Shown here: piece by piece, positions 1-64,000 of the stretch
Position numbering within the stretch: position 1 is the stretch's first letter
Layout of the letters: every line of letters begins with the position of its first letter
Source of the DNA: an uncultured delta proteobacterium
Lineage (GTDB): Bacteria > Myxococcota_A > Polyangia > Polyangiales > Polyangiaceae
Reading direction: 5' to 3'
Length of the DNA: 64,000 nt
NCBI GenBank assembly: GCA_963782055.1
Contig: CAWAIF010000003.1
Span: 3,616,001 to 3,680,000, forward strand
Notes under the pieces: model-generated
Database searches by the model: none
What the model was told of the DNA's origin: nothing
Seen by the model: the letters and a program-made list of their open reading frames with translations, nothing else
Translations under genes and position numbers: made by a program

Positions 1-39
1 GTGTCGCTTGAGGAAGTTGCCAACCGATTCGATCGTCAC
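1..39 (-). CDS. 5' end of a probable helix-turn-helix (RodZ-like) protein, truncated by window edge
   Basis: GGAGG RBS then GTG; reads MTIESVGNFLKRH, like the N-terminus of RodZ-type HTH proteins; directly downstream of the Tgl-like gene. Only 13 codons visible. Confidence 0.35.
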   Translation of the reverse strand, partial: MTIESVGNFLKRH

Positions 40-67
40 ATCCACCTCCGAGTGGAAGGCATGCCGC

Positions 68-913
68 TCATGGCGCCGCCGGGGCCGGCGCCGCGTCCGG
101 CTTGGAGCACCCCGCGCCGACGAGCATCGTCGCGCAGGTCTTGCCGGCCGGGGTGTCCACCGAGATGTCCCGGCAGCGAATGAGGTCGTTGCAGGCGTCG
201 GCGTGCTTGCCCAGCTTCAGGCGAACCTTGCCGCGCTCCTGCCAGGCGTCCTGCAGGTTCTGGCAGTCGGTGCTGTCCACCTCGACGGCCTGCGAGAAGT
301 TCGCCTCCGCCTGGGCGAGGTCGCGCTTCTTCTCGAAGGCCATCCCCAGCCGGTAGAAGCCCACGCAGAACTTGGGCTGGGTGACCGCGTTGCGCAGCGA
401 GGTGATCCCGGCGTCGACCTGGCCGTCCAGCACCTGCGCCCAGCCGAGGTTGCCCCAGGCCAGGTAGCTGGCGTTGTACGACGGGTCGGTGACGAGGGGC
501 TGCAGCACGGCGATCGCGTCCTTGTATTTCTCTTCCAGGATCAGCACTTGGCCGAGAAGGTTTCGAGCATCGCGGAAGGTCGGGTCTTTGTCGAGCGCTT
601 TGCGGGCGTAGGATTCGGCCTGCGCCATCCGGCAATCGGGGGACTGCAGCCCCTGATTTCCGGAGCAAAACCAAAGGTATAGCGTCGAAGTGAAATAAAG
701 AGCTTTCGCGTTGTCCCCGTTCAGATCGACCGCCTTCAGGCCGTGATCCAGGGCCGCCCGGGGCTGCCCCTTGTAGAAGTAATCGCGGGCGAGATCGTAC
801 TCGGCGTCGGACTGGCGCTCCGGGCTCTGGGCGCCGGGTGTGTTGCCGGTGCCGCATCCGATCGCGACGGCGGTCAGCGCGGTGCCGAGCAAGCGACGGA
901 CGGTCGGGGACAT
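68..913 (-). CDS. tgl: TPR-repeat lipoprotein, Tgl/PilF-like secretin pilotin
   Basis: Lipobox AVAIGC; several TPR units (ARNLLGQVL, AWGNLGWAQ, FCVGFYRLG); paired Cys pattern resembling myxobacterial Tgl. Confidence 0.65.
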   Translation of the reverse strand: MSPTVRRLLGTALTAVAIGCGTGNTPGAQSPERQSDAEYDLARDYFYKGQPRAALDHGLKAVDLNGDNAKALYFTSTLYLWFCSGNQGLQSPDCRMAQAESYARKALDKDPTFRDARNLLGQVLILEEKYKDAIAVLQPLVTDPSYNASYLAWGNLGWAQVLDGQVDAGITSLRNAVTQPKFCVGFYRLGMAFEKKRDLAQAEANFSQAVEVDSTDCQNLQDAWQERGKVRLKLGKHADACNDLIRCRDISVDTPAGKTCATMLVGAGCSKPDAAPAPAAP

Positions 914-1041
914 TGGGCAAGTCGGACGGCGGGGACCCGTCCGAGGCCGAGTCCGTAGCGCAGGCCGCCCGCCACCGTCAACCCTCGTGGCCCGGCGTGG
1001 CCGCGGGTGGACCGTACGCCCCAGGACCGCGGTCCCCTCCC

Positions 1042-1743
1042 CTACATGGCTTCTTCGCCGCGGAGCTCGTCCTTCGTGCCCATGAGGACGTAGAGCCTGC
1101 GCATCGCGTCCAGGTCGGGCAGCTCGATCTTCTCGCCGGTGATGCGCAGGTAGCCCTGATCCCGGAGGCGCTGCACGCCGCGCTTGACCGTGTCCACGTC
1201 CAGGCCGACGCGGCTGGAGAGCTCCACGGGGGAGACGGAGATCTCCGCCGCCACACCCTCGCCGTCCGCGCCCGCGCGCTGCGCCAGCTTGAGCAGGGCG
1301 CTGACGATCTTGAACTGGGTGTCGCGCAGCAGCATGATCTCGATCTGGTCCTCGGCGTCGCGCACGCGGCCGATGAGCTGCTCCATCACGCGGATGGCGA
1401 CGGCGGGGTAGTTGACCAGCAGCGACCGGAAGGTCATGCGGTCGAGGGCGAGGGCCACGCCGTCGGTGAGGGCGACGGCGGTGGAGTTGCGCGCGGCGGC
1501 GTCGAGCAGCGCGGACTCCCCGAAGAGATCGCCCGGCTTCAGCACGATGAGGCTGCGCTCCATCGTCCGCACGCGCTTGAGCAGGCGCACGCGGCCCTCC
1601 TGCAGCAGGTAGGCGTCGCCGGACGGCTCGCCCTCCTTGAAGAGGGTCTCGCCCGCCACGAAGGCCCGGCCGTAGCGGGCGGTGAGCCGGGCGTGCTCGG
1701 CGGTGCCGATCTCGACATCTTCGTCACGGGGAGCGTCGGTCAT
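1042..1743 (-). CDS. Crp/Fnr-family transcriptional regulator
   Basis: cNMP-binding barrel (LFKEGE, GDLFGESALL, RNSTAVA) and C-terminal HTH (ELSSRVGLDVDTVKRGVQRL); no Cys residues. Confidence 0.9.
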   Translation of the reverse strand: MTDAPRDEDVEIGTAEHARLTARYGRAFVAGETLFKEGEPSGDAYLLQEGRVRLLKRVRTMERSLIVLKPGDLFGESALLDAAARNSTAVALTDGVALALDRMTFRSLLVNYPAVAIRVMEQLIGRVRDAEDQIEIMLLRDTQFKIVSALLKLAQRAGADGEGVAAEISVSPVELSSRVGLDVDTVKRGVQRLRDQGYLRITGEKIELPDLDAMRRLYVLMGTKDELRGEEAM

Positions 1744-1783
1744 GTCGGCGTGCCCAACAGACGTACCAGAAAGCCCTTGCGCC

Positions 1784-2371
1784 CTAAAGCGTTCCCTTCG
1801 TCGACGGAACGCCCCGCGCCCGCGGGTCCACTCGCGTCGCCGCGGCGAGCGACTTGGCGAACGCCTTGAAGCAGATCTCCACGATGTGGTGCAGGTTGCG
1901 GCCGGCGTGCAGGACGACGTGCAGGTTGCACTGCGCGCCGCGGGCGAAGCCCTCGAAGAAGACCTCGGTGAGCTCGCTGTCCCAGGTGCCCAGCTTGGCC
2001 TTGGGGAGCGGCACCTCCCAGACGAAGAAGGTGCGACCGGAGAGGTCGAGCGCGACCGTGGCGCGCGCCTCGTCCATCGGCAGGGTCGCCCAGCCGTAGC
2101 GGGCGATCCCCGCCTTGTCGCCGAGCGCCTGCGCCACCGCCTGCCCCAGCACGATCGCCAGGTCCTCCGTCGTGTGGTGGCCGTCGATCTCCACGTCCCC
2201 CTCGGCGCGGACGGTGAGGTCGACGAGGCCGTGCCGGCCGACCTGCTCGACCATGTGCGAGAGGAAGGGCAAGGGCGTCTGGACGTCGACCTTGCCGGTG
2301 CCGTCGAGGTCCAGCGTCACCTCGATGCGCGTTTCCTTCGTGGTGCGGGAGACTGTCGCGACGCGACCCAT
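1784..2371 (-). CDS. hisB: Imidazoleglycerol-phosphate dehydratase
   Basis: RTTKET, DGHHTTED, PMDEA, NLHHIVE and C-terminal PSTKGTL motifs; start set at ATG 2371. Confidence 0.97.
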   Translation of the reverse strand: MGRVATVSRTTKETRIEVTLDLDGTGKVDVQTPLPFLSHMVEQVGRHGLVDLTVRAEGDVEIDGHHTTEDLAIVLGQAVAQALGDKAGIARYGWATLPMDEARATVALDLSGRTFFVWEVPLPKAKLGTWDSELTEVFFEGFARGAQCNLHVVLHAGRNLHHIVEICFKAFAKSLAAATRVDPRARGVPSTKGTL

Positions 2372-2419
2372 GGAGGACGAAGTAGACCACGCGCGCGGGC
2401 GCGAGGCCAAACGGGCGCG

Positions 2420-3124
2420 TTACTTCGTCGCCAGGCTGTCCAGCAGGGTGTCGAGCTCCGCGCGGGCGGCGGTGACGCTCTTCTGCGGGCCGGTCATCTT
2501 GAAGAAGTGCGGCATGCCGGGCGTCTCGACGATGGCGCCGAGGAGCTGCCAGTTTTGCTCGGCGCCGCCGCTCATGCCACCGCCGAAGGTGCCCTCGACG
2601 CTGACCACGGTGACGTTCAGTCCCTTGACGGTGCGCTTGGTGACCATCGACTTCTTCTCGCCCTGGAACTGGTCGATCCAGCGCTGCACGTTGGCGTCCA
2701 CGCCGCCGCCGGCCTGGGTGACCGACAGCTCGGGGTCCGAGGTGTCGCCGGGGGCGTGCGGGATGCGGTAGGTCGCCAGGCGCATCGGGCTGGGGTTGGG
2801 TACCTTCTGCCAGCGCGCGGGCGCCGTCCACGTCAGGTTGCTCTCCGCCGCGGGCGGAGCCGTCATGCCGGCGGCGCCCATGCCCGCCGCGCCGCCCATG
2901 TCCCCGATCGGCGGGTGTCCAGGGGGTAGGTCGCCGGTCATCCCGCCGCCCATGTCCTCGTTGGGCTGGGGGTCCGCCGCCTGGTTGGCCACCGGCTCCG
3001 CTGCCCGGGCGACGGCCTCGGGCGTGGAGCGGTAAGCCTGACCGGCGGCGAAGGCCCCCGCGCCCACGATCGCCGCGACGATGACGACCGTGGGCAGACC
3101 GACCTTGACGTCTGCAAAGCTCAA
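2420..3124 (-). CDS. Membrane-anchored periplasmic protein with LPPGHPPI motif, co-transcribed with the cytochrome gene
   Basis: N-terminal TM; Met/Gly-rich linker with GDLPPGHPPIG; globular domain (MRLATY, ANVQRWIDQF, FFKMTGP); starts 10 nt after the stop of 3135..4436. Confidence 0.7.
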   Translation of the reverse strand: MSFADVKVGLPTVVIVAAIVGAGAFAAGQAYRSTPEAVARAAEPVANQAADPQPNEDMGGGMTGDLPPGHPPIGDMGGAAGMGAAGMTAPPAAESNLTWTAPARWQKVPNPSPMRLATYRIPHAPGDTSDPELSVTQAGGGVDANVQRWIDQFQGEKKSMVTKRTVKGLNVTVVSVEGTFGGGMSGGAEQNWQLLGAIVETPGMPHFFKMTGPQKSVTAARAELDTLLDSLATK

Positions 3125-3134
3125 GCTGTTCTTC

Positions 3135-4436
3135 TCACTGGGGTCGGCTGGGGAGGCTGCTGGGATCGGAGCCCTTGAGGGTCACGATGGAGTCCCAGAG
3201 CAGCTGCTTGGTGTAGGTGGGGTTGTGCACCCCGAAGTCGCCGCCGTGGGCGACCAGGAGGAAGTTGTATAGCGCGCCGGCGTGGGGTCCGTCGATGCTC
3301 AGGTTGCTCCCGTTGGTGCCGCTGCCCGCGCGCACCTTGTCCAGGGCGAACTGCCCGTCGGCCAGCTCATCCGGCTGCAAGGGGAGGTTCGGCTTGGTGG
3401 TGGAACGGGTGAGGTAGCCGGCGTCGTTGAGCAGGCCCTGGAGCTCGAAGAGCCCGTCGCGCACCAGCGACTGGCCGCCCTGAACGTCGTAGTTGGTGCC
3501 CTGGTAGGTGGTGTGGCAGGTCTTGCAGAAGGAGACCTTGGGCACCAGCGAGTGATCCGGCACGTTGGCGTTGTCGGGGTTGGGGCCCATGTGACAGCTG
3601 ACGCACGCGTTGGCGATCGTCATGTGGGTGGAGGTGCCGTACTTCATGCCGGCGAACTCGTAGCCACCCTTGCCGCTGTAGATGTCGCTCTGCGGCCCCT
3701 CGTGCGGGCCCCAGTAGGGGCTGGAAAGGACGTTGCCCGTCGCGGTGACGTAGGCGGTCACGTCCTTGCGCGACTTGTGGCAGAAGACGCAGACGTTGGC
3801 GGCCTTGAGGCTGATCGTCTGCCCTACGCCCGCCCCGCCGTCGGGGCTCTTCTCCAGGTAGACGACGTCGTTGGGACCGCCGGGGACGCGGATGGGCGCC
3901 GAGCCGGCGACGTACTTGCCGGTGACGTGCGGGTCGTTGGTGGAGTTGAAGTCGTGGCAGGTGGTGCAGTGGATCAGGCCGATGGTGCTCGAGCCGCCGT
4001 AGCCGATCTCGGTGACCTTGCCGTTGTTGGCGAGGAAGTTGGTGTGCCCCTTCGGCACGTCCACCGGCGTGCCGGCGTCGTCCGCGATGGAGTACATGTT
4101 GGCGACACGTTGCTGGATGCCATCCACCGCGTGGCAGTTGCCGCACGCCTCGCCGGGGGTGACCTCGCTCTCCTGCGGGTGCGAGTGCGCGCTCAGCTTC
4201 CACTCGTCGACGACGCCGCCGAAGGTGTGGCAGGGCGCAGTGCACGCGCCGCCGCCCGCGTCGGGGATCGTCGTCGGGCCGGCCGGACCCTCGGGGCCCG
4301 CCGGGCCTGTCGGGCCTGCGGCGCCGATCATGCCGGCCGCTCCCGGATCTCCCTTGTCGCCCGTGCAAGCGACCACAAGACCGACAGACATGATGGTGGC
4401 AAAGAAAGCGGTGAAGAGGGAGCGAGGGCGGGTCAT
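3135..4436 (-). CDS. Hexaheme c-type cytochrome lipoprotein with collagen-like stalk, resembling the C-terminal part of Geobacter OmcB/OmcC
   Basis: Lipobox GLVVAC; about ten Gly-X-Y triplets; CTAPCH plus CGNCH, CTTCH, CVFCH, CVSCH, CKTCH; GPHEGPQ and GVHNPTYTKQLLWDSI; AGGA RBS before ATG 4436. Confidence 0.85.
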   Translation of the reverse strand: MTRPRSLFTAFFATIMSVGLVVACTGDKGDPGAAGMIGAAGPTGPAGPEGPAGPTTIPDAGGGACTAPCHTFGGVVDEWKLSAHSHPQESEVTPGEACGNCHAVDGIQQRVANMYSIADDAGTPVDVPKGHTNFLANNGKVTEIGYGGSSTIGLIHCTTCHDFNSTNDPHVTGKYVAGSAPIRVPGGPNDVVYLEKSPDGGAGVGQTISLKAANVCVFCHKSRKDVTAYVTATGNVLSSPYWGPHEGPQSDIYSGKGGYEFAGMKYGTSTHMTIANACVSCHMGPNPDNANVPDHSLVPKVSFCKTCHTTYQGTNYDVQGGQSLVRDGLFELQGLLNDAGYLTRSTTKPNLPLQPDELADGQFALDKVRAGSGTNGSNLSIDGPHAGALYNFLLVAHGGDFGVHNPTYTKQLLWDSIVTLKGSDPSSLPSRPQ

Positions 4437-4586
4437 GGGAGTCCTTCCTACTGGCGAGTTCGGTGGTGGATGCGAGGCCACGCCCCTGACGTCGCATGGG
4501 AACTGGTCGTCGACGCCCCCGAAGACTGGGCGGGCGGGCCTGCAGACGGTTGCCAGACCGGCTGCCTCGCCCCCGAAGACCACCTA

Positions 4587-4602
4587 AGCAGAGGTCATGC
4601 CG
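4587..4602 (-). promoter_or_regulatory. Putative sigma54 (-24/-12) promoter for the leftward cytochrome unit
   Basis: Minus strand CGGCAT-GACCT-CTGCT; exact GG-N10-GC spacing. Confidence 0.45.
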
Positions 4603-4662
4603 ACGTGATAGAAGCGCAAAGGTGAGTATGGCAAGGCGAAACGCACTGCAGACCGCGCGCCA

Positions 4663-4678
4663 CGGCGAATACTTTGCA
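4663..4678 (+). promoter_or_regulatory. Putative sigma54 (-24/-12) promoter for the rightward cytochrome gene
   Basis: CGGCGA-ATACT-TTGCA; GG-N10-GC with a perfect TTGCA -12 box, ~65 nt before ATG 4744. Confidence 0.45.
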
Positions 4679-4743
4679 GGCGTCCCCTGCCGACTCGTGG
4701 TGACAACGGTGCGTCGGCCGGCGGGATGCATGTCGGGACGGCC

Positions 4744-6282
4744 ATGAGGGTGCTGGAACGGTGGAACGTGCGAGCGCTGGTGGCCCTCACGGCGGCCCTG
4801 TCCTGCTGCAGCGAGGCGCGGGACGACACCGGTCTGCCGCCCACCTACCACGGCAGCGTGGCGACGATCCTGGACGCCAGGTGCGCGAGCTGCCACTCCG
4901 GCGCTGCTCCCGCGGGCGGGTGGCGCGCGGACACCTACCTGGGGGCGATCGGGTGCACGGCGGACGGGACGCCGGCGATTGGACCCGGGCCAGTACCCAT
5001 CCTGACCGCGCTGGACCGGCCCGACCACGCCGGCTTCGCGACTGCGGACGAGCGCGACGAGCTCGCCCGATGGATCGCCGCCGGTGCGCCCAGCATCCGG
5101 AGCGGGACGCACGACGCCTCCTTCGCCGACCCTCGCTCGCCCGACAGCCACGGCCGCTTCCTGCGCGCGATGCGCTGGCGGCCGATGCTCGACCCGAAGG
5201 ACCCCGACGCGTGTGGCAAGTGCCACGACGGCGCGCCCACGCGACCGGCGGGCGCGCAGGGCTTCGCCCCCGGCGCCACGCCCTGCACCACCTGCCACAC
5301 TGACCCCGGCGGCGCGCTCGCGTGCAGCACGTGCCACGGCTCCCCCGGCAAGGCCTCCCCCCCGCGCGACAAGTGCTTCTTCCCCGATGACCCTCCGGAC
5401 GTCATCCACCCCGCGCACACAGGGCCGAGCCCGTCGAACGCGGGCGGCCTCCCCTGCTCCACCTGCCACCCGCAGCCGGCGCAGGGCCAGTTCGACGGCA
5501 CGCACGGCGATGGCCACGTGGAGGTCTGGTTCGACTACGCGGTAGCCGGCAACCAGGCGCACTTCGACGAGACCACCAAGCAGTGCACCGGCACCTGCCA
5601 CGACAAGGGCGGCGCGCGTCCCGGCCCCTCCTGGACCGAGACGACACCGATGACCTGCAACGACTGCCACACGTCGCCGCCGGCCAACCACTACGCGGGC
5701 GCGTGCACCTCCTGCCACAAGGAGGCGAACGCCACGGGCACGGCGCTCGTGGACCCGCACCTGCACGTCAACGGCAAGGTGGATCTGGGCGACGGCAGCG
5801 GCAAGTGCGGGGCGTGCCATGGCGCCGGTGACCGCCCCTGGCCGTCGACAGGCGCGCACCTGGCGCACCTGCTGCCCAAGTTCGCGGCGCCAGTGTCGTG
5901 CGACACCTGCCACCCGGTGCCGGGCGCGGGGGACAAGCACCCACTCGGACTCGGCGCCCCCATCGTGCGGCTGGTGGGCCTGGCGACGGCCGGCGCCCGC
6001 CACCCGACCTACGATCCGCAGACCAAGACTTGTGCGGACACCTACTGCCACGCGGGCCCCGGCGCGAGCGTGCCCGCGCCCAAGTGGACCGACGGGCCGA
6101 AGGCGATCACCTGCGGCGGGTGCCACGCCATCCCGCCGAGCGCCCCGCACTCGACGGGCACCAACTGCAGCACCACCACGTGCCACCAGGGATCGACGAC
6201 GCTGATCGCCAGCGGACCCGTGCTCACGCCTGCGGGCGCGAAGGTCCACGTGAACGGGGTGATCGACCGGCAGGTGCCCTAG
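4744..6282 (+). CDS. ~13-heme c-type cytochrome lipoprotein: planctomycete-type monoheme domain plus CxxxxCH/CxxCH repeats
   Basis: Lipobox-like AALSCC; 10 CxxCH plus CTGTCH, CADTYCH, CSTTTCH; repeated HVNG and W-x(6-8)-CxxCH elements; start could also be GTG 4768. Confidence 0.88.
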   Translation: MRVLERWNVRALVALTAALSCCSEARDDTGLPPTYHGSVATILDARCASCHSGAAPAGGWRADTYLGAIGCTADGTPAIGPGPVPILTALDRPDHAGFATADERDELARWIAAGAPSIRSGTHDASFADPRSPDSHGRFLRAMRWRPMLDPKDPDACGKCHDGAPTRPAGAQGFAPGATPCTTCHTDPGGALACSTCHGSPGKASPPRDKCFFPDDPPDVIHPAHTGPSPSNAGGLPCSTCHPQPAQGQFDGTHGDGHVEVWFDYAVAGNQAHFDETTKQCTGTCHDKGGARPGPSWTETTPMTCNDCHTSPPANHYAGACTSCHKEANATGTALVDPHLHVNGKVDLGDGSGKCGACHGAGDRPWPSTGAHLAHLLPKFAAPVSCDTCHPVPGAGDKHPLGLGAPIVRLVGLATAGARHPTYDPQTKTCADTYCHAGPGASVPAPKWTDGPKAITCGGCHAIPPSAPHSTGTNCSTTTCHQGSTTLIASGPVLTPAGAKVHVNGVIDRQVP

Positions 6283-6295
6283 GGGCGTTCCGCGG

Positions 6296-8296
6296 CTAGC
6301 GCCGGAAGACGTGGCAGCCGTTGCATGCGGCGGCGGCGGGCTGGTGACCGCGCCTGTCGGTGTGGCACTTGCCGGTGCACGTGACGCGGTCGGCGTGCGG
6401 CGGACCGTGGGGGACGTGGCAGGTCAGGCAGGCGATGGCGTGACCCCGCACCGTGTGAAGACCGGGGAGCCGCGCGCGCTGGTGACAGGTGGTGCAGGCG
6501 GGCGGTGAGGCCGGCCCCATGGGGCCGTGGGGCCGGTGGCATGTCCGACAGCCCGCCGCGGCGAGCACGCCCACCGGGCGGCCGTGGATGGCCTTCGCCT
6601 TGTCGGCGTGGCAGCTCGTGCAGGCCGCGTGGACGCCGAGCGAGCCGGAGTGCGGGTCGTGGCAGCCGGTGCACTTCGCGTGGCCCGGCGGCGCGGTGTG
6701 CACCTCGGTCGCGTGACAGGACACGCACGTCGGCTTCGCCACCGGGGTGTGGGGCGCGCCGTGGCAGCCCTGGCAGTTGCGGTGGCCGGGGCGCTCCAGG
6801 ACGGCGGTCGCCATCGGCACGTGGCAGCGACCGCAGAGCTGTGGGCCGAGGCTGGCCAGGTTGAACTGGTGCGGGCGGTGACAGCCCTCGCACCGCACCT
6901 TGCCGGGGGCGTGGAAGGACCGGTCGTCGTGCGCCTGCGAGTGGCAGGTGGAGCACGCCGACGCCACCGTGGACGGCGATGTCGGGTGCGGGCTGTGACA
7001 GCCGACGCACGCACCAGGCTGCGGCGGACCGGCGGGGCTGGTCCCGCTCTTGACGGAGGCGAACTGCGCGGCCGCCGCCGGGTGGCTCGGGTGCACGCCC
7101 TGGTGACAGCCGGCGCACGCGAGCGCCGGCGACGCGCCTGGACGATGAGGATCGTGGCAGCTGGTGCAGACCGCGTGTGCCGGCACGCGGTCCGACGCAA
7201 GCGCGTGCACGCCGGCGTGACACCCGCCGCACGAGGAGGCGGCCTGGCTGAAGGCGTGCGGCTTGTGGCACCCGGTGCAGGAGTGCCCGGCAGTCGCCAG
7301 CGCGCCGGAGTGGTCCTGGTGACAGCCCAGGCACGGCTTGACCGTGGCGCGGGTGGCGTCGTGAGGGATATGGCAGGTGTCGCACGCCTCGTGGCCAGCC
7401 ACGTGCGGGCCGAAGGGCCGCACCTTCGGCGCGGAGACCGAGAGGGCGGCGAGCATCGGGCCGGGGCGATCGGAGGGCGGGCCGGTGCGCGCGGTGGTGG
7501 CGGCGAAGCCCGCGCCGACGTGGCACTTCATGCACACGGTCCGCGCCTGCGCCAGGGTGGCGTGGGGCGCGTGGCAGGTGGTGCAGACCTGCCCGGGCGC
7601 CGCGTGCTCCGGCGCGAGGGGCGCGGCCACCGAGGCCAGCTCCCCTTCGCGCGGGGCCACGAAGGGAGGCGACGGGGCGCCAGCCTCTCGGGCCGCCGTG
7701 ACGGCCGCGGCCACGGGGTGGACCTCCGCGTCGATGGGGACGCCCGCGTCCCGTACCGCCACGGCGAAGCCGTCGTGCTTCGCCCCGACGCCGGCGTGAC
7801 ACGTCGTGCAGTCGGCCAGCACCACCGCGCCCGCCCGCGTGGCGGGGTGCATGACGTGGCACGCGTCGCACGCGACATCGGCCGTCGCGTGACCCGCAAT
7901 GGCGGCCACGGCGCCTTGCGGCTTGGTGTGGCACGTCACGCACGGAGTGGCGGCCCCCGGCCGGAATGCATGACACGTCAAGCACGTGGTGGGCGACCGC
8001 GCGTCGCCGACGTGGGCGTGCGCGACCTCGGCGGCGTGGCACCCCTTGCAGACGCTCACCTGGGGGTGTGGGTCGAAGGTGTTGCCCTCACCGTGGCACT
8101 TGCCACAGGGGATGTGCTTCTGGTCGACGTGGACCTTGTGCATCGGCGCGGTGCGCGCCTGCTGCCAGGTGAGCGGCACCGCCTCCTTCGGCGAGGGCAG
8201 CGGCGTACGCTGCCGCGCCAGGAAGAAGACCAGCACCCCGAGCGCCGCGGTGAGCGCGAGGGCGGCGAGCCAGACTCGAGCGCGGGGCAGCTTCAT
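6296..8296 (-). CDS. ~27-heme c-type cytochrome with N-terminal membrane anchor
   Basis: 666 aa from ATG 8296 (ATGA overlap with upstream stop); 26 CxxCH plus CTGKCH, many as paired CxxCHxPH...CxxCH units. Confidence 0.92.
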   Translation of the reverse strand: MKLPRARVWLAALALTAALGVLVFFLARQRTPLPSPKEAVPLTWQQARTAPMHKVHVDQKHIPCGKCHGEGNTFDPHPQVSVCKGCHAAEVAHAHVGDARSPTTCLTCHAFRPGAATPCVTCHTKPQGAVAAIAGHATADVACDACHVMHPATRAGAVVLADCTTCHAGVGAKHDGFAVAVRDAGVPIDAEVHPVAAAVTAAREAGAPSPPFVAPREGELASVAAPLAPEHAAPGQVCTTCHAPHATLAQARTVCMKCHVGAGFAATTARTGPPSDRPGPMLAALSVSAPKVRPFGPHVAGHEACDTCHIPHDATRATVKPCLGCHQDHSGALATAGHSCTGCHKPHAFSQAASSCGGCHAGVHALASDRVPAHAVCTSCHDPHRPGASPALACAGCHQGVHPSHPAAAAQFASVKSGTSPAGPPQPGACVGCHSPHPTSPSTVASACSTCHSQAHDDRSFHAPGKVRCEGCHRPHQFNLASLGPQLCGRCHVPMATAVLERPGHRNCQGCHGAPHTPVAKPTCVSCHATEVHTAPPGHAKCTGCHDPHSGSLGVHAACTSCHADKAKAIHGRPVGVLAAAGCRTCHRPHGPMGPASPPACTTCHQRARLPGLHTVRGHAIACLTCHVPHGPPHADRVTCTGKCHTDRRGHQPAAAACNGCHVFRR

Positions 8297-9354
8297 GGGG
8301 CGTGGCAGAGGACGCAGGGCGTGTCGTGGGTCTTGTCGAGCGTGCTGTTGAAGCCGGGTCCGTGCGGGTTGCCGCCCGCGCCGCCCACCTTGTGACAGCC
8401 GACGCAGAGCATCTCGCCGGCGCCGCCGTGGCAGGCCGCGCACGAGGCGGGGTCCATGCGCGCGGCGGGCCCGTGCGCGCCGCCGCTCGCCAGCACCCAG
8501 CCGGGCGGGTGAGGGCTCTTGCCGCCCTGCGGGGTGGTGGCGCCCACCTGGTCGCGCTCGTGGCAGTCGGCGCAGAAGCGCTCGCTGCGGTGGCAGGTGC
8601 TGCACAGGCCGGGCGACGCGCGCGCCTCGTCGGCGTGCCGTGAGACGAAGCCGGCCGGGTGCAGCCCCTCCACGCGCGGCCGGTCGAAGCGGAGCTTCCA
8701 CGGCAGGGCGGGCGTGGTCACGCCGTGGCAGCTCGCGCAGAAGTGCTCCTCGTGACAGGTGGCGCACAGGTCGCGAGAGGCGGCCGCCTGCACGCCGTGC
8801 TCGCGGAGGAAGTCGCCGTCGTGCACCAGGTGGCTGGTCGGGGTGACGTGCTCGGCGGGGAGGTCCACGTGGCACGCGTTGCAGTCGCGGACGCGCCACT
8901 GATCCTTGTGCACGTGGCAGGTGAAGCACTGCGCCATCGGCGGGCGAAGCGTCGCCTGCTCGGTGCTGCCAGCGCCCACGTGGCACACGACGCACTGCCC
9001 GCGCACCTGCGCGACGTGCTTGGCGTGCGCGAAGCGCAGGTGCTGGCGGGCGAGCTCGTCCTCCTGCTCGGTGTGGCGCATGCCGTGGCAGGTCAGGCAA
9101 TCACGGGTGTCGTGGGGCTTGCGGTGGCACGAAGCGCACTTCTTCGCGGAGGGGAGGTGGAGCGGGCCGGTGTCGCCGGCGCGCTGCACGCCCTCGTGGC
9201 AGACCAGGCAGTTGATGCCCTTGAGGGAGTGCGCGCGGTGCTCGAAGGGGTGCTGCTGATCGCGCGGGTGAATCCCGAGCACGCCGGCGCACGCCGCGAC
9301 GGAGAGCGCGAGCAGCAACGGCAGCAGGGAGCGAAGCGAGGGGCGGCGCGTCAC
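8293..9354 (-). CDS. 13-heme c-type cytochrome lipoprotein (cytochrome c3/c7-like repeats)
   Basis: GTG 9354 in GTGA overlap with porin stop; lipobox LSVAAC; 13 CxxCH; FEHRAH and FAHAKH c3-like motifs. Confidence 0.9.
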   Translation of the reverse strand: MTRRPSLRSLLPLLLALSVAACAGVLGIHPRDQQHPFEHRAHSLKGINCLVCHEGVQRAGDTGPLHLPSAKKCASCHRKPHDTRDCLTCHGMRHTEQEDELARQHLRFAHAKHVAQVRGQCVVCHVGAGSTEQATLRPPMAQCFTCHVHKDQWRVRDCNACHVDLPAEHVTPTSHLVHDGDFLREHGVQAAASRDLCATCHEEHFCASCHGVTTPALPWKLRFDRPRVEGLHPAGFVSRHADEARASPGLCSTCHRSERFCADCHERDQVGATTPQGGKSPHPPGWVLASGGAHGPAARMDPASCAACHGGAGEMLCVGCHKVGGAGGNPHGPGFNSTLDKTHDTPCVLCHAP

Positions 9355-10563
9355 CGCGCCCTCTCGAAGGTGTAGGAGAGCCGGGCCAGGGCGTCGATCT
9401 CGTGCTTGTACTGCGGGCCGGCAGAGGCCTCCAGCGCGGCGGCGACCTCCCAGCCCGGCGCCGGGCGGTAGCCGACGGAGGCGAGGGCCCACGGCCAGAG
9501 GTCCCCCTGCCCGTTCGGGTCATCCGGGCGCACCAGCTCCAGCTCCGCGCCGGCGTGGAAGTGCCACGGGAGCGGCAGGCTCGCGGTGGCGCGGATGCCG
9601 ACCCACCGCGAGGTGTCGAAGTAGACGCGTCGCAGCTCGGCGCCGAGGGTGCCGTTCCACTTGTCGTCCAGGGCGAGGCGCCCGCGGAGCGCGACCTGCC
9701 CGCCCACGATGTCGTCCTGCACCTGCGCCGACGCCGTCCCCACCAGCTTCAGCCGGGGCGCGGCCTTCCAGTAGACGCTGCCGCCCGTGGTGGTCGCCGC
9801 GATGTCCCCCAGCACCGAGAAGAGCGACGTCTTGGGGAGAAGCCGGCCGGGCGATCGACTGGTGAGGAACGCCTCGAAGCGGAGCGGGCCGGTCTGCACC
9901 GAGGCGGAGACGAGCGCCTCGGCGAGGCCGGGGTCGATGAGAATCGAACGCGGCGCGGCCTGTCGCGGAGAAGACCTTGCCCGGCGTGAGCGTCAGGTCG
10001 GCGCCCGCTTCCTGGTACTCGGGGTGCTCCTCGTTACGCTGCTGCATGTACGATCCGCCGACGGCCAGCCAGTCCCCTGCGGTCTGCGCGACGCGTCCGC
10101 CGACGGCCCACTCGACGCCGTGGTAGTCGAAGCGGGGCGCCACAGGGAAGCCCCCGAATGCCTCCACGCTCGTCCCCCACGGCAGGCGCAACAGCCCCCG
10201 CACTCCGTCCAGGTGGAGCGGCCGGATCGCGCCGGTGGCGATCACCATGCGCCCCGCGCGCACCTCGCCGAGGCCGTGCGGATCGCGGACGCGAACCGAG
10301 AGCGTCAGCACGTCGCCGGTGGCCTCCGGATCGTTGGTGACGCCCACCCACATCACCGACTCGGCGTCCACCCACGGTCGCAGCCGGTCCTGGCCGGTGA
10401 GCACGAGCAGCCCCGCGGGGGTGCCCGACTGCGGCGACGTCTGGACGAGAGCGTCGCCCCGCAGGCGCAGCGGATCCGCCGCGGCGATCGCGGGGACCAG
10501 CGCAAAGGCTGCGGCCAGAAGGGTCACGAGAGACTTGCCTCCGTGACGACGAGACGCTTTCAT
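9351..10563 (-). pseudogene. Predicted outer-membrane beta-barrel (porin of a porin-cytochrome complex) interrupted by a 1-nt insertion: real pseudogene or sequencing error
   Basis: Signal peptide ...PAIAAA|DP; amphipathic beta-strands; C-terminal LARLSYTF. Removing one A at 9942/9943 joins ORF 9520..10602 to ORF 9351..9899 (GRAAFD-LIDPGLAEALVSASVQTG), ~403 aa. Alternative start GTG 10527. Confidence 0.75.
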
Positions 10564-10596
10564 CGCGGTTCCATTGAGTGGTACGAGCAAATCGGC

Positions 10597-11250
10597 ATGC
10601 ACGAGTGGCTAGGATGGACAGCGTTGGGGTGTGCGGGGATCGCGGCGGCGCTGCTGATCCAGCACCTGTGGCGCAGGCCCGCCCTCACTCCGGACACCCG
10701 CCTGCGCCTCCTCTTCGGGCTGGGCGTGTTTCCCATCCTTAGCGCCGGCGCGGCCAACATCAAAGGTTTCCAGTCGATGGAGTCTCGCAAGTTCTGCGGC
10801 TCCTGCCACGTGATGATCCCCCAGGCGACGGATTCGCGAAACCACCAGAGCCACTCGCTCTCCTCCATTCACGCGCGCAACAAGTTCTTCGGGGAAGACA
10901 ACTGCTACTCGTGCCACGCGGACTACGGCATGTACGGCTTCGTCGTCACCAAGATGGGTGGCATGCGGCACGTCTACTACTACCTCACCAAGTTCCGGTC
11001 TGTCCCGGTCGACGAGGCGAAGCGAGAGATCCGCATCAACAAGCCGCTGCCTAACGGCAACTGCATGGAGTGTCACACGACCACGGCGCCCGACTGGCTG
11101 GAGATCGGCGACCATGCCTCCGCGGTGGAGGGCGTACGCAACGGCAGCATCTCGTGTGCGAGCCCCGGCTGCCACGGCTACGCCCACCCCAACACCAAGA
11201 CCGCCGCCGAGCTCGAGCTGGCGCGGCCGGTGGGGGACGCCGGGCTGTGA
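10597..11250 (+). CDS. NapC/NirT/NrfH/CymA-family tetraheme membrane cytochrome c (quinol dehydrogenase)
   Basis: Two N-terminal hydrophobic segments; FCGSCHVM (CxxCHxM), CYSCH, CMECH and fourth site CASPGCH; KMGGMRHVY helix. Confidence 0.88.
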   Translation: MHEWLGWTALGCAGIAAALLIQHLWRRPALTPDTRLRLLFGLGVFPILSAGAANIKGFQSMESRKFCGSCHVMIPQATDSRNHQSHSLSSIHARNKFFGEDNCYSCHADYGMYGFVVTKMGGMRHVYYYLTKFRSVPVDEAKREIRINKPLPNGNCMECHTTTAPDWLEIGDHASAVEGVRNGSISCASPGCHGYAHPNTKTAAELELARPVGDAGL

Positions 11251-11531
11251 AGCTGCGCATCCCCTCCAACGACGCCACGCTCCGCATCGCGTGCGTGATG
11301 GCGCTCCTGGCGCTCCCGCTGATGGTGTGGTCCGTCTTCGACCCCACCGTGTGGCCGATCATGGTCGCCCTCTCCGTCGGCCAGGCGCTCGGGACGCTCT
11401 CCTTCTTCGCCTTCCTGGTGGTCGTCGCGCGCGACCTGCGCATCCGCCGGAAGCTGCGCATCCAGGCCGCCACCGACGCGGCGAGCCTCCCGCCGCCCAG
11501 CGTGAGCGAGCCCCCCGAGTCGAAGGGATGA
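11247..11531 (+). CDS. Small two-TM membrane protein coupled to the NapC-like gene
   Basis: GTGA overlap; 94 aa with two hydrophobic helices then a basic tail. Confidence 0.7.
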   Translation: MKLRIPSNDATLRIACVMALLALPLMVWSVFDPTVWPIMVALSVGQALGTLSFFAFLVVVARDLRIRRKLRIQAATDAASLPPPSVSEPPESKG

Positions 11532-11557
11532 TTCCCTTCACGGCGGCTTCCGGGCAT

Positions 11558-11580
11558 CGGGGCGGCCTGTGCCGCCCCGG
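11558..11580. terminator. GC hairpin between converging transcripts (possible terminator)
   Basis: GGGGCGGC-CTGT-GCCGCCCC stem-loop; no clear U-tract; more short hairpins at ~11522-11539 and ~11595-11609. Confidence 0.3.
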
Positions 11581-11616
11581 CGACGAGTGAGAGCGCCGTC
11601 CTGGACGGCTCTGGAG

Positions 11617-11698
11617 TGCGAAGGAGGGGACTTGAACCCCTACGGTGTTACCCGCTAGCACCTCAAGCTAGTGCGTCTGCCAATTCCGCCACCTTCGC
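11617..11698 (-). tRNA. tRNA-Leu (GAG)
   Basis: GCGAAGG/CCTTCGC acceptor stem; anticodon arm CTAGC-TTGAGGT-GCTAG; long variable arm; GTTCAAG T-loop; CCA not encoded. Confidence 0.96.
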
Positions 11699-11734
11699 GT
11701 GGGCCCGGAAAGAAAGACCAATCCGAGGGCGCCG

Positions 11735-12811
11735 TCAAGCGCGTCGTTTCGCTTCCAGCAGGGCCGAGACGATCTCGCCCACCTCGAAGGGCTTGCGGAC
11801 CCAGAGGGCGCCGGTGGAGCCCTCGGGCAAGGCGTCGGCGCTGCCGGTGATGAAGACGATGGCCGCGCGCTCCGCCTGACGGCGGACCAGGTCCAGGGCG
11901 CCCTGGACGTCGGCGGCGATGGGAGAGAGGTCCACCAGCACCGCGTCGTGGTCGGCCCGCAGGTGGCTGGCGAGCTCCCCGGCGGTGCGCGCGACGGTGA
12001 CGTGGGCGCCGCGGGCGGAGAGGGCAGCCTCGAGCAGGTCGGTCACGTCGGCGTCGTCCTCCAGGATGAGGACGCGCGAGCCGGCCAGCACGGCCGCCTT
12101 CAGGGTGGAGCGCGAGGGCGAGCCGGCGCGAGGCTCCTCGGCGCGCGGCCAGGTCAGCCGGAAGCGGGCGCCGCCGTCGGGGTCGGAGGCGAGGGCGAGG
12201 TCCCCTCCCGCCGCGCGGGCCATGGCCCGCGCGTGACGGAGGCCCACGCCGGCGCCCCCGGTGCGGGTGGTGTCGCCCTCGAAGACCGTGCTGGAGCGCT
12301 CGTCGGGGATGCCCGGGCCGTCGTCCTCCACCTCCACCGTCACCTGAGCACCGGAGACGATGCTGACGATGCGCACCTCGCTGCCGCGCGGGGCGTGGGC
12401 CAGGGCGTTGAGCACCAGGTTGGTGACGATCTGCGACACGTCCTCCCCGAGGGGCACGCGTGTGCGGTCGTCCCCGCGGCGCACCAGGCGAATCCCCGCC
12501 CGCTCCGCCTCCACCCGGAGGGCCTCCTCCGCGCCGCGCAGCACCTCCCCCAGCTCGGCCTCGCGGCTCGCGGGGACCTCGGCGCCGATGGCGCGGCGGG
12601 CGAGGTCGCGCGCGGCGCGCGCACGCTGCTCGACGATGCGCAGCGCGTGCTCCACCTCCTCGGCGGTGGCGCCGGGGGCGCGAGCCTCGGCCACCCACCC
12701 CAGCAGCACGGTGAGGGCATTCGACACCTCGTGCAACGCCCCCTCGAAATCGTGGCCGGGGGTGTCGGGGACAGAGCCCCTGACCGTGCTGGGATGTTTG
12801 GCGTCCGGCAA
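11735..12811 (-). CDS. Hybrid histidine kinase/receiver protein with no input domain
   Basis: H-box LHEVSNAL near N-terminus; NLVLNA, DDGPGI, GAGVGL boxes; receiver LILEDD...VLVD...KPF. Confidence 0.88.
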   Translation of the reverse strand: MPDAKHPSTVRGSVPDTPGHDFEGALHEVSNALTVLLGWVAEARAPGATAEEVEHALRIVEQRARAARDLARRAIGAEVPASREAELGEVLRGAEEALRVEAERAGIRLVRRGDDRTRVPLGEDVSQIVTNLVLNALAHAPRGSEVRIVSIVSGAQVTVEVEDDGPGIPDERSSTVFEGDTTRTGGAGVGLRHARAMARAAGGDLALASDPDGGARFRLTWPRAEEPRAGSPSRSTLKAAVLAGSRVLILEDDADVTDLLEAALSARGAHVTVARTAGELASHLRADHDAVLVDLSPIAADVQGALDLVRRQAERAAIVFITGSADALPEGSTGALWVRKPFEVGEIVSALLEAKRRA

Positions 12812-14089
12812 TCAGCCCTCCGTGGGCGGTATCTTGGGGGTGTTGCCGCTCGTCAGGCGCCGGGCGGCGGCGGCGAGGTCGATGCCGGTGGCGGCGCGCA
12901 CCTGCTCGGCCGTGAAGATGGCCTTGCGGGCGAGATCGCCGTCCTGGACGGTGGGAAGGACGGTGAGCTTGCGGACCCCGACCTTCTGCGTGGCCCCGGC
13001 GATGGCCTGGGCGAGGGGCATCATCTTCTGCACGACGAGCACCTCCCGCGCGGAGCTGCCGGCGCGCTTGTACTGCTCGACGAGGGCGTGCAGCGAGGCG
13101 GCCTGCGCCCTGCCCTGCTCCACGATGCGGGCGGCGGCGCCGCGCGCCCGCTCCTCCGAGGCCTTGCGCTGGGCCTCTGCCGGCTGGACCACCTCGGCGT
13201 CCAGCTTGCGCTGCACCTGCAGGACGCGGGCCTTCTGCCGCTCGATCTCCGCGCGGGTCTTGGCGACCTCGGCGGCGACCTGACCCTCCGATTCGGCGAT
13301 CATGGCTGTCCTCTTGGATCGCGCGTCGGCGATTCGCTTGGCGTACTGCTGCCGGGCGATCTCCAGGTCGGCGTCGATCTTGGCCAGCTCGGCGTTCATG
13401 ATGTTGGTCGCCTTCTGGACCGCCGCGTCGGCCTGGGCGGAGGCCTCGGCGATGGCGGCGTCCTGCCGGACCGTGGCGCCGCGGATGCGGCCGATGGAGT
13501 TGAAGTAGCCGACGTCGTCGGAGACGCTCTGGATCTTGAGCGTGTCCAGCGCGAGGCCCATGCGGTTCATGTCGTGCTCGGCCTCCTCGATGAGGCTCTG
13601 CGCGAAGCGGGTCTTGTCCTCGTTGACCTGCTGCGGGGTGAGCTGCGCGAGCACGCCGCGCAGGTTGCCCTCCAGCGTCTCCTTGGCGATACGCATGATC
13701 TCCGGCTGGGACTTGCCGAGGAAGCGCTCCACCGCGTTGGCGAGCAGGTTCTCCTCGCCGGCGACCTTGACGTTCGCCACGCCGACGACGTTGAGCGGGA
13801 CGCCGCCGCGCGCGTAGGCGTTCTGCACGACCACGTCGATCGTGAAGGTGGTGAGGTCGATGCGGTCCACCTGCTCCAGCAGGGGCACGCGCAGGCTGCG
13901 ACCGCCGCGGACGGCGCGGTAGCCGACCTCCTTGCCGCTGACCAGGCGGCGGCGGCCGCTGAAGATGAGCGCCTCGTTGGGGGTGCTCACGTAGAGCAGA
14001 CGACGGAGCATCATCGAGAGGAAGATGAGGACGACGAACGCCGCGAAGACCAGGACCGCGATGATCCCGAAGGGGTTGTTGCCATTCAT
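12812..14089 (-). CDS. Flotillin-like SPFH domain protein
   Basis: N-terminal TM, PNEALIFSG, ANVKV, TLEGNLRGVL, AEA coiled-coil repeats; ATG 14089 overlaps upstream stop. Confidence 0.92.
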   Translation of the reverse strand: MNGNNPFGIIAVLVFAAFVVLIFLSMMLRRLLYVSTPNEALIFSGRRRLVSGKEVGYRAVRGGRSLRVPLLEQVDRIDLTTFTIDVVVQNAYARGGVPLNVVGVANVKVAGEENLLANAVERFLGKSQPEIMRIAKETLEGNLRGVLAQLTPQQVNEDKTRFAQSLIEEAEHDMNRMGLALDTLKIQSVSDDVGYFNSIGRIRGATVRQDAAIAEASAQADAAVQKATNIMNAELAKIDADLEIARQQYAKRIADARSKRTAMIAESEGQVAAEVAKTRAEIERQKARVLQVQRKLDAEVVQPAEAQRKASEERARGAAARIVEQGRAQAASLHALVEQYKRAGSSAREVLVVQKMMPLAQAIAGATQKVGVRKLTVLPTVQDGDLARKAIFTAEQVRAATGIDLAAAARRLTSGNTPKIPPTEG

Positions 14090-15435
14090 CGCGAGCCTCC
14101 CCTCAGGGTGGCGGGCGGCAGCTCGCCGGGTGGACTCGAGCCCACCGGGCCGATGAGGGCGCGGACGTCCACGCCCATCGCCCGGCCGGTCTCCTCGAGC
14201 ACGCGCGCCACGCTCATGGAGAAGGCGGAGGCCACCGCGCCGAGGCTCCGGCCGTCGCCGCCGTCGACGATCTCCAGCTCGGTCACCTCGAGCTGGGAGA
14301 CGCGGGCGACCGCCGCGGCGACGACCCCGTCGAGCTGCTGCAAGAGGTAGATGTCGCGGCCGCTCCCGCCGGCCGCGGCCCACTCCGCGACCACGAGGCT
14401 GAGGGCCTCGGCGGTGGCCTTGCCGTTCTCGGTGATGGGCGCCGCCTCGCCGCGCGCGCGCGACGCCTGCGCCTGGGCCTGGGCCTCGGCGGGGAGCACC
14501 GTCTCGACCTGCAGCGCGAGCTTGGCGAGCTCGGCGCGCAGCCCCTGGAGGTCCTGCTCGGCCTTGGCGCGCGCGGTCTCCGCCGCCACCTGCGCCTCGT
14601 TCTCGATGCCCTGCGCCTCCGCCTCCAGCTTGGCGATCTCCGCGCGGAAGCCGTTGCGCCTCTGGAGGATCTGCGCCTCCGCCTGCTGCTGCGCGCTCTC
14701 GGCGCGCTGCCGGTTCTTCGCCTGCTCCTCCTTCACGCGCTGGTCGGCCTGGCTCTCGGCGTTCTGTCCGTCGCGCACCATGGCGGCGATCTGCGCGCGG
14801 CCGAGGTTCTGCAGGTACTTCTGGTCGTCGGCGACGTGCTGGACCTTGAGCACGTCCAGCTCCAGGCCCAGCTTGTCGAAGTCGTCCTTGGCGTTGTGGA
14901 CCAGCGAGCCGGCGAACTTCAGGCGGTCCTGGTTGACCTCCTCCGGGGTGAGCTGGCTCAGCACCTCGCGCAGGACGCCTTCGAGCGTCTGCTTGGCGAC
15001 CATCAGGATCTGGTTGGTGGGCACGCCCAGGAAGCGCTCCACGGCCTGCCGCACCAGCTTCTCGTCGGTGGAGATCTTGACGTTGGCGATGGCGTGGACG
15101 TTCAGGGGGATGCCGCCCTTGGAGAAGGCGTTCTGCACCGCCACCTCCACGCCGTACAGCCGTACGTCCATGCGCGAGACCTGCTCGAGCAGCGGCCAGC
15201 GGAGGGCGCGGCCCCCGTGGATCACCTTGAAGCCCACCTGCGAGCCGTCCGGCAGCTTGTGCTTGCGGCCGGAGAAGACCAGGATCTGGTTGGGAGCGCA
15301 GATGTAGAGGAAGCGCGTCACGAAGAAGACGACGATGAACAGCGCCAGGAGCGCGCCCACGCCCACCCCCAGGCTCTGCGCGAGGTCGGCGGGATCGAGG
15401 ATCGTGTCGCCGCCCGGTGTCGGTAGAGGAGCCAT
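14086..15435 (-). CDS. Flotillin-like SPFH domain protein (paralog)
   Basis: PNQILVFSG, IANVKI, TLEGVLREVL, EA/AQ coiled-coil. Confidence 0.92.
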   Translation of the reverse strand: MAPLPTPGGDTILDPADLAQSLGVGVGALLALFIVVFFVTRFLYICAPNQILVFSGRKHKLPDGSQVGFKVIHGGRALRWPLLEQVSRMDVRLYGVEVAVQNAFSKGGIPLNVHAIANVKISTDEKLVRQAVERFLGVPTNQILMVAKQTLEGVLREVLSQLTPEEVNQDRLKFAGSLVHNAKDDFDKLGLELDVLKVQHVADDQKYLQNLGRAQIAAMVRDGQNAESQADQRVKEEQAKNRQRAESAQQQAEAQILQRRNGFRAEIAKLEAEAQGIENEAQVAAETARAKAEQDLQGLRAELAKLALQVETVLPAEAQAQAQASRARGEAAPITENGKATAEALSLVVAEWAAAGGSGRDIYLLQQLDGVVAAAVARVSQLEVTELEIVDGGDGRSLGAVASAFSMSVARVLEETGRAMGVDVRALIGPVGSSPPGELPPATLRGGSR

Positions 15436-15515
15436 GCGGCCGAGACTACGCCCCTCGGGTTGGGGTAGGAAGCCAATGTGACGAGCTGCCCCAGCCGCAC
15501 GCGCGTGACGTCACC

Positions 15516-16064
15516 TCAACTCAGCTCCTTCGGCGCGCGGCTGACGGTGAGGCGGTCTTCTTCCAGCTCCTCCACGACGACCGAGTCGCCCTCCGCCAGT
15601 GGCTCGTCGGAGTGGGCGACGTAGTCGACGACGCTCCCCTTGACGCTGACGCGCACCTTGGCGTGTCCCTCGTCCGACGGCGGAACGATCACCCGGCCGA
15701 CCAGGCCGACGACGTCGCGCGCGCCCACCACGCTGGAGGTGTCCTTGACCAGCAGCCGCCGGATCACCAGCGAGGCCGCCGCGCCTGCGGCGAGGCCCGC
15801 GCCCAGCGCGACGACCAGGGCGACGATCTTGCCGGCGAGGCCGAGGAGGCTGAGCGCGCCGCCCACCAGCCCGAAGGTCATCAGGGCGAAGGCCCAGAAG
15901 CGGACGCTGGCGAGGACCCACAGCGCGGAGTCCAGCCCGGCGTCGTGGTCGCCGTGGACCCCCACATCGTGGTCCATTCCACCCGGTGCGTCGTGACCAC
16001 CCACGAGCTGCAGCGCGAGCGCACCGAGCCCGACCACGAGGGCCGCGAGGTAGACCGCAAGCAT
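15516..16064 (-). CDS. NfeD-like membrane protein with C-terminal OB fold
   Basis: Hydrophobic helices followed by VVGLVGRV...VRVSVKG...GDSVVVEE; immediately upstream of flotillins. Confidence 0.82.
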   Translation of the reverse strand: MLAVYLAALVVGLGALALQLVGGHDAPGGMDHDVGVHGDHDAGLDSALWVLASVRFWAFALMTFGLVGGALSLLGLAGKIVALVVALGAGLAAGAAASLVIRRLLVKDTSSVVGARDVVGLVGRVIVPPSDEGHAKVRVSVKGSVVDYVAHSDEPLAEGDSVVVEELEEDRLTVSRAPKELS

Positions 16065-16098
16065 GTCCGGAGGATGGTAGCACCCTCCGAGGCCGCGC

Positions 16099-17493
16099 CT
16101 ACTCCTCCACCACCCGCGCGCCGTCGCCCTCGGCCGTGAGCAGGTCCAGGGCCTTGCGCGCGGCCTCGACCGTGATGTTGCGCGCCTCGACGATCATGGC
16201 GGCGACGCGCTCGACGAGGCCGCCCTCCGCGCCGGCGGCCATGGCCACCGCGCGGGCGTGCAGCGCCATGTGGCCGCGCTGGATGCCGTCGGTGGCGAGG
16301 GCGCGGACCGCCGCCAGGTTGGAGGCGAGGCCGACCGACGCCGCGATGGCGGCCAGGTCCTGCGCCCCGCGCGTGTCCAGGATGCGCAGCGACAGCCGCG
16401 CGGCGGGGTGCACGCGCAGGGTGCCGCCCACCGTGCCGAGCGCCATCGGCAGCTCCAGCCGACCGAGCAGCTCGTCCCCCTCTCGCCGCCAGGTGGCCAG
16501 GGGCGCGTAGCGTCCGCTCCGCGCCGCGAAGGCGTGGGCGCCTGCCTCCACCGCGCGCCAGTCGTTGCCGGTGGCGATGACGACGGCGTCGATGCCGTTC
16601 ATGATGCCCTTGTTGTGCGTGGCGGCGCGGTACGGGTCCGCCTCCGCGAAGCGCGAGGCGTTGACGATGCCGTCGATCACGGCCGAGCCGTCCATCCCCT
16701 CGGTGGCGAGGACGCGCGCCGGGATGCGGCAGCGGACGCGCACGCAGCGGCGGTCGCAGAGGTTGGACAGGATGCGCAGGCCCACGCGGCCGCCGGAGAG
16801 CTCGGCGAGGCGCGGGGCGACGGCCTCTGCCACGCCGTTGACGAGGTTGGCGCCCATGGCGTCGCGGCAGTCGACGAGCACGTGCACCGCCATCATGCCG
16901 TCCTCGGGCGTGGTGCCCTTCGGGCTGTCGGCCCGCGCTTCGCGCGGGACCTCGGGTGACGTGCCCTTCGGGCTGTCGGCCCGCGCTTCGCGCGGGACCT
17001 CAAGGAAGCGCACGTCCAGCTCGCGCGCGCCGCCGCCGCGCTCCACGAGGCCGGGGATGGCGCGGTCCGCCAGGGCGAGGACCTCCTCGGCGTGGGCGAG
17101 CACCTGCGCGCGTGCCCGCTCGCGATCGCGCACCTCGATGAGCTGCACCTGGGCGATCATCAGCGGGGGGTCGGTCTCGACGGCGAAGCCGCCGCCCGCG
17201 CGCACCATCTTGGCGGCGTTGGACGCCGCGGCCACCACGCTGGGCTCCTCCACCACCATCGGCACGACGTGGTCGTGGCCGTTGACCCGCACGTTGAGCG
17301 CCACGCCGTAGGGGAGCGCGTAGATGCCGATCACGTTCTCGACGAACTTGTCGGCGGTGTCCTCGTCCAGGCCGCCGCCGTCCAGCGAGCGCGCCATGTC
17401 CGCGACCTCGACGCCGGTGGCCTCGCTCACCAGCGCGCGCCGCTCCTCCACCGTCATCTTGTAAAAGCCCGGGAATCTGGACGTACGTGCCAT
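16099..17493 (-). CDS. mvaA: HMG-CoA reductase, class II
   Basis: ENVIG, PMVVEEPSVVAAAS, DAMGAN, RAATHNKGIMNG, GIQRGHMALH. Confidence 0.96.
   Translation of the reverse strand: MARTSRFPGFYKMTVEERRALVSEATGVEVADMARSLDGGGLDEDTADKFVENVIGIYALPYGVALNVRVNGHDHVVPMVVEEPSVVAAASNAAKMVRAGGGFAVETDPPLMIAQVQLIEVRDRERARAQVLAHAEEVLALADRAIPGLVERGGGARELDVRFLEVPREARADSPKGTSPEVPREARADSPKGTTPEDGMMAVHVLVDCRDAMGANLVNGVAEAVAPRLAELSGGRVGLRILSNLCDRRCVRVRCRIPARVLATEGMDGSAVIDGIVNASRFAEADPYRAATHNKGIMNGIDAVVIATGNDWRAVEAGAHAFAARSGRYAPLATWRREGDELLGRLELPMALGTVGGTLRVHPAARLSLRILDTRGAQDLAAIAASVGLASNLAAVRALATDGIQRGHMALHARAVAMAAGAEGGLVERVAAMIVEARNITVEAARKALDLLTAEGDGARVVEE
16913..17001. repeat. Two identical 41-bp palindromic units at 48-bp period, in frame within mvaA
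   Basis: GTGCCCTTCGGGCTGTCGGCCCGCGCTTCGCGCGGGACCTC at 16913 and 16961; encodes (EVPREARADSPKGT)x2. Confidence 0.9.
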
Positions 17494-17500
17494 GTGCTCC

Positions 17501-18391
17501 TCACGAAAGGACGGTGACGCCGTCCACGTCGACGTGGAGGTCGAGCGCATTCATGCCGGCTCTCCCCGCGCGCTGCAAGAACGCGTGGGAGGGCTCTCGC
17601 GTACCGACGAAGACACCGACGTCGCCCCCACCTGCGCCGGATGGCGCGAAGGCGGCGCCCTCGGCGCCGGCGGCCGCGGCGAGATCGGCGAACGCCGCGG
17701 GGACGATGGGGGCGTCGGCCGCCGCGCCCAGCGCGGCGAGCGCGGGAACCGACGCGGCGATCTCGGCGACGAACGCCCCCGCGTCCCCGGCGAGCGCCGC
17801 CGCGGCGGCCCGCCGGGCGATCGCCGCGAGCGCCGCCATGTGCGCCGCGTGGGCCGCGGCGTCGCGGGCGCGCAGGGCGTCCACGCGGGCGCGCAGGTCG
17901 CTGGTGCGGGCGCTCTGCCCGCTGAAGAAGGCGCGGACCAGGAGGCCCGGCGGAATACGTGTACTCTGCACGCTCACCGCCGGCCCCTCGCGACGGAAGA
18001 CGATGACGCCGCCGAAGACACTGGCGGCCACGTCGAAGCCGCTGCCACCACCCTGGACCCCGGCGTGCGCGGCGAAGGCCGCCTCGCGGAGCGCCTGGCG
18101 CACCGCGGGGTCGCGCACGTCCTCCCCGCGCTCCGCCGCGCGCAGGGCGAGCGCAGCCACCACCGCCGCGGCGCTGGAGCCGAGGCCCAGCTTCGTGTCC
18201 CCGTCGCAGAGCGCGCTCGTGTCGATCTCCGGCGGGTCGTCCATCGCGGCGCGGACCTCCGCCGGCGCACCGGCGGCCCCCCTGCCCTGCGCGAAGGCGT
18301 GACGGTCGACCGCGCACACCACCGCGGGCGCGCCCTCCAGCACGGCGTACGCCCCGGAGAGCAGCAGCTTGCCGGGCGCCCGCGCCCTCAC
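17501..18391 (-). CDS. Phosphomevalonate kinase (GHMP family)
   Basis: APGKLLLSGAYAVL, KLGLGSSAA, GSGFDVAAS, PSGAGGGD; GTG 18391 overlaps mvaD stop. Confidence 0.88.
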   Translation of the reverse strand: MRARAPGKLLLSGAYAVLEGAPAVVCAVDRHAFAQGRGAAGAPAEVRAAMDDPPEIDTSALCDGDTKLGLGSSAAAVVAALALRAAERGEDVRDPAVRQALREAAFAAHAGVQGGGSGFDVAASVFGGVIVFRREGPAVSVQSTRIPPGLLVRAFFSGQSARTSDLRARVDALRARDAAAHAAHMAALAAIARRAAAAALAGDAGAFVAEIAASVPALAALGAAADAPIVPAAFADLAAAAGAEGAAFAPSGAGGGDVGVFVGTREPSHAFLQRAGRAGMNALDLHVDVDGVTVLS

Positions 18392-19377
18392 GGCTCCGCC
18401 TCCACCACGCGCGCGCCGGGGCCCGGCCTCGCCTCGATCACCCGCAGCACGCCGGGCGTCGCCTCCAGCAGCGCGCGCGCGCGCGCCGCGTCGGCCCCGG
18501 CGGACAGGACCTTGACGTGCGGCCCCGCGTCCATCGTCGCGAAGGCGAGCATCCCGGCGTCGCGCAGCGCGTTCACGCGGGCGAGCGCCTCCAGCGTCGC
18601 CGGCGCGAGGTACATCACACCGGCGGCGATGGCCGCCGCGTGCATCGCGAGGGCGCTGCGTTCGGCGAGCTCGCCCACCGCGCGCAGGTCGCGCGCGAGG
18701 AGCGCCTCGCGCATCGCGGCGAAGATGCGGGGCGCCTCCGCAAGCCACGCCGCGTAGTACGGGCTGGTGGCGGCGGTGCGGTTCATCCCCTCGCGCGAGG
18801 AGACCTCCTTCGGCGACTCGCGCGTGACGCAGACGAGCATCGTCACGTCCAGGTGGTCCGCGGGGGCGAGGGGGCGCGCGGCGAGCGGCTCCGTCTCCTC
18901 GCCCTGCGAGGCGCCGGCCGGGAGCTCCACGAAGCCTCCGAAGACGCTGCGCGCGGCGCTCGCCGAGCTGCGCCGCGCCAGATCGCTGAGGCGCGCGGGG
19001 TCCCAGTCGAGCGCGTAGGCACGCGCCGCGGCGAACGCCAGCGCGGCGAAGCCCGAGGCGCTGGAGGCCAGGCCGCCGGCGGTGGGGAAGTCGTTGTCGC
19101 TCGTCACCCGCGCGAAGCGGGCGTCGCCGGTGGCCTCGCGGACGCGGCCGAGCAGCTCGCGGACGCGGTCGAGCTCGGCGGGCCCGCACGGCGCGCCGTT
19201 GAGGACGAGCACGTCGTCGGCCAGGGCGGGGTCGACGTCCACGCGCGTGCGCGTCCGCAGGCCGTCCAGCGTCATGGAGAGGCTGGGCACCGCCGGGTAG
19301 TTACCCGCGCGCCGCTGCTTGCCCCAGTACTTGGCGAGGGCGATGTTGGGGTGCGCGATGGCGATGGCGTGGCTCAC
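18388..19377 (-). CDS. mvaD: Diphosphomevalonate decarboxylase
   Basis: AHPNIALAKYWGK, NDFPTAGGLASSASG, SASAARS, TMDAGPHVKV. Confidence 0.96.
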   Translation of the reverse strand: MSHAIAIAHPNIALAKYWGKQRRAGNYPAVPSLSMTLDGLRTRTRVDVDPALADDVLVLNGAPCGPAELDRVRELLGRVREATGDARFARVTSDNDFPTAGGLASSASGFAALAFAAARAYALDWDPARLSDLARRSSASAARSVFGGFVELPAGASQGEETEPLAARPLAPADHLDVTMLVCVTRESPKEVSSREGMNRTAATSPYYAAWLAEAPRIFAAMREALLARDLRAVGELAERSALAMHAAAIAAGVMYLAPATLEALARVNALRDAGMLAFATMDAGPHVKVLSAGADAARARALLEATPGVLRVIEARPGPGARVVEAEP

Positions 19378-20339
19378 GGGGACGCCCGCTCCGCGCCGCC
19401 GGCGGCCCGCTCGCGCGGGGCGGCGGGACCGGCCTCGGCGATGAAGCCGGAGAAGCCGGCGCGCTCCCACGCCGCGAGGACGCCCTGCGCGGCGGCGCGC
19501 GACTCGACCAGGGCGACCACCGACCCGCCGCCGCCCGCGCCGGTGAGCTTCGCGCCGAGCGCCCCCGCGGCCCGCGCGAGCCCGCACATCTGCTCGATCT
19601 CCTGCGTGGAGAGCAGGAGCCCGGCGAGCAGCATCTGGTTCATGTCCAGCAGCTTGCCGAGGGCGAAGAGATCGCCCGCCTCGATCGCGAGGCGCGCGTT
19701 GTTCACCACCGCGCGGACGCCCTCGAACGTCTTGTCCACCACCTCCGGCCGCCGCGCGCGCTGCCGCGCCACCGACTCCACCATCGAGCGCGTGCTCGAC
19801 GCCATCCCGGAGTGCCCGACCGCCAGCACCAGCGGCGCCCCGATCGGCAGCGGGGCCGGCGGCAGGCCGCGCTCGAAGAGCACCGAGCCGCCCAGCGTCG
19901 CCACGGCGGCGTCGACGCCGGAGGGGTTGCCGTGGAAGACGCGCTCCCACTCCATCGCCCGCGCGATGATCGCCTCGTCGGAGGCGGCCGGATCGACGGC
20001 GCGCGCCACCGCCACGCCCAGCGCCGCGGAGCAGCCGAGGCCGGCGCCGGGCGGCAGGTCCGCCTCGGCCTCCACCTCCAGCGGGCCGGCGACCCTCGAC
20101 GCCTCGAGGAGGGCGCGGAAAGCGCGCGCCAGATCACGCTCCGCATCGTCCGCGGCGACGTCGATGCCCCACGTCCTGACCCTCAGCCGCGAGGGACCCA
20201 CCAGCAGCGGCCGCGCGACGGCCGTGGCGCCGCGATCCACGCCGACGGCGATCGCCGGGACGCCGTAGACGACGGCGTGCTCGCCCACCAGGATCACCTT
20301 CCCGCAGGCGCGGCCGCGGGTCTCGCGCGTCGCGCTCAT
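19374..20339 (-). CDS. mvk: Mevalonate kinase
   Basis: GKVILVGEHAVVYG, PPGAGLGCSAA, HGNPSGVD, KLTGAGGGG. Confidence 0.95.
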   Translation of the reverse strand: MSATRETRGRACGKVILVGEHAVVYGVPAIAVGVDRGATAVARPLLVGPSRLRVRTWGIDVAADDAERDLARAFRALLEASRVAGPLEVEAEADLPPGAGLGCSAALGVAVARAVDPAASDEAIIARAMEWERVFHGNPSGVDAAVATLGGSVLFERGLPPAPLPIGAPLVLAVGHSGMASSTRSMVESVARQRARRPEVVDKTFEGVRAVVNNARLAIEAGDLFALGKLLDMNQMLLAGLLLSTQEIEQMCGLARAAGALGAKLTGAGGGGSVVALVESRAAAQGVLAAWERAGFSGFIAEAGPAAPRERAAGGAERASP

Positions 20340-21406
20340 GCCTCGCGCCCCACCAGGGCGGCGGCGGCACCGCGCAGGACCGACTTGCCCTCCGCCGGCA
20401 AGGGGATCGCCTCCAGCCGGTCGCGCGCGACGCGCGCGAGCTCGCCCATGCGCGACTCGACCCGCGCCCTGGCCCCGCACTCCACCATGCAGCGGACCAG
20501 CGCCTCCACCTCCTCTTCGGGGGCGTCGGGGACGCCGAGCACCCGCGCGAGGAGCGGCGCCGCGCGGCGATCGCCCTCCAGCTCCGCCACCAGCGCTGTG
20601 CGCTTGCCACGCAGGATGTCGGTGCGCGCCGGCTTGCCGGTGCGCGCCGGGTCGCCGAAGGTGCCGAGCAGATCGTCCTGGAGCTGGAAGGCGACGCCGA
20701 GGGGCTCGGCCGCCTCCGCCAGCACCTCGCGCACCGCCGCCGGCGCCCCGGCGAGCGCCGCGCCGATCACCAGCGGCGCGCGGACGGTGTAGCTCGCGGT
20801 CTTGAGGGCGTGCATGCGCTCCACAGCCGCGGGCGTCGTCGCGGCGCCGCGGACGTCCAGCACCTGCCCGAGCACGACGTCCCCTTCCATCCGCGCGAGC
20901 TCCTGCATCGCCGCCACGAGCGAGGCCGGCGGCAGCGGCACCGACACGAGCGCCTCCAGCGCGAGGGCGGCGCCGTAGTCTCCAGCGAGCACCGCGCACG
21001 CGTCGCCGGCGTCGCGCGCGCCGAAGCGGTCGCGCAGCATGGCGTGCACGCTCGGACCGCCGCGACGCACCTCGTCGCCGTCCATCCAGTCGTCGTGCAC
21101 GAGCAGGTACGCGTGAAGGATCTCCACCGCCACCCCCGCCTGGACGACCGCGGGCGCGCCGCCCGGTCCACCGCACGCCTCGTACGCGGCAGCCAGCAGC
21201 ACCGCGCGCACACGCTTGCCACCGCGCGTGGCGAGGTCCCCCAGCGCCGAGACGACCGCCGAGGCGTCGGCGCCGAGCGGCTCGAGCGTGGCCAGCCGCC
21301 GGGCGAAGAAGGACGCGAGGGCGCCCTCCACCGCCGCCTTGACGGGCCGCGCGAAGGCCAGGAAGCAATCCTCGTCGGTCACCTTGCTCGCCGCCTCCGC
21401 CATCAT
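20336..21406 (-). CDS. Short-chain polyprenyl diphosphate (FPP/GGPP) synthase
   Basis: GGKRVR, YLLVHDDWMDGDEVRRG (aromatic residue five before FARM), KTASY, FQLQDD; start uncertain. Confidence 0.92.
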   Translation of the reverse strand: MMAEAASKVTDEDCFLAFARPVKAAVEGALASFFARRLATLEPLGADASAVVSALGDLATRGGKRVRAVLLAAAYEACGGPGGAPAVVQAGVAVEILHAYLLVHDDWMDGDEVRRGGPSVHAMLRDRFGARDAGDACAVLAGDYGAALALEALVSVPLPPASLVAAMQELARMEGDVVLGQVLDVRGAATTPAAVERMHALKTASYTVRAPLVIGAALAGAPAAVREVLAEAAEPLGVAFQLQDDLLGTFGDPARTGKPARTDILRGKRTALVAELEGDRRAAPLLARVLGVPDAPEEEVEALVRCMVECGARARVESRMGELARVARDRLEAIPLPAEGKSVLRGAAAALVGREA

Positions 21407-21626
21407 CGCCGCCTGCTCCCACGCGCGCGCCGGCGCGGGCAGCCCTGTAGCACGAGTCGAGGCGGCGGCGCAGGCGAGCGAATCGGTGCGTTTTAGCATC
21501 GAAGAAACAACGTGAAAGGGCCCCGGAAAATCCCGCCTGCGGGCGTCGTCGGGCCCGTGCCCCCCGAACCGTAGGGGGCCAGCCCGCGGAAGTCAACGCG
21601 CCGCGACGCCGTTTTCCATCGTGTTA

Positions 21627-21640
21627 TTGAATGGTTTCAA
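21627..21640. promoter_or_regulatory. Perfect 5-4-5 inverted repeat, candidate operator
   Basis: TTGAA-TGGT-TTCAA in an AT-rich patch between the divergent mevalonate operon and fni. Confidence 0.4.
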
Positions 21641-21769
21641 ACTTCTCTGAATCATTCGACGTTTCTCCGGCGCGGCGGGCGCGTCGCGCTCCCCGGACAT
21701 ACCGCAGCGCGGCCCGCAGACCTTCCTTCGGCGCGCCAGGTCCGGATGCGCTACGAACGGGGCCGGGCC

Positions 21770-22846
21770 ATGAGCGCAAGCATCGGGCAGCGCAAGACCG
21801 ACCACCTCCAGCTCTGCGCCGAGGAAGACGTCGGCTTCCGCGGGGTCTCCACCCTGCTGGAAGGCGTCCGCCTGGTGCACGACGCCCTCCCCGACCTTCG
21901 CGCCGACCGCCTCGACCTCTCCACGCGCGCCTTCGGCAAGACCCTGCGCGCGCCCATCGTCATCGCCTCCATGACCGGCGGCACCGAGGAGGCGGGGCGC
22001 ATCAACCGCGAGCTCGCGTCCATCGCCGAGGAGCGCGGGTACGTCTTCGCGCTCGGCAGCCAGCGGGCGATGGTGGTGCGCCCGGAGTCGCGCGCCAGCT
22101 ACCTCGTGCGCGACGTCGCCCCGAGCACCGCGATCCTGGGCAACCTGGGCGTGGTCCAGGCGCGGGGGATGTCCACGGCGGAGGTGCAGGCGCTGGTGGA
22201 CGCCGTCGGCGCCGACGCGATGTGCATCCACCTCAACGTGGCGATGGAGCTCGTGCAGCCGGGCGGCGACCGCGACTTCGAGGGGGGGCTGGAGACCTTC
22301 GGCCGCCTGGCCCGGGAGCTCTCGGTGCCGGTGATCGTCAAGGAGACGGGGTGCGGCATCTCCCCCCGCGTCGCCGCGCGCGTGATGCGCGAGGGGGTCG
22401 CCCACGTCGACGTGTCGGGCGCCGGCGGCACCTCGTGGGTGGGCGTCGAGACGAAGCGCGCGGAGCAGGTGGGCGACGCCGCCGGCCGCAGCCTGGGCGA
22501 GGCGCTCTGGGACTGGGGCATCCCCACGGCCGCCTGCGTGGCGAGCGTGGCGCCGCTCGGCCTGTTCGTCATCGCCACCGGTGGGGTGGCGTCTGGCATG
22601 GACGCCGCCCGCGCCCTCGCCCTCGGGGCGCAGCTCGCCGGCATCGCCCGGCCGGCCCTCAAGGCGGTGCGGGCGGGCGGGCGCGCGGGCGCCCTGGCCT
22701 TCTTCGACGCCGTGGAGGCGGAGCTGCGCGCGGCGATGCTGCTCACCGGCAGCCAGACGGTGGCCGACCTGCGGCGGGCGCCGAAGGTCCTCTCCCGCGA
22801 GCTCCAGGCGTGGGTGGAGCAGCTCTCCGCGGGATGCGGACCGTGA
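21770..22846 (+). CDS. fni: Type 2 isopentenyl-diphosphate isomerase (FMN)
   Basis: RKTDHL, SMTGG, GSQR, HLN...QPGGD, KETGCG, GAGGTSW. Confidence 0.96.
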   Translation: MSASIGQRKTDHLQLCAEEDVGFRGVSTLLEGVRLVHDALPDLRADRLDLSTRAFGKTLRAPIVIASMTGGTEEAGRINRELASIAEERGYVFALGSQRAMVVRPESRASYLVRDVAPSTAILGNLGVVQARGMSTAEVQALVDAVGADAMCIHLNVAMELVQPGGDRDFEGGLETFGRLARELSVPVIVKETGCGISPRVAARVMREGVAHVDVSGAGGTSWVGVETKRAEQVGDAAGRSLGEALWDWGIPTAACVASVAPLGLFVIATGGVASGMDAARALALGAQLAGIARPALKAVRAGGRAGALAFFDAVEAELRAAMLLTGSQTVADLRRAPKVLSRELQAWVEQLSAGCGP

Positions 22847-22864
22847 TACGGTCGGCCGAAGGCG

Positions 22865-23776
22865 ATGAGCGAACGCAAGAAACGCAAGAGTGAGCCGCCG
22901 CCGCCGACGAGGCCGTCGCAGCGGCCCTCGCAGAGGCCGAGCGCGCGTCCGGGCAGCAACCGCCCGGAGCCCTCGCAGAAGGCGTCCATCCAGGCCTTCT
23001 TCAAACGCGGCGCCCAGTTCGCCGAGGAGCTGCTCCACGACAACGAGCGGCTGCGCCGCGCGAACCTGGGCCTGGAGGCGGAGAACGCGGCGCTGCGCAC
23101 GCAGCTCGCCAGCGACCGGGCGATGCGCGATCTGCTGCGCAAGATCAAGCAGCTCGAGAAGGAGAAGCTGCAGCTTCTGTCCCACGTCCACGAGGCGCAG
23201 CGCGAGTCCACGCGCTACTCCTCCCGCTACTCCGAGATGGAGGAGGAGCTGAGCAAGCTGGCCAACGTCTACGTGGCGAGCTACCAGCTGCACTCCACCC
23301 TGCGGCTGCCGCTGGTCATCAAGCACCTGCAGGAGCTCCTCCAGCAGCTCGTCGGGGCGAGCAGTCACGCCATCTTCATGGCGGAGCCGAACCGCCGGAA
23401 CCTGGTGCTCATCGCGAGCGAGCGGGTGGATCGCCGGCGCCTGGGACGCCTCCCCCTCGGCGGCGACGACCCCGTCGCGCCGGTGGTGGAGCGTGCCTTC
23501 CTCACCGGCGTACCGCAGATCACCCACGGCGAGCTCGCGGAGGCCGGCGAGGACGCGCCCGCCGCCGTGGTCCCCCTGCATTTCGACGACCGCGTGATGG
23601 GCGTCATCGTGGTCTACTCCGTCTTCGAACAGAAGCCCCGCTTCGTGCCGGTGGACTTCGAGCTCTTCAAGATGCTCGGCGCCCACGCGGCGAGCGCCAT
23701 CGCCGGCGCCCTCCTCTACGCCGCCGCGGGCTCCACCCTCCCCGGCCCCGAAGCGCTCCAGGACCTGAGCGCATAG
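22865..23776 (+). CDS. Coiled-coil plus GAF domain protein with no output domain
   Basis: N-terminal heptad region; GAF motifs LHSTL, VVPLHFDDRVMGVIVV, DFELFKMLGAHAASAI. Confidence 0.8.
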   Translation: MSERKKRKSEPPPPTRPSQRPSQRPSARPGSNRPEPSQKASIQAFFKRGAQFAEELLHDNERLRRANLGLEAENAALRTQLASDRAMRDLLRKIKQLEKEKLQLLSHVHEAQRESTRYSSRYSEMEEELSKLANVYVASYQLHSTLRLPLVIKHLQELLQQLVGASSHAIFMAEPNRRNLVLIASERVDRRRLGRLPLGGDDPVAPVVERAFLTGVPQITHGELAEAGEDAPAAVVPLHFDDRVMGVIVVYSVFEQKPRFVPVDFELFKMLGAHAASAIAGALLYAAAGSTLPGPEALQDLSA

Positions 23777-23823
23777 AGTTCTACCCCGCACTTGTTTTCC
23801 GTTACGCTGAGGACCCAATCGCG

Positions 23824-24204
23824 ATGACCGCCGAGTACACCTGCCTTGTCGTCGAAGACTCGCCGATGATGCGACAGCTCCTCGTCTTCGCGCTCTCGCG
23901 CGTGAAGAACCTGAAGGTGACCGAGGCCGACGACGGCGTCGACGGCCTGCGCAAGCTCGCCGGCACCAAGTTCGATCTCATCCTGACCGACATCAACATG
24001 CCCATCATGGACGGGCTGAAGCTGGTCAAGCGGGTGCGCTCCGACCCGATGCACAAGGACACCCCCATCATCATCATCACCACCGAGGGCTCGACGGAGG
24101 ACCGGCAGCGCGCCCTGCAGCTCGGGGCGAACGCGTACATCACCAAGCCCATCCAGGCGCCGCAGGTGATCGCCAAGGTCAAGGAGCTGCTCAAGACCGA
24201 ATGA
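23824..24204 (+). CDS. Single-domain CheY-like response regulator
   Basis: LVVEDS, TDINMPIMDG, IIITT, YITKP. Confidence 0.93.
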   Translation: MTAEYTCLVVEDSPMMRQLLVFALSRVKNLKVTEADDGVDGLRKLAGTKFDLILTDINMPIMDGLKLVKRVRSDPMHKDTPIIIITTEGSTEDRQRALQLGANAYITKPIQAPQVIAKVKELLKTE

Positions 24205-24238
24205 AGGGCCGTCCGCCGTCCCCGCGGGTGGACGGCTC

Positions 24239-24853
24239 GTGAGCGCCAGGGTCAAGGTGTGCGGCGTGACGACAGCCGCCGACGCGCTCGCGTGCGTCGA
24301 GGCGGGGGTGGATGCCATCGGGCTGAACTTCGTTGCGTCCAGCCCGCGGGCGATCTCGGCGCAGGAGGGCCGCGTCATCGCGACGGCGATCGCCGGGCGC
24401 GTGCTCGTCGTGGGGGTGGTGGCGGACATGACGGTGGAGGGGATGCGGCGCCTCGCCGCCGACGTGGGCCTGGGCTGTCTCCAGCTCCACGGGGACGAGC
24501 CGCCGGCGGCGGTGGCGGCGCTGCTGCCTCACGCGTACAAGGCGCTTCGCGTGGCCGGCCCCGGGGACGTGGCCCGCGCCGACGACTACCCCGGGGATTA
24601 CCTGCTGGTGGACGCGAAGGTGGAGGGGCGACTGGGCGGTACCGGGAGCTCCTTCGACTGGCGCCTGGTGCGCGAGCTGGCCACGCGGCGCGAGCTCACC
24701 CTCGCAGGCGGCCTGCACCCCGGCAACGTGGCGGAGGCGATCGCCGCGGTCCACCCCTTCTGCGTGGACGTGGCCTCCGGCGTGGAGATCCCCGGCCAGC
24801 CGCGCCGGAAGGACCCTGCGCGCGTCCTCGCGTTCGTGCGGGCAGCCCGCTGA
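24239..24853 (+). CDS. trpF: Phosphoribosylanthranilate isomerase
   Basis: VKVCGV, QLHGDE, GGTG..FDW, LAGGL, VDVASGVE. Confidence 0.96.
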   Translation: MSARVKVCGVTTAADALACVEAGVDAIGLNFVASSPRAISAQEGRVIATAIAGRVLVVGVVADMTVEGMRRLAADVGLGCLQLHGDEPPAAVAALLPHAYKALRVAGPGDVARADDYPGDYLLVDAKVEGRLGGTGSSFDWRLVRELATRRELTLAGGLHPGNVAEAIAAVHPFCVDVASGVEIPGQPRRKDPARVLAFVRAAR

Positions 24854-24911
24854 ATTCGCCCATCTCCTGCCTCGTGCTGCAGCGGTCCATCCTCGTGCTA
24901 CATTGCAGTGC

Positions 24912-25550
24912 ATGACCGGGGGACGTTGTCCGCAGCACGGACTGGCACTTTCGCCCGACGGTACGTGCGTCCTCTGTCGCCGCGAGTCCCCGAAGGGCGC
25001 GGGCATCCCTCCCTGGGTGGTCAAGGCCTCCGGCGTGGTCGTCGTCGGCCTCGCGCTCTTCGCCGCCGCGCGCTTCGGCCTTCGCGTCTGGCAGAGCGCG
25101 GAGGCGCCGTCGGTCGCGGTGCCCGACCGGCTCCCCGCCCCGCCTCGCCCCGCGGTCTCCTCGCACACCACGGCCTTCGCCTCCGCGTCCCCGGTCACCC
25201 CGGCGACCGGCGGCGGACACATCGAGGCGTTCGCCGGCGCGCCGAAGCCCGACTGGGCCGCCGAGCAGAAGTCGCGCCTGCCGGAGGAGCGCAAGAACGT
25301 CTCCATCACCATGTACACCACCTCGTGGTGCCCCCACTGCCGCGAGGCGCGCGACTGGCTGGACGCCCACGGCCAGCCCTACTTCGAGCGCGACATCGAG
25401 CGTGACCCTGACGCCAACGCGCGGATGCGCAAGCTCAACCCGCGCGGCGGCGTGCCCACCATCGACGTGGAAGATCAGGTGATCGTCGGCTTCGACCCGG
25501 GGAGCCTGGATCACGCCATCGACCTGGCGGCGCAGCGCCACCTGATGTGA
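24912..25550 (+). CDS. Membrane-anchored glutaredoxin/NrdH-like protein with N-terminal Cys/His knuckle
   Basis: CPQHG...CVLC, TM helix, Pro/Ala linker, MYTTSWCPHC...GVPTI...VGFD. Confidence 0.85.
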   Translation: MTGGRCPQHGLALSPDGTCVLCRRESPKGAGIPPWVVKASGVVVVGLALFAAARFGLRVWQSAEAPSVAVPDRLPAPPRPAVSSHTTAFASASPVTPATGGGHIEAFAGAPKPDWAAEQKSRLPEERKNVSITMYTTSWCPHCREARDWLDAHGQPYFERDIERDPDANARMRKLNPRGGVPTIDVEDQVIVGFDPGSLDHAIDLAAQRHLM

Positions 25551-25553
25551 GCC

Positions 25554-26921
25554 TCACGCCGGGAGCGCGAGCACGGTGCGCGCGCACACCTCGCGGCGGA
25601 AGGCGGCGGGGTCGCTCGTGTCGATGGTGGCCAGGGCGTCAGCGGGGCACTCCCCCCGCGCCACCAGCGCCGCCAGCGCGCGCAGGTGAACGCGCTCGTC
25701 CTGACCGCCAGCGTCCTTGCGGTCGCGACGCTCCAGGCCGCCCATGGCGATGTCCACGACCCGCTCCGCCACGGCGGCGAGGGGCTCGCCGCGGAAGGGC
25801 GCGCGAAGGGCGGCCTTCCACGCGACCTGCTGCAGCGCGGACACCTCCTCGAACGTCCACGGCGCGACGAGCTGCTCCAGCTCCGCGAGCGCCCTGGCGT
25901 CGTACAGGAGGCCCGCGTAGAGCGCGGGGAGCGCGCACGCGGTGGCCATGCCCTGCATGTCGGCGCTGCGGATCTCCAGCGTGCGCTTGAGCCGCACCTC
26001 GGGGAAGAGGGTGTTCAGGTGCTGCTGCCAGTCCGCCTGCGTGGCGCGCTCCCCCTGGAAGCCGCTGGCGAGAAAGTCGCGGAAGGTCTGCCCGGTGTTG
26101 GCGAGGATGCGATCGCCGCGCTTGAGCAGGAACATGGGGGCGTCCAGCGCCCACTCGACGTAATCGGCGAAGCCGGCGTCCTCCTTCCACACGCCCGGCA
26201 CCAGGCCGGTGCGCGGGGCGTCCACGTCCAGCCAGACGCGCGCGCGCATGGAGAGGCCCTCGTGCCGCTTGCCCTCCACCCACGGGCTGTTGGCGAACAT
26301 CGCCGCGCAGAGGGGGGCGATGGCGAGGCACGCCCGCAGCTTGCGCATGGCGTCCGCCTCCCCGTGGTAGTCCAGGTTCACCTGCACGGTGGCCGTGCGC
26401 AGCATCATGTCCAGCCCGTAGGTGCCGCGGGTGGGCAGGTACTCGCGCATGATGGCGTAGCGGCCCTTGGGCACCCAGTGCAGGTCCTCGCGGCGGGCGA
26501 AGGGGTGGAAGCCCACGCCGAGCCAGCGCACGCCCATGGCCTGCGACTCCGGGGCGATCTCGCGCAGGTGCTCCTCCATCTCGGCGCGGATGGCGTGCAC
26601 GTCGTGGGAGGGGCGACCGGACAGCTCGAGCTGGCCGCCGGGCTCCAGCGTGACGCTGGCGTCCCCGCGCCGCAGGGCGATGAGCGGGCCGCCGGCCTTC
26701 TCCCGCTCCGGCTTCCAGCCGAAGCGTGTCTCCAGCGCCCCGAGGACGCGGGCGATCTCCACCTCGTACGCCACCGGCGCGCACTCTTCTCCCCGGACGC
26801 CGATCTTCTCCATCTCCGGGCCGAGGCGCTCGCCCTCGCTCGCCGCCGCCTCGTGGAAGAGGGCGAGGAGATCGTCGTGGCCTCGGATGGGCGAATCGCT
26901 CTGCTGGGAGTCGCTGGTCAA
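25554..26921 (-). CDS. gshA: Glutamate-cysteine ligase (GCS2/plant-like)
   Basis: VTLEPGGQLELSG, PKGRYAIM, MMLRTATVQVNLD, FANSP, TLFPEVRLK; start uncertain. Confidence 0.93.
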   Translation of the reverse strand: MTSDSQQSDSPIRGHDDLLALFHEAAASEGERLGPEMEKIGVRGEECAPVAYEVEIARVLGALETRFGWKPEREKAGGPLIALRRGDASVTLEPGGQLELSGRPSHDVHAIRAEMEEHLREIAPESQAMGVRWLGVGFHPFARREDLHWVPKGRYAIMREYLPTRGTYGLDMMLRTATVQVNLDYHGEADAMRKLRACLAIAPLCAAMFANSPWVEGKRHEGLSMRARVWLDVDAPRTGLVPGVWKEDAGFADYVEWALDAPMFLLKRGDRILANTGQTFRDFLASGFQGERATQADWQQHLNTLFPEVRLKRTLEIRSADMQGMATACALPALYAGLLYDARALAELEQLVAPWTFEEVSALQQVAWKAALRAPFRGEPLAAVAERVVDIAMGGLERRDRKDAGGQDERVHLRALAALVARGECPADALATIDTSDPAAFRREVCARTVLALPA

Positions 26922-27006
26922 GGTCGGGGTCGTTTGTCTACCAGCGCCGGGTGGTCCCGCACAGGGCATTCCTCCTGCCCTGCGTGCTAGCCTGCCTTGT
27001 CCTTCG

Positions 27007-27678
27007 ATGCTCCGTGAGCTCTTTCATCTCGCGCGCCACGCCCCGGCGACGCTCCGTCTCAAGTCGCGGCTCCCGCAGGTGGACCTGTACGACGAGCTCA
27101 TGCTGCGCGGCGAGGCCGCCGGCATGGCGGCGCACCGGCGCGCGCTGGTGAGCGATCTCCTCGGCGAGGTCCTGGAGATAGGGAGCGGCACCGGCCTCAT
27201 GTTCGAGCACTACCCCGCGGAGGTGAAGCTCACCGCGCTGGAGCTGGACGGGGACTTCCTGGCGCGGGCGGGCGACCGCGCCCGGAGCGCCGCAGCGGAC
27301 GTCACCCTCCTGCGGGGCGACGCGGCCTCGCTCGCCTTCCCCGAGGAGGCGTTCGACGCCGTCGTCTCCTCGCTCGTGCTGTGCAGCGTGGAGTCGCCCG
27401 CGGACGCCCTCGCCGAGATCGCGCGTGTGCTGCGCCCGGGCGCGCCGCTGCGCCTCATCGAGCACGTGGTGAGCGAGCGGCCCGTCGCGGCGGCGCTCAT
27501 GCGGGCGGCGGACCCCCTCTGGCTCCACCTGAACGGCCAGGGCTGCCGCATGGCGCGCGACACCGTGGCCACCGTGGGCGAGGCTGGCTTCGTGGTGGAG
27601 AGCGTGGAGGCCTTCCAGGTCTTCTCCCCCGGCCTCCCGGCGTTCCCCATGCGCGCGATCCGGGCGCGGCGAGGGTGA
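27007..27678 (+). CDS. Class I SAM-dependent methyltransferase
   Basis: VLEIGSGTG, FDAVVSSLVLCSV, RVLRPG, EHV. Confidence 0.9.
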   Translation: MLRELFHLARHAPATLRLKSRLPQVDLYDELMLRGEAAGMAAHRRALVSDLLGEVLEIGSGTGLMFEHYPAEVKLTALELDGDFLARAGDRARSAAADVTLLRGDAASLAFPEEAFDAVVSSLVLCSVESPADALAEIARVLRPGAPLRLIEHVVSERPVAAALMRAADPLWLHLNGQGCRMARDTVATVGEAGFVVESVEAFQVFSPGLPAFPMRAIRARRG

Positions 27679-27685
27679 GGGCGGG

Positions 27686-30514
27686 TCAGGCCTTCGCGGT
27701 GCTCGCGCGGATGGTCTTCTTCCGGTCGAAGATCCGCAGGCGCCGCACCAGCAGGTCCAGCAGGTAGACGCCGATCGCCGCCGCGACGAAGCGCGACCAC
27801 AGGTCCTGGTGGTAGGTGATCGTCTGGCCAGCGGGGTCGAAGAAGTCCTTCGGCGTGGGGTCCAGCTTGCCGCCGGTCACCTCCGCCGCGCGCGCCAGCG
27901 TCGTCGTGTCGGGCGCGAGCGCGAGGTACTCGCGCGGGTACGGGTTGGTGACGTGGCCGAAGCTCTCCGCCACCGTGGCGGTCTTGAAGCCGCCCTTGCC
28001 GTCGTCGATCGACTTCTGCAGCGCGGCGTGGAGCACGAAGGACCCGTAGTGATCCAGGGGGAAGTCCGCGGTGTAGCGGCCGGGCGCCGTCTGCGGCATG
28101 GGCACCTTGCGCACCGTCTTGGAGGGCAGCGGGCCCTTCACCTCCAGCTTGGCGTCCAGGCCGTTCTGGAACTTGTCGTCCGCGCCGATGGCGTCGATGG
28201 ACGCCTTCACGTGGCCGGTCGCCGGGTCGATCTCCGCGCGCATGTCGAACTGCTGGCGCTTCTTCTGCCGCATGTGCTCGCGCACCAGCTGCCCCCAGAA
28301 CTGGCCGTAGCCGGGCCACTTCAGCCACTCCACCGCCCAGAGGTTCTTCACGTCGCTCGTCCACGCGAGCGACCAGCCGAGGCCGACGTGCCACCGCGCC
28401 AGGATGGGCTCGCCCACCTCGCTCTCCAGGATCTCCTGCGCCGGCGCCGGCTTCATCTTGGTCGCGACGTAGCCGTGCAGGTACGGCGCCGAGCCCATGT
28501 CGATGCCCTTCAGGAAGTCCGCCGGCGCGACCACGCGCGGCTGGAAGTACTCCTCCACCGCGGCGGAGCGGCTCACCATCTCGGTCTCGCGCGTGAAGAC
28601 GCGCGGCAGCTGCGTCGGGTCGAGCACCTTGTAGAAGCGGCCGCCGCCCAGGTCGGAGACCATGCGCAGCAGGTTCTCGTCCACGCCGCCGCCGAGGCCC
28701 ACGGTGGTGACCGTGATGCCCTCCGCCACCATGGCCTGGACCAGATCGCGGATGCCTCCCTGCGGGGCCTGGCCGTCGGTCAGCAGGATGACGTGCTTCT
28801 TGCGCGCGGCGGTGACGGTGAGCGCCTGGTAGGCGGCGTCCAGCGCGCTGAAGATCTCGGTGCCGCCGCCGGGCTGGATGCGCGAGATGTCGTTCTGGAT
28901 GCGGGCGCGGTACTTGGCGCTCGTCATCTTCACCACGTGCGTGGGGCTGGTGTCGAAGGCGATGACGTCCAGCAGGTCGTCGCTCGACAGCGTGTCGGCC
29001 GTCGCCTTGGCGGCCGCCTTGGCCATCTCCAGCGGCTGACCGCTCATCGACCCGGAGCGATCGATGACCAGCACCATCGCGACGCCGGGCTCGTCCTTGC
29101 GCTTCTCCGAGTCCATGCGGACCGGCAGGATCCGCTCGATGGTGGTGTGGTACCAGCCGCCCAGCCCGTAGCCGCTCTCCCCGCCGGCGAAGAGGAAGCC
29201 GCCGCCCAGATCGCGCACGTAGCTCTCCACGGCGTCCTGCTGCGTGAGGGAGACCGCGTCCGCGGGCGCGTCGGAGAGGATGACGAAGTCGTAGCGCTCC
29301 AGCTCGCTCAGGCTGGAGGGCAGCCCCGCGGGCTCGGCCACCTGGACGTTGAACTGCTGGGCGGACAGGGCGCTGGCGAGGTAGCTCGCGTGCGAGGGCT
29401 TGCCCTCGACGTAGAGCACCGCCGGCTTGCCGATGACCGTCGCCGTCACCGCGTAGCGGTTGTTCTCGGCGAAGCGATCGTGCTGGATGTCGGTCAGCGC
29501 CAGCGAGTAGGTGACGTCGCCCGCGTAGGCCACCTTGCTCTGGAACATGACGTCGTTGTCGCCCGCCTTCAGGTCGAGCGTCCGCACGCCGCCCAGGCCG
29601 TTGATGGCCTCACCCTGCATCAGCGTCGCCTTCGCCTTCTGTGCGCGGCTGGAGAAGATGTTGGCGTGGATCTGGAACGTCTCGCCCTCGTGGATGCGGT
29701 CGGGCAGGCGCAGGTCCCGCAGCGCCACCTCGCCGGGGACCGGGCGGGTGTACGGGATGCTGAAGATCCTGACGCCGAACTCGTGGGCGCGCTCCGCCTC
29801 CGCCAGCACGTCGCCCTCGGTCTGCACGCCGTCGGTGAGGATGACGGCGCGCCGCAGGTACCCGGAGGGGTACAGGCCATAGGCGAGCTGCAGCGCGGAC
29901 GCCAGATCGGTGCCGGCGTCCAGGCCGCGCTTGGCGGGCTTCTTCCCGTCGGGGGGCGCGGCGCCGGGGTTCTCCTTCACGTCCAGCGCGTCGTGGCGCA
30001 GGAGGTCCGGCGCCTTCCGCGCGTCCTCGGCGAGCGGCACCACCCGCGGCCGCTCGGAGAAGGTGATGACCTTGACCAGATCGTCCTTGGGCTTCTCGTC
30101 CAGCGCCTTCTGGATCTGCGCCTTGGCGTCGGCGATGGCGGCGTCGGGCACCGACTCCGAGACGTCCACCACGAAGACGGTGCACACCTTCTGCGTGGTG
30201 GAGGTGCGCGCCAGCCGCGAGAGCCCGAGCGCCAGCAGCGCCACGAAGGCGAGGCGCAGGATCACCGAGATCACGCGCTGCGGCCACGGGAGGTCGGCGA
30301 GCGACCAGCCGATGACGAAGACGATGAAGGGCGGCGCGAGCACGGCGATGCCCAGCATGCGCGGGGCGAGCAGCTCGTAGTCCTTGCCGTCGTGCTTCCA
30401 CGCGAGGGTGGGTCCCGCGTACCAGACGTAACGCAGGTAGAGCCACAGCCCCACGGCGAGCACGCCGGCCACCAGCGCCCCGAAGAGCGCCCGCTTGAGC
30501 CACACGCGGCTCAT
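27686..30514 (-). CDS. Membrane protein with two VWA domains and a glutamine-amidotransferase-like domain
   Basis: DVSES and DRSGSM MIDAS motifs, ILTDG/LLTDG, GGGFLFAGG, N- and C-terminal TMs; ATG 30514. Confidence 0.88.
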   Translation of the reverse strand: MSRVWLKRALFGALVAGVLAVGLWLYLRYVWYAGPTLAWKHDGKDYELLAPRMLGIAVLAPPFIVFVIGWSLADLPWPQRVISVILRLAFVALLALGLSRLARTSTTQKVCTVFVVDVSESVPDAAIADAKAQIQKALDEKPKDDLVKVITFSERPRVVPLAEDARKAPDLLRHDALDVKENPGAAPPDGKKPAKRGLDAGTDLASALQLAYGLYPSGYLRRAVILTDGVQTEGDVLAEAERAHEFGVRIFSIPYTRPVPGEVALRDLRLPDRIHEGETFQIHANIFSSRAQKAKATLMQGEAINGLGGVRTLDLKAGDNDVMFQSKVAYAGDVTYSLALTDIQHDRFAENNRYAVTATVIGKPAVLYVEGKPSHASYLASALSAQQFNVQVAEPAGLPSSLSELERYDFVILSDAPADAVSLTQQDAVESYVRDLGGGFLFAGGESGYGLGGWYHTTIERILPVRMDSEKRKDEPGVAMVLVIDRSGSMSGQPLEMAKAAAKATADTLSSDDLLDVIAFDTSPTHVVKMTSAKYRARIQNDISRIQPGGGTEIFSALDAAYQALTVTAARKKHVILLTDGQAPQGGIRDLVQAMVAEGITVTTVGLGGGVDENLLRMVSDLGGGRFYKVLDPTQLPRVFTRETEMVSRSAAVEEYFQPRVVAPADFLKGIDMGSAPYLHGYVATKMKPAPAQEILESEVGEPILARWHVGLGWSLAWTSDVKNLWAVEWLKWPGYGQFWGQLVREHMRQKKRQQFDMRAEIDPATGHVKASIDAIGADDKFQNGLDAKLEVKGPLPSKTVRKVPMPQTAPGRYTADFPLDHYGSFVLHAALQKSIDDGKGGFKTATVAESFGHVTNPYPREYLALAPDTTTLARAAEVTGGKLDPTPKDFFDPAGQTITYHQDLWSRFVAAAIGVYLLDLLVRRLRIFDRKKTIRASTAKA

Positions 30515-32454
30515 ACGGTGATCCTCCGGTGGTAGGTGATCCACTCCAGGGCCGTCACGATCACCGCGGCCAGCAGCAGGTACAGCCACACCTCGCGGCG
30601 CACGCTCACGTGGAAGCCCTCCACCTTGCCGGCCTCGTGACCGTCCACGGTGAGCTTGTCCGCCGGGGCGATGGCGCTCTCCGAGTCGTCGAGCAGGTTG
30701 GCGGCGAAGCGGACCGTGTCCTTTGCCTTGGTGGCGTCGGCGCCGCCGGCCTTCGGCGCGGGGGCCGCGCCCGCCGGGGCGAGGTCGAGCTGGTAGAAGC
30801 CGGCGCGCTGCCCCAGGTACACCGCCCTGCCCTCGTGGATGGGCACCTCCTGCTTCACGCCGCCGGGCAGCACCAGCTCCGCCTCCTTGCCCGCCGCCCC
30901 GACCGGGATGTGCCACACGTCCCCGGTGCGGAAGCTGGAGAGGTACGAGGCGTCCTCGTCGGTGAACCAGTTGATGACGTCCAGCAGGAAGACCGGCCAC
31001 GCCACGCGCAGCGGCAGGTCGCTGTCACGCACGTCGAAGCCCATCGCCACGAACTTGAAGCCGCCGCGCGTCCCGGCGACGAGGATCGGCCCCTGCCCCT
31101 CCGACGCGCCCACGACCTTGTCGCCCGTCTCCGGCTTCAGGGTGTGCCCGCGCGAGACGTTGACGTTGTCGAGCGCGGTGAATCGCACGATGGGGTGCTT
31201 GCGGTCGATGCGATCGAACCCCGGCTGCGGCACCTCCTTCTCCACCTTCACCGGTGAGCCGGGACCGGCCGGGTCGATGTAGAAGGCGTTGGCGCGCGGC
31301 GGCTCGGCCGGCGTCGCGCCGTCGAAGATCATGACGTCGAAGTGCTCCTGCCCGGCCGCGTACTTGTTCGCGTAGACGACGGGCGTCACCTGCGTGACGT
31401 CCAGGTACTCGTCGAGCAGCAGCGCCGCCTCGAGGTAGGTGTTGCCCGGGGTGACCACGAGCACCTTCGCCCGCCGCCTCTCGGGGAGGAGCGCGTAGGC
31501 GTGATCGTCGGCGGGCAGGTCGTCCTTGCCGCCGCCGATGACCTGCAGCTTCGCCTCCAGGGTCCGGCTGGCGCCGGAGAGGTTGGGGTAGAAGCGCGGG
31601 AGCCGCTCCCCCGGCCTGAGGCGCAGGCGCGTCAGGTCGACCAGGGTCCCGTCCCCCAGCAGGGAGAGCTCGATGTCCGCCTGCTCCGGGCCGCTGTTGG
31701 TGACCTCCAGCATCACCTCGTAGCGGCTCTTGTCGAGCGGGTAGCGGCGCACCGAGAACTGCGTCACCGCGACGTTGTCCTTGCCCTTGCCGACGGGCAT
31801 GAAGGACAGCTTCACCTTGCCGACGTGGACGGGGCCGGCGGCGTCCACGGCCTCGCCGAGGTCCCCGTCGGAGACGACCACGATCTCGCCGTTGTCGACG
31901 CCGCGCAGCGTGTCGGTCGCGAAGCGCAGGGCGCGGGCGAAGTTGGCGCGCGCCTCCGTCGGCCGGACGGCGTCGACCGCGCGCTCCAGCTCGGAGGTAT
32001 CCCCGCTCATGGGGCTCATCGGGGTGACCGAGGCGTCCATCTGCGCGATGAGCGCGCGGTCCGCGCCGCCCATGCCACGGATCAGCCGCTTGACCTCGTC
32101 CTTGGCCACCGCCAGGCGGTTGGGCGAGACGTCGGTCGACTGCATCGACGCGCTGGCGTCCACCAGCACCACCAGGTTGCGCCCCTTGATGAGCGTGGCG
32201 GCGGCGCGCGGATCGCCGAGGGCGAGCACCAGCAGCGCCAGCAGCGCCAGCTGGATCAGCAGGGAGAGCAGCCGCTTGAGCTTGGAGAAGAGGCTGGTCG
32301 CCTCCTTGTCGCGCAGGATGCGCCGCCACAGCGGGGAGAAGGGGACCGCGACCACCCGGCGACGCAGCTTCAGGATGTAGAGCGCCACCATCGCCACGCC
32401 GACGACGGCGAAGATGGTGGCGAGCGTTGCGAAGGGCAGCCCGGCGAAGATCAT
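30511..32454 (-). CDS. BatA-type N-terminus plus VWA domain membrane protein
   Basis: N-terminal double TM (LYILKLRRR...), DASASM, VVSDG, C-terminal WLYLL...LEW. Confidence 0.88.
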   Translation of the reverse strand: MIFAGLPFATLATIFAVVGVAMVALYILKLRRRVVAVPFSPLWRRILRDKEATSLFSKLKRLLSLLIQLALLALLVLALGDPRAAATLIKGRNLVVLVDASASMQSTDVSPNRLAVAKDEVKRLIRGMGGADRALIAQMDASVTPMSPMSGDTSELERAVDAVRPTEARANFARALRFATDTLRGVDNGEIVVVSDGDLGEAVDAAGPVHVGKVKLSFMPVGKGKDNVAVTQFSVRRYPLDKSRYEVMLEVTNSGPEQADIELSLLGDGTLVDLTRLRLRPGERLPRFYPNLSGASRTLEAKLQVIGGGKDDLPADDHAYALLPERRRAKVLVVTPGNTYLEAALLLDEYLDVTQVTPVVYANKYAAGQEHFDVMIFDGATPAEPPRANAFYIDPAGPGSPVKVEKEVPQPGFDRIDRKHPIVRFTALDNVNVSRGHTLKPETGDKVVGASEGQGPILVAGTRGGFKFVAMGFDVRDSDLPLRVAWPVFLLDVINWFTDEDASYLSSFRTGDVWHIPVGAAGKEAELVLPGGVKQEVPIHEGRAVYLGQRAGFYQLDLAPAGAAPAPKAGGADATKAKDTVRFAANLLDDSESAIAPADKLTVDGHEAGKVEGFHVSVRREVWLYLLLAAVIVTALEWITYHRRITV

Positions 32455-33389
32455 CGGAGGAACCCGCCCCGCCGGAAGATGCGCAGGATCAGCTCGTCGA
32501 AGGGCACGCCCACGTCGGCGGTGATGTACGGCACCTGGCGGCTCGTGCAGAAGCGCTCGATCTCCGCCATGTACTCACCGTGGACCTCCGAGAAGCGGTT
32601 CAGGATGCGCTGGGTGACCGTCACCTCGCGCTCGTCTCCGGTCTCGCAGTCGTAGAGCAGCACGTCGCCGGTGAGCTTGGGGCGGGCCTCGCGCTTGTCG
32701 GTCACGTGGACGACGAAGGGGTCGAACTTGTTGTAGCGGAGCACGTTGATGCCGCGCTCGAAGCCCTTGGGGTCGTAGAGATCGCTGATGAGCACGGCGA
32801 GCCCCCGCCGCTTGTGCTGCGCGACGAAGGTCTTCATCGCGTCGCCGAGGTCGGTCTGGCCGGCGGGCTCCAGCGCGCGCAGGAAGCGAAATACCTTGAA
32901 GATGCGCGCCTTTCCGCGCGTTTCTTGCATCCTATCCATCACCTTGTCACTCGTGGACACGATGGCCACGCGATCCAGGTTCGCGAGTCCGACGTAAGCC
33001 AGCGCCGCGCAGACCTTCTTGGCGTACTTCAGCTTGTTGCCGTCGCCGAAGGCCATGGATCCGGAGGCGTCGACGATGAAGTAGATGGCGAGGTCCTCCT
33101 CCTCCTCGTAGAGGCGGAGCAGGAGGCGGCCGAACTTCTGGTAGACGTTCCAGTCCAGGTAGCGGAAGTCGTCGCCTGGCTGGTAGTCGCGGTGGTCGGC
33201 GAACTCGATGCCGCTGCCGCTCTTCTTGGTGCGGCGCTCGGCGCGCATGCGCCCGGCGAAGACCTTCCGGCTGACGAGCGCCAGGTAGTCCAGCTTGCGC
33301 TGGAACTCGTCGTCGAAGAGGTCCTCGTCGGCCTTGGCCGCGCGCACGCTGCGCGGCCCGCGGCCGCGCAGGACGTCAAGCAGCCCCAA
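32451..33389 (-). CDS. DUF58 family protein
   Basis: GSGIEFADHRDYQPGDDFRYLDWN, DASGSM, LISD. Confidence 0.93.
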   Translation of the reverse strand: MGLLDVLRGRGPRSVRAAKADEDLFDDEFQRKLDYLALVSRKVFAGRMRAERRTKKSGSGIEFADHRDYQPGDDFRYLDWNVYQKFGRLLLRLYEEEEDLAIYFIVDASGSMAFGDGNKLKYAKKVCAALAYVGLANLDRVAIVSTSDKVMDRMQETRGKARIFKVFRFLRALEPAGQTDLGDAMKTFVAQHKRRGLAVLISDLYDPKGFERGINVLRYNKFDPFVVHVTDKREARPKLTGDVLLYDCETGDEREVTVTQRILNRFSEVHGEYMAEIERFCTSRQVPYITADVGVPFDELILRIFRRGGFLR

Positions 33390-34419
33390 TGGCGGCTCCC
33401 TTTTCCTTCAGGCCGGTCTTGGCCTCGGCGACGTTCTTGAGGATGTCGTCGATGAGCTGATCGGTCTTCATGCCCTCCGCCTCGCCCTCGAAGTTGAGCA
33501 GGATGCGGTGGCGGAGCGCCGCGTGCGCCACGCCGCGCACGTCGTCCACGCTGGCGGCGAAGCGCCCCTCGAAGAGGGCGCGGATCTTGGCGGCGAGCAG
33601 GATGGCCTGGGCGCCGCGCGGCGAGGCGCCGACGCGGGCGAAGCGCTTGCAGAGGTCCGGCGCGTCGGGGCCGTCGGGGTGCGTCGCCTGGATGACGCGG
33701 ATGGCGTAGTCCTGGACGTGGCGGGCCACGGGCACGCGCCGCACCAGCTTCTGCATCGAGAGGATGGTGTCGCGGTCGAGGACCGGGTGCACCGTGGCCG
33801 ACTCGTCGCCCGTCGTCAGGTCGAGGATCTGGTGCAGCTCGTCGCGGTTGGGGAAGGGGACGTGGAGCTTGAAGAGGAAGCGATCGAGCTGGGCCTCCGG
33901 CAGCGGGTAGGTGCCCTCCATCTCCAGCGGGTTCTGCGTCGCGAGGACGATGAACGGCTCCTCCAGCACGTGGGTGGTGTTGCCCACCGAGACGCGGTGC
34001 TCCTGCATCGCCTCCAGCAGGGCGCTCTGCGTCTTGGGCGTGGCGCGGTTGACCTCGTCGGCGAGGACGATGTTGGCGAACACCGGTCCCTTGCGGAAGT
34101 AGAAGTTGCGGCCGCCGGCGCCGCCCGACTCGTCGATGACGGTGGTGCCCAGGATGTCGGCGGGCATCAGGTCCGGCGTGAACTGGATGCGCGAGAAGGA
34201 GAGGCTGAGCGCCTCCGCCAGGGTGCGCACGAGCATCGTCTTGCCGAGGCCGGGCACGCCCTCGAGCAGCGCGTGACCGCCGGCGAGCATGCACACCAGC
34301 ACGCCGTCGACGACCCGCTGGTTGCCCACGATGACCTTGCCGATCTCGTCGCGCAGCGACTGGATCCGGTCCCGGAACTGCTGCACCTCGCCCCGCACGC
34401 TCTCCGTTGCCTCGCTCAT
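33376..34419 (-). CDS. MoxR-family AAA+ ATPase
   Basis: LEGVPGLGKT, RIQFTPDLMPADI, DEVNRATPKTQSALLEAMQE, TQNPLEMEGTYPLPEAQLDRF. Confidence 0.96.
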   Translation of the reverse strand: MSEATESVRGEVQQFRDRIQSLRDEIGKVIVGNQRVVDGVLVCMLAGGHALLEGVPGLGKTMLVRTLAEALSLSFSRIQFTPDLMPADILGTTVIDESGGAGGRNFYFRKGPVFANIVLADEVNRATPKTQSALLEAMQEHRVSVGNTTHVLEEPFIVLATQNPLEMEGTYPLPEAQLDRFLFKLHVPFPNRDELHQILDLTTGDESATVHPVLDRDTILSMQKLVRRVPVARHVQDYAIRVIQATHPDGPDAPDLCKRFARVGASPRGAQAILLAAKIRALFEGRFAASVDDVRGVAHAALRHRILLNFEGEAEGMKTDQLIDDILKNVAEAKTGLKEKGAAIGAA

Positions 34420-34477
34420 GTCCTTCTTTTCCGTTTCCTGCGCCGCGCGCGGCGGCGGGTTGAGTGTGGGGTGGGGC

Positions 34478-36541
34478 TCACTGGCCTTCGCGCGGGCGAA
34501 TGAGCTGGAAGTAGCGCCGCACGTAGAAGCGGTAGCCCCCGGGGATCTCGTCCTTGTTCAGCGCTTCCTCGGCCACCGTGTGGTACTCGCGATAGACCTT
34601 GGTGTAACCCCGCGAGGCGAACCCGCGCTCCGCGGCGCCGAGGATCACCTGGCTGCGGCTCTGGCCTTGCCCGGTGTCCTGCCCGGCGACCTGCGTGTCC
34701 TGCGTGCCCATCTTGGGGTTGGTGGCCTGGCCCTGCACGTGGCCGTCGTGGCCGGTGCCCCAGCCGGGGCCGGGCTGACGCTGCCCGGCGCCCTGCCCGC
34801 CCTGCCCCTGCCCCTGGCCCTTGCTGAGCATCAGGATCTTCTGCCCGTTGGGGCCGATGATCCATGTCTGCCCCTGGCCCTGTCCGCCCTTGCCCTGCCC
34901 CTGCCCCTGCCCCTGACCCTGACCCTGCTGGCCCTGGCCTTGCTGGCCCTGGCCTTGCTGGCCCTGGCCCTGACCCTGGTTGCCTGCTTGCTGGCCACCC
35001 TGCCCCTGCTGGCCCTGGCCCTGCTGCCCTTGCCCCTGCTGGCCCTGCCCCTGCTGGCCCTGGCCCTGCTGGCCCTGCCCCTGGCCCTGCCCCTGCGCGT
35101 GCATCTGGAAGCGGCGCAGGCGCACCATCTGCTTCTGGCCCCCCTGGCCTTGCTGGCGCAGCATCTCGCGCAGCTCCTGGAGCTTCTGCCGCAGCTGCTC
35201 CTTCTCCTGCTGCGTCATCTCCTGGCGGGCCATGCGGTTGATGTCCTCCGCGCCCTGATCCAGGTCCTGCGCGGAGACCCCGAGATCCTTCATCAGGTCC
35301 TCGGCGGCCTGCGCGAGGTCCTGGTCCAGCCTGTCCAGCTGCCGCTGCGCGCTCTGCGCCTGCTGCGTCTCCTGGTTCAGCCGGTCCAGCTCGCGCTCCT
35401 TCTTCTGCAGCAAGTCCTTCTCCGCCTGATCCTGCGGGCCGGCGTCGCGCTGGAGCTGCTGCTTCTTCTTCAGGAGGTCCACCTCCTTCTGCAGGGCGTC
35501 GCGGCGCTTCTCCAGGTCCTGCTTGCGCTGGTCGGCGCCCTGCGAGGCGGCCTTCAGCGCGGCGCGCATCTTCTCGAGCTGCGACTTGTCCACCTTGTGC
35601 TCACGGACCTTCTTGGCCAGATCGCGGACCTGCTGCTCGGCGAGCGTGAGGTTCTTCTGGTCCAGCGCGTCGCCCGCGGGCTTGGTGAGATCGCTCTTCT
35701 TCAGCTCGTCGGCCATCTTGGAGAGCTCTTGCTCGAGCGCCTTGTGGTCGGCGGGGCTGCCGGTGAGCAGCTTGTCCTCCAGCGCCTGCATCCGGCGGAA
35801 GGCCTCGGTGCGGTCCAGGCGCTTGGCGGCGAGGTCCTCGATGAGCTGGTTGAACTCGCGCGTGGCCTCCTTGGCCTCGTCGCTCTGATCGTTCTGCTCT
35901 TGCTGGTGGAGGAAGTCGCGCAGGGCGTCCAGATCGTCGGCGGTGACGTCCACAGGGTCGATCGTCTTCTGCGAGATGGCGGGCCGGTGCTCGCGCACCT
36001 CGAAGAGGGAGAGCAGGATGAGGACGCCGGCGAGGGCGCCGACGACGTACGTCTCGCCCGGGACGCGGATGGGCACCGCCCGCTGCGGCTGCACCTGGTT
36101 CACCACCGCGAGGGCGTCGTCGATGGCGGCGTCCATGAAGGGCGTCCGCTCCTCCCCGGTGAGCTTGGCGAAGGAGAGGGCGCTGGCGAGGCGGTCGGAC
36201 AGGCCGTGGTGGCGGTCCAGGACGATCGCCCCGGCCCGCAGCGGCAAGGGCCGCAGGTACGCCACCAGCGCGACGGCGACGGCCAGGGCGCCCTGCACGA
36301 TCAGCGCGACGCGGGCGGGGTGATCCTCCACCACGCCCGTCTTGCGCAGGACCAGGGTGATCACGGCGCCCACCAGGGCGACCGCGAGCGCCACCATCCC
36401 CCAGCGGAAGGCGCGGACGAACCGCAGCCGGCGCTCGGCCCGACGCGCCAGCCGCTCGATGCGGCTCACGTCGGTGGAGGCCCCCGCGCGCGGCGTCGAG
36501 GCGCGCTCGGTGGGCTCCTGGGGGGTGGTCGGCTCGGTCAT
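34478..36541 (-). CDS. Membrane-anchored coiled-coil protein with Gln/Gly low-complexity tract
   Basis: Three TMs, long heptad region, QG repeats, C-terminal EIPGGYRFYVRRYF. Confidence 0.82.
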   Translation of the reverse strand: MTEPTTPQEPTERASTPRAGASTDVSRIERLARRAERRLRFVRAFRWGMVALAVALVGAVITLVLRKTGVVEDHPARVALIVQGALAVAVALVAYLRPLPLRAGAIVLDRHHGLSDRLASALSFAKLTGEERTPFMDAAIDDALAVVNQVQPQRAVPIRVPGETYVVGALAGVLILLSLFEVREHRPAISQKTIDPVDVTADDLDALRDFLHQQEQNDQSDEAKEATREFNQLIEDLAAKRLDRTEAFRRMQALEDKLLTGSPADHKALEQELSKMADELKKSDLTKPAGDALDQKNLTLAEQQVRDLAKKVREHKVDKSQLEKMRAALKAASQGADQRKQDLEKRRDALQKEVDLLKKKQQLQRDAGPQDQAEKDLLQKKERELDRLNQETQQAQSAQRQLDRLDQDLAQAAEDLMKDLGVSAQDLDQGAEDINRMARQEMTQQEKEQLRQKLQELREMLRQQGQGGQKQMVRLRRFQMHAQGQGQGQGQQGQGQQGQGQQGQGQQGQGQQGQGGQQAGNQGQGQGQQGQGQQGQGQQGQGQGQGQGQGKGGQGQGQTWIIGPNGQKILMLSKGQGQGQGGQGAGQRQPGPGWGTGHDGHVQGQATNPKMGTQDTQVAGQDTGQGQSRSQVILGAAERGFASRGYTKVYREYHTVAEEALNKDEIPGGYRFYVRRYFQLIRPREGQ
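34868..35095 (-). repeat. Coding tandem repeats (QQGQG, 15 bp; QG, 6 bp)
   Basis: About 75 residues almost entirely Gln/Gly; degenerate CAGCAGGGCCAGGGC units. Confidence 0.9.
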
Positions 36542-36767
36542 GAAAACCTCTCTTCACACGTTGAGACGTACGACCCGACCACAAGTTCCCTGCTTGGACG
36601 CCACGAAGAGGAGCGCATGCCTGGAGGAAGTCTAGACTCGGGATCGCCCTCGCGAAAGCTTACGCGCGCAACAAACCCGGTATTCCCCTCGAGATGGCCC
36701 GCCGCGGGCTTCACGGTCGAGTCGAGAGCCTCCGGCTCAGGCTCGAATTGGGCTACCCTCCGCGGCG

Positions 36768-37400
36768 GTGCCGCTCCCTTCACCGCTGGCCATCACCCTC
36801 GAGCTCGTGGGGGACGAGCGCGACGCCCCGGCGGGCTTCCTGCGGCTGCGGCGCCTGCGGCTCGTCGCCCGCTACCCCGACGGCTCGACGAGCGAGCCCT
36901 TTCTTTACGATGTGGTGGAGCGGCCCGCCCTCGACGCGGTGGTCATCGCCGCGCATTTCCGGCGCGACGGCGAGACGTGGGTCTTTCTGCGGTCGGCGGT
37001 GCGGCCACCGCTGTGGGCCCGCGACATCGAGCCGCGGACGGGCGGAGAGATGTGGGAGCTGCCTGCCGGGCTGGTGGAGCCCGGGGAAGAATGGAGGGCG
37101 GCCGGCGCACGTGAGCTCGAGGAGGAGATCGGCGTGCGCGTGCCGCCCGAGAGTCTTACGCCGCTCGGGCCCTTCGGGTTTCCCGCGCCGGGGATGATTG
37201 GTGAGATTCACGCCTACTTCCGGGTCGAGGTGGACCCGGCCTCCGTCTCGACGCCCCAGGGGGACTCCAGCCCGCTGGAGCGTAACGGCCAGGTGGCGGT
37301 CCTTCCGGTCGGGGAGGTGCTGGCGCTGTGCGCGCGCGGCGAGATCCGGGACACCAAGACCGAGCTCGCCCTGCGGCGGCTGGTGGAGGCGGTCGGATGA
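36768..37400 (+). CDS. NUDIX hydrolase (ADP-ribose pyrophosphatase-like)
   Basis: ELPAGLVEPGE...AGARELEEEIG Nudix box. Confidence 0.9.
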   Translation: MPLPSPLAITLELVGDERDAPAGFLRLRRLRLVARYPDGSTSEPFLYDVVERPALDAVVIAAHFRRDGETWVFLRSAVRPPLWARDIEPRTGGEMWELPAGLVEPGEEWRAAGARELEEEIGVRVPPESLTPLGPFGFPAPGMIGEIHAYFRVEVDPASVSTPQGDSSPLERNGQVAVLPVGEVLALCARGEIRDTKTELALRRLVEAVG

Positions 37401-38311
37401 AGGCCCCCCGCGTGGTGGTCATCGTCAAGCGCTCGACCTACGTGAGCGCGCGCTCCGACGGGCGCGTGCGCGAGCTGCTCGCCAACGGGCACCCCACCGT
37501 GGCGCGGATCAAGCGCGCCCACGAGGATCACCGGCGCACGGTGGAGGAGGTGCGCGTGGCGCTGGACGCCCTCGGCGTGCGCGCGACCTTCGTCGAACCG
37601 TCGCGCAAGTCGGTCGCGCGGCCGCCGTGGCGCGGACGCCCGGACCTGGTCGTGACCGTCGGCGGCGACGGCACGCTGCTCGCCGCGTCGCACTGGGTCG
37701 GATCGCAGACGCCGGTCCTGGGCATCAACAGCGCACCGCACGACTCGGTCGGATTCTTCTGCGGCGCCCGCGGGGGACGGGCGCGCAGGGCGCTCGCCGC
37801 CGCGCTCGCCGGGGAGCTGCCGCGCATCGCCCTCACGCGCATGCGCGTGGAGAAGAACGGCGAGGTCCTCCACGACCGCGTGCTCAACGAGGTGCTCATC
37901 TGCCACACCTCCCCGGCGGCCACGTCGCGCTACATCCTGCGGCTGGACGACGGCCGCGGCCGGCAGGTGGAGGAGGAGCAGAAGTCGAGCGGGCTCTGGG
38001 TCGGGCCCGCCGCCGGGTCCACCGCCGCGCAGCGGAGCGCGGGGGGGCGCGTGCTGCCGCTCACCGCGCGCAGCCTGCAGTACGTCGTGCGCGAGGCGTA
38101 CACGCCCTGGGGGCGGCGGCTGCGGCTGCGGCGCGGCCTCGTCTCGCCCGACGGATGGCTCGAGGTCCTGAGCAAGATGCGGGCGGCGCGCGTCTTCGCC
38201 GACGGCGTGCACATCGTCTTCGACTGCGCCCTGGGCGACGCCATCACCCTGCGCCGCTCCCCCGAGCCGCTGACGGTGCTGGGGCTGAGCAAGCGGCGAG
38301 GTCGCGCGTAG
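37397..38311 (+). CDS. NAD(+) kinase
   Basis: VGGDGTLL, GINS, LNE, AGSTAAQRSAGG; ATGA overlap with the Nudix gene. Confidence 0.9.
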   Translation: MKAPRVVVIVKRSTYVSARSDGRVRELLANGHPTVARIKRAHEDHRRTVEEVRVALDALGVRATFVEPSRKSVARPPWRGRPDLVVTVGGDGTLLAASHWVGSQTPVLGINSAPHDSVGFFCGARGGRARRALAAALAGELPRIALTRMRVEKNGEVLHDRVLNEVLICHTSPAATSRYILRLDDGRGRQVEEEQKSSGLWVGPAAGSTAAQRSAGGRVLPLTARSLQYVVREAYTPWGRRLRLRRGLVSPDGWLEVLSKMRAARVFADGVHIVFDCALGDAITLRRSPEPLTVLGLSKRRGRA

Positions 38312-38396
38312 CCCGGCGTCTCCACTGCATTTCACGGCGGGCCTTGTTTGCCGGGGCCGTGGCCGACCTGTATTCTCTGCGGTGGGAGAGTCTTTC

Positions 38397-39044
38397 ATGC
38401 GCTTGCTGCTCTGGATGGGGTGCCTCTCGTTGCTCGCATCCGGCTGCGCCAACGGCATCGCCCAGAACGACGACTCGTCGCTCGACGGCGGCGGAGTCGA
38501 CGGCACACCGTCGGGCGACTCCGGCAACTGCCCGACCGGCCGGAGCGGTCCCGGATGCACGGAGTGTGCGGGCGGCTTCCACGCCTGCGGGCCCAACTGC
38601 CAGCAGGACCACGCCAACACGCCCGACGCCGGCTGCACCAAGAGCTGCGGGCAGCCGTGCGACACGCCGGCCAACGCCACCGCCAAGTGCACGAGCGACG
38701 GCCTCTGCGACTTCACCTGCAACGCGTCCTACGACCAGAGCGACGCCGGCTGCGACTGTCCGCAGGGCACCATCGACTGCGGCGGCACCTGCCAGCAGTG
38801 CTGCACCGACACCGACTGCCCCTCCAACATGCTCTGCCAGGGCGGCTCGTGCGCCGGCTGCCAGCCCGGCTACGGCGACTGCAACAACGACCCGAACGAC
38901 GGCTGCGAGGTCCACCTCAACAGCACGAGCAACTGCGGGAGCTGCGGGCACAGCTGCTGCGGGTCCATCTGCGGCTGCGGATTCCTGGGCCTCGGAGGCG
39001 AGAGTTGCAACGCCAACGGCAACAGCTTCAAGTGCGGGTGCTAG
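38397..39044 (+). CDS. Cys-rich (disulfide-type) myxobacterial lipoprotein
   Basis: Lipobox LASGC; many Cys; DCNNDPNDGCE and NCGSCGHSC modules; no CxxCH. Confidence 0.8.
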   Translation: MRLLLWMGCLSLLASGCANGIAQNDDSSLDGGGVDGTPSGDSGNCPTGRSGPGCTECAGGFHACGPNCQQDHANTPDAGCTKSCGQPCDTPANATAKCTSDGLCDFTCNASYDQSDAGCDCPQGTIDCGGTCQQCCTDTDCPSNMLCQGGSCAGCQPGYGDCNNDPNDGCEVHLNSTSNCGSCGHSCCGSICGCGFLGLGGESCNANGNSFKCGC

Positions 39045-39090
39045 CAATCCGGTGGCAAAAGGCCCCGTTTCGCACTAAGCCAAGGCCTAC

Positions 39091-40143
39091 ATGGGCTTCG
39101 AGCTTATTGGGACGGGCCACTACGCGCCGGGCCACCCGGTGACCAACGACGACCTCGCCCGCGTGATGCACACCTCGGACGAGTGGATCGCGAAGCGCTC
39201 CGGCATCCGCCAGCGCCACTACGCGCCGGACGGCATCGGCGCGAGCGACCTCGCCTTCGAGGCGTCCAAGCGGGCGATCGAGGCCGCCGGCATCTCGCCG
39301 AAGGAGATCGACTACATCGTCTTCGCGACGATGACGCCGGACCACATCTTCCCCGGTCCGGGGGCGCTGCTGAGCGCCAAGCTCGGCCTGAACGACATCC
39401 CCGCCCTGGACATCCGCCAGCAGTGCGCGGCGATGATCTTCGGCCTGCAGCTGATGGACGGCCTCTTCCGCACCAAGGCGGCGCGCACCATCCTCTTCGT
39501 CGGGGCCGAGGCGCACGCCGGCTTCATGCCGTGGGAGGACTGGAGCCTGCTCGAGCCGGGCGTCACCCGGGAGGCGAGCGAGGAGGAGAAGGCGCGCGCC
39601 GACGAGCACCGTGCCCTCGCCGTGCTCTTCGGCGACGGCGCCGGCGCGATGATCTTCCGCGCGACCGACCGCGACGCCGGGCTCAAGGGCGTGAAGGTGC
39701 ACACCGACGGCAAGGGCGGCCAGCTGCTCTACGTCAAGGGCGGCGGCTTCGTCACCCGGCCGTACTGGAAGCACGAGATGCTCGCCAACCGCGACTACAT
39801 CCCGCGGATGGATGGCAAGGAGGTCTTCAAGTACGCGGTCACCAAGCTACCGGCGACGGCGCGCGCGCTGTGCCGCGAGACCAACACCTCCATCGAGCAG
39901 ATCGACTGGTTCCTCGCCCACCAGGCCAACCGGCGCATCAACGAGTACATCCGCGAGCAGCTCAAGGTGCCCGAGGAGAAGATGCCGATGAACATCGATC
40001 GCTACGGCAACACCAGCGCAGCGACGATCCCCATCCTGGTCGACGAGCTCACCCGCGCGGGCCACCTCAAGAAGGGCGAGCTGAACATGATGCTCGCGCT
40101 CGGCGCGGGGATTCACTGGGGCTGCGCCCTCGTGAAGTGGTGA
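39091..40143 (+). CDS. fabH: 3-oxoacyl-ACP synthase III (FabH-like)
   Basis: TSDEWI..RSGI, QQC catalytic Cys, LFGDGAGA, HQAN, GNTSAA. Confidence 0.9.
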   Translation: MGFELIGTGHYAPGHPVTNDDLARVMHTSDEWIAKRSGIRQRHYAPDGIGASDLAFEASKRAIEAAGISPKEIDYIVFATMTPDHIFPGPGALLSAKLGLNDIPALDIRQQCAAMIFGLQLMDGLFRTKAARTILFVGAEAHAGFMPWEDWSLLEPGVTREASEEEKARADEHRALAVLFGDGAGAMIFRATDRDAGLKGVKVHTDGKGGQLLYVKGGGFVTRPYWKHEMLANRDYIPRMDGKEVFKYAVTKLPATARALCRETNTSIEQIDWFLAHQANRRINEYIREQLKVPEEKMPMNIDRYGNTSAATIPILVDELTRAGHLKKGELNMMLALGAGIHWGCALVKW

Positions 40144-40156
40144 TATCCTTCCGGGG

Positions 40157-40780
40157 ATGAGGCGCACGCACACCGGCCTGGCCCTCGCCGTGGCCCTCGG
40201 CCTGGGCGGCCTCGCGGCGAGCGACGCGCGGGCGTCCATCTCGCGCGCGGTGGTGATGGACGCGCTCGTGGAGGAGAGCAGCTCCGTCGACGTGGTGACG
40301 CCGACCGAGTCGCACAGCGTGTGGGAGAGCGGCCGCATCGTCACCTACACCCAGGTGCACGTCGACGTTCCGGTCGCCGGCTCCCTCGCCGCCGGCGCCG
40401 ACCCGTGGGTTCGCACCCTGGGCGGCGTGGTCGGTGACGTGGGCCAGCTCGTCGACGGCGAGCCAGTGCTGATCGCCCACCAGCGGTCCTTGCTCTTCTT
40501 GCAGCCGGGGCCGACGCCCGACACCTTCCTCGTCACCGCGCGCGGCCAGGGGCAGTACCCGCTGCTGACCGACCCGGCGACGCACGCGGTCCGCGTGGTG
40601 CGCAACTCGGCCGCCGCCGCCGCGCTGCCGCCCCGCCGCGCGGCGCTGGCGCGCGCGACCGCACGGGCCCCCTCCGTTCCCGAGGCCGCGATGCCCGCCG
40701 CCGCCGTGCTGCACGGCAAGCCGCTCGACGCGGCGGAGCGCGCGGTGCGCGACTCCTGGGCGAGGACGCATGCGCGCTAG
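40157..40780 (+). CDS. Secreted protein upstream of matrixin (possible pro-domain partner)
   Basis: Signal peptide (ARA|S); GRIVTYT, TLGGVVGDVG, LLFL beta-rich domain; overlaps next gene. Confidence 0.65.
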   Translation: MRRTHTGLALAVALGLGGLAASDARASISRAVVMDALVEESSSVDVVTPTESHSVWESGRIVTYTQVHVDVPVAGSLAAGADPWVRTLGGVVGDVGQLVDGEPVLIAHQRSLLFLQPGPTPDTFLVTARGQGQYPLLTDPATHAVRVVRNSAAAAALPPRRAALARATARAPSVPEAAMPAAAVLHGKPLDAAERAVRDSWARTHAR

Positions 40781-41702
40781 GGCGCTCGCCGCCGCCGCCT
40801 TCGCGGGGGCACTGGCGTCGGCCGCTGCCGCGGACGCCCACGCCTTCTGCCGCACCACCACCAAGGCCATCGATCCCACCTTCGTCCCGACACCGGACGA
40901 GCCCTGCTGGACGGAGGGGCTGCCGCTGTACTGGGCCAACGCGTGCATCGGCTACAGCATCCAGCAGGACGCCAGCAAGCAGATCTCCTTCAACGACGTC
41001 CAGGCGGCGATGGACACCGCCTTCGCCCGGTGGACCAACGCGGCGTGCCCCTCCGGCGGCGCCGCGCCGAAGCCCAGCATCGAGGTGCGCTACCTCGGGC
41101 CGGTGGCGTGCCACACCGTCCAGTACAACCAGCAGAGCGGCAACGCGAACATCGTCATGTTCGACGACTCCAGCTGGCCGCACCCCAACGCGATCGACAC
41201 CCTCGGTCTGACGACGGTGACCTACAACCCCAACACCGGCGAGCTCTACGACGCCGACATGGAGGTCAACACCGCCGAGCAGCAGCTCACCGTCACGCAG
41301 GACACCACCATCCCGAGCGACGGCTTCGATTTCGCGAGCATCGTCACCCACGAGGCGGGGCACTTCCTCGGCCTCGCGCACTCGCAGGATCCCAAGGCGA
41401 CGATGTTTGCACACTACACGCAAGGCACCACCTCCCTGCGCAACCTCTCCATGGACGACGTGCAGGGCATCTGCGCGGCGTACCCGCCGGACGGCACCCG
41501 CAACACCGCCGACGGCGGGCTGCCCGCGGGCGCGTGCGATCCCACGCCGCGGCACGGCTACTCCGGGGACTGCGGCAGCGGCTCGGGCGGGGGCGGCGGC
41601 GGCTGCGCCGCGGGCGGGGGCGGCGCGGCGGGCGACGCCCTCGCGGCCGCCCTCCTCGCCGGCCTGGGTCTCGTGCTGGCGCGCCGCAAGTCGCGCGCAT
41701 GA
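40770..41702 (+). CDS. Matrixin-family zinc metalloprotease with MYXO-CTERM sorting signal
   Basis: HEAGHFLGLAH, Met-turn ATM, C-terminal GGGC...hydrophobic...RRK. Confidence 0.92.
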   Translation: MRARALAAAAFAGALASAAAADAHAFCRTTTKAIDPTFVPTPDEPCWTEGLPLYWANACIGYSIQQDASKQISFNDVQAAMDTAFARWTNAACPSGGAAPKPSIEVRYLGPVACHTVQYNQQSGNANIVMFDDSSWPHPNAIDTLGLTTVTYNPNTGELYDADMEVNTAEQQLTVTQDTTIPSDGFDFASIVTHEAGHFLGLAHSQDPKATMFAHYTQGTTSLRNLSMDDVQGICAAYPPDGTRNTADGGLPAGACDPTPRHGYSGDCGSGSGGGGGGCAAGGGGAAGDALAAALLAGLGLVLARRKSRA

Positions 41703-42808
41703 GCGAGCCCGTGCTCGTCGTCGCCGGCGAGCCCTCCGGGGACCGGGCGGCGGCGGGGGTGGTCTCCGCGCTGGGGGCGGTCGGCGCCGACTGCTTCGGC
41801 ATGGGGGGCGACGCGAGCGCGGACGCGGGGTCGGACCTCGTCGCGGCCCTGCAGCCGGCGATGGGCGCCTTCGCCGTCGCGCGGCGCGCGGGCGCGCTGG
41901 CGCGGGCCTTCACGCGGCTGACGCGAGAGGCGCGCGCACGGCGGCCCCGCGCGGCGGTCCTGGTCGACTACACCGAGTTCAACCTGCGCCTCGCGCCGCG
42001 GCTGCGCGCCGCAGGGACGCGCGTGCTCTGGTACGTGGCGCCGCAGGTCTGGGCGTGGCGCCCGGGGCGCGCGCGGGCGGTCGCGCGGGCGGTGGACCGT
42101 CTGGCGGTGATCCTGCCGTTCGAGGAGGACCTCTGGCGGCGCGCGGGGGCGGACGCGCGCTACGTCGGCCACCCGGCGATGGAGGTCCCGCTGACCCCGC
42201 GCGCCGAGGCGCGGCGCGCGCTGGGGCTGGACGCGTCGGCGGCGGCCGTGGCCCTGCTGCCGGGCAGCCGCGCGCACGAGGTGACGCGGCTGCACCGGCC
42301 GATGCTCCAGGCCGCGACGCGAGCCGGCGTCCGGGCGGTGCTCCTGCTGGCGTCGGGGCTGCCGCGGGCCGTGGCGCAGGACGCGCGCGAAGCCGCGGCG
42401 CGCGCGGGCGTCCCGGTGCGCGAGGTGGACCCGGCGCGGGGGGCCCTGCCCTGGCTTCCCGCCTTCGACGCCGCGCTGTGCGCCTCCGGCACCGCGTCGC
42501 TCGAGGCGGCGCTGGCCGGCGCGCCCCCGGTCGTCACCTACCGCACCGACGCCCTCACCGCACGGGTCGTGGGGGCGCTGCTGCGCACGCCGCACGTCGG
42601 CCTGCCCAACGTCGTGCTGGGTCGCCGCGCCTTCCCCGAGCTGCTGCAGGAGGAGGCGTCGCCCGGGCCCATGGCGGAGGCGCTCGGCGAGACGCTCGGC
42701 CCCGCGCGCGCCGCCCGCGCGGCGGCCTGCGCCGAGGTCGTGAGCCGCTTCGCGGGGGCGCGGACGCCCTCCCGGAGCGTGGCCGGGCTGGTGACGGAAT
42801 GGTTGTAG
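41699..42808 (+). CDS. lpxB: Lipid-A-disaccharide synthase
   Basis: VAGEPSGD, DYTEFN, YVAPQVWAWR, ILPFE, YVGHP, LLPGSR, SGTASLE, LPN. Confidence 0.95.
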   Translation: MSEPVLVVAGEPSGDRAAAGVVSALGAVGADCFGMGGDASADAGSDLVAALQPAMGAFAVARRAGALARAFTRLTREARARRPRAAVLVDYTEFNLRLAPRLRAAGTRVLWYVAPQVWAWRPGRARAVARAVDRLAVILPFEEDLWRRAGADARYVGHPAMEVPLTPRAEARRALGLDASAAAVALLPGSRAHEVTRLHRPMLQAATRAGVRAVLLLASGLPRAVAQDAREAAARAGVPVREVDPARGALPWLPAFDAALCASGTASLEAALAGAPPVVTYRTDALTARVVGALLRTPHVGLPNVVLGRRAFPELLQEEASPGPMAEALGETLGPARAARAAACAEVVSRFAGARTPSRSVAGLVTEWL

Positions 42809-42856
42809 TCTGCACACGCACTGGCCGCCCCCGCCCGCGCGTGCGATGAACGCGCC

Positions 42857-44389
42857 GTGACGCCGAAGGACAAGCGCGCGATGGAGCCCGCCGCCGCCGG
42901 GCTGATGGCCCTCTCGGCGTTGCTGCTGGTGATCCGCTGGTACGCCGCCAAGACCGTCGGCTTCGGCGACAGCGAGGCCCTCTACGCCGCCTACGCGCTG
43001 CACCCGCAGCCGGCCTACCTGGACCACCCGGGGCTCATCGGCGTCTTCGCGCGCGCGGTGGGCGGCGGGACGGCCCCCATGCCGGCGGGAGCGCACGCGG
43101 TCACGGCGGTGATGGCGACGATGGTCCCGTGGATCGCCTCCATCGTGGCGCGCAGCATGGGGGCGACCCGGCGCGCCGCCATGATCGCGGCGATCGCGCT
43201 GGCGGTCACCCCGGAGATCGCCGTCGGCCTCTTCGCCATGACGCCGGACCTGCTGCTCTGCTTCCTCTGGTTCGGCGCGCTGGGGACCGCCGCGGTGGCG
43301 CTGGAGGCGGAGCCGAAGAGCTCGCGTGCCGCGGTGGCGTTCCTGGGCGCGGGCCTCCTCTGCGGCGCCGCGGCGAGCGCGAAGGTGACGGGCCTGTTGC
43401 TGCTGGCCGGCCTGGTGGTGACGGTCCTGGTCGCCGGGCGCCGCCACGCCCGCACCATCTGGCCGTGGCTCGGCGTGGCGGCGGGCGCGCTGGTCTTCTG
43501 GCCGGTGGTGCAGTTCGAGGCGGCGCGCGGCTGGCCCATGCTCCATCACCGTCTCGTCGACACGCAGCACGGCGCGGGGCTGTCGCTGCGCAACCTGGGC
43601 GCGGTCTTGGGAGGCCAGCTCGTCTACGTCTCGCCGCTCCTGCTGGTGCTCGTGGTCTGGCTGGCGCGAGACCTCTACCGCGCCCGCAAGCGCGACGCGA
43701 CGAGCGCCCTGCTCTTCTGGTCCTTCGCCGTCCCGATCGCCGGGCTGCTGCCGCTCTGCCTGTGGAGCCGCGTCGCCGAGCCGCACTGGCTGGCGCCGCC
43801 CCTGCTGGCGCTGCCGCTGCACGCCGCGCGCACCGGTGTCCCCGTCGTGCAGGGCGGCGAGGTCCGCCCCCGCTGGCGCAAGCTCACCGTCGGCGCCGGC
43901 GCGCTGGGCCTGGCGCTCACCCTGGGCGTCTACGCGTGGGTGCTGTCCCCTTCCCTGCTCACGCTCGCCCCGCGCTCCTACGACGCCAAGGTGGACATCG
44001 CCAACGAGCTCTACGGCTGGAAGGACGCCGCGCGCGCCGCGCAGGAGATGGACGAGGAGGTCACGCTGGAGGACCCGCAGGAGACGGTGTGGGTCGTCGG
44101 CCCCAACTGGATGATCTGCGCGCAGCTCGCCGTCGTGCTTCCACGGGCCAGGGTCGGCTGCGCGTCGGAGACGCCGACCGACTTCGACGACTGGGCGCCG
44201 CGCGCCGTCTGGGAGAAGGCGGACAAGATCGTCTTCGTGACCGACAACCGCTTCCCGGTGGAGGCGGCGGCGCGGGTGCCCCACTTTCACCCGGGCCGCC
44301 TGCAGCGTCTGAGCATCTTCCGGGGCGGCCGCATCGTCCGCACCTTCGAGCTGACCCTGCTGGAGCGGCGGGCCCGGGCGTCGCGCTGA
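42857..44389 (+). CDS. GT-C fold membrane glycosyltransferase (ArnT/PMT-like)
   Basis: DSEALY, YLDHPG, TPD motifs; about 11-12 TMs; C-terminal soluble domain. Confidence 0.82.
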
Positions 44390-44444
44390 GGGCCATGCGC
44401 GCCCGGTTTCGGGGCGCCGCGGCCTCGTGGTAGCTTCCCCCGCC

Positions 44445-45410
44445 ATGTCGCAGTCCGGTCCCTACACCCGCGAGCACGTCCTCTCCCTCTACGATCGCCC
44501 GCTCCTGCCTCTCGTCGACGAGGCACGCGCCGTCCATCGCGCGCACCACCCCGACAACGAGGTGCAGCTCTGCACGCTGCTCTCGGTCAAGACGGGCGGG
44601 TGCCCGGAGGACTGCGCGTACTGCCCGCAGTCCAGCCACTACCAGACCGACACCGCACCGGAGAAGATGCTGGACGTGCAGCAGGTGCTGGCGAGCGCCC
44701 GCGCCGCGCGTGAGGCGGGCTCCACGCGCTTCTGCATGGGCGCCGCCTGGCGCGAGGTGAAGGACGGCCCGGCGTTCGACCGCGTGCTGGAGATGGTCCG
44801 CGGGGTGAAGTCGATGGGCCTCGAGGCGTGCGTCACGCTGGGCATGCTGACGGAGTCGCAGGCGGTGCGCCTGAAGGAGGCGGGCCTGGACGCCTACAAC
44901 CACAACCTGGACACCAGCCGCGAGAACTACCGGTCCATCATCAAGACGCGCGGCTACGACGACCGCCTCGCTACCCTCGCCAGCGTGCGCAAGGCGGGCA
45001 TCACGGTGTGCTCCGGCGGGATCATCGGCATGGGGGAGAGCAAGGAGGACCGCTGCGAGATGCTGCGCACCCTCGCCAACCTGGACCCGCAGCCGGAGAG
45101 CGTGCCCATCAACGCCCTGGTCCCGGTGGAGGGCACGCCGCTCGGGGCGATGCCGCCCGTCGACCCGCTCGACCTGGTGCGCATGATCGCGGTGGCGCGC
45201 ATCCTCATGCCCCACGCGCGGGTGCGTCTCTCCGCCGGCCGCACGTCCCTCACGCGCGAGGCGCAGATGCTTTGCATGCTCGCCGGGGCCAACTCCATCT
45301 TCTACGGAGACCGCCTCCTCACCACGCCCAACCCTGGCGAGGACGAGGACCTCTCTCTGTTGCGTGACGCCGGTCTGGTGGCGATGCCTCCCTCGACGAC
45401 GGCTCCCTGA
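44445..45410 (+). CDS. bioB: Biotin synthase
   Basis: [39 protein letters not shown]. Confidence 0.97.
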
Positions 45411-45420
45411 CCCTCCCTCC

Positions 45421-46923
<1,503 letters not shown>

Positions 46924-46979
46924 GACGCTCCCCCCACTCGTGCCAGAAGTACGATACTGGAGTCTGGGGAAAAGGGAAC

Positions 46980-49277
46980 ATGGCCACTGGCACTTACAAC
47001 GGACCGCGTAACGTGGTGATCCTCGGCGGCGGCGTCGCCGGCGTGGCGGCCTTCGATGCGCTGACGGCGGCCCTCGCCGGGCTCAGCCTGCCGCCGGGAT
47101 TGCGTATCACGCTCGTGGAGGCGGAGGACGCGGCGGGCGGCCGCGCACAGTCCTTCGCGCTGGAAGGGCCGTCCCCGCGCCATCCGCACGCGCCGTACGG
47201 GACCTGCGGCCCGCACGGTATTCACTTCGTGTGGGGCAGCTACGCGCATCTCTTGCGCCTGATGGGCGACCTCGCCGCGACCCGCCTCTCCGGCGGGACG
47301 GCCACCTACTGCGCGTGGATGGCGCCGCCGGACCTGGCGGGCGGCGCGCCAGCGCGGGTGGCGGCGGTGCACGTGTGCGATCCGGAGCGCCCGGAGACCG
47401 CGTGGAACCCCCGCGCGCGGCGGGTGCTGCGCGCCTTCCGGGACGCGGGCGTCGCGGTGCGCGCCTTCGAGCGTGGGCTGGAGACCATCCTCGGCCTGCG
47501 CCTCTCGGCGCACGAGCTCCTCAGCTACATGGATGTGCTCTTCGACGAGGGCCTCGGGCCGGAGCTGCGCTGGTCCTTGCTCTTCTCCCGCGCGGTGCTG
47601 GCGCAGGTCGGCTCGCCGGAGACGAGCCCGCTGCTCGAGCGACTCCTCGGCAAGAGCCCCGCCGACGCCGACGTGGGCGAGCTCCTGCACCCCCTCTTCC
47701 ACCAGCACATCATGCCGCGCATGCGCCGCGCGCATGCCACCCTCGGCACGCTGCGCACGGTGACGCTGGGCGCCTTCCCGCGCCACGCCTCCGCGCCCGA
47801 CACCCCGGAGGGCGGGCTGCTGCACGACCTGCGCGCGGTGCTGGACGTGCTCGATCTCGTCGCGCGCGACGCCGCCGCCATGGTGGGCACCGTGGCCACC
47901 TACGACCCGCGCGCCTCCGGGTTCCTCAAGAACGCGCTGAAGGCGGCCTTCTCCAACCCCTACCCGCTCGACATCGGCACGGTGGTGCGCAACGCGCAGT
48001 TCGGCCTGCGCAGCTACGAGGGCGCGGTGCTGCGCCTCTTCGACGGCGACGACAGCCGCGGCATGTGGGAGGCCATCGCCGACCGCGCGGCGGCCCGCCT
48101 GCCCGGCGTGGCGCAGATCCGCCGCGGCGTCGTGGCGCGGGCGATCCGCACCGACCCCTCCGGGCGGGTGACGCACGTCGAGCTGACCGACACCCGCGCG
48201 TCGCGCGAGCCCGACGTGCCGGCGCTCCGTCCCCGCGCGGCCGGGCCAACGACCGAGACGCTGGATGTCGACGCCGTCATCTCCACCCTGCTGCCGCGCT
48301 CCCTCGCGGCGATCCTCCCGCCCGGCGCGCCCGCCGACCTGACGGAACGCCTCGCCACGCTCGGCGAGCGGATGAACGAGACCCTCAACCTGCAGCTCTT
48401 CTTCCCTCGCAAGATGGCGCTGCCGGTCGTCGACCCGCCGGCGGGCTCGTCGGAGATCAAGCCCTTCTCCATCTCCAACCTGGAGGGGCCCTTCACCATC
48501 GTCGTGGACCTGGAGCGCGGCTGGTCGCGGGAGAAGTTCGAGGGCATCGCGCTGGAGGCCGGGGACGTCGGCCGCCCCTTCGCCGGCACCGCGTGGGAGC
48601 TGGTGGGTACCTACCCGGAGTGCTTCACCTTCGACGCCTTCGCCAACCCGGGGCGCGTGCAGTGGCCGCTGGAGGTCCAGCAGCGCCTGGCGGCCATCAC
48701 CAGCGACCTCGCCGAGTTCAATCCGGCGGCGCTCGACACGCGCCAGTGGGTCCACGACACAGGGACGCCGGGGCACCTCCCGCAGCCGGTGCTCGGCGAG
48801 GTGCGCGCGGAGCTCACCGCCGCCTACCAGCAGAAGTGGACCCGGAAGGCCTCCCCCATCGTCGCCGCCCAGACGATGCGGCTGCTCGCCGACCTGCCGG
48901 GGCTGGCGCCGGACGACGCCACCTACCTCCGCGAGCAGGCAGACGCGGTGGAGCAGGGCGGGCCGGTCGCGATGCGCTGGACGCTGCTGCGGGCGTGCCA
49001 GGCGGAGAACCGCTTCTTCTCCGCCGAGCCGGGCCTCTTCGCCATCCGCCCCCACGCGCGCTTCCAGACCGCGATCCGGGGCCTCTGGGTCGCGGGCGAC
49101 TGGACGCGCAACGGCCTCAACCTTCAGGCGATGGAGGCGGCGACGATCTCCGGCCTGCAGGCCGCCTGCGGCGTGCTGGAGCAGGCGCGCGCGGGCGGGC
49201 TGGTCGGGGTGCGCCTGCCGCGGATCGATCCCTCCATCCTCCCGGAGGGTGCATGGGACTCCGGCCCGGACGCCTGA
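46980..49277 (+). CDS. Large FAD-dependent oxidoreductase of the amine-oxidase/carotenoid-desaturase (PDS/ZDS/HpnE-like) superfamily
   Basis: ILGGGVAG, EA..AAGGRAQS, HGIHFVWGSY, C-terminal GLWVAGDWT...MEAATISGLQAA. Confidence 0.8.
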   Translation: MATGTYNGPRNVVILGGGVAGVAAFDALTAALAGLSLPPGLRITLVEAEDAAGGRAQSFALEGPSPRHPHAPYGTCGPHGIHFVWGSYAHLLRLMGDLAATRLSGGTATYCAWMAPPDLAGGAPARVAAVHVCDPERPETAWNPRARRVLRAFRDAGVAVRAFERGLETILGLRLSAHELLSYMDVLFDEGLGPELRWSLLFSRAVLAQVGSPETSPLLERLLGKSPADADVGELLHPLFHQHIMPRMRRAHATLGTLRTVTLGAFPRHASAPDTPEGGLLHDLRAVLDVLDLVARDAAAMVGTVATYDPRASGFLKNALKAAFSNPYPLDIGTVVRNAQFGLRSYEGAVLRLFDGDDSRGMWEAIADRAAARLPGVAQIRRGVVARAIRTDPSGRVTHVELTDTRASREPDVPALRPRAAGPTTETLDVDAVISTLLPRSLAAILPPGAPADLTERLATLGERMNETLNLQLFFPRKMALPVVDPPAGSSEIKPFSISNLEGPFTIVVDLERGWSREKFEGIALEAGDVGRPFAGTAWELVGTYPECFTFDAFANPGRVQWPLEVQQRLAAITSDLAEFNPAALDTRQWVHDTGTPGHLPQPVLGEVRAELTAAYQQKWTRKASPIVAAQTMRLLADLPGLAPDDATYLREQADAVEQGGPVAMRWTLLRACQAENRFFSAEPGLFAIRPHARFQTAIRGLWVAGDWTRNGLNLQAMEAATISGLQAACGVLEQARAGGLVGVRLPRIDPSILPEGAWDSGPDA

Positions 49278-49295
49278 GTCCCGGGCTCCGGGCCC

Positions 49296-49952
49296 TCAGA
49301 TCGGGATCCACATCAGCCACTTGCCGCGGCGGGCGACGCGGCGCTCCACGTCGGCGAGCTTGCCGCGGCCGTCCAGGATCGCCATGGCGTCGCGCCACGC
49401 GCGACCGCGCCAGGCCGCGAACCTCTCCTCGGTGAGCAGCTCGTCGGCGTTGAGGCCGAGGGTGTCCATCGTCCGCAGCCCCTCGCCGTAGCGATCCTCG
49501 ACCAGCCGCTGGATGGACGGGACGGCGTGGGTGATGACCCCGTTGACCGCGAGGAAGTCGCGCAGCCGGCGCTCCCGGTCGTCCACCACGCCCTCGAGCA
49601 GGACCTCGCAGAGGTCGTAGGACATGTGCGCGTTGATGCCGAGCATCAGGTGGCGAATGGCGTGATGGCCGCGGTCGCCGCCCGCCGCGTCGAACGCCAC
49701 CTTCCACGGCAGCCCGCGCTCGCCGGCGTGCTCCAGCGCGAGCTGGTAGCGCCGGGCGAAGCGCACGTCGAAGTCGGCGATCCACGCCGGGTCCTCGAAG
49801 ACTCCGGAGGGCGAGTACGCCACGATGGCGAGGGTGAAGCGGTGGTAGGCGCGCGCGAAGATGCCGTAGGCCGCGGGCAGCTCGCCGCGCTCGGCGCGGG
49901 CGGCGCAGCCGGCGAGGTAGTCGAGCACGTCGTCGGTCGTCTGCAGGCTCAT
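49296..49952 (-). CDS. DUF5995-like helical protein
   Basis: FDVRFARRY, WKVAF, LMLGINAHMSYDL, DFLAVN; ATG 49952 overlaps upstream stop. Confidence 0.72.
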   Translation of the reverse strand: MSLQTTDDVLDYLAGCAARAERGELPAAYGIFARAYHRFTLAIVAYSPSGVFEDPAWIADFDVRFARRYQLALEHAGERGLPWKVAFDAAGGDRGHHAIRHLMLGINAHMSYDLCEVLLEGVVDDRERRLRDFLAVNGVITHAVPSIQRLVEDRYGEGLRTMDTLGLNADELLTEERFAAWRGRAWRDAMAILDGRGKLADVERRVARRGKWLMWIPI

Positions 49953-50512
49953 TGCCACCGGAGCACCACCTTCAGCCGGCCGTCGGGCTCCAGGCCGTGT
50001 TCCTCGACCACATCGCGCGCGCGCGTGAGGCCGAGCACCGAGCGGAACATCTCGGACGCCGTCTGGCGGCTGAGCGGCGTCGTCGTGAGCACCGGGTGGT
50101 CCATGTGCACCACCGCGCGCCGGTCCTCGATCGCCACGTCCAGCTCGCCGTGAGTGTGATCGTGCCGCCAGAGCTCCGGCGCGCGCTTGAGCACCGCGCC
50201 GGGCGGTGCGAACTGGACCAGCAGCCGCCGTACCCGCCCGAAGCCGAGCGCGATGACGTGCCCCACGAACTCGCGGTAGGCCTCGTGGCTGCCCAGCGCC
50301 GGGCCCGCGCACACCGCCTCGGCGAGATCGAGCATGTACCGCTCGGGGACCCAGCCCACCGCGACCACCAGGTTGTCCGCCACCAGCACCTCGCGCGTCC
50401 GCGGCGGCAATCGCTCGACGATGTCACGCCACCCCGCCGTCCCCCAAAGCGTGAGCGCCGCGGAGCGAAAGGCGAGGAGCTGGGTGGCGCGCGTGGACGG
50501 CTCGCCGATCAT
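49949..50512 (-). CDS. Myxobacterial DUF2378-like (H-NOX/V4R-like) protein
   Basis: GWVPE, APELWRHDHTHGEL, C-terminal VVLRW pattern. Confidence 0.55.
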   Translation of the reverse strand: MIGEPSTRATQLLAFRSAALTLWGTAGWRDIVERLPPRTREVLVADNLVVAVGWVPERYMLDLAEAVCAGPALGSHEAYREFVGHVIALGFGRVRRLLVQFAPPGAVLKRAPELWRHDHTHGELDVAIEDRRAVVHMDHPVLTTTPLSRQTASEMFRSVLGLTRARDVVEEHGLEPDGRLKVVLRWQ

Positions 50513-50606
50513 CGGTGACGGGGCGGCCCGCCGGGGGCTCGCCGAAAGCACGAGGAGGCCATGAAGTCCTCCGAGGATACCGCATCGCCCCGCGGCGCGG
50601 AGCAGG

Positions 50607-52082
50607 CTACTTCTTCAGCCAGCGCCCGATGGTGTTGCGCCCGATGCCCAGGCGCCGCGCGGCCTCCGTCTTGTTGCCGCCGCACGCGCGGATCGCCGCC
50701 TCCACGTAGCGGCGCTCCGCCTCCTGCAACGTCAGGCCGGGCGGCAGGCGGACGCCGTCCTCCCCTGCCCCCGCGCCTTCCTCCTCCGCCACCTCCGCCT
50801 CCTCCGCCGGGAAGCCGGACGGACGGATCACGCCGTCGGGGGCGAGCACCAGCGCGCCCTCCACCCAGTGCTCCAGCTCGCGCACGTTGCCCGGCCAGCG
50901 GTGCTTGCGCAGCCGCTCCAGCGCCTCGGGCGTGAAGCGCGGCTCGGGCCGCGCGTAGCGCCTGGCGTACATGTCGGCGAAGTGCCGGGCGAGCTGCTCG
51001 ATCTCCTCCGGGCCGCGCGCCCGCAGCGGCGGCAGCACGATCTCCACGACGCGCGCGCGGTAGTACAGGTCCTCGCGAAAGCGCCCCTCCTTGACCAGCG
51101 CCCGCAGATCGCGGTGCGTGGCGCACACGACGCGCACGTCGGCGCGCAGCGTCTCGCGGCCGCCCACCCGCTCGAACTCGTGGTCCTGCAGGAAGCGCAG
51201 CAGCTTGCCCTGGATGTCCAGCGGCAGGTCGCCGATCTCGTCCAGGAAGAGCGTGCCCCCCGCCGCCATCTCCACCTTGCCGAGCACTCGCCTGTCGGCC
51301 CCGGTGAAGGCGCCTCGCTCGTGGCCGAAGAGCTCGCTCTCGACGAGCTGCGCGGGGAGCGTGGTGCAGTCCACCACGACGAAGGGCCCCGCCTGCCGCT
51401 TGGAGTTGACGTGCACCGCGCGCGCGAAGCGTCCCTTGCCGGTGCCCGTCTCCCCGCGGAAGAGCACCGTGGCGTCGGTCTGCGCGGCGAGGGTGACGCG
51501 CTCGTAGACCTCCTTGAGCAGCGCGCAGCGTCCGACGATGCGGTTGAAGGGCCCTCGCAGGGTGACGCCGGGCCCCGCGGCGTTCTCCGCCCGCAGCGTG
51601 GTCAGCGAGAGCGCCCGCGCGAGCTGCGTGGCGAGCGCCAGAAGATAGCGCTGGTCTTCCTCGTCGAAGGCGCCGCCGCCCTCGCGGTTGAGCACCTGCA
51701 CCACGCCCCGCACCGGCGCGTGCGCGTCCTCCCGGACGGGGACCACCAGCATCGACCGCGTCACGTACCCCGTCGCCTTGTCGGCGGTGGGGTCGAAGCG
51801 CGGATCGCGCGTGGCGTCCTCGATGCGCACGGCCTCGCCCGTCCGCGCGACGTACCCGGCGATGCCGCGGGCGACCGGCTGCCGCAGCGCGGGGACCTCC
51901 GGCAGCATCGCCACGCGCGTGACCAGCTCCCCGCCATCGGCGTCCAGCAGCCAGAGCGTCGCCCGGTCCGCCCGCAGCGCCGCCGCCACCCGCTCGCACG
52001 CCGTCGCCAGCAGCGCGTCCAGGTCGATCTCCCGCGCGAGCAGCGACGCCAGGTCGACGAGCAGCGACAGGCGGTTGGACAT
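50607..52082 (-). CDS. GAF-domain sigma54 enhancer-binding protein (Fis-type HTH)
   Basis: [53 protein letters not shown]. Confidence 0.95.
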
Positions 52083-52157
52083 CGCCGGAAGCCTAGCGAA
52101 TCCCGCGGTCTCGCGCCCTCCGGAAAGAGTGTACTCTACAACCATCTGCGGCGATCC

Positions 52158-53018
52158 TCACGCCGCCACGCTCCCCGCCGGCTCGGGGATCACCAGGCAC
52201 ATGCCCTCGCGCGCGGCCGTCGTGTCGGCGAAGAGCTCGCGCGCCAGGCCCTCGATCTCCTCCACTCCGGCGTCGGTGCGCTGCGGGTCGTGATGGAAGA
52301 GCACCAGCTTGCCGATGCCCGCGGCGTTCGCCAGCTCGGCGCCGGCCACGTAGGTCGAGTGCCCCCACCCCACCTTGGAGCGGCCCCCCGCCGAGGGCGC
52401 GCCGGCGTACTCCGCCGGCGTGTACTGGGCGTCGTAGATGAGCATGTCGGCGCCGCGCGCCAGCGCGAGCAGGGTGGGGTCGATGCAAGCGTAGTGCTCG
52501 GTGTCGGTGGCGAACACGAGGCTTCGCCCGCCGTGCTCCAGGCGATACGCGTAGACGCCGCCGGGGTGGTTCAGGCGCGCGGCGCGCACGCGCACGTCGC
52601 CGACCTCGAAGGGCTGATCCGCTCGGACCTCCTTGTAGGCGAGCTCGGCGGCGAGGTCGTCGAGCTGCACCGGGAAGTGAGGCTCGGTCATCTGCCGGCT
52701 GAGCTTGTCGCGCAGCGAGCCGCGCCCGTCCGACGAGCCGACGACGGTGAGCCGGGAGGTGGGCACGTACGCAGGGACGAAGAAGGGCAAGCCCTGGATG
52801 TGGTCCCAGTGGAAGTGCGAGAGCAGCAGGGTCGCCTCCGCCGGCTTGCCCTCCCGCATCATCGCGTCACCCAGACGCCGCAGCCCGGTGCCCGCGTCGA
52901 GCACGATGCGCTCGCCCGCGCACTGCACCTCCACACAGCTCGTGTTGCCCCCGACCTCCGCCGTGTCCGGTCCCGGCGACGCGATGCTCCCCCGGACTCC
53001 CCAGAATCGAATTTCCAT
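52158..53018 (-). CDS. Metallo-beta-lactamase-fold hydrolase (RNase Z/phosphodiesterase-like)
   Basis: [41 protein letters not shown]. Confidence 0.92.
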
Positions 53019-53043
53019 GATGGCGCTCCTGCGGAGAGCGTAT

Positions 53044-53059
53044 TGCGAGGCGCGTGCCA
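53044..53059 (-). promoter_or_regulatory. sigma54 (-24/-12) promoter of the MBL hydrolase gene
   Basis: Minus strand TGGCAC-GCGCC-TCGCA, GG-N10-GC, 25 nt before ATG 53018 with AGGAG RBS; next gene is a sigma54 activator. Confidence 0.7.
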
Positions 53060-53190
53060 CGCGAAAGGCCCGAAGGCACGAGGGCTCTCCCCCTGCCCGC
53101 ACCACGCTGGGGCCCCGTGCTGGTGCACCAGCTCGGCGGTGGGTCGGCTTGACGCCACGCCGCAAATTGGCGACCGTGCACGCGGGAGAG

Positions 53191-53520
53191 ATGCGACGCG
53201 TACTCGTCGTGGATGACTCGGCGGTGGCCCGGAGCCTGCTCGTCTCGCGCCTCACGGCCGCGGGCCTGGAGGCCGTGGACGTCGCGTCGGCGCCGGAGGC
53301 GCTGGCGGTGGACCTGGACGCCCTCGCCTGCGCGGTGGTGGACGTGGAGCTGGGGCCCTCCTCCGGCCTGGACCTCGCCGACGCCCTCACCGCGCGCAGC
53401 CCCCGGCTGCCCATCGCCTTCTTCACCGGCGGCGGCCTGAAGGAGGCCGCTCACCCCGTCTTCGTCAAGCCGCGTGATCTGGACAATCTGATCGCCTGGG
53501 CTCTCGACCGCTGCTCCTGA
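53191..53520 (+). CDS. Short single-domain response regulator
   Basis: VLVVDDS, VVDVELGPSSG, FFTG, VKP. Confidence 0.8.
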   Translation: MRRVLVVDDSAVARSLLVSRLTAAGLEAVDVASAPEALAVDLDALACAVVDVELGPSSGLDLADALTARSPRLPIAFFTGGGLKEAAHPVFVKPRDLDNLIAWALDRCS

Positions 53521-53885
53521 CGTTCCACCGCCTCCTCCAGCGCCGCCTCCATGCGCACCCGCCGGGTGGCCGCCCGCTGCGCCCTGAACGCGGTCCACCA
53601 CCCGCCTCCACGGCTGAGGGTGGTGACCGGGGGCGGAAGGGCCCCGCGATACGGGGTTCCCTCCCCCGCCCGATCCGCCTGCGGGCAAGGCGGCGCAGCC
53701 CGTCGCTCCAGCGCACGCGTGGCGGCTGCCATGCGGCGACGCCTCCAGGCCTGATACGCCCGTCCCCACGGAAGCCACCGCTGGAGCGGCGGACTGAAGG
53801 TGCCGACGGCCAGGGTGATCAGCGAGCCCCACGCGACCTCGAAGGCGAGCATCTCCAGCGCGTCCGTCATGTCGCGCATCGTCAC
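53451..53885 (-). CDS. Hypothetical small membrane protein
   Basis: GTGA overlap with upstream gene; N-terminal hydrophobic segment; 3' end overlaps the convergent regulator by 70 nt. Confidence 0.4.
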   Translation of the reverse strand: MTMRDMTDALEMLAFEVAWGSLITLAVGTFSPPLQRWLPWGRAYQAWRRRRMAAATRALERRAAPPCPQADRAGEGTPYRGALPPPVTTLSRGGGWWTAFRAQRAATRRVRMEAALEEAVERQEQRSRAQAIRLSRSRGLTKTG

Positions 53886-54658
53886 ACCTGGAACCGGACG
53901 CGCGCCTGTGCGTACCGGGCGTCGCGCGCTTCCAGGCCGGACACCGCCGCGTCGTACTCGGCCCTCCCCTCGTGGTGGGCCCACACCAGGGAGTCGAAGC
54001 CCTCCTTGAACGCCGGATCCGTGGCGTAGCGCTTCGCGGCCTCCGGATGGGCGGAGAAGTAGGCCTTCCGGTCCACGTTCCCGTCGAGCATGCCGCGCGC
54101 TGCATTGAGACCCTGGTCCGCGTGGATCTGCACCAGGGCCATCTTGCTCTTGTCCGCGCCGAGCCCCTCCTCCGCGATCTTCTGCGTGCCGGCCTTCCAT
54201 CCGTCGGTGTACCTGGACATGAGGTCGCCCATGCGCTCGTCCTTGTAGCCCTGCGGGATGTCGAGGTTCGCGAGCATGGCCGCGTGCATCGTGTCCCGCT
54301 CCTCGGCCGAGGCCAGCGCATCACCCCCCACGATCTCTTTGCAGGTCGCGGCCACCTCGATCACGACGCCGGCCGCGATGAGCCCCGCTCCGAGCGCCGA
54401 CTCCTCCGCGCCCGCCGCGAGGATGTGGAGCACGCCGGGCCCCGCGTGCAGCCCCAAGTTCTTCGCGCTCAGCTCCTCCTGCTCGCGCTTGGTCGCCATC
54501 GTCGTGACGTCGTCGGCGCCGAACTCGACGTAGTCGTGCTCGCCCGCGTCGGAGCGGATCTGGTTCATCACCCGGACGGTCGAGGAGTCCTCGTAGCCCG
54601 CCCACTTGCTGAGATCTTGATCGGAGTACCGGTTGTTCGTGTTGACGCCGTCGGTCAT
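53882..54658 (-). CDS. Hypothetical protein
   Basis: Strong GC3 codon bias, normal composition, central hydrophobic Ala/Gly stretch; no motif recognised. Confidence 0.7.
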   Translation of the reverse strand: MTDGVNTNNRYSDQDLSKWAGYEDSSTVRVMNQIRSDAGEHDYVEFGADDVTTMATKREQEELSAKNLGLHAGPGVLHILAAGAEESALGAGLIAAGVVIEVAATCKEIVGGDALASAEERDTMHAAMLANLDIPQGYKDERMGDLMSRYTDGWKAGTQKIAEEGLGADKSKMALVQIHADQGLNAARGMLDGNVDRKAYFSAHPEAAKRYATDPAFKEGFDSLVWAHHEGRAEYDAAVSGLEARDARYAQARVRFQV

Positions 54659-54709
54659 GGGGGCCACCTCGACCCACCATCGGCCGGGGGCGGACCGCAG
54701 TTGCGCGGA

Positions 54710-55777
54710 TCAGAACCCGGCGGCGGCGCGCGCGACGTCCTTGTCCAGGGCGCCCGACTGGACCAGCGCCTTGAGGTGCATCTCGAAGGTCTGCATGCCG
54801 TAAGGGTGAACCCCCTTCTCCATGAGCTCCTTCATGGGGGGGTTGTTCTCCGGGCGCTTCACCGCCTCGCGCACGGTGCCGGTGGCGACCACGACCTCGG
54901 CCGCCAGCACCAGACCGGTGCCGTCCTTCCGGGGCAGCAGGCGCTGGGCGATGATGCCCTGCAGCGAGTCGCCGATGCGCTCGCGCAGCTCCTCGGCGGC
55001 GCCGGGCTGCCCCTTCGGTCCGAGCGCCAGCATGCGGTTGACCGTGCGCGACACGTCCGGCGTGTGGAGCGTGGAGAGCACCAGGTGCCCCGTCTCGGCG
55101 GCCTTGAGGGCGATGTCCAGGGTGATCTCGTCACGGATCTCGCCCACCAGGATGACGTCGGGGTCCTGGCGGAGAGCGGCGCGCAGGGCGTCGGCGAAGG
55201 TGCCGGTGTCGATGCCAATCTCCCGCTGGCTGATGCTGCACTTGTCGTCGGTGTGCAGGAACTCGATGGGGTCCTCGATGGTGACGACGTGCAGGGGCTG
55301 CGAGTGGTTGAGGTGGGCGATCATGGCCGCGAGGGTGGAGCTCTTGCCGTTGCCGGCGGCGCCCACCACCAGCACCAGGCCGCGATCGCGCTCGGCCAGG
55401 TACTGCGAGGCGGCCGGGGCGCCCAGCTCCTCGAAGGACGGGATCTGCAGCGGGATGGCGCGCATCACGATGGCGAGCGTCCCCTTCTGCCGGTAGACGT
55501 TGACGCGGAAGCGGCCGACGCCCGGCGCCTCGTAGGCGGTGTCGTGCTCGTAGAGCGCCTCGAGGTGGTCGCGCACCTCGGCGCGCTTGATGACGTGGCG
55601 GGCGAGCGCCTCGGTGTCCTCCGCCTTGAGGGCCTCGGAGCGGAAGTAGACGATGTCGCCGCGGACGCGCGCGCCGGGGGGCTGGCCGACCTTCAGGTGC
55701 ACGTCGCTCGCCTTGGCGGCCACGGCCTTGCCGAGGAGCTGCACGAGAAACGCTTCGTTGACGTACGGGCTGGGCAT
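54710..55777 (-). CDS. PilT/PilU-family type IV pilus retraction ATPase paralog
   Basis: ASDVHL, RFRVNVY, GAAGNGKSST, TIEDPIEF, LRQDPDVILVGEIRD, AETGHLVLSTLHT; AIRNLIRE motif replaced by TVREAVKR. Confidence 0.92.
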   Translation of the reverse strand: MPSPYVNEAFLVQLLGKAVAAKASDVHLKVGQPPGARVRGDIVYFRSEALKAEDTEALARHVIKRAEVRDHLEALYEHDTAYEAPGVGRFRVNVYRQKGTLAIVMRAIPLQIPSFEELGAPAASQYLAERDRGLVLVVGAAGNGKSSTLAAMIAHLNHSQPLHVVTIEDPIEFLHTDDKCSISQREIGIDTGTFADALRAALRQDPDVILVGEIRDEITLDIALKAAETGHLVLSTLHTPDVSRTVNRMLALGPKGQPGAAEELRERIGDSLQGIIAQRLLPRKDGTGLVLAAEVVVATGTVREAVKRPENNPPMKELMEKGVHPYGMQTFEMHLKALVQSGALDKDVARAAAGF

Positions 55778-55784
55778 CGGGCTC

Positions 55785-56390
55785 CTACTTTACGTCCAAG
55801 TCCGTGGGGATGTCGCCGGCGTGGACGCAGCCGTAGTCGACGAGCATGCGAAGCGCGCGGATGACATCGATGCGGACGGGCCTGGGCCGGGAGGTGTCCT
55901 TCGCGGCGGCGAGGAGGTCGGCGCAACCGGCGAAGAGCTCCTCGGCGTCCTCCGGATCGGTCTGCGCGCGCTTCCGGGCCGCGACGCGCGCTGCGCTCTC
56001 GGCGGCGGCGGTGGCCTCCGGGGCGGGGGCGTGGCGGGCGGCGTCGCCCAGCACGGGCATCATGACGAAGCCGTCGGCGTAGCCCATCGCGCGCAGCGCG
56101 GTCAGGCGGTACGCGGGCATCCCGGCGCGCTCCACCAGGCCGATGCCGCCCTCGGCGTCGGCGAGGCGCGCGAGCTCGTCGGGGTCGCCGTCCTTCGCCG
56201 CCGTCCAGAGGGCTTCCATCTGCGGCGTTCGTGCGGCGGCCGCGGCGGCGGAGGCCGCAGAGGCCGAGGCGGCGGCGTCGTCCACCCCGCCGCCCTTGCC
56301 GCCCTTCTTGCCGCAGTCGCACCGCGGGCCCAGCGTGGCGAGGGCGGCGAGGGCCGCCCAGGTCATCCATGTCCTTCTGGCGCGCGTCAC
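55785..56390 (-). CDS. Hypothetical exported helical (HEAT-like) protein, possible lipoprotein
   Basis: Hydrophobic N-terminus then CDC-GKK; Ala-rich linker; same-strand run between kinase and pilT. Confidence 0.6.
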   Translation of the reverse strand: MTRARRTWMTWAALAALATLGPRCDCGKKGGKGGGVDDAAASASAASAAAAAARTPQMEALWTAAKDGDPDELARLADAEGGIGLVERAGMPAYRLTALRAMGYADGFVMMPVLGDAARHAPAPEATAAAESAARVAARKRAQTDPEDAEELFAGCADLLAAAKDTSRPRPVRIDVIRALRMLVDYGCVHAGDIPTDLDVK

Positions 56391-56400
56391 GCGACCGAAG

Positions 56401-58491
56401 CTACTTCGGAGAGGCGGCGCAGCGCATCCCGATTCCGTAGCTGCGGTTGTCGGGCTGGAAATGGAAGCGGAAGGTGGGGCGCACCCACGAGGGATCGCTG
56501 CCGTTCCACGAGCCGCCGCGGGCCACGCGATCCTCGCCATCCTTGGGGCCTGTCGGGTCCTTCTGCGCGTCCTTCGTGTAGGGCGCGAAGTAGTCGCCGG
56601 TCCACTCCCAGACGTTGCCGTCGACGTCCATCAGGCCGTAGCGCGACTTGCCGTCGGGAAAGGAGCCGACGGGCGCAGTGGTGGCGAAGCCGTCGTCGTC
56701 GTTGAACATGGAAGCGAACGTCACCTGCCCGTCGACCTTGTTCTTCTTGCCCCACGCGACGCACTCGGCGCCGCACGCGTTGAGGAAGCGCGCGCTCGGT
56801 GGGTCGTCGCCCCAGGGGTAGGCGCGGCCGTCGGGACCGCGCGCGGCGAACTCCCACTGCGCCTCCGTCGGCAGGTGACCGCCCTGGACCTTGCAGTAGT
56901 TGGCCGCCATCTCCCAGTCGACGCAGTTGATGGGGTGACGGGCCTTGCCCGCGGGCTCGCGGATGTTGCAGAGCGGGTCGAGCACCTCCGACAGGTGGGG
57001 TGTCAGGCCGGCGAAGACGTTCTTGCGGCCGGCGGGCGGGCACTTGCCCACGTCGCTGCACGCCTTGTAGGCCTCCGTCGTGACCTCGGTCGCGTCGATG
57101 CAGTAGGGCGTCAGCGCCACGTGGTGCGCCGGCTTCTCGTTTTCCTTGGCGGCGGCGTCGGTGGAGCCCATGAAGAACTCCCCGCCGGTGATGTAGATCA
57201 TGCCCTTCGGGCACGTCGGCTTGGTGGGCACGGGCGGCGTCACCGCCACCGGCGCGCTGGAGGCGGCGGGAGGGGTGGCGTCCTTGCTGTGGTGGGTCAG
57301 GCCGAGGTACGCGCCCACTCCCCCCAGCACCACGACGAGCCCGGCGACGGCGAAGAGCCATCCCTTGCCGCCGCTCCGCGGCGTGGTCGGGAGCACGGGG
57401 GTGCTCGTCATCGACGGCATGGACGCGCCGGTGGTGCCGGGCGAGCCGGTCACGCCGCCGAGCTCGGCCACCGAGATCGTCCTGTCGGTGGTGATCGACG
57501 AGGAGACGGGCGACGCCGGCACGGGCATGGGCCCGGTGTCCGCCAGCGTCGCTCGCATGGGCTTCATCGCGAGCTCGCCGCGCAGGGCGTTCCAGAATTC
57601 GCCGGCGCTCTGGAAGCGCTCCTCCGGGACCACCGCGAGCGCCTTCTGGAAGATGGCCTCCACGCCGTCGCTGACCGTCGCGCCCAGTGTGCGCGGCGTG
57701 GGACGGCGGGTCTTGTCGGCGGACGCGTAGCCGAGCTGGACGAAGCTGTCGCCCTCCAGCGGATCGCGCTGCGTGAGCACCTCCGTCGCGACGAGGGCGA
57801 GGGCGAAGACGTCGGTCCAGGGGCCTGTGGCGCCGTGGGTGCGCGAGAACTGCTCCGGCGCGCCGTACGCCGGCGTGAAGGAGGTGACCTGCCCGCTCGT
57901 CTTGTTGAAGGAGCCGGCGAGCTTCTGCGCGTCCTGGACCACCTTGGCGATGCCGAAGTCCAGGAGCTTGACGGAGAAGCCCTGCGAGCGCGGGTCGCCG
58001 ATGATGAAGATGTTGGGGGGCTTGACGTCGCGATGGGCGATGCCGCGCCGGTGCGCGAGCGCCAGCGCCTCGGCGACCGGATCGAGAAGGTGCACGGTCT
58101 GCGCCACGTCGCGCGGGGCGAGGCCCTTCTGCTTCTCCGCGCTGATGACGGCCTCGAGCGAGGCGCCGTCCAGCCACTCCAGGACCATGTAGGGCACCCA
58201 GTCGCCCTTGGGGGTCGTGACGGTGCCGATGTCGCGCGCCTGAACGATGGCGACGGAGCGCTCCGAAAGGTCGGCGAGGAGCGCGCCCTCCTGGATGAAG
58301 CCCTGCACGAGGCGATCCCGCTCCTCGGCGCCGAAGTCGGAGAGGGCGCGGAAGGCCTTGATGGCGACCGGCCGCTTGAAGATGAGGTGCTGGGCCCGGT
58401 ACACGACGGCGAACCCGCCCTCGCCGACGACGCTCTCGATCTCGTATTTGTCGTCGATCTTCGTGCCGATCAGGCCAAGGGGATCATCCAT
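56401..58491 (-). CDS. Ser/Thr protein kinase, TM, formylglycine-generating-enzyme (SUMF1) domain
   Basis: GEGGFAVVY, AIK, HRDVKPPN, DFG, APE; FFMGS, LPTEAQWEFAARG, GNVWEW, RGGSW, GMRCA. Confidence 0.95.
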   Translation of the reverse strand: MDDPLGLIGTKIDDKYEIESVVGEGGFAVVYRAQHLIFKRPVAIKAFRALSDFGAEERDRLVQGFIQEGALLADLSERSVAIVQARDIGTVTTPKGDWVPYMVLEWLDGASLEAVISAEKQKGLAPRDVAQTVHLLDPVAEALALAHRRGIAHRDVKPPNIFIIGDPRSQGFSVKLLDFGIAKVVQDAQKLAGSFNKTSGQVTSFTPAYGAPEQFSRTHGATGPWTDVFALALVATEVLTQRDPLEGDSFVQLGYASADKTRRPTPRTLGATVSDGVEAIFQKALAVVPEERFQSAGEFWNALRGELAMKPMRATLADTGPMPVPASPVSSSITTDRTISVAELGGVTGSPGTTGASMPSMTSTPVLPTTPRSGGKGWLFAVAGLVVVLGGVGAYLGLTHHSKDATPPAASSAPVAVTPPVPTKPTCPKGMIYITGGEFFMGSTDAAAKENEKPAHHVALTPYCIDATEVTTEAYKACSDVGKCPPAGRKNVFAGLTPHLSEVLDPLCNIREPAGKARHPINCVDWEMAANYCKVQGGHLPTEAQWEFAARGPDGRAYPWGDDPPSARFLNACGAECVAWGKKNKVDGQVTFASMFNDDDGFATTAPVGSFPDGKSRYGLMDVDGNVWEWTGDYFAPYTKDAQKDPTGPKDGEDRVARGGSWNGSDPSWVRPTFRFHFQPDNRSYGIGMRCAASPK

Positions 58492-58749
58492 CTCGAGCTC
58501 GTGTCAGGCCATACGCCGCGCCGCGGCGGCGAGTTTCGACGCGCCGCAAAACGTGGGGGAGAGCATCCTACACCGGCGAGCTGCCGAGGGCGGCATTTCC
58601 CTGCGGCCGTCGGCGCGGGCTGCAGGCTCCTCGCGCGCATCACGTCCGGCTCGCAGACGGCGCTCCGGGGCGGGATCCCCGACGTCGACTCCAACGACGA
58701 CGGATACTGTGGGATCGGTGGCTTTCAGGACGCAGGCGTCGCCGTCGTC

Positions 58750-58778
58750 TTGACAAAGGGCGCGGGTTTGGGCAGCTT
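58750..58778 (+). promoter_or_regulatory. sigma70-type promoter of tRNA-Phe
   Basis: TTGACA-17 nt-CAGCTT, 32 nt upstream of the tRNA. Confidence 0.55.
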
Positions 58779-58810
58779 CCGCAGCCCTCGCCGGTCGCGG
58801 CAGGACCCAC

Positions 58811-58883
58811 GCCCAGGTAGCTCAGTCGGTAGAGCAGGGGATTGAAAATCCCCGTGTCGGCGGTTCGATTCCGTCCCTGGGCA
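58811..58883 (+). tRNA. tRNA-Phe (GAA)
   Basis: GCCCAGG/CCTGGGC acceptor; anticodon arm GGGGA-TTGAAAA-TCCCC; GGTTCGATTCC T-arm. Confidence 0.97.
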
Positions 58884-58956
58884 CCGCTGCTCGAGACCGC
58901 ACGCCCCTCACACCGGGATGGGCGTGCGCGGGCGGAGCGCGGGAGGGTCTCGAGGT

Positions 58957-59511
58957 TCACCTCCCCACCCCGGTGCGCAGGACCCGCTGCGCGTACGGCT
59001 CCGGCAGCCCCTGGGGGAAGCGGGCGTACTGGTAGAGGGCGCCCAGACCGTCGCGCTGGACGCTCACCACGCGATGGGGGTCGACGGCGGCGGTGGTGAC
59101 GACCGTGGTGGAGAGGACCGCCCACGACGGCCCGCTGAAGACGAAGAAGAGGCCGTGCGTGAGCGCGGAGAGCGTGCCCACCACGCCCGTCGCGGTCAGG
59201 GCGCCCACGAGCGCGCCGTTGGAGTAGAGCGGCACGTGCACGCTGGTGATCATGGAGGCCGGCACGCGGAAGACGCGCTGGCCGTCGAGCACCACCAGCG
59301 CGTCGCGATCGGCGGCGAGCAGCTCGCCTCCCAGACGGAAGCCGTCCGCGCCCTGGATGCTGACGTGGTAGCCCTTCACCGGCACATCCCCCACGTCCAT
59401 CGCGGCAGGGTGGCCGGGGGGCGTCTCCGCGCGGCTGAGCGGCGCGCCGCCCCCGCACGCGGCGAGCGCGAGGGCGCCCGGCAGCAGCAGCGCTCCCCTC
59501 CCCCTCACCAT
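58957..59511 (-). CDS. Hypothetical lipoprotein with internal hydrophobic hairpin
   Basis: Lipobox ALAAC; Sm-like GELLA segment; C-terminal YARFPQGLP. Confidence 0.72.
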   Translation of the reverse strand: MVRGRGALLLPGALALAACGGGAPLSRAETPPGHPAAMDVGDVPVKGYHVSIQGADGFRLGGELLAADRDALVVLDGQRVFRVPASMITSVHVPLYSNGALVGALTATGVVGTLSALTHGLFFVFSGPSWAVLSTTVVTTAAVDPHRVVSVQRDGLGALYQYARFPQGLPEPYAQRVLRTGVGR

Positions 59512-61055
59512 CGCTTCACCCGGCTCTGCCAGAAGACGCGGTCCATGTCCGGCTCGATCGCCTTGAACCTCGGCGCCAGCGTCTTCATCGCCGCCGCCGG
59601 GTTGAAGACGAGCTGGGTGGCCGCGGTCTGGTCCTCGTCGCGGAGCCACTCCTCGCGCATCCACTCGTAGTAGTACCCGCGCGACTCCAGGAAGAGCTCG
59701 CTCTCGCCCGCGGGCAGGTCGAAGTGCAGGGTGTAGGCGTCGCCGGGCATGGTGGTGAGGTGCGCGCCGCCGGGCATCAGCTCCGCCTTCGCGCGCGGGT
59801 CAGGCTCGCCCTTGTGCAGCACCACGCGCGGGGAGAGCGCGACGGGTGTCACCGGGTCGCCGAGCGAGGCGAGCGCGAGCTGGTCCAGCCGCCAGTTTCC
59901 ACGGGTCATCGTCAGACGGATTTGGAGCTCGCCCCCTTCGCGCGAGGCGTCGTCGGGCAGCACGACGAGCTGCGCCTCCCGCGCGATGGGGCCCACCTCG
60001 GCGAAGCTGCCGGCGCGCACGAAGGCGCCGCTGGTGGTCCGCACCGAGACCTCCACGTCGCCCAGGATGCTCCCCAGCCCGGCGAACGCCGCCCGTCCGC
60101 GCCGCTCGAGCAAGGTCATCCAGTCGGCCACGTGGTGCCCCATGAAGGCGAGGCCCTGGTAGAAGAGGAAGGTGTTGAGCAGGCTGTTGCGGCCGACGAC
60201 GAGCACGCCGACGCGCCCGCCGCGCGCGGGGAAGCGCACCTCCAGCGTCTCCTTCTGCGCGAGGTCGGTCGGGCTGGCGGGTGACTTGTACTCGTCGCCG
60301 TCGGTCGCGCGGAGCTTCGCGGTGACGTCGCCGGACTCCGCCACCACGCGCGACGGCGGCGCCATGTTGGTCGCCGGGTAGTAGACATCCCCCGCGCGCA
60401 GCACGCGGCCGCCCGGGGGGCGCCGGGCGGCGAGCACGCGCACCGAGTCGACGACGTGCGTCTCCAGGGCGTCGTTGGTCATGACCACCTTCAGGTCGCG
60501 GCCCTTCGGCGCGGCGGTCCACATCGCGTCCACGTCGGTCGCCTCGAGAGACCGGGCGATGCTCGACGAGAACCCCTCCGCCTGCAGCACCATGCCGTGG
60601 CCGTCGTCGGCGAAGAAGGTCGGGCAGGAGCCGAAGCACGCCTTGGTGTTGGAGAGGCAGTACGCGGTGAGGGCGAGGGAGAGGCCGGTGCCCACGGCCA
60701 GGGCGGCGACCTGCTCGGCGCCTCGCTGGACCTCGTAAGGGCGGTTGGTCTCGAAGAGGGCGACGTCGGCGAGGCGCACGGCCTGCGGGCCGGCGGCGCC
60801 GACCTGCAGGCGATCCATGTCGTACCGGACGCCGTGCCCGCTGGCGTAGCCGGCGGCGTCGTCGATGGTCCACCTGTCGAGCACGACGACGTCGCCGTTC
60901 TTCATGTGGCACTTCAGGAAGGGCGCACTCCAGGCGTCCGGCGGCATCGTGCCGACCTTGGACGGCGCGACGAAGTGAGCCTGATACGTCGTGTGCGAGC
61001 AGGCCGAGAGGCCCAGCGCGGCCAGGAGCAGGACGACGGCCGGCGGGCTGTGCAT
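59505..61055 (-). CDS. Hypothetical large lipoprotein with CFGSCP motif
   Basis: Lipobox LSAC; internal hydrophobic helix then KACFGSCPTFF; beta-rich remainder ending FLESRGYYYEW. Confidence 0.78.
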   Translation of the reverse strand: MHSPPAVVLLLAALGLSACSHTTYQAHFVAPSKVGTMPPDAWSAPFLKCHMKNGDVVVLDRWTIDDAAGYASGHGVRYDMDRLQVGAAGPQAVRLADVALFETNRPYEVQRGAEQVAALAVGTGLSLALTAYCLSNTKACFGSCPTFFADDGHGMVLQAEGFSSSIARSLEATDVDAMWTAAPKGRDLKVVMTNDALETHVVDSVRVLAARRPPGGRVLRAGDVYYPATNMAPPSRVVAESGDVTAKLRATDGDEYKSPASPTDLAQKETLEVRFPARGGRVGVLVVGRNSLLNTFLFYQGLAFMGHHVADWMTLLERRGRAAFAGLGSILGDVEVSVRTTSGAFVRAGSFAEVGPIAREAQLVVLPDDASREGGELQIRLTMTRGNWRLDQLALASLGDPVTPVALSPRVVLHKGEPDPRAKAELMPGGAHLTTMPGDAYTLHFDLPAGESELFLESRGYYYEWMREEWLRDEDQTAATQLVFNPAAAMKTLAPRFKAIEPDMDRVFWQSRVKRW

Positions 61056-61162
61056 GCCACGAGGGTATGCCGCCCCGCCCGCGCCGGCCAGACCGCACGG
61101 GTCACGGAAGCTTGACCGGCTCGGCTTGAGGGGCGCGGCCGTTCGTGGCATTCCGTCGCGTC

Positions 61163-62758
61163 ATGGCCGCGAAGGTGAACCACTACGACGTCATCGTCAT
61201 CGGGGGCGGACACAACGGCCTGGTCACCGCCGGCCTGCTCGCCAAGAAGGGCCGGCGCGTGGTGCTGCTGGAGCGGCGAGAGGAGGTCGGCGGCGCGGCG
61301 ATCACGCAGCAGCCGTGGGGCCCCGACTTCAAGATGACCACGCTCTCTTACGTGGTCAGCCTCATGCCGCCCACCGTCCTGCGCGAGCTGGAGCTCGAGC
61401 GCCACGGCTACCACGTCTACCCGCAGCACGGGTACTTCGCCCCGCAGCCGGACGGCCGCTACCTGATGATGGCGGACGACGCGCAGCGGCGACACGACGA
61501 GATCGCCAAGTTCTCGAAGAAGGACGCCGACGCGATGGTGGCGTGGGACGCCTGGCTGGGGCGCCTCGGCCAGGTGCTTGGCCCGGTGCTGACGATGATC
61601 CCGCCCGAGCTCGGATCGCGGAAGCTCGGCGACGTGATGGCGCAGCTCGGCCTGGGCTGGAAGCTGCGCGAGCTTCGCCCGCGCGACGTGGCGGACGTGA
61701 CGCGCCTGATGACGATGAGCATCGCCGACCTGCTGGAGGAGCGCTTCGAGTCGCCGCAGATGCGCGGCGTGCTCTCGGTGAGCGGGGTCATCGGCACCTG
61801 GGCCGGGCCGCGCTCCCCGGGCACGGCGTACGTGATGGCGCACCACAAGATCGGCGACGTGGGCGACGGGCAGATGGGCTCGTGGGGCTTCCCGCGCGGT
61901 GGCATGGGCGGCGTGACGCAGGCCATGCGAAAGGCCGCCGAGTCCTTCGGCGCCACGGTGCGGACGGGCGCGCCGGTCGCGAAGATCCTGGTCACCGGCG
62001 GGCGCGCGCACGGCGTGGCGCTGGAGAGCGGCGAGGAGCTGGCCGCGAGCGTCATCGTCACGACGACGCACCCCAAGATCGCCTTCCTGAAGCATGTAGA
62101 GCGCAAGGATCTCCCGGAGGACTTCGTCACCGCCATCGAGCGGTGGAAGACGCGCAGCGGGACGGTGAAGGTGAACCTGGCGCTGGACCGCCTGCCCGAG
62201 TTCGCGTCCAGGCCGGGCTACGATCCGGAGGTTCACGGCGGCACCATCGTGCTGGCGCAGTCGCTCGAGGACGTGGAGGGAGCCTTCCAGGACGCGGTGG
62301 CGGGGCGCGCGGCGCGAAGGCCCTTCGCCGACATCTGCATCCCCAGCGTCTTCGACGACTCGCTCGCCCCGGAGGGCAAGCACGTGATGAGCATGTTCAC
62401 GCAGTGGGTGCCGCACACCTGGGCACAGGAGCCGGACCCCGCGGAGCTGGAGGCTTACGCGGACCGGGTGATCGCTCGCGTGGAGGAGGTGGCGCCCGGC
62501 TTCACCCGCTCCATCCTTCACAGGCAGGTCGTCGGCCCGCACCAGATGGAGCACGAGTATGGCCTGATCGGCGGCAACATCTTCCACGGCGAGCTCTCCG
62601 TCGCGCAGCTGTTCCACATGCGACCGGCGCCCGGGTACGCCGACTTCCGCACGCCCATCCGCGGCCTGTACCAGGCGTCCTCGGCCACGCACGGCGGGGG
62701 CGGCGTGACCGGCATCCCTGCGCTGCAGGTGGTGAAGCAGGTGCTCGCGGGGCGGTAG
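61163..62758 (+). CDS. Phytoene-dehydrogenase-like FAD oxidoreductase (CrtI/PYROXD2-like)
   Basis: IGGGHNGL, VGGAA, PRGGMG, GGNIFHG, THGGGGVTGIP. Confidence 0.9.
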   Translation: MAAKVNHYDVIVIGGGHNGLVTAGLLAKKGRRVVLLERREEVGGAAITQQPWGPDFKMTTLSYVVSLMPPTVLRELELERHGYHVYPQHGYFAPQPDGRYLMMADDAQRRHDEIAKFSKKDADAMVAWDAWLGRLGQVLGPVLTMIPPELGSRKLGDVMAQLGLGWKLRELRPRDVADVTRLMTMSIADLLEERFESPQMRGVLSVSGVIGTWAGPRSPGTAYVMAHHKIGDVGDGQMGSWGFPRGGMGGVTQAMRKAAESFGATVRTGAPVAKILVTGGRAHGVALESGEELAASVIVTTTHPKIAFLKHVERKDLPEDFVTAIERWKTRSGTVKVNLALDRLPEFASRPGYDPEVHGGTIVLAQSLEDVEGAFQDAVAGRAARRPFADICIPSVFDDSLAPEGKHVMSMFTQWVPHTWAQEPDPAELEAYADRVIARVEEVAPGFTRSILHRQVVGPHQMEHEYGLIGGNIFHGELSVAQLFHMRPAPGYADFRTPIRGLYQASSATHGGGGVTGIPALQVVKQVLAGR

Positions 62759-62967
62759 CTCGGGGTGACGGTGGTCGGACGCGGCACATGAATGCGCGTC
62801 ACCCACCCTGCGACGAAGTGTGGGCGCGCAGGACGACGCCTCATCCTGAACGAAGTCCCCGCCTCTGGGGACCGTCCTGTCCCGCCCCCGACCCGATCGC
62901 CGATTGGGGCGGGACGACTCCATTCTGCGGCCCAGGGCCCCTTTCCAGACAGCGTGCGGAGGGAAAC

Positions 62968-63456
62968 GTGAGCGCGAAACTTCTCGCTTCGATGGTCGTG
63001 GTTTGTCTCGCGGGTGCCGGGTGCGCCTACGGCGTCCAGAGCTTCGACGACGGCGGGCCGCACGCCAAGGCGCAGGACGCCGGCGCGACCAAGGACGCCG
63101 GGCACCTGGTCACCTCCGACGCCGGCACCACGCAGGACTCCGGCCACGTCGCCGACGACTCCGGGGTCTTCGACCCGCCCGACACCGGGCCGCTCTGCAG
63201 CCTCTCGCTCCCCACCGGGCTGCAGGCGTGCGACGACTGCCTCGGCACGAGCTGCTGCAACGAGGACAACGGGTGCGGCCAGAACCAGGACTGCACCGCC
63301 TTCCTCACGTGCCTCGACGCCTGCTTCCCGCTGGACGGCGGCGCGCCGGACCAAACGTGCGCCGACGCCTGCTCCACCGACTACCCGCAGGGGATGCAGG
63401 AGTTCGACCAGCTCTCCACGTGCATGCAGTCCTTCTGCAACAACGAGTGCCAGTGA
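62968..63456 (+). CDS. Cys-rich lipoprotein with DAG/DSG linker
   Basis: Lipobox GAGC; repeated DAG/DSG; helical disulfide module (CDDCLGTSCC...CLDAC...CADAC...CMQSFC). Confidence 0.78.
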   Translation: MSAKLLASMVVVCLAGAGCAYGVQSFDDGGPHAKAQDAGATKDAGHLVTSDAGTTQDSGHVADDSGVFDPPDTGPLCSLSLPTGLQACDDCLGTSCCNEDNGCGQNQDCTAFLTCLDACFPLDGGAPDQTCADACSTDYPQGMQEFDQLSTCMQSFCNNECQ

Positions 63457-63469
63457 GGCGAGCGCAGCG

Positions 63470-64000
63470 TCACGCGCCGGCGCGCAGCTCCGCGAGCTTG
63501 CGGGTGGCCGCGGGATCGCCGGTGTGCGAGGCGACGCGCTCCAGGTAGTCGATGGCCGCGGCGCGCTCACCCGCCTCCAGCAGCACGTGGACGGCGATCT
63601 CCACGCCGGGCAGGTAGCCCTGCGGCATCGTCTGCAGGGTGGCGAGGGCGGAGCGAGGATCGCCGTCGAGGCACTGGCCCATGGCGACGACCTCCGTCGC
63701 GTGAGCCTGCAGCTGCGGCGTGCGCGCCTGCGTGCGGGCGCGGCTACCCTCGCGGATCATCTCGGAGGCGTTCTTCGTGGCGAGCCACTGGGGGTAGCCC
63801 TCGTCCAGGCGCTTGCGCCAGATCTCGTCCTCCCGCGTGCGGAGGCGGGCGCGCAGGGCCTGGACGTTCTGGAAGGTGAACATGCCCAGGATGGCCGCCA
63901 TCCAGAGGCTGTGCATCAGCGCCCCGCCGATGGTGAGCAGACCACCGAGCAGGATGGAGACGCCGCGCGCGCCCAGCTCCGGATCGCCCAGCCCGGTGAT
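63470..64000 (-). CDS. 3' part of a membrane protein with TPR-like tail (possibly site-2 protease family); 5' end outside window
   Basis: Frame is open to the window edge; TM helices then helical repeats; no catalytic motif visible. Confidence 0.55.
   Translation of the reverse strand: MTGLGDPELGARGVSILLGGLLTIGGALMHSLWMAAILGMFTFQNVQALRARLRTREDEIWRKRLDEGYPQWLATKNASEMIREGSRARTQARTPQLQAHATEVVAMGQCLDGDPRSALATLQTMPQGYLPGVEIAVHVLLEAGERAAAIDYLERVASHTGDPAATRKLAELRAGA

Follow-up and report, generated by a model that had tools for sequence, protein, structure and literature searches.

The stretch of DNA analysed here, called the window, is 64 kb of contig CAWAIF010000003.1 (GCA_963782055.1; positions 3,616,001-3,680,000, forward strand), and all positions below are counted within it. 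A cassette of eight genes occupies about 9 kb of the window (2420..11531); it adjoins a tRNA-Leu gene at one end and is bordered at the opposite end by hisB (IGPD match). The features are as follows.

2420..3124, minus strand: 234-aa accessory protein (soluble domain joined by a Pro/His-rich linker to an N-terminal hydrophobic helix)
3135..4436, minus strand: 6-heme lipoprotein with a collagen-like Gly-X-Y stalk (6 motifs; NrfA/OcwA/OmhA-type fold)
4662..4678, plus strand: sigma-54-like site (-24/-12) ahead of the CxxxxCH cytochrome gene (single consensus match, pattern scan)
4744..6282, plus strand: 13-heme CxxxxCH/CxxCH-domain lipoprotein cytochrome (TIGR01904, PF09698)
6296..8296, minus strand: 27-heme cytochrome with an N-terminal hydrophobic anchor (27 motifs; 24.7 aa per heme)
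8293..9354, minus strand: 13-heme lipoprotein, porin partner (13 motifs; lipobox; 353 aa)
9351..10563, minus strand: outer-membrane beta-barrel of about 400 aa (from AlphaFold2 of a homologue; frame broken near 9945)
10597..11250, plus strand: NapC/NirT/NrfH-family membrane tetraheme (PF03264; 4 heme motifs; two N-terminal hydrophobic helices)
11247..11531, plus strand: 94-aa membrane protein with two helices, its gene coupled to the NapC-like one
11616..11698, minus strand: tRNA-Leu (GAG), found with ARAGORN

Counted on the translated genes, the five cytochromes carry 6, 13, 27, 13 and 4 heme motifs, 63 in total (57 CxxCH, 3 CX3CH and 3 CX4CH), identical to the count in an earlier, sequence-only reading of the locus, and they use very few residues per heme (about 25-39). 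A six-frame scan of segments of >50 codons in the 64-kb window found zero CxxCH outside these five genes and a single CX3CH, in a 63-codon frame; because the rest of the window is nearly empty of heme motifs, their density in the cassette is far above chance. The stop and start codons overlap from the porin to the 13-heme gene (GTGA), from the 13-heme to the 27-heme gene (ATGA) and from the NapC-like to the 94-aa gene (GTGA), which bears out the translational coupling of the first three genes proposed in the sequence-only reading, and the layout matches its four units. As for the two accessory membrane proteins it listed, the 94-aa two-helix protein stands, whereas the 234-aa protein, judged from its sequence, is a soluble domain anchored by one helix and not polytopic.

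The coding signal of the barrel gene (9351-10563) changes frame at about 9945, as judged by GC3 and by a codon-model detector, and here the window has one base extra relative to homologues. Both halves of the gene retain coding-type GC3, the other seven cassette genes are intact, and in homologous loci the two halves lie adjacent, back to back; a like break splitting the porin across two frames was seen in 0 of 80 loci, and an overlapping off-frame match in 1. If the frameshift were real, the conduit would no longer assemble in this one genome, a matter separate from the role of the family. The break is present in the assembly as given, and the cassette would be dispensable, because it is patchy in its occurrence and lies beside a tRNA gene. 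On the other hand, the same detector finds frame switches frequently throughout the host genome, 99 in 7341 coding segments (13.5 per 1000), as compared with 1 in 813 segments (1.2 per 1000) across 66 comparison loci and 9 in 201 segments across 14 loci that, to judge by their record type, probably come from long reads. With the intact neighbours and the coding-type halves of the gene also speaking against it, we regard decay as unlikely, and the one-base break is probably an assembly error.

An intact homologue of the porin (P0005), modelled with AlphaFold2 (pLDDT 83), folds as a plugless barrel of 22 strands, in agreement with the barrel that had been put forward for structure prediction. 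Its top fold matches are the barrel portions of 22-strand TonB receptors (Z 17-19), and MtrB is matched at Z 15.2. None of 119 porin homologues matches a relevant Pfam or NCBIfam family, nor the MtrB model at E 0.1, and family-based screens overlook this barrel because no family in either collection covers it.

The 13-heme partner has a lipobox in 70/70 homologues, with a lipobox cysteine invariant in close and distant homologues alike; it is therefore to be added to the 6-heme and CxxxxCH cytochromes, the two lipoproteins correctly recognized before. Its N-terminal half (hemes 1-6) is c7-like, a profile search matches the protein to the Geobacter dodecaheme 3OV0 (E 1e-22), and conserved non-motif His residues in the homologue alignment suffice for bis-His ligation. 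All eight cassette genes are present in the cultured Labilithrix luteola DSM 27648, and the native porin and 13-heme pair of this strain (L095) was modelled as a complex, a check that the sequence-only reading had proposed. The cytochrome was placed within the barrel lumen with an ipSAE of 0.85, the best control giving 0.00; at least 91% of contacts agree between runs, the pLDDT of the partner is at least 76, and the contacts fall on alternating residues around nearly all strands, involving residues 171-345 (hemes 7-13) of the partner. Of 157 solved complexes 116 attain the mark used for such models, as do 2 of 215 mismatches; these counts are only rough with the alignments used, and the score may draw on memory of the solved MtrAB. 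For the L. luteola pair, the cytochrome is predicted to lie inside the barrel.

Towards the inner membrane, the NapC-like tetraheme scores 36.3 bits against PF03264 (cut-off 24.1), and its sole PDB match is NrfH (2J7A, E 1e-5); the NapC/CymA-like protein of the sequence-only reading is thus of the NrfH/NapC type. CxxCHxM, the NrfH-type first heme, occurs in 63/63 homologues, and K..G..H, which aligns with the K..G.RD stretch of NrfH, in 59/63. These similarities make the tetraheme a candidate menaquinol dehydrogenase, with the 94-aa protein as its probable partner subunit. The latter, encoded in 42/45 long loci, has no match in Pfam or NCBIfam and contains no His residue, and so is not a heme-b carrier. 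The 27-heme gene is found in 43/45 long loci. The protein in the window has no lipobox, and in 47 of 60 homologues the N-terminus is a hydrophobic helix only; an anchored protein of 25-27 hemes among the homologues is in keeping with the membrane-anchored wire envisaged earlier. We consider it a candidate wire spanning the periplasm, its assigned tier being blurred because about 7 of the 60 homologues are lipoprotein-like.

For the 6-heme lipoprotein, the lipobox is conserved in 50/50 homologues, and a collagen model matches weakly, under its cut-off. Its structure model is moderate (pLDDT 67), and the fold search, giving tied VIA Z scores of 10.1-11.4 to NrfA, OcwA, OmhA and ONR, cannot part OcwA/OmhA from NrfA (OcwA: Z 10.9, rmsd 3.9, 226 aligned; OmhA: Z 10.8, rmsd 4.8, 241 aligned). 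The top Foldseek row is OcwA (E 0.024), and a profile search returns only NrfA chains, weakly (E ~1e-4). The protein scores 21 bits against the OmcA/MtrC model (cut-off 209) and 39.5 against TIGR03153 (cut-off 134); CxxCK occurs in 1/50 homologues, and KxQH/KxRH, the catalytic motif of NrfA, in 0/50. Like OcwA of Thermincola potens and OmhA of Carboxydothermus ferrireducens, it has an NrfA-type fold and C-terminal helices but lacks CxxCK. These two proteins carry 9 and 11 hemes, whereas the 6-heme lipoprotein has six, aligns only to their C-terminal part, bears a collagen-like stalk and belongs to a Gram-negative host with a porin. OcwA is described as a surface terminal reductase (PMC6703420), and on its modelled fold the 6-heme lipoprotein is a candidate for the same function; the lipobox, the Gly-X-Y stalk and a type II secretion GspD gene in the host are no more than suggestive of surface exposure.

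In eight loci the 6-heme gene is replaced by a true MtrC/OmcA decaheme, with TIGR03507 scores of 311-427 bits against the cut-off of 209 in 4/4 tested. The decaheme is found in 8 and the 6-heme in 49 of 80 loci, never both, an exclusivity that reflects few independent events because the decaheme loci fall in few clades. This replacement bears on whether the cassette might encode an NrfHA-like enzyme, in which the tetraheme would feed the NrfA-fold 6-heme protein in reducing or detoxifying nitrite, hydroxylamine or a sulfur compound, the other cytochromes serving as relays. The cassette does hold an NrfH-type tetraheme with CxxCHxM and a partner that has the NrfA fold and weak NrfA matches, NrfH is the only PDB sequence match of the tetraheme, NnrS and hemerythrin genes lie beside some copies, and slow nitrite reduction has been described for OcwA (PMC6703420). 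Unlike NrfHA, however, it lacks the catalytic CxxCK and KxQH/KxRH, misses the family cut-offs and contains a barrel and three further wires; a periplasmic reductase would need no barrel holding a cytochrome, and the 6-heme protein is replaceable by MtrC/OmcA, so that we judge such a role very unlikely.

The CxxxxCH cytochrome exceeds the cut-off of TIGR01904 (73.7 bits against 27) and that of PF09698, and has a lipobox-like sequence in 51/55 homologues, although lipoboxes alone cannot tell which membrane face a protein reaches. It accompanies the porin and the 13-heme partner in 14 of 15 distant loci inspected (outside f9), none being found in the L114 stretch, and its heme motifs number 13 here and up to 36 in distant loci. 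We regard it as a candidate outer-face partner of the conduit. The 234-aa accessory protein, encoded in 24/45 long loci, has no heme motif and no Pfam or NCBIfam match; its Atlas neighbours are unnamed Myxococcota clusters, PsbP-like being merely a lead (0.86), and a role in maturation or docking would be a guess.

The sequence-only reading implied a singular locus and proposed a synteny survey, which shows instead that the cassette is common and conserved: an orthologue of the 13-heme partner occurs in 84 of 301 genomes of the order, and among the 45 loci of >=19 kb, 40 have the six core genes together and 39 the core with a 6-heme or decaheme gene. Relatives carry the cassette amid other neighbouring genes, and the tRNA-Leu (GAG) gene is a possible integration site. 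Usp, CBS, hemerythrin, protoglobin, NnrS or AAA_33 genes flank it in 24/80 loci (22/52 of those >=15 kb), at a density several-fold above that of the genome itself, the loci in this comparison coming from related genomes and the background from another genome; the flanks of the copy in the window contain no such low-oxygen genes. In 38/63 loci a sigma-54-type site stands ahead of the NapC-like gene (2.5% in shuffles, 3.9% in random windows), whose copy in the window lacks a canonical one, while the site upstream of the CxxxxCH cytochrome gene recurs in only 7/54 loci.

These surroundings would also suit a heme capacitor, whose 63 hemes store electrons during brief anoxia and discharge them to oxygen or shuttles, serving motility and survival and not growth on minerals. 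Record titles place the hosts in soils, sludge and sediments, where oxygen fluctuates, low-oxygen stress genes lie in the flanks, the residues per heme are very few, and such a function has been proposed for sludge cytochromes (PMC11495043). Storage requires neither a barrel nor a stalked terminal cytochrome, both of which are conserved, and a mere capacitor is in our view distinctly improbable. The host genome holds at another place a second pair of a barrel-like and a 13-heme gene, with no terminal cytochromes, and so do 10 of the 14 genomes of the same family that were searched. Myxobacterial cells live in close contact, and both points would be compatible with electron exchange between cells in swarms and biofilms, or with prey or partners, in place of mineral respiration. 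In 80 flanks, however, nothing ties the cassette to social or predation genes, and its terminal modules resemble mineral and shuttle reductases; we give this possibility very little credence, the least of those considered.

Myxobacteria other than Anaeromyxobacter are regarded mostly as aerobic predators and decomposers. The host has aa3, cbb3 and bd oxidases, Ccm maturation genes and a full-length NosZ-like gene that falls below the clade-I cut-off, while NarG and NrfA were not found in its genome. It makes menaquinone by the futalosine route (MqnC above cut-off), and the low potential of menaquinone favours outward flow. It is reasonably probable, we think, that the cassette forms an outward menaquinol-to-surface conduit for low-oxygen conditions. 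Oxidation of menaquinol would fall to the NapC/NrfH-type tetraheme and its two-helix partner, and the membrane-anchored 27-heme wire would carry the electrons over the periplasm to hemes 1-6 of the 13-heme lipoprotein, whose hemes 7-13, inside the 22-strand barrel, would conduct them through the outer membrane. Beyond the barrel they would reach the CxxxxCH lipoprotein and the stalked 6-heme lipoprotein of OcwA fold, whose place MtrC/OmcA takes in some relatives, and these proteins might reduce acceptors such as humic quinones and oxides of Fe(III) or Mn(IV). The architecture of the full conduit in the sequence-only reading, i.e. barrel, partner, tetraheme, wire and lipoproteins, stands; we infer electron transfer and its direction, the carrier order, the facing and exposure of the lipoproteins, the acceptor and the low-oxygen induction.

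NapC-family proteins and porin-cytochrome wires are reversible, and the same conduit might run inward or both ways, in an MtoAB/CymA-like manner, so that a cathode, reduced humics or Fe(II) would supply electrons to the quinone pool and on to cbb3/bd or NosZ. Direction cannot be fixed from sequence, the high-affinity oxidases and the NosZ-like gene of the host could act as sinks, and porin-cytochrome pairs are described as serving Fe(II) oxidisers too (PMC4245776; PMC5566968). Besides the menaquinone of the host, it speaks against inward flow that the inward systems described in these sources often have no outer cytochromes, whereas the cassette keeps an OcwA-fold or MtrC/OmcA lipoprotein, and we hold this alternative to be rather improbable.

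The outward conduit that we prefer is a variant within the porin-cytochrome conduits, distinct from MtrCAB and PCC3: a barrel that is plugless in the modelled homologue is encoded beside, and coupled to, a multiheme cytochrome, and the tetraheme is of the CymA-type NapC/NirT kind (PF03264; NrfH match). The Pcc systems of Geobacter and Anaeromyxobacter (OmbB-OmaB-OmcB, groups I-V) are described in PMC4245776 as having a barrel of 18-22 predicted strands and an adjacent 5-14-heme cytochrome, usually with an outer-membrane cytochrome. The small barrel of the cassette and its 13-heme partner fit these ranges, the lipid anchor of the partner does not. In the part of PMC4245776 dealing with Anaeromyxobacter, the partner has 12-14 hemes in 338-344 aa (13 hemes in 353 aa here), and each cluster is a two-gene one whose partner is periplasmic and which lacks an outer cytochrome, whereas the partner in the cassette is a lipoprotein and is joined by a NapC-type tetraheme, an anchored wire of 25-27 hemes, a CxxxxCH lipoprotein and a terminal cytochrome (OcwA-fold or MtrC). 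No named Geobacter or Anaeromyxobacter protein is among the matches listed, most of which are unnamed.

With Shewanella MtrCAB/CymA the cassette shares a NapC-family quinol dehydrogenase, a barrel-threaded cytochrome (modelled) and a candidate surface lipoprotein cytochrome. MtrB, however, has 26 strands according to PMC12133095, against 22 and no MtrB family match here; MtrA is a soluble decaheme, against a lipid-anchored 13-heme protein with no TIGR03508 match; MtrC is absent from the window, true OmcA/MtrC occurring in the eight related loci; and the anchored long wire appears to stand in for the soluble periplasmic shuttles. PCC3, reported from Alpha-, Beta- and Gammaproteobacteria (PMC5566968), likewise combines a porin with very heme-rich periplasmic and extracellular cytochromes in a proposed envelope-spanning wire, and the 27-heme and CxxxxCH cytochromes resemble it in heme number. 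The inner-membrane protein of PCC3 is described there as a five-helix heme-b protein of ~300 aa with two WX3HX13H motifs, in contrast to the NapC-type tetraheme and His-free 94-aa protein here, and no conserved gene of this type was found in 80 loci.

That about a quarter of the genomes of the order, some of them from cultured strains taken for aerobes, enable extracellular respiration or redox balancing by a conduit peculiar to these bacteria (its 22-strand barrel belonging to no named family, with a lipid-anchored 13-heme protein, an anchored 25-27-heme wire in place of soluble shuttles, a swappable terminal cytochrome that is either an OcwA-fold hexaheme or MtrC/OmcA, and sigma-54/oxygen-sensor control) is plausible, though we would stop somewhat short of calling it probable. 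If the conduit works as modelled, a common myxobacterial lineage, widespread in soil, sludge and sediment, would take part in reducing Fe(III), Mn(IV) or humics where oxic and anoxic zones meet, and would join iron and humic redox cycling. Next to MtrCAB and Geobacter Pcc it would also stand as a third, compact kind of conduit, useful for structural work and bioelectrochemistry, and the question is directly testable because the quinol-to-surface path, which takes up ~9 kb, is complete in L. luteola DSM 27648, a type strain in culture.

The sequence-only reading had named as grounds against a conduit a porin that is no barrel or could not hold a cytochrome, cytochromes that are all periplasmic, a previous description and an Anaeromyxobacter or Geobacter host, none of which was found. 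Cultured Myxococcota are described as predominantly aerobic (10.1101/2021.07.06.451402), and an earlier study (10.1101/2022.03.26.485925) had already pointed to the phylum as a rich source of novel putative EET cytochromes. The claim that no such system was known in Polyangiales has to be given up in so far as cytochromes of two members are already tabulated by MHCscan in supplementary file 1 of PMC11475568 (2024), as machine-generated rows only, the main text containing no mention of Labilithrix, Myxococc- or Polyang-. The rows for L. luteola list cytochromes of 349, 584, 514 and 438 aa, its porin and NapC-like genes being absent from them. Those for Minicystis rosea list MtrC and proteins of 396 aa (heme-free), 349 aa (13 hemes) and 599 aa (26 hemes), and from these matching sizes we infer that the M. 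rosea cluster belongs to the same family.

The cassette of eight genes is real, conserved and well formed. The heme motifs counted in the translated genes of the five cytochromes number 6, 13, 27, 13 and 4, i.e. 57 CxxCH, 3 CX3CH and 3 CX4CH, which confirms the five cytochromes and 63 hemes put forward in the sequence-only reading, and no CxxCH occurs in any other frame segment longer than 50 codons in the 64-kb window. The translational coupling claimed for the porin, 13-heme and 27-heme genes is likewise borne out by four-base overlaps between them, and the NapC-like and 94-aa genes overlap in the same way. The cassette and its neighbours in the window are the following.

1042-1743: Crp/Fnr-family regulator, flanking the cassette
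2420-11531: cassette, bordered by hisB on one side and tRNA-Leu on the other
4744-6282: CxxxxCH/CxxCH cytochrome gene (TIGR01904), within the cassette
9351-10563: barrel gene, within the cassette
11735-12811: histidine kinase with a receiver-like tail, flanking the cassette
12812-16064: two tandem SPFH/flotillin genes (Band_7 match for one), and upstream of them a small membrane protein that we take to be NfeD-like
16099-22843: mevalonate-pathway cluster (HMG-CoA reductase, phosphomevalonate kinase-like, diphosphomevalonate decarboxylase, mevalonate kinase, polyprenyl synthase, type 2 IPP isomerase)

Neither the Crp/Fnr-family regulator nor the histidine kinase is kept beside the cassette in relatives.

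A scan of genome collections confirmed 149 stretches, the best 80 of which were kept. Of these, 45 extend over 19 kb or more; the six core genes are present in 40 of the 45, the core plus a terminal cytochrome in 39, and all eight genes in 20, the underlying HMM thresholds being such that some short CxxxxCH variants are missed. The nearest named homologues belong to Labilithrix and Polyangiaceae, which makes Polyangiales a probable placement for the host, and all eight genes are present in Labilithrix luteola DSM 27648, which makes the cassette testable in a cultured strain; L. luteola is described as aerobic. Orthologues of the 13-heme protein (E ≤1e-90) were found in 84 of the 301 genomes of the order; they occur in 41/153 genomes of the window's own family and in 32/65 genomes of a second family (f9), where the matches listed are all from one genus. 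The porin profile was matched by 58 of 401 genomes of the phylum. In 20 loci inspected from these matches (15 weak ones and five from f9), a 12-14-heme partner adjoins the barrel without exception and a CxxxxCH cytochrome is present in 19, thus this three-gene core is widespread in the phylum, and the NapC-like, long-wire and terminal genes are additions in the window's clade. Since the flanks differ among relatives, the block moves or is lost as a unit. The tree of the 13-heme protein is a quick one, in which long branches meet among distant members.

No family of relevance in Pfam or NCBIfam was matched by either half of the window barrel or by 119 intact homologues, PDB sequences gave no match to a profile of distant homologues, and an Atlas search returned just unnamed Myxococcota clusters and generic barrel leads. 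An intact homologue, P0005, which is 66% identical to the N-terminal half of the window barrel, was modelled by AlphaFold2 (pLDDT 83) as a signal helix followed by 22 strands, so that the beta-barrel of ~400 aa proposed earlier is supported by the model of this homologue. Structurally the model comes closest to ushers and to 22-strand TonB receptors, the latter over their barrel ranges (Z 17-19), and MtrB reaches Z 15.2. Identity as a TonB-dependent receptor was ruled out, as the model matches the barrel ranges alone, without the plug; the lumen of such a barrel therefore needs a filler. Geobacter porin-cytochrome structures do not appear in the fold-match lists, with which kinship is still compatible.

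The window copy of the barrel gene is broken in the assembly: the coding signal shifts frame at ~9945, as seen by a codon-model detector among other methods, where the gene carries one base more than its homologues, and the spacing between the conserved D and PG is three residues in 52 homologous proteins out of the 53 that matched the pattern. With the codon-model detector, frame switches were found in 99 of 7341 coding segments of the window's own genome (13.5 per 1000) and in 1 of 813 in 66 comparison loci (1.2 per 1000), and 9 of 201 segments (44.8 per 1000) switch frame in 14 loci that, judging by record type, stem from long reads. These rates make an assembly error the likelier cause, and we regard the break as very probably such an error; that the window copy is a pseudogene, a question separate from the function of the family, is accordingly rather unlikely.

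The porin-coupled 13-heme protein is a candidate for the filler. A lipobox is present in all 70 of its homologues, its N-terminal half is similar to wires built of c7 repeats (3OV0, E 1e-22), and its conserved His residues are enough for bis-His ligation. Structure prediction of the porin with the 13-heme protein, proposed earlier as a check, was run on the native L. luteola pair, which folded with an ipSAE of 0.85, whereas none of three controls exceeded 0.00; likeness to the solved MtrAB may contribute to this score. Of 157 solved complexes 116 attain the mark of the prediction tool, as do 2 of 215 mismatched pairs; with the alignments used here these counts apply only roughly. The runs agree to at least 91%, and the partner has a pLDDT of at least 76. 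The modelled contacts fall on alternating residues of nearly all barrel strands, and on residues 171-345 (hemes 7-13) of the partner together with residues 23-27 adjoining the lipid Cys. When this contact list is placed by hand on the barrel topology, with the termini assumed to be periplasmic and the long loops outside, hemes 1-6 would jut out on the periplasmic side, and the C-terminal ones would sit at the outer face beneath a long, conserved loop.

On the inner side, the tetraheme protein exceeds the PF03264 cut-off and has NrfH as its sole PDB match. CxxCHxM is kept in 63/63 of its homologues, and K..G..H in 59/63, where NrfH has K..G.RD; we take this stretch to have a quinol-site role. 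The 94-aa two-helix gene accompanies the NapC-like gene, each being present in 42 of the 45 long loci among the best 80 of 149. The 27-heme protein of the window, like 47 of 60 homologues, has a hydrophobic N-terminal helix without a lipobox, and about seven of the 60 look like lipoproteins. Taking the MtrA ratio of 104 Å per 10 hemes as given in section 6 of PMC4245776, 27 hemes in extended form could by arithmetic span up to ~28 nm, more than the periplasm width of 170 Å given in PMC11492766. Storage of charge on so many hemes, with the cassette acting as a heme capacitor, seems unlikely to us.

On the outer side, the CxxxxCH cytochrome is lipobox-like in 51/55 cases, and the 6-heme protein, with a Gly-X-Y stalk, carries a lipobox in all 50. 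As a single sequence the latter gave no match in the PDB. In Foldseek its model (pLDDT 67) found OcwA as the best match (E 0.024), with none reaching E 0.001, and VIA scored NrfA, OcwA, OmhA and octaheme nitrite reductase alike (Z 10-11). A reductase of the NrfHA kind, to which the NrfH and NrfA matches might point, is improbable; the NrfA catalytic motifs are absent from the 6-heme protein. Furthermore, among the best 80 of 149 loci a decaheme is present in 8 and the 6-heme gene in 49, never both, and all four decahemes tested passed the OmcA/MtrC cut-off. This swap links the 6-heme slot to a known family of surface reductases, by few independent events, since the decaheme loci lie in few clades.

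The host genome (7.58 Mb in 3 contigs, 72% G+C, 97% complete) encodes aa3, cbb3 and bd oxidases, a cluster like alternative complex III (NrfD-type subunit and pentaheme, as read from sequence), MqnC, CcmF/CcmH, GspD, an assimilatory-type nitrate reductase and a full-length NosZ-like gene under the clade-I cut-off; NarG and NrfA were not found in it. Such a gene content fits an aerobe that has menaquinone and can cope with low oxygen. We consider it probable that the cassette is an outward conduit from menaquinol to the cell surface, used when oxygen is short. Use of the same conduit inward or in both directions is unlikely, though a little less so than the capacitor, and a role in cell-to-cell exchange is the least probable of the readings considered. 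In the same genome, locus L152 (G000:C3 6721575-6745900) contains the NosZ-like gene, Nos accessory-like genes, a Crp-family regulator, hemerythrin/ScdA and the assimilatory-type nitrate reductase, and each of the regions G000:C3 3975517-3977337 and 4278521-4281697 encodes an 8-heme cytochrome that is not related to the cassette, one of the two with a marginal PF02335 match.

The outward conduit is predicted to work like both the Geobacter/Anaeromyxobacter porin-cytochrome clusters (Pcc; PMC4245776) and MtrCAB. The cassette differs from MtrCAB in barrel and partner, and from PCC3 (He et al., PMC5566968) in the membrane protein, and belongs to neither; its layout is that of the Pcc definition, apart from the lipoprotein nature of the partner. 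No named Anaeromyxobacter or Geobacter proteins are among the matches listed for the cassette family. Supplementary file 1 of PMC11475568, whose table covers some neighbourhoods only, contains no 13-heme protein of ~350 aa beside a barrel of ~400 aa in its A. dehalogenans 2CP-1 rows; it lists, without discussion, the four cytochromes of L. luteola and a cluster from Minicystis rosea that matches in size, and a term search of the main text gave no match for Myxococc-, Polyang- or Labilithrix. According to a lake study (10.1101/2022.03.26.485925), novel putative EET cytochromes are most numerous in Myxococcota, and the main text of a 2026 Myxococcota survey mentions neither porin, electron transfer nor iron. 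None of the papers listed in full-text searches of the open literature describes the cassette, which preprint supplements or subscription papers may contain, nor does any of them bring together Myxococcota, Polyangia, extracellular electron transfer and a porin.

Several hints of regulation were also seen. Upstream of the NapC-like gene, 38/63 loci have a sigma-54-type site, to be compared with 2.5% in shuffled sequences and 3.9% in random windows; the signals before the CxxxxCH gene (7/54) and the 6-heme gene (7/50) are weak, and the site is not conserved before the porin (2/59). In the window, the NapC-like gene is without a canonical site and the CxxxxCH gene has one upstream. By eye, no FNR-type box was seen in the napC-porin gap, where a sigma-54-type site lies instead. 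In loci L049-L083 and L100 this gap holds a conserved inverted pair, CTTGCA...TGCAAG, one arm of which is the sigma-54-type -12 of the NapC-like gene, while the other is directed towards the porin and has a -24 that departs from the canonical one. Genes for Usp, CBS, hemerythrin, protoglobin, NnrS or AAA_33 lie beside 24 of the best 80 of 149 loci, and none flanks the window copy. Protoglobin domains (6.9 per Mb in flanks vs 0.3 in the own genome), Usp (17.6 vs 1.2) and, mildly, sigma-54 activators (10.7 vs 6.2) are denser in the flanks, an enrichment that is suggestive at most because related genomes do not count as independent and the background was taken from a different genome.

Further porin-cytochrome pairs were encountered. 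The window's own genome has a second one (L133:7747-10664, i.e. G000:C3 about 1411750-1414660, minus strand), in which a 515-aa barrel-like gene precedes the gene of a 13-heme cytochrome, a distant relative of the one in the cassette (E 1e-27), with no other cytochromes nearby. Homology of this barrel-like gene to the window porin is not detectable (hhalign probability 2%); it has matches in 43/201 genomes of the phylum and 10/14 of the own family, and a 12-13-heme partner in three of the four relatives' loci inspected. Three porin-13-heme pairs of differing layouts occur in one genome (L018, L019, L020) and two in another (L022, L023). A third, divergent type, composed of porin, 12-heme and CxxxxCH genes, is found in genomes of the same family (L121, L122, L123), along with a decaheme in L122 and with NapC-like, two-helix and 27-heme genes in L123. 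In genus g27 of f9, where the porin is matched in 17/19 genomes, the cassette of small-genome relatives is enlarged by additional cytochromes of 8, 9 and 10 hemes (L124-L128). Finally, at L069:6354-15186 the porin and 13-heme genes adjoin NrfD, 4Fe-4S, Rieske and cytochrome b genes, together with cytochromes of 9 and 11 hemes; here an inner-membrane module of another type takes the place of the NapC-like gene.
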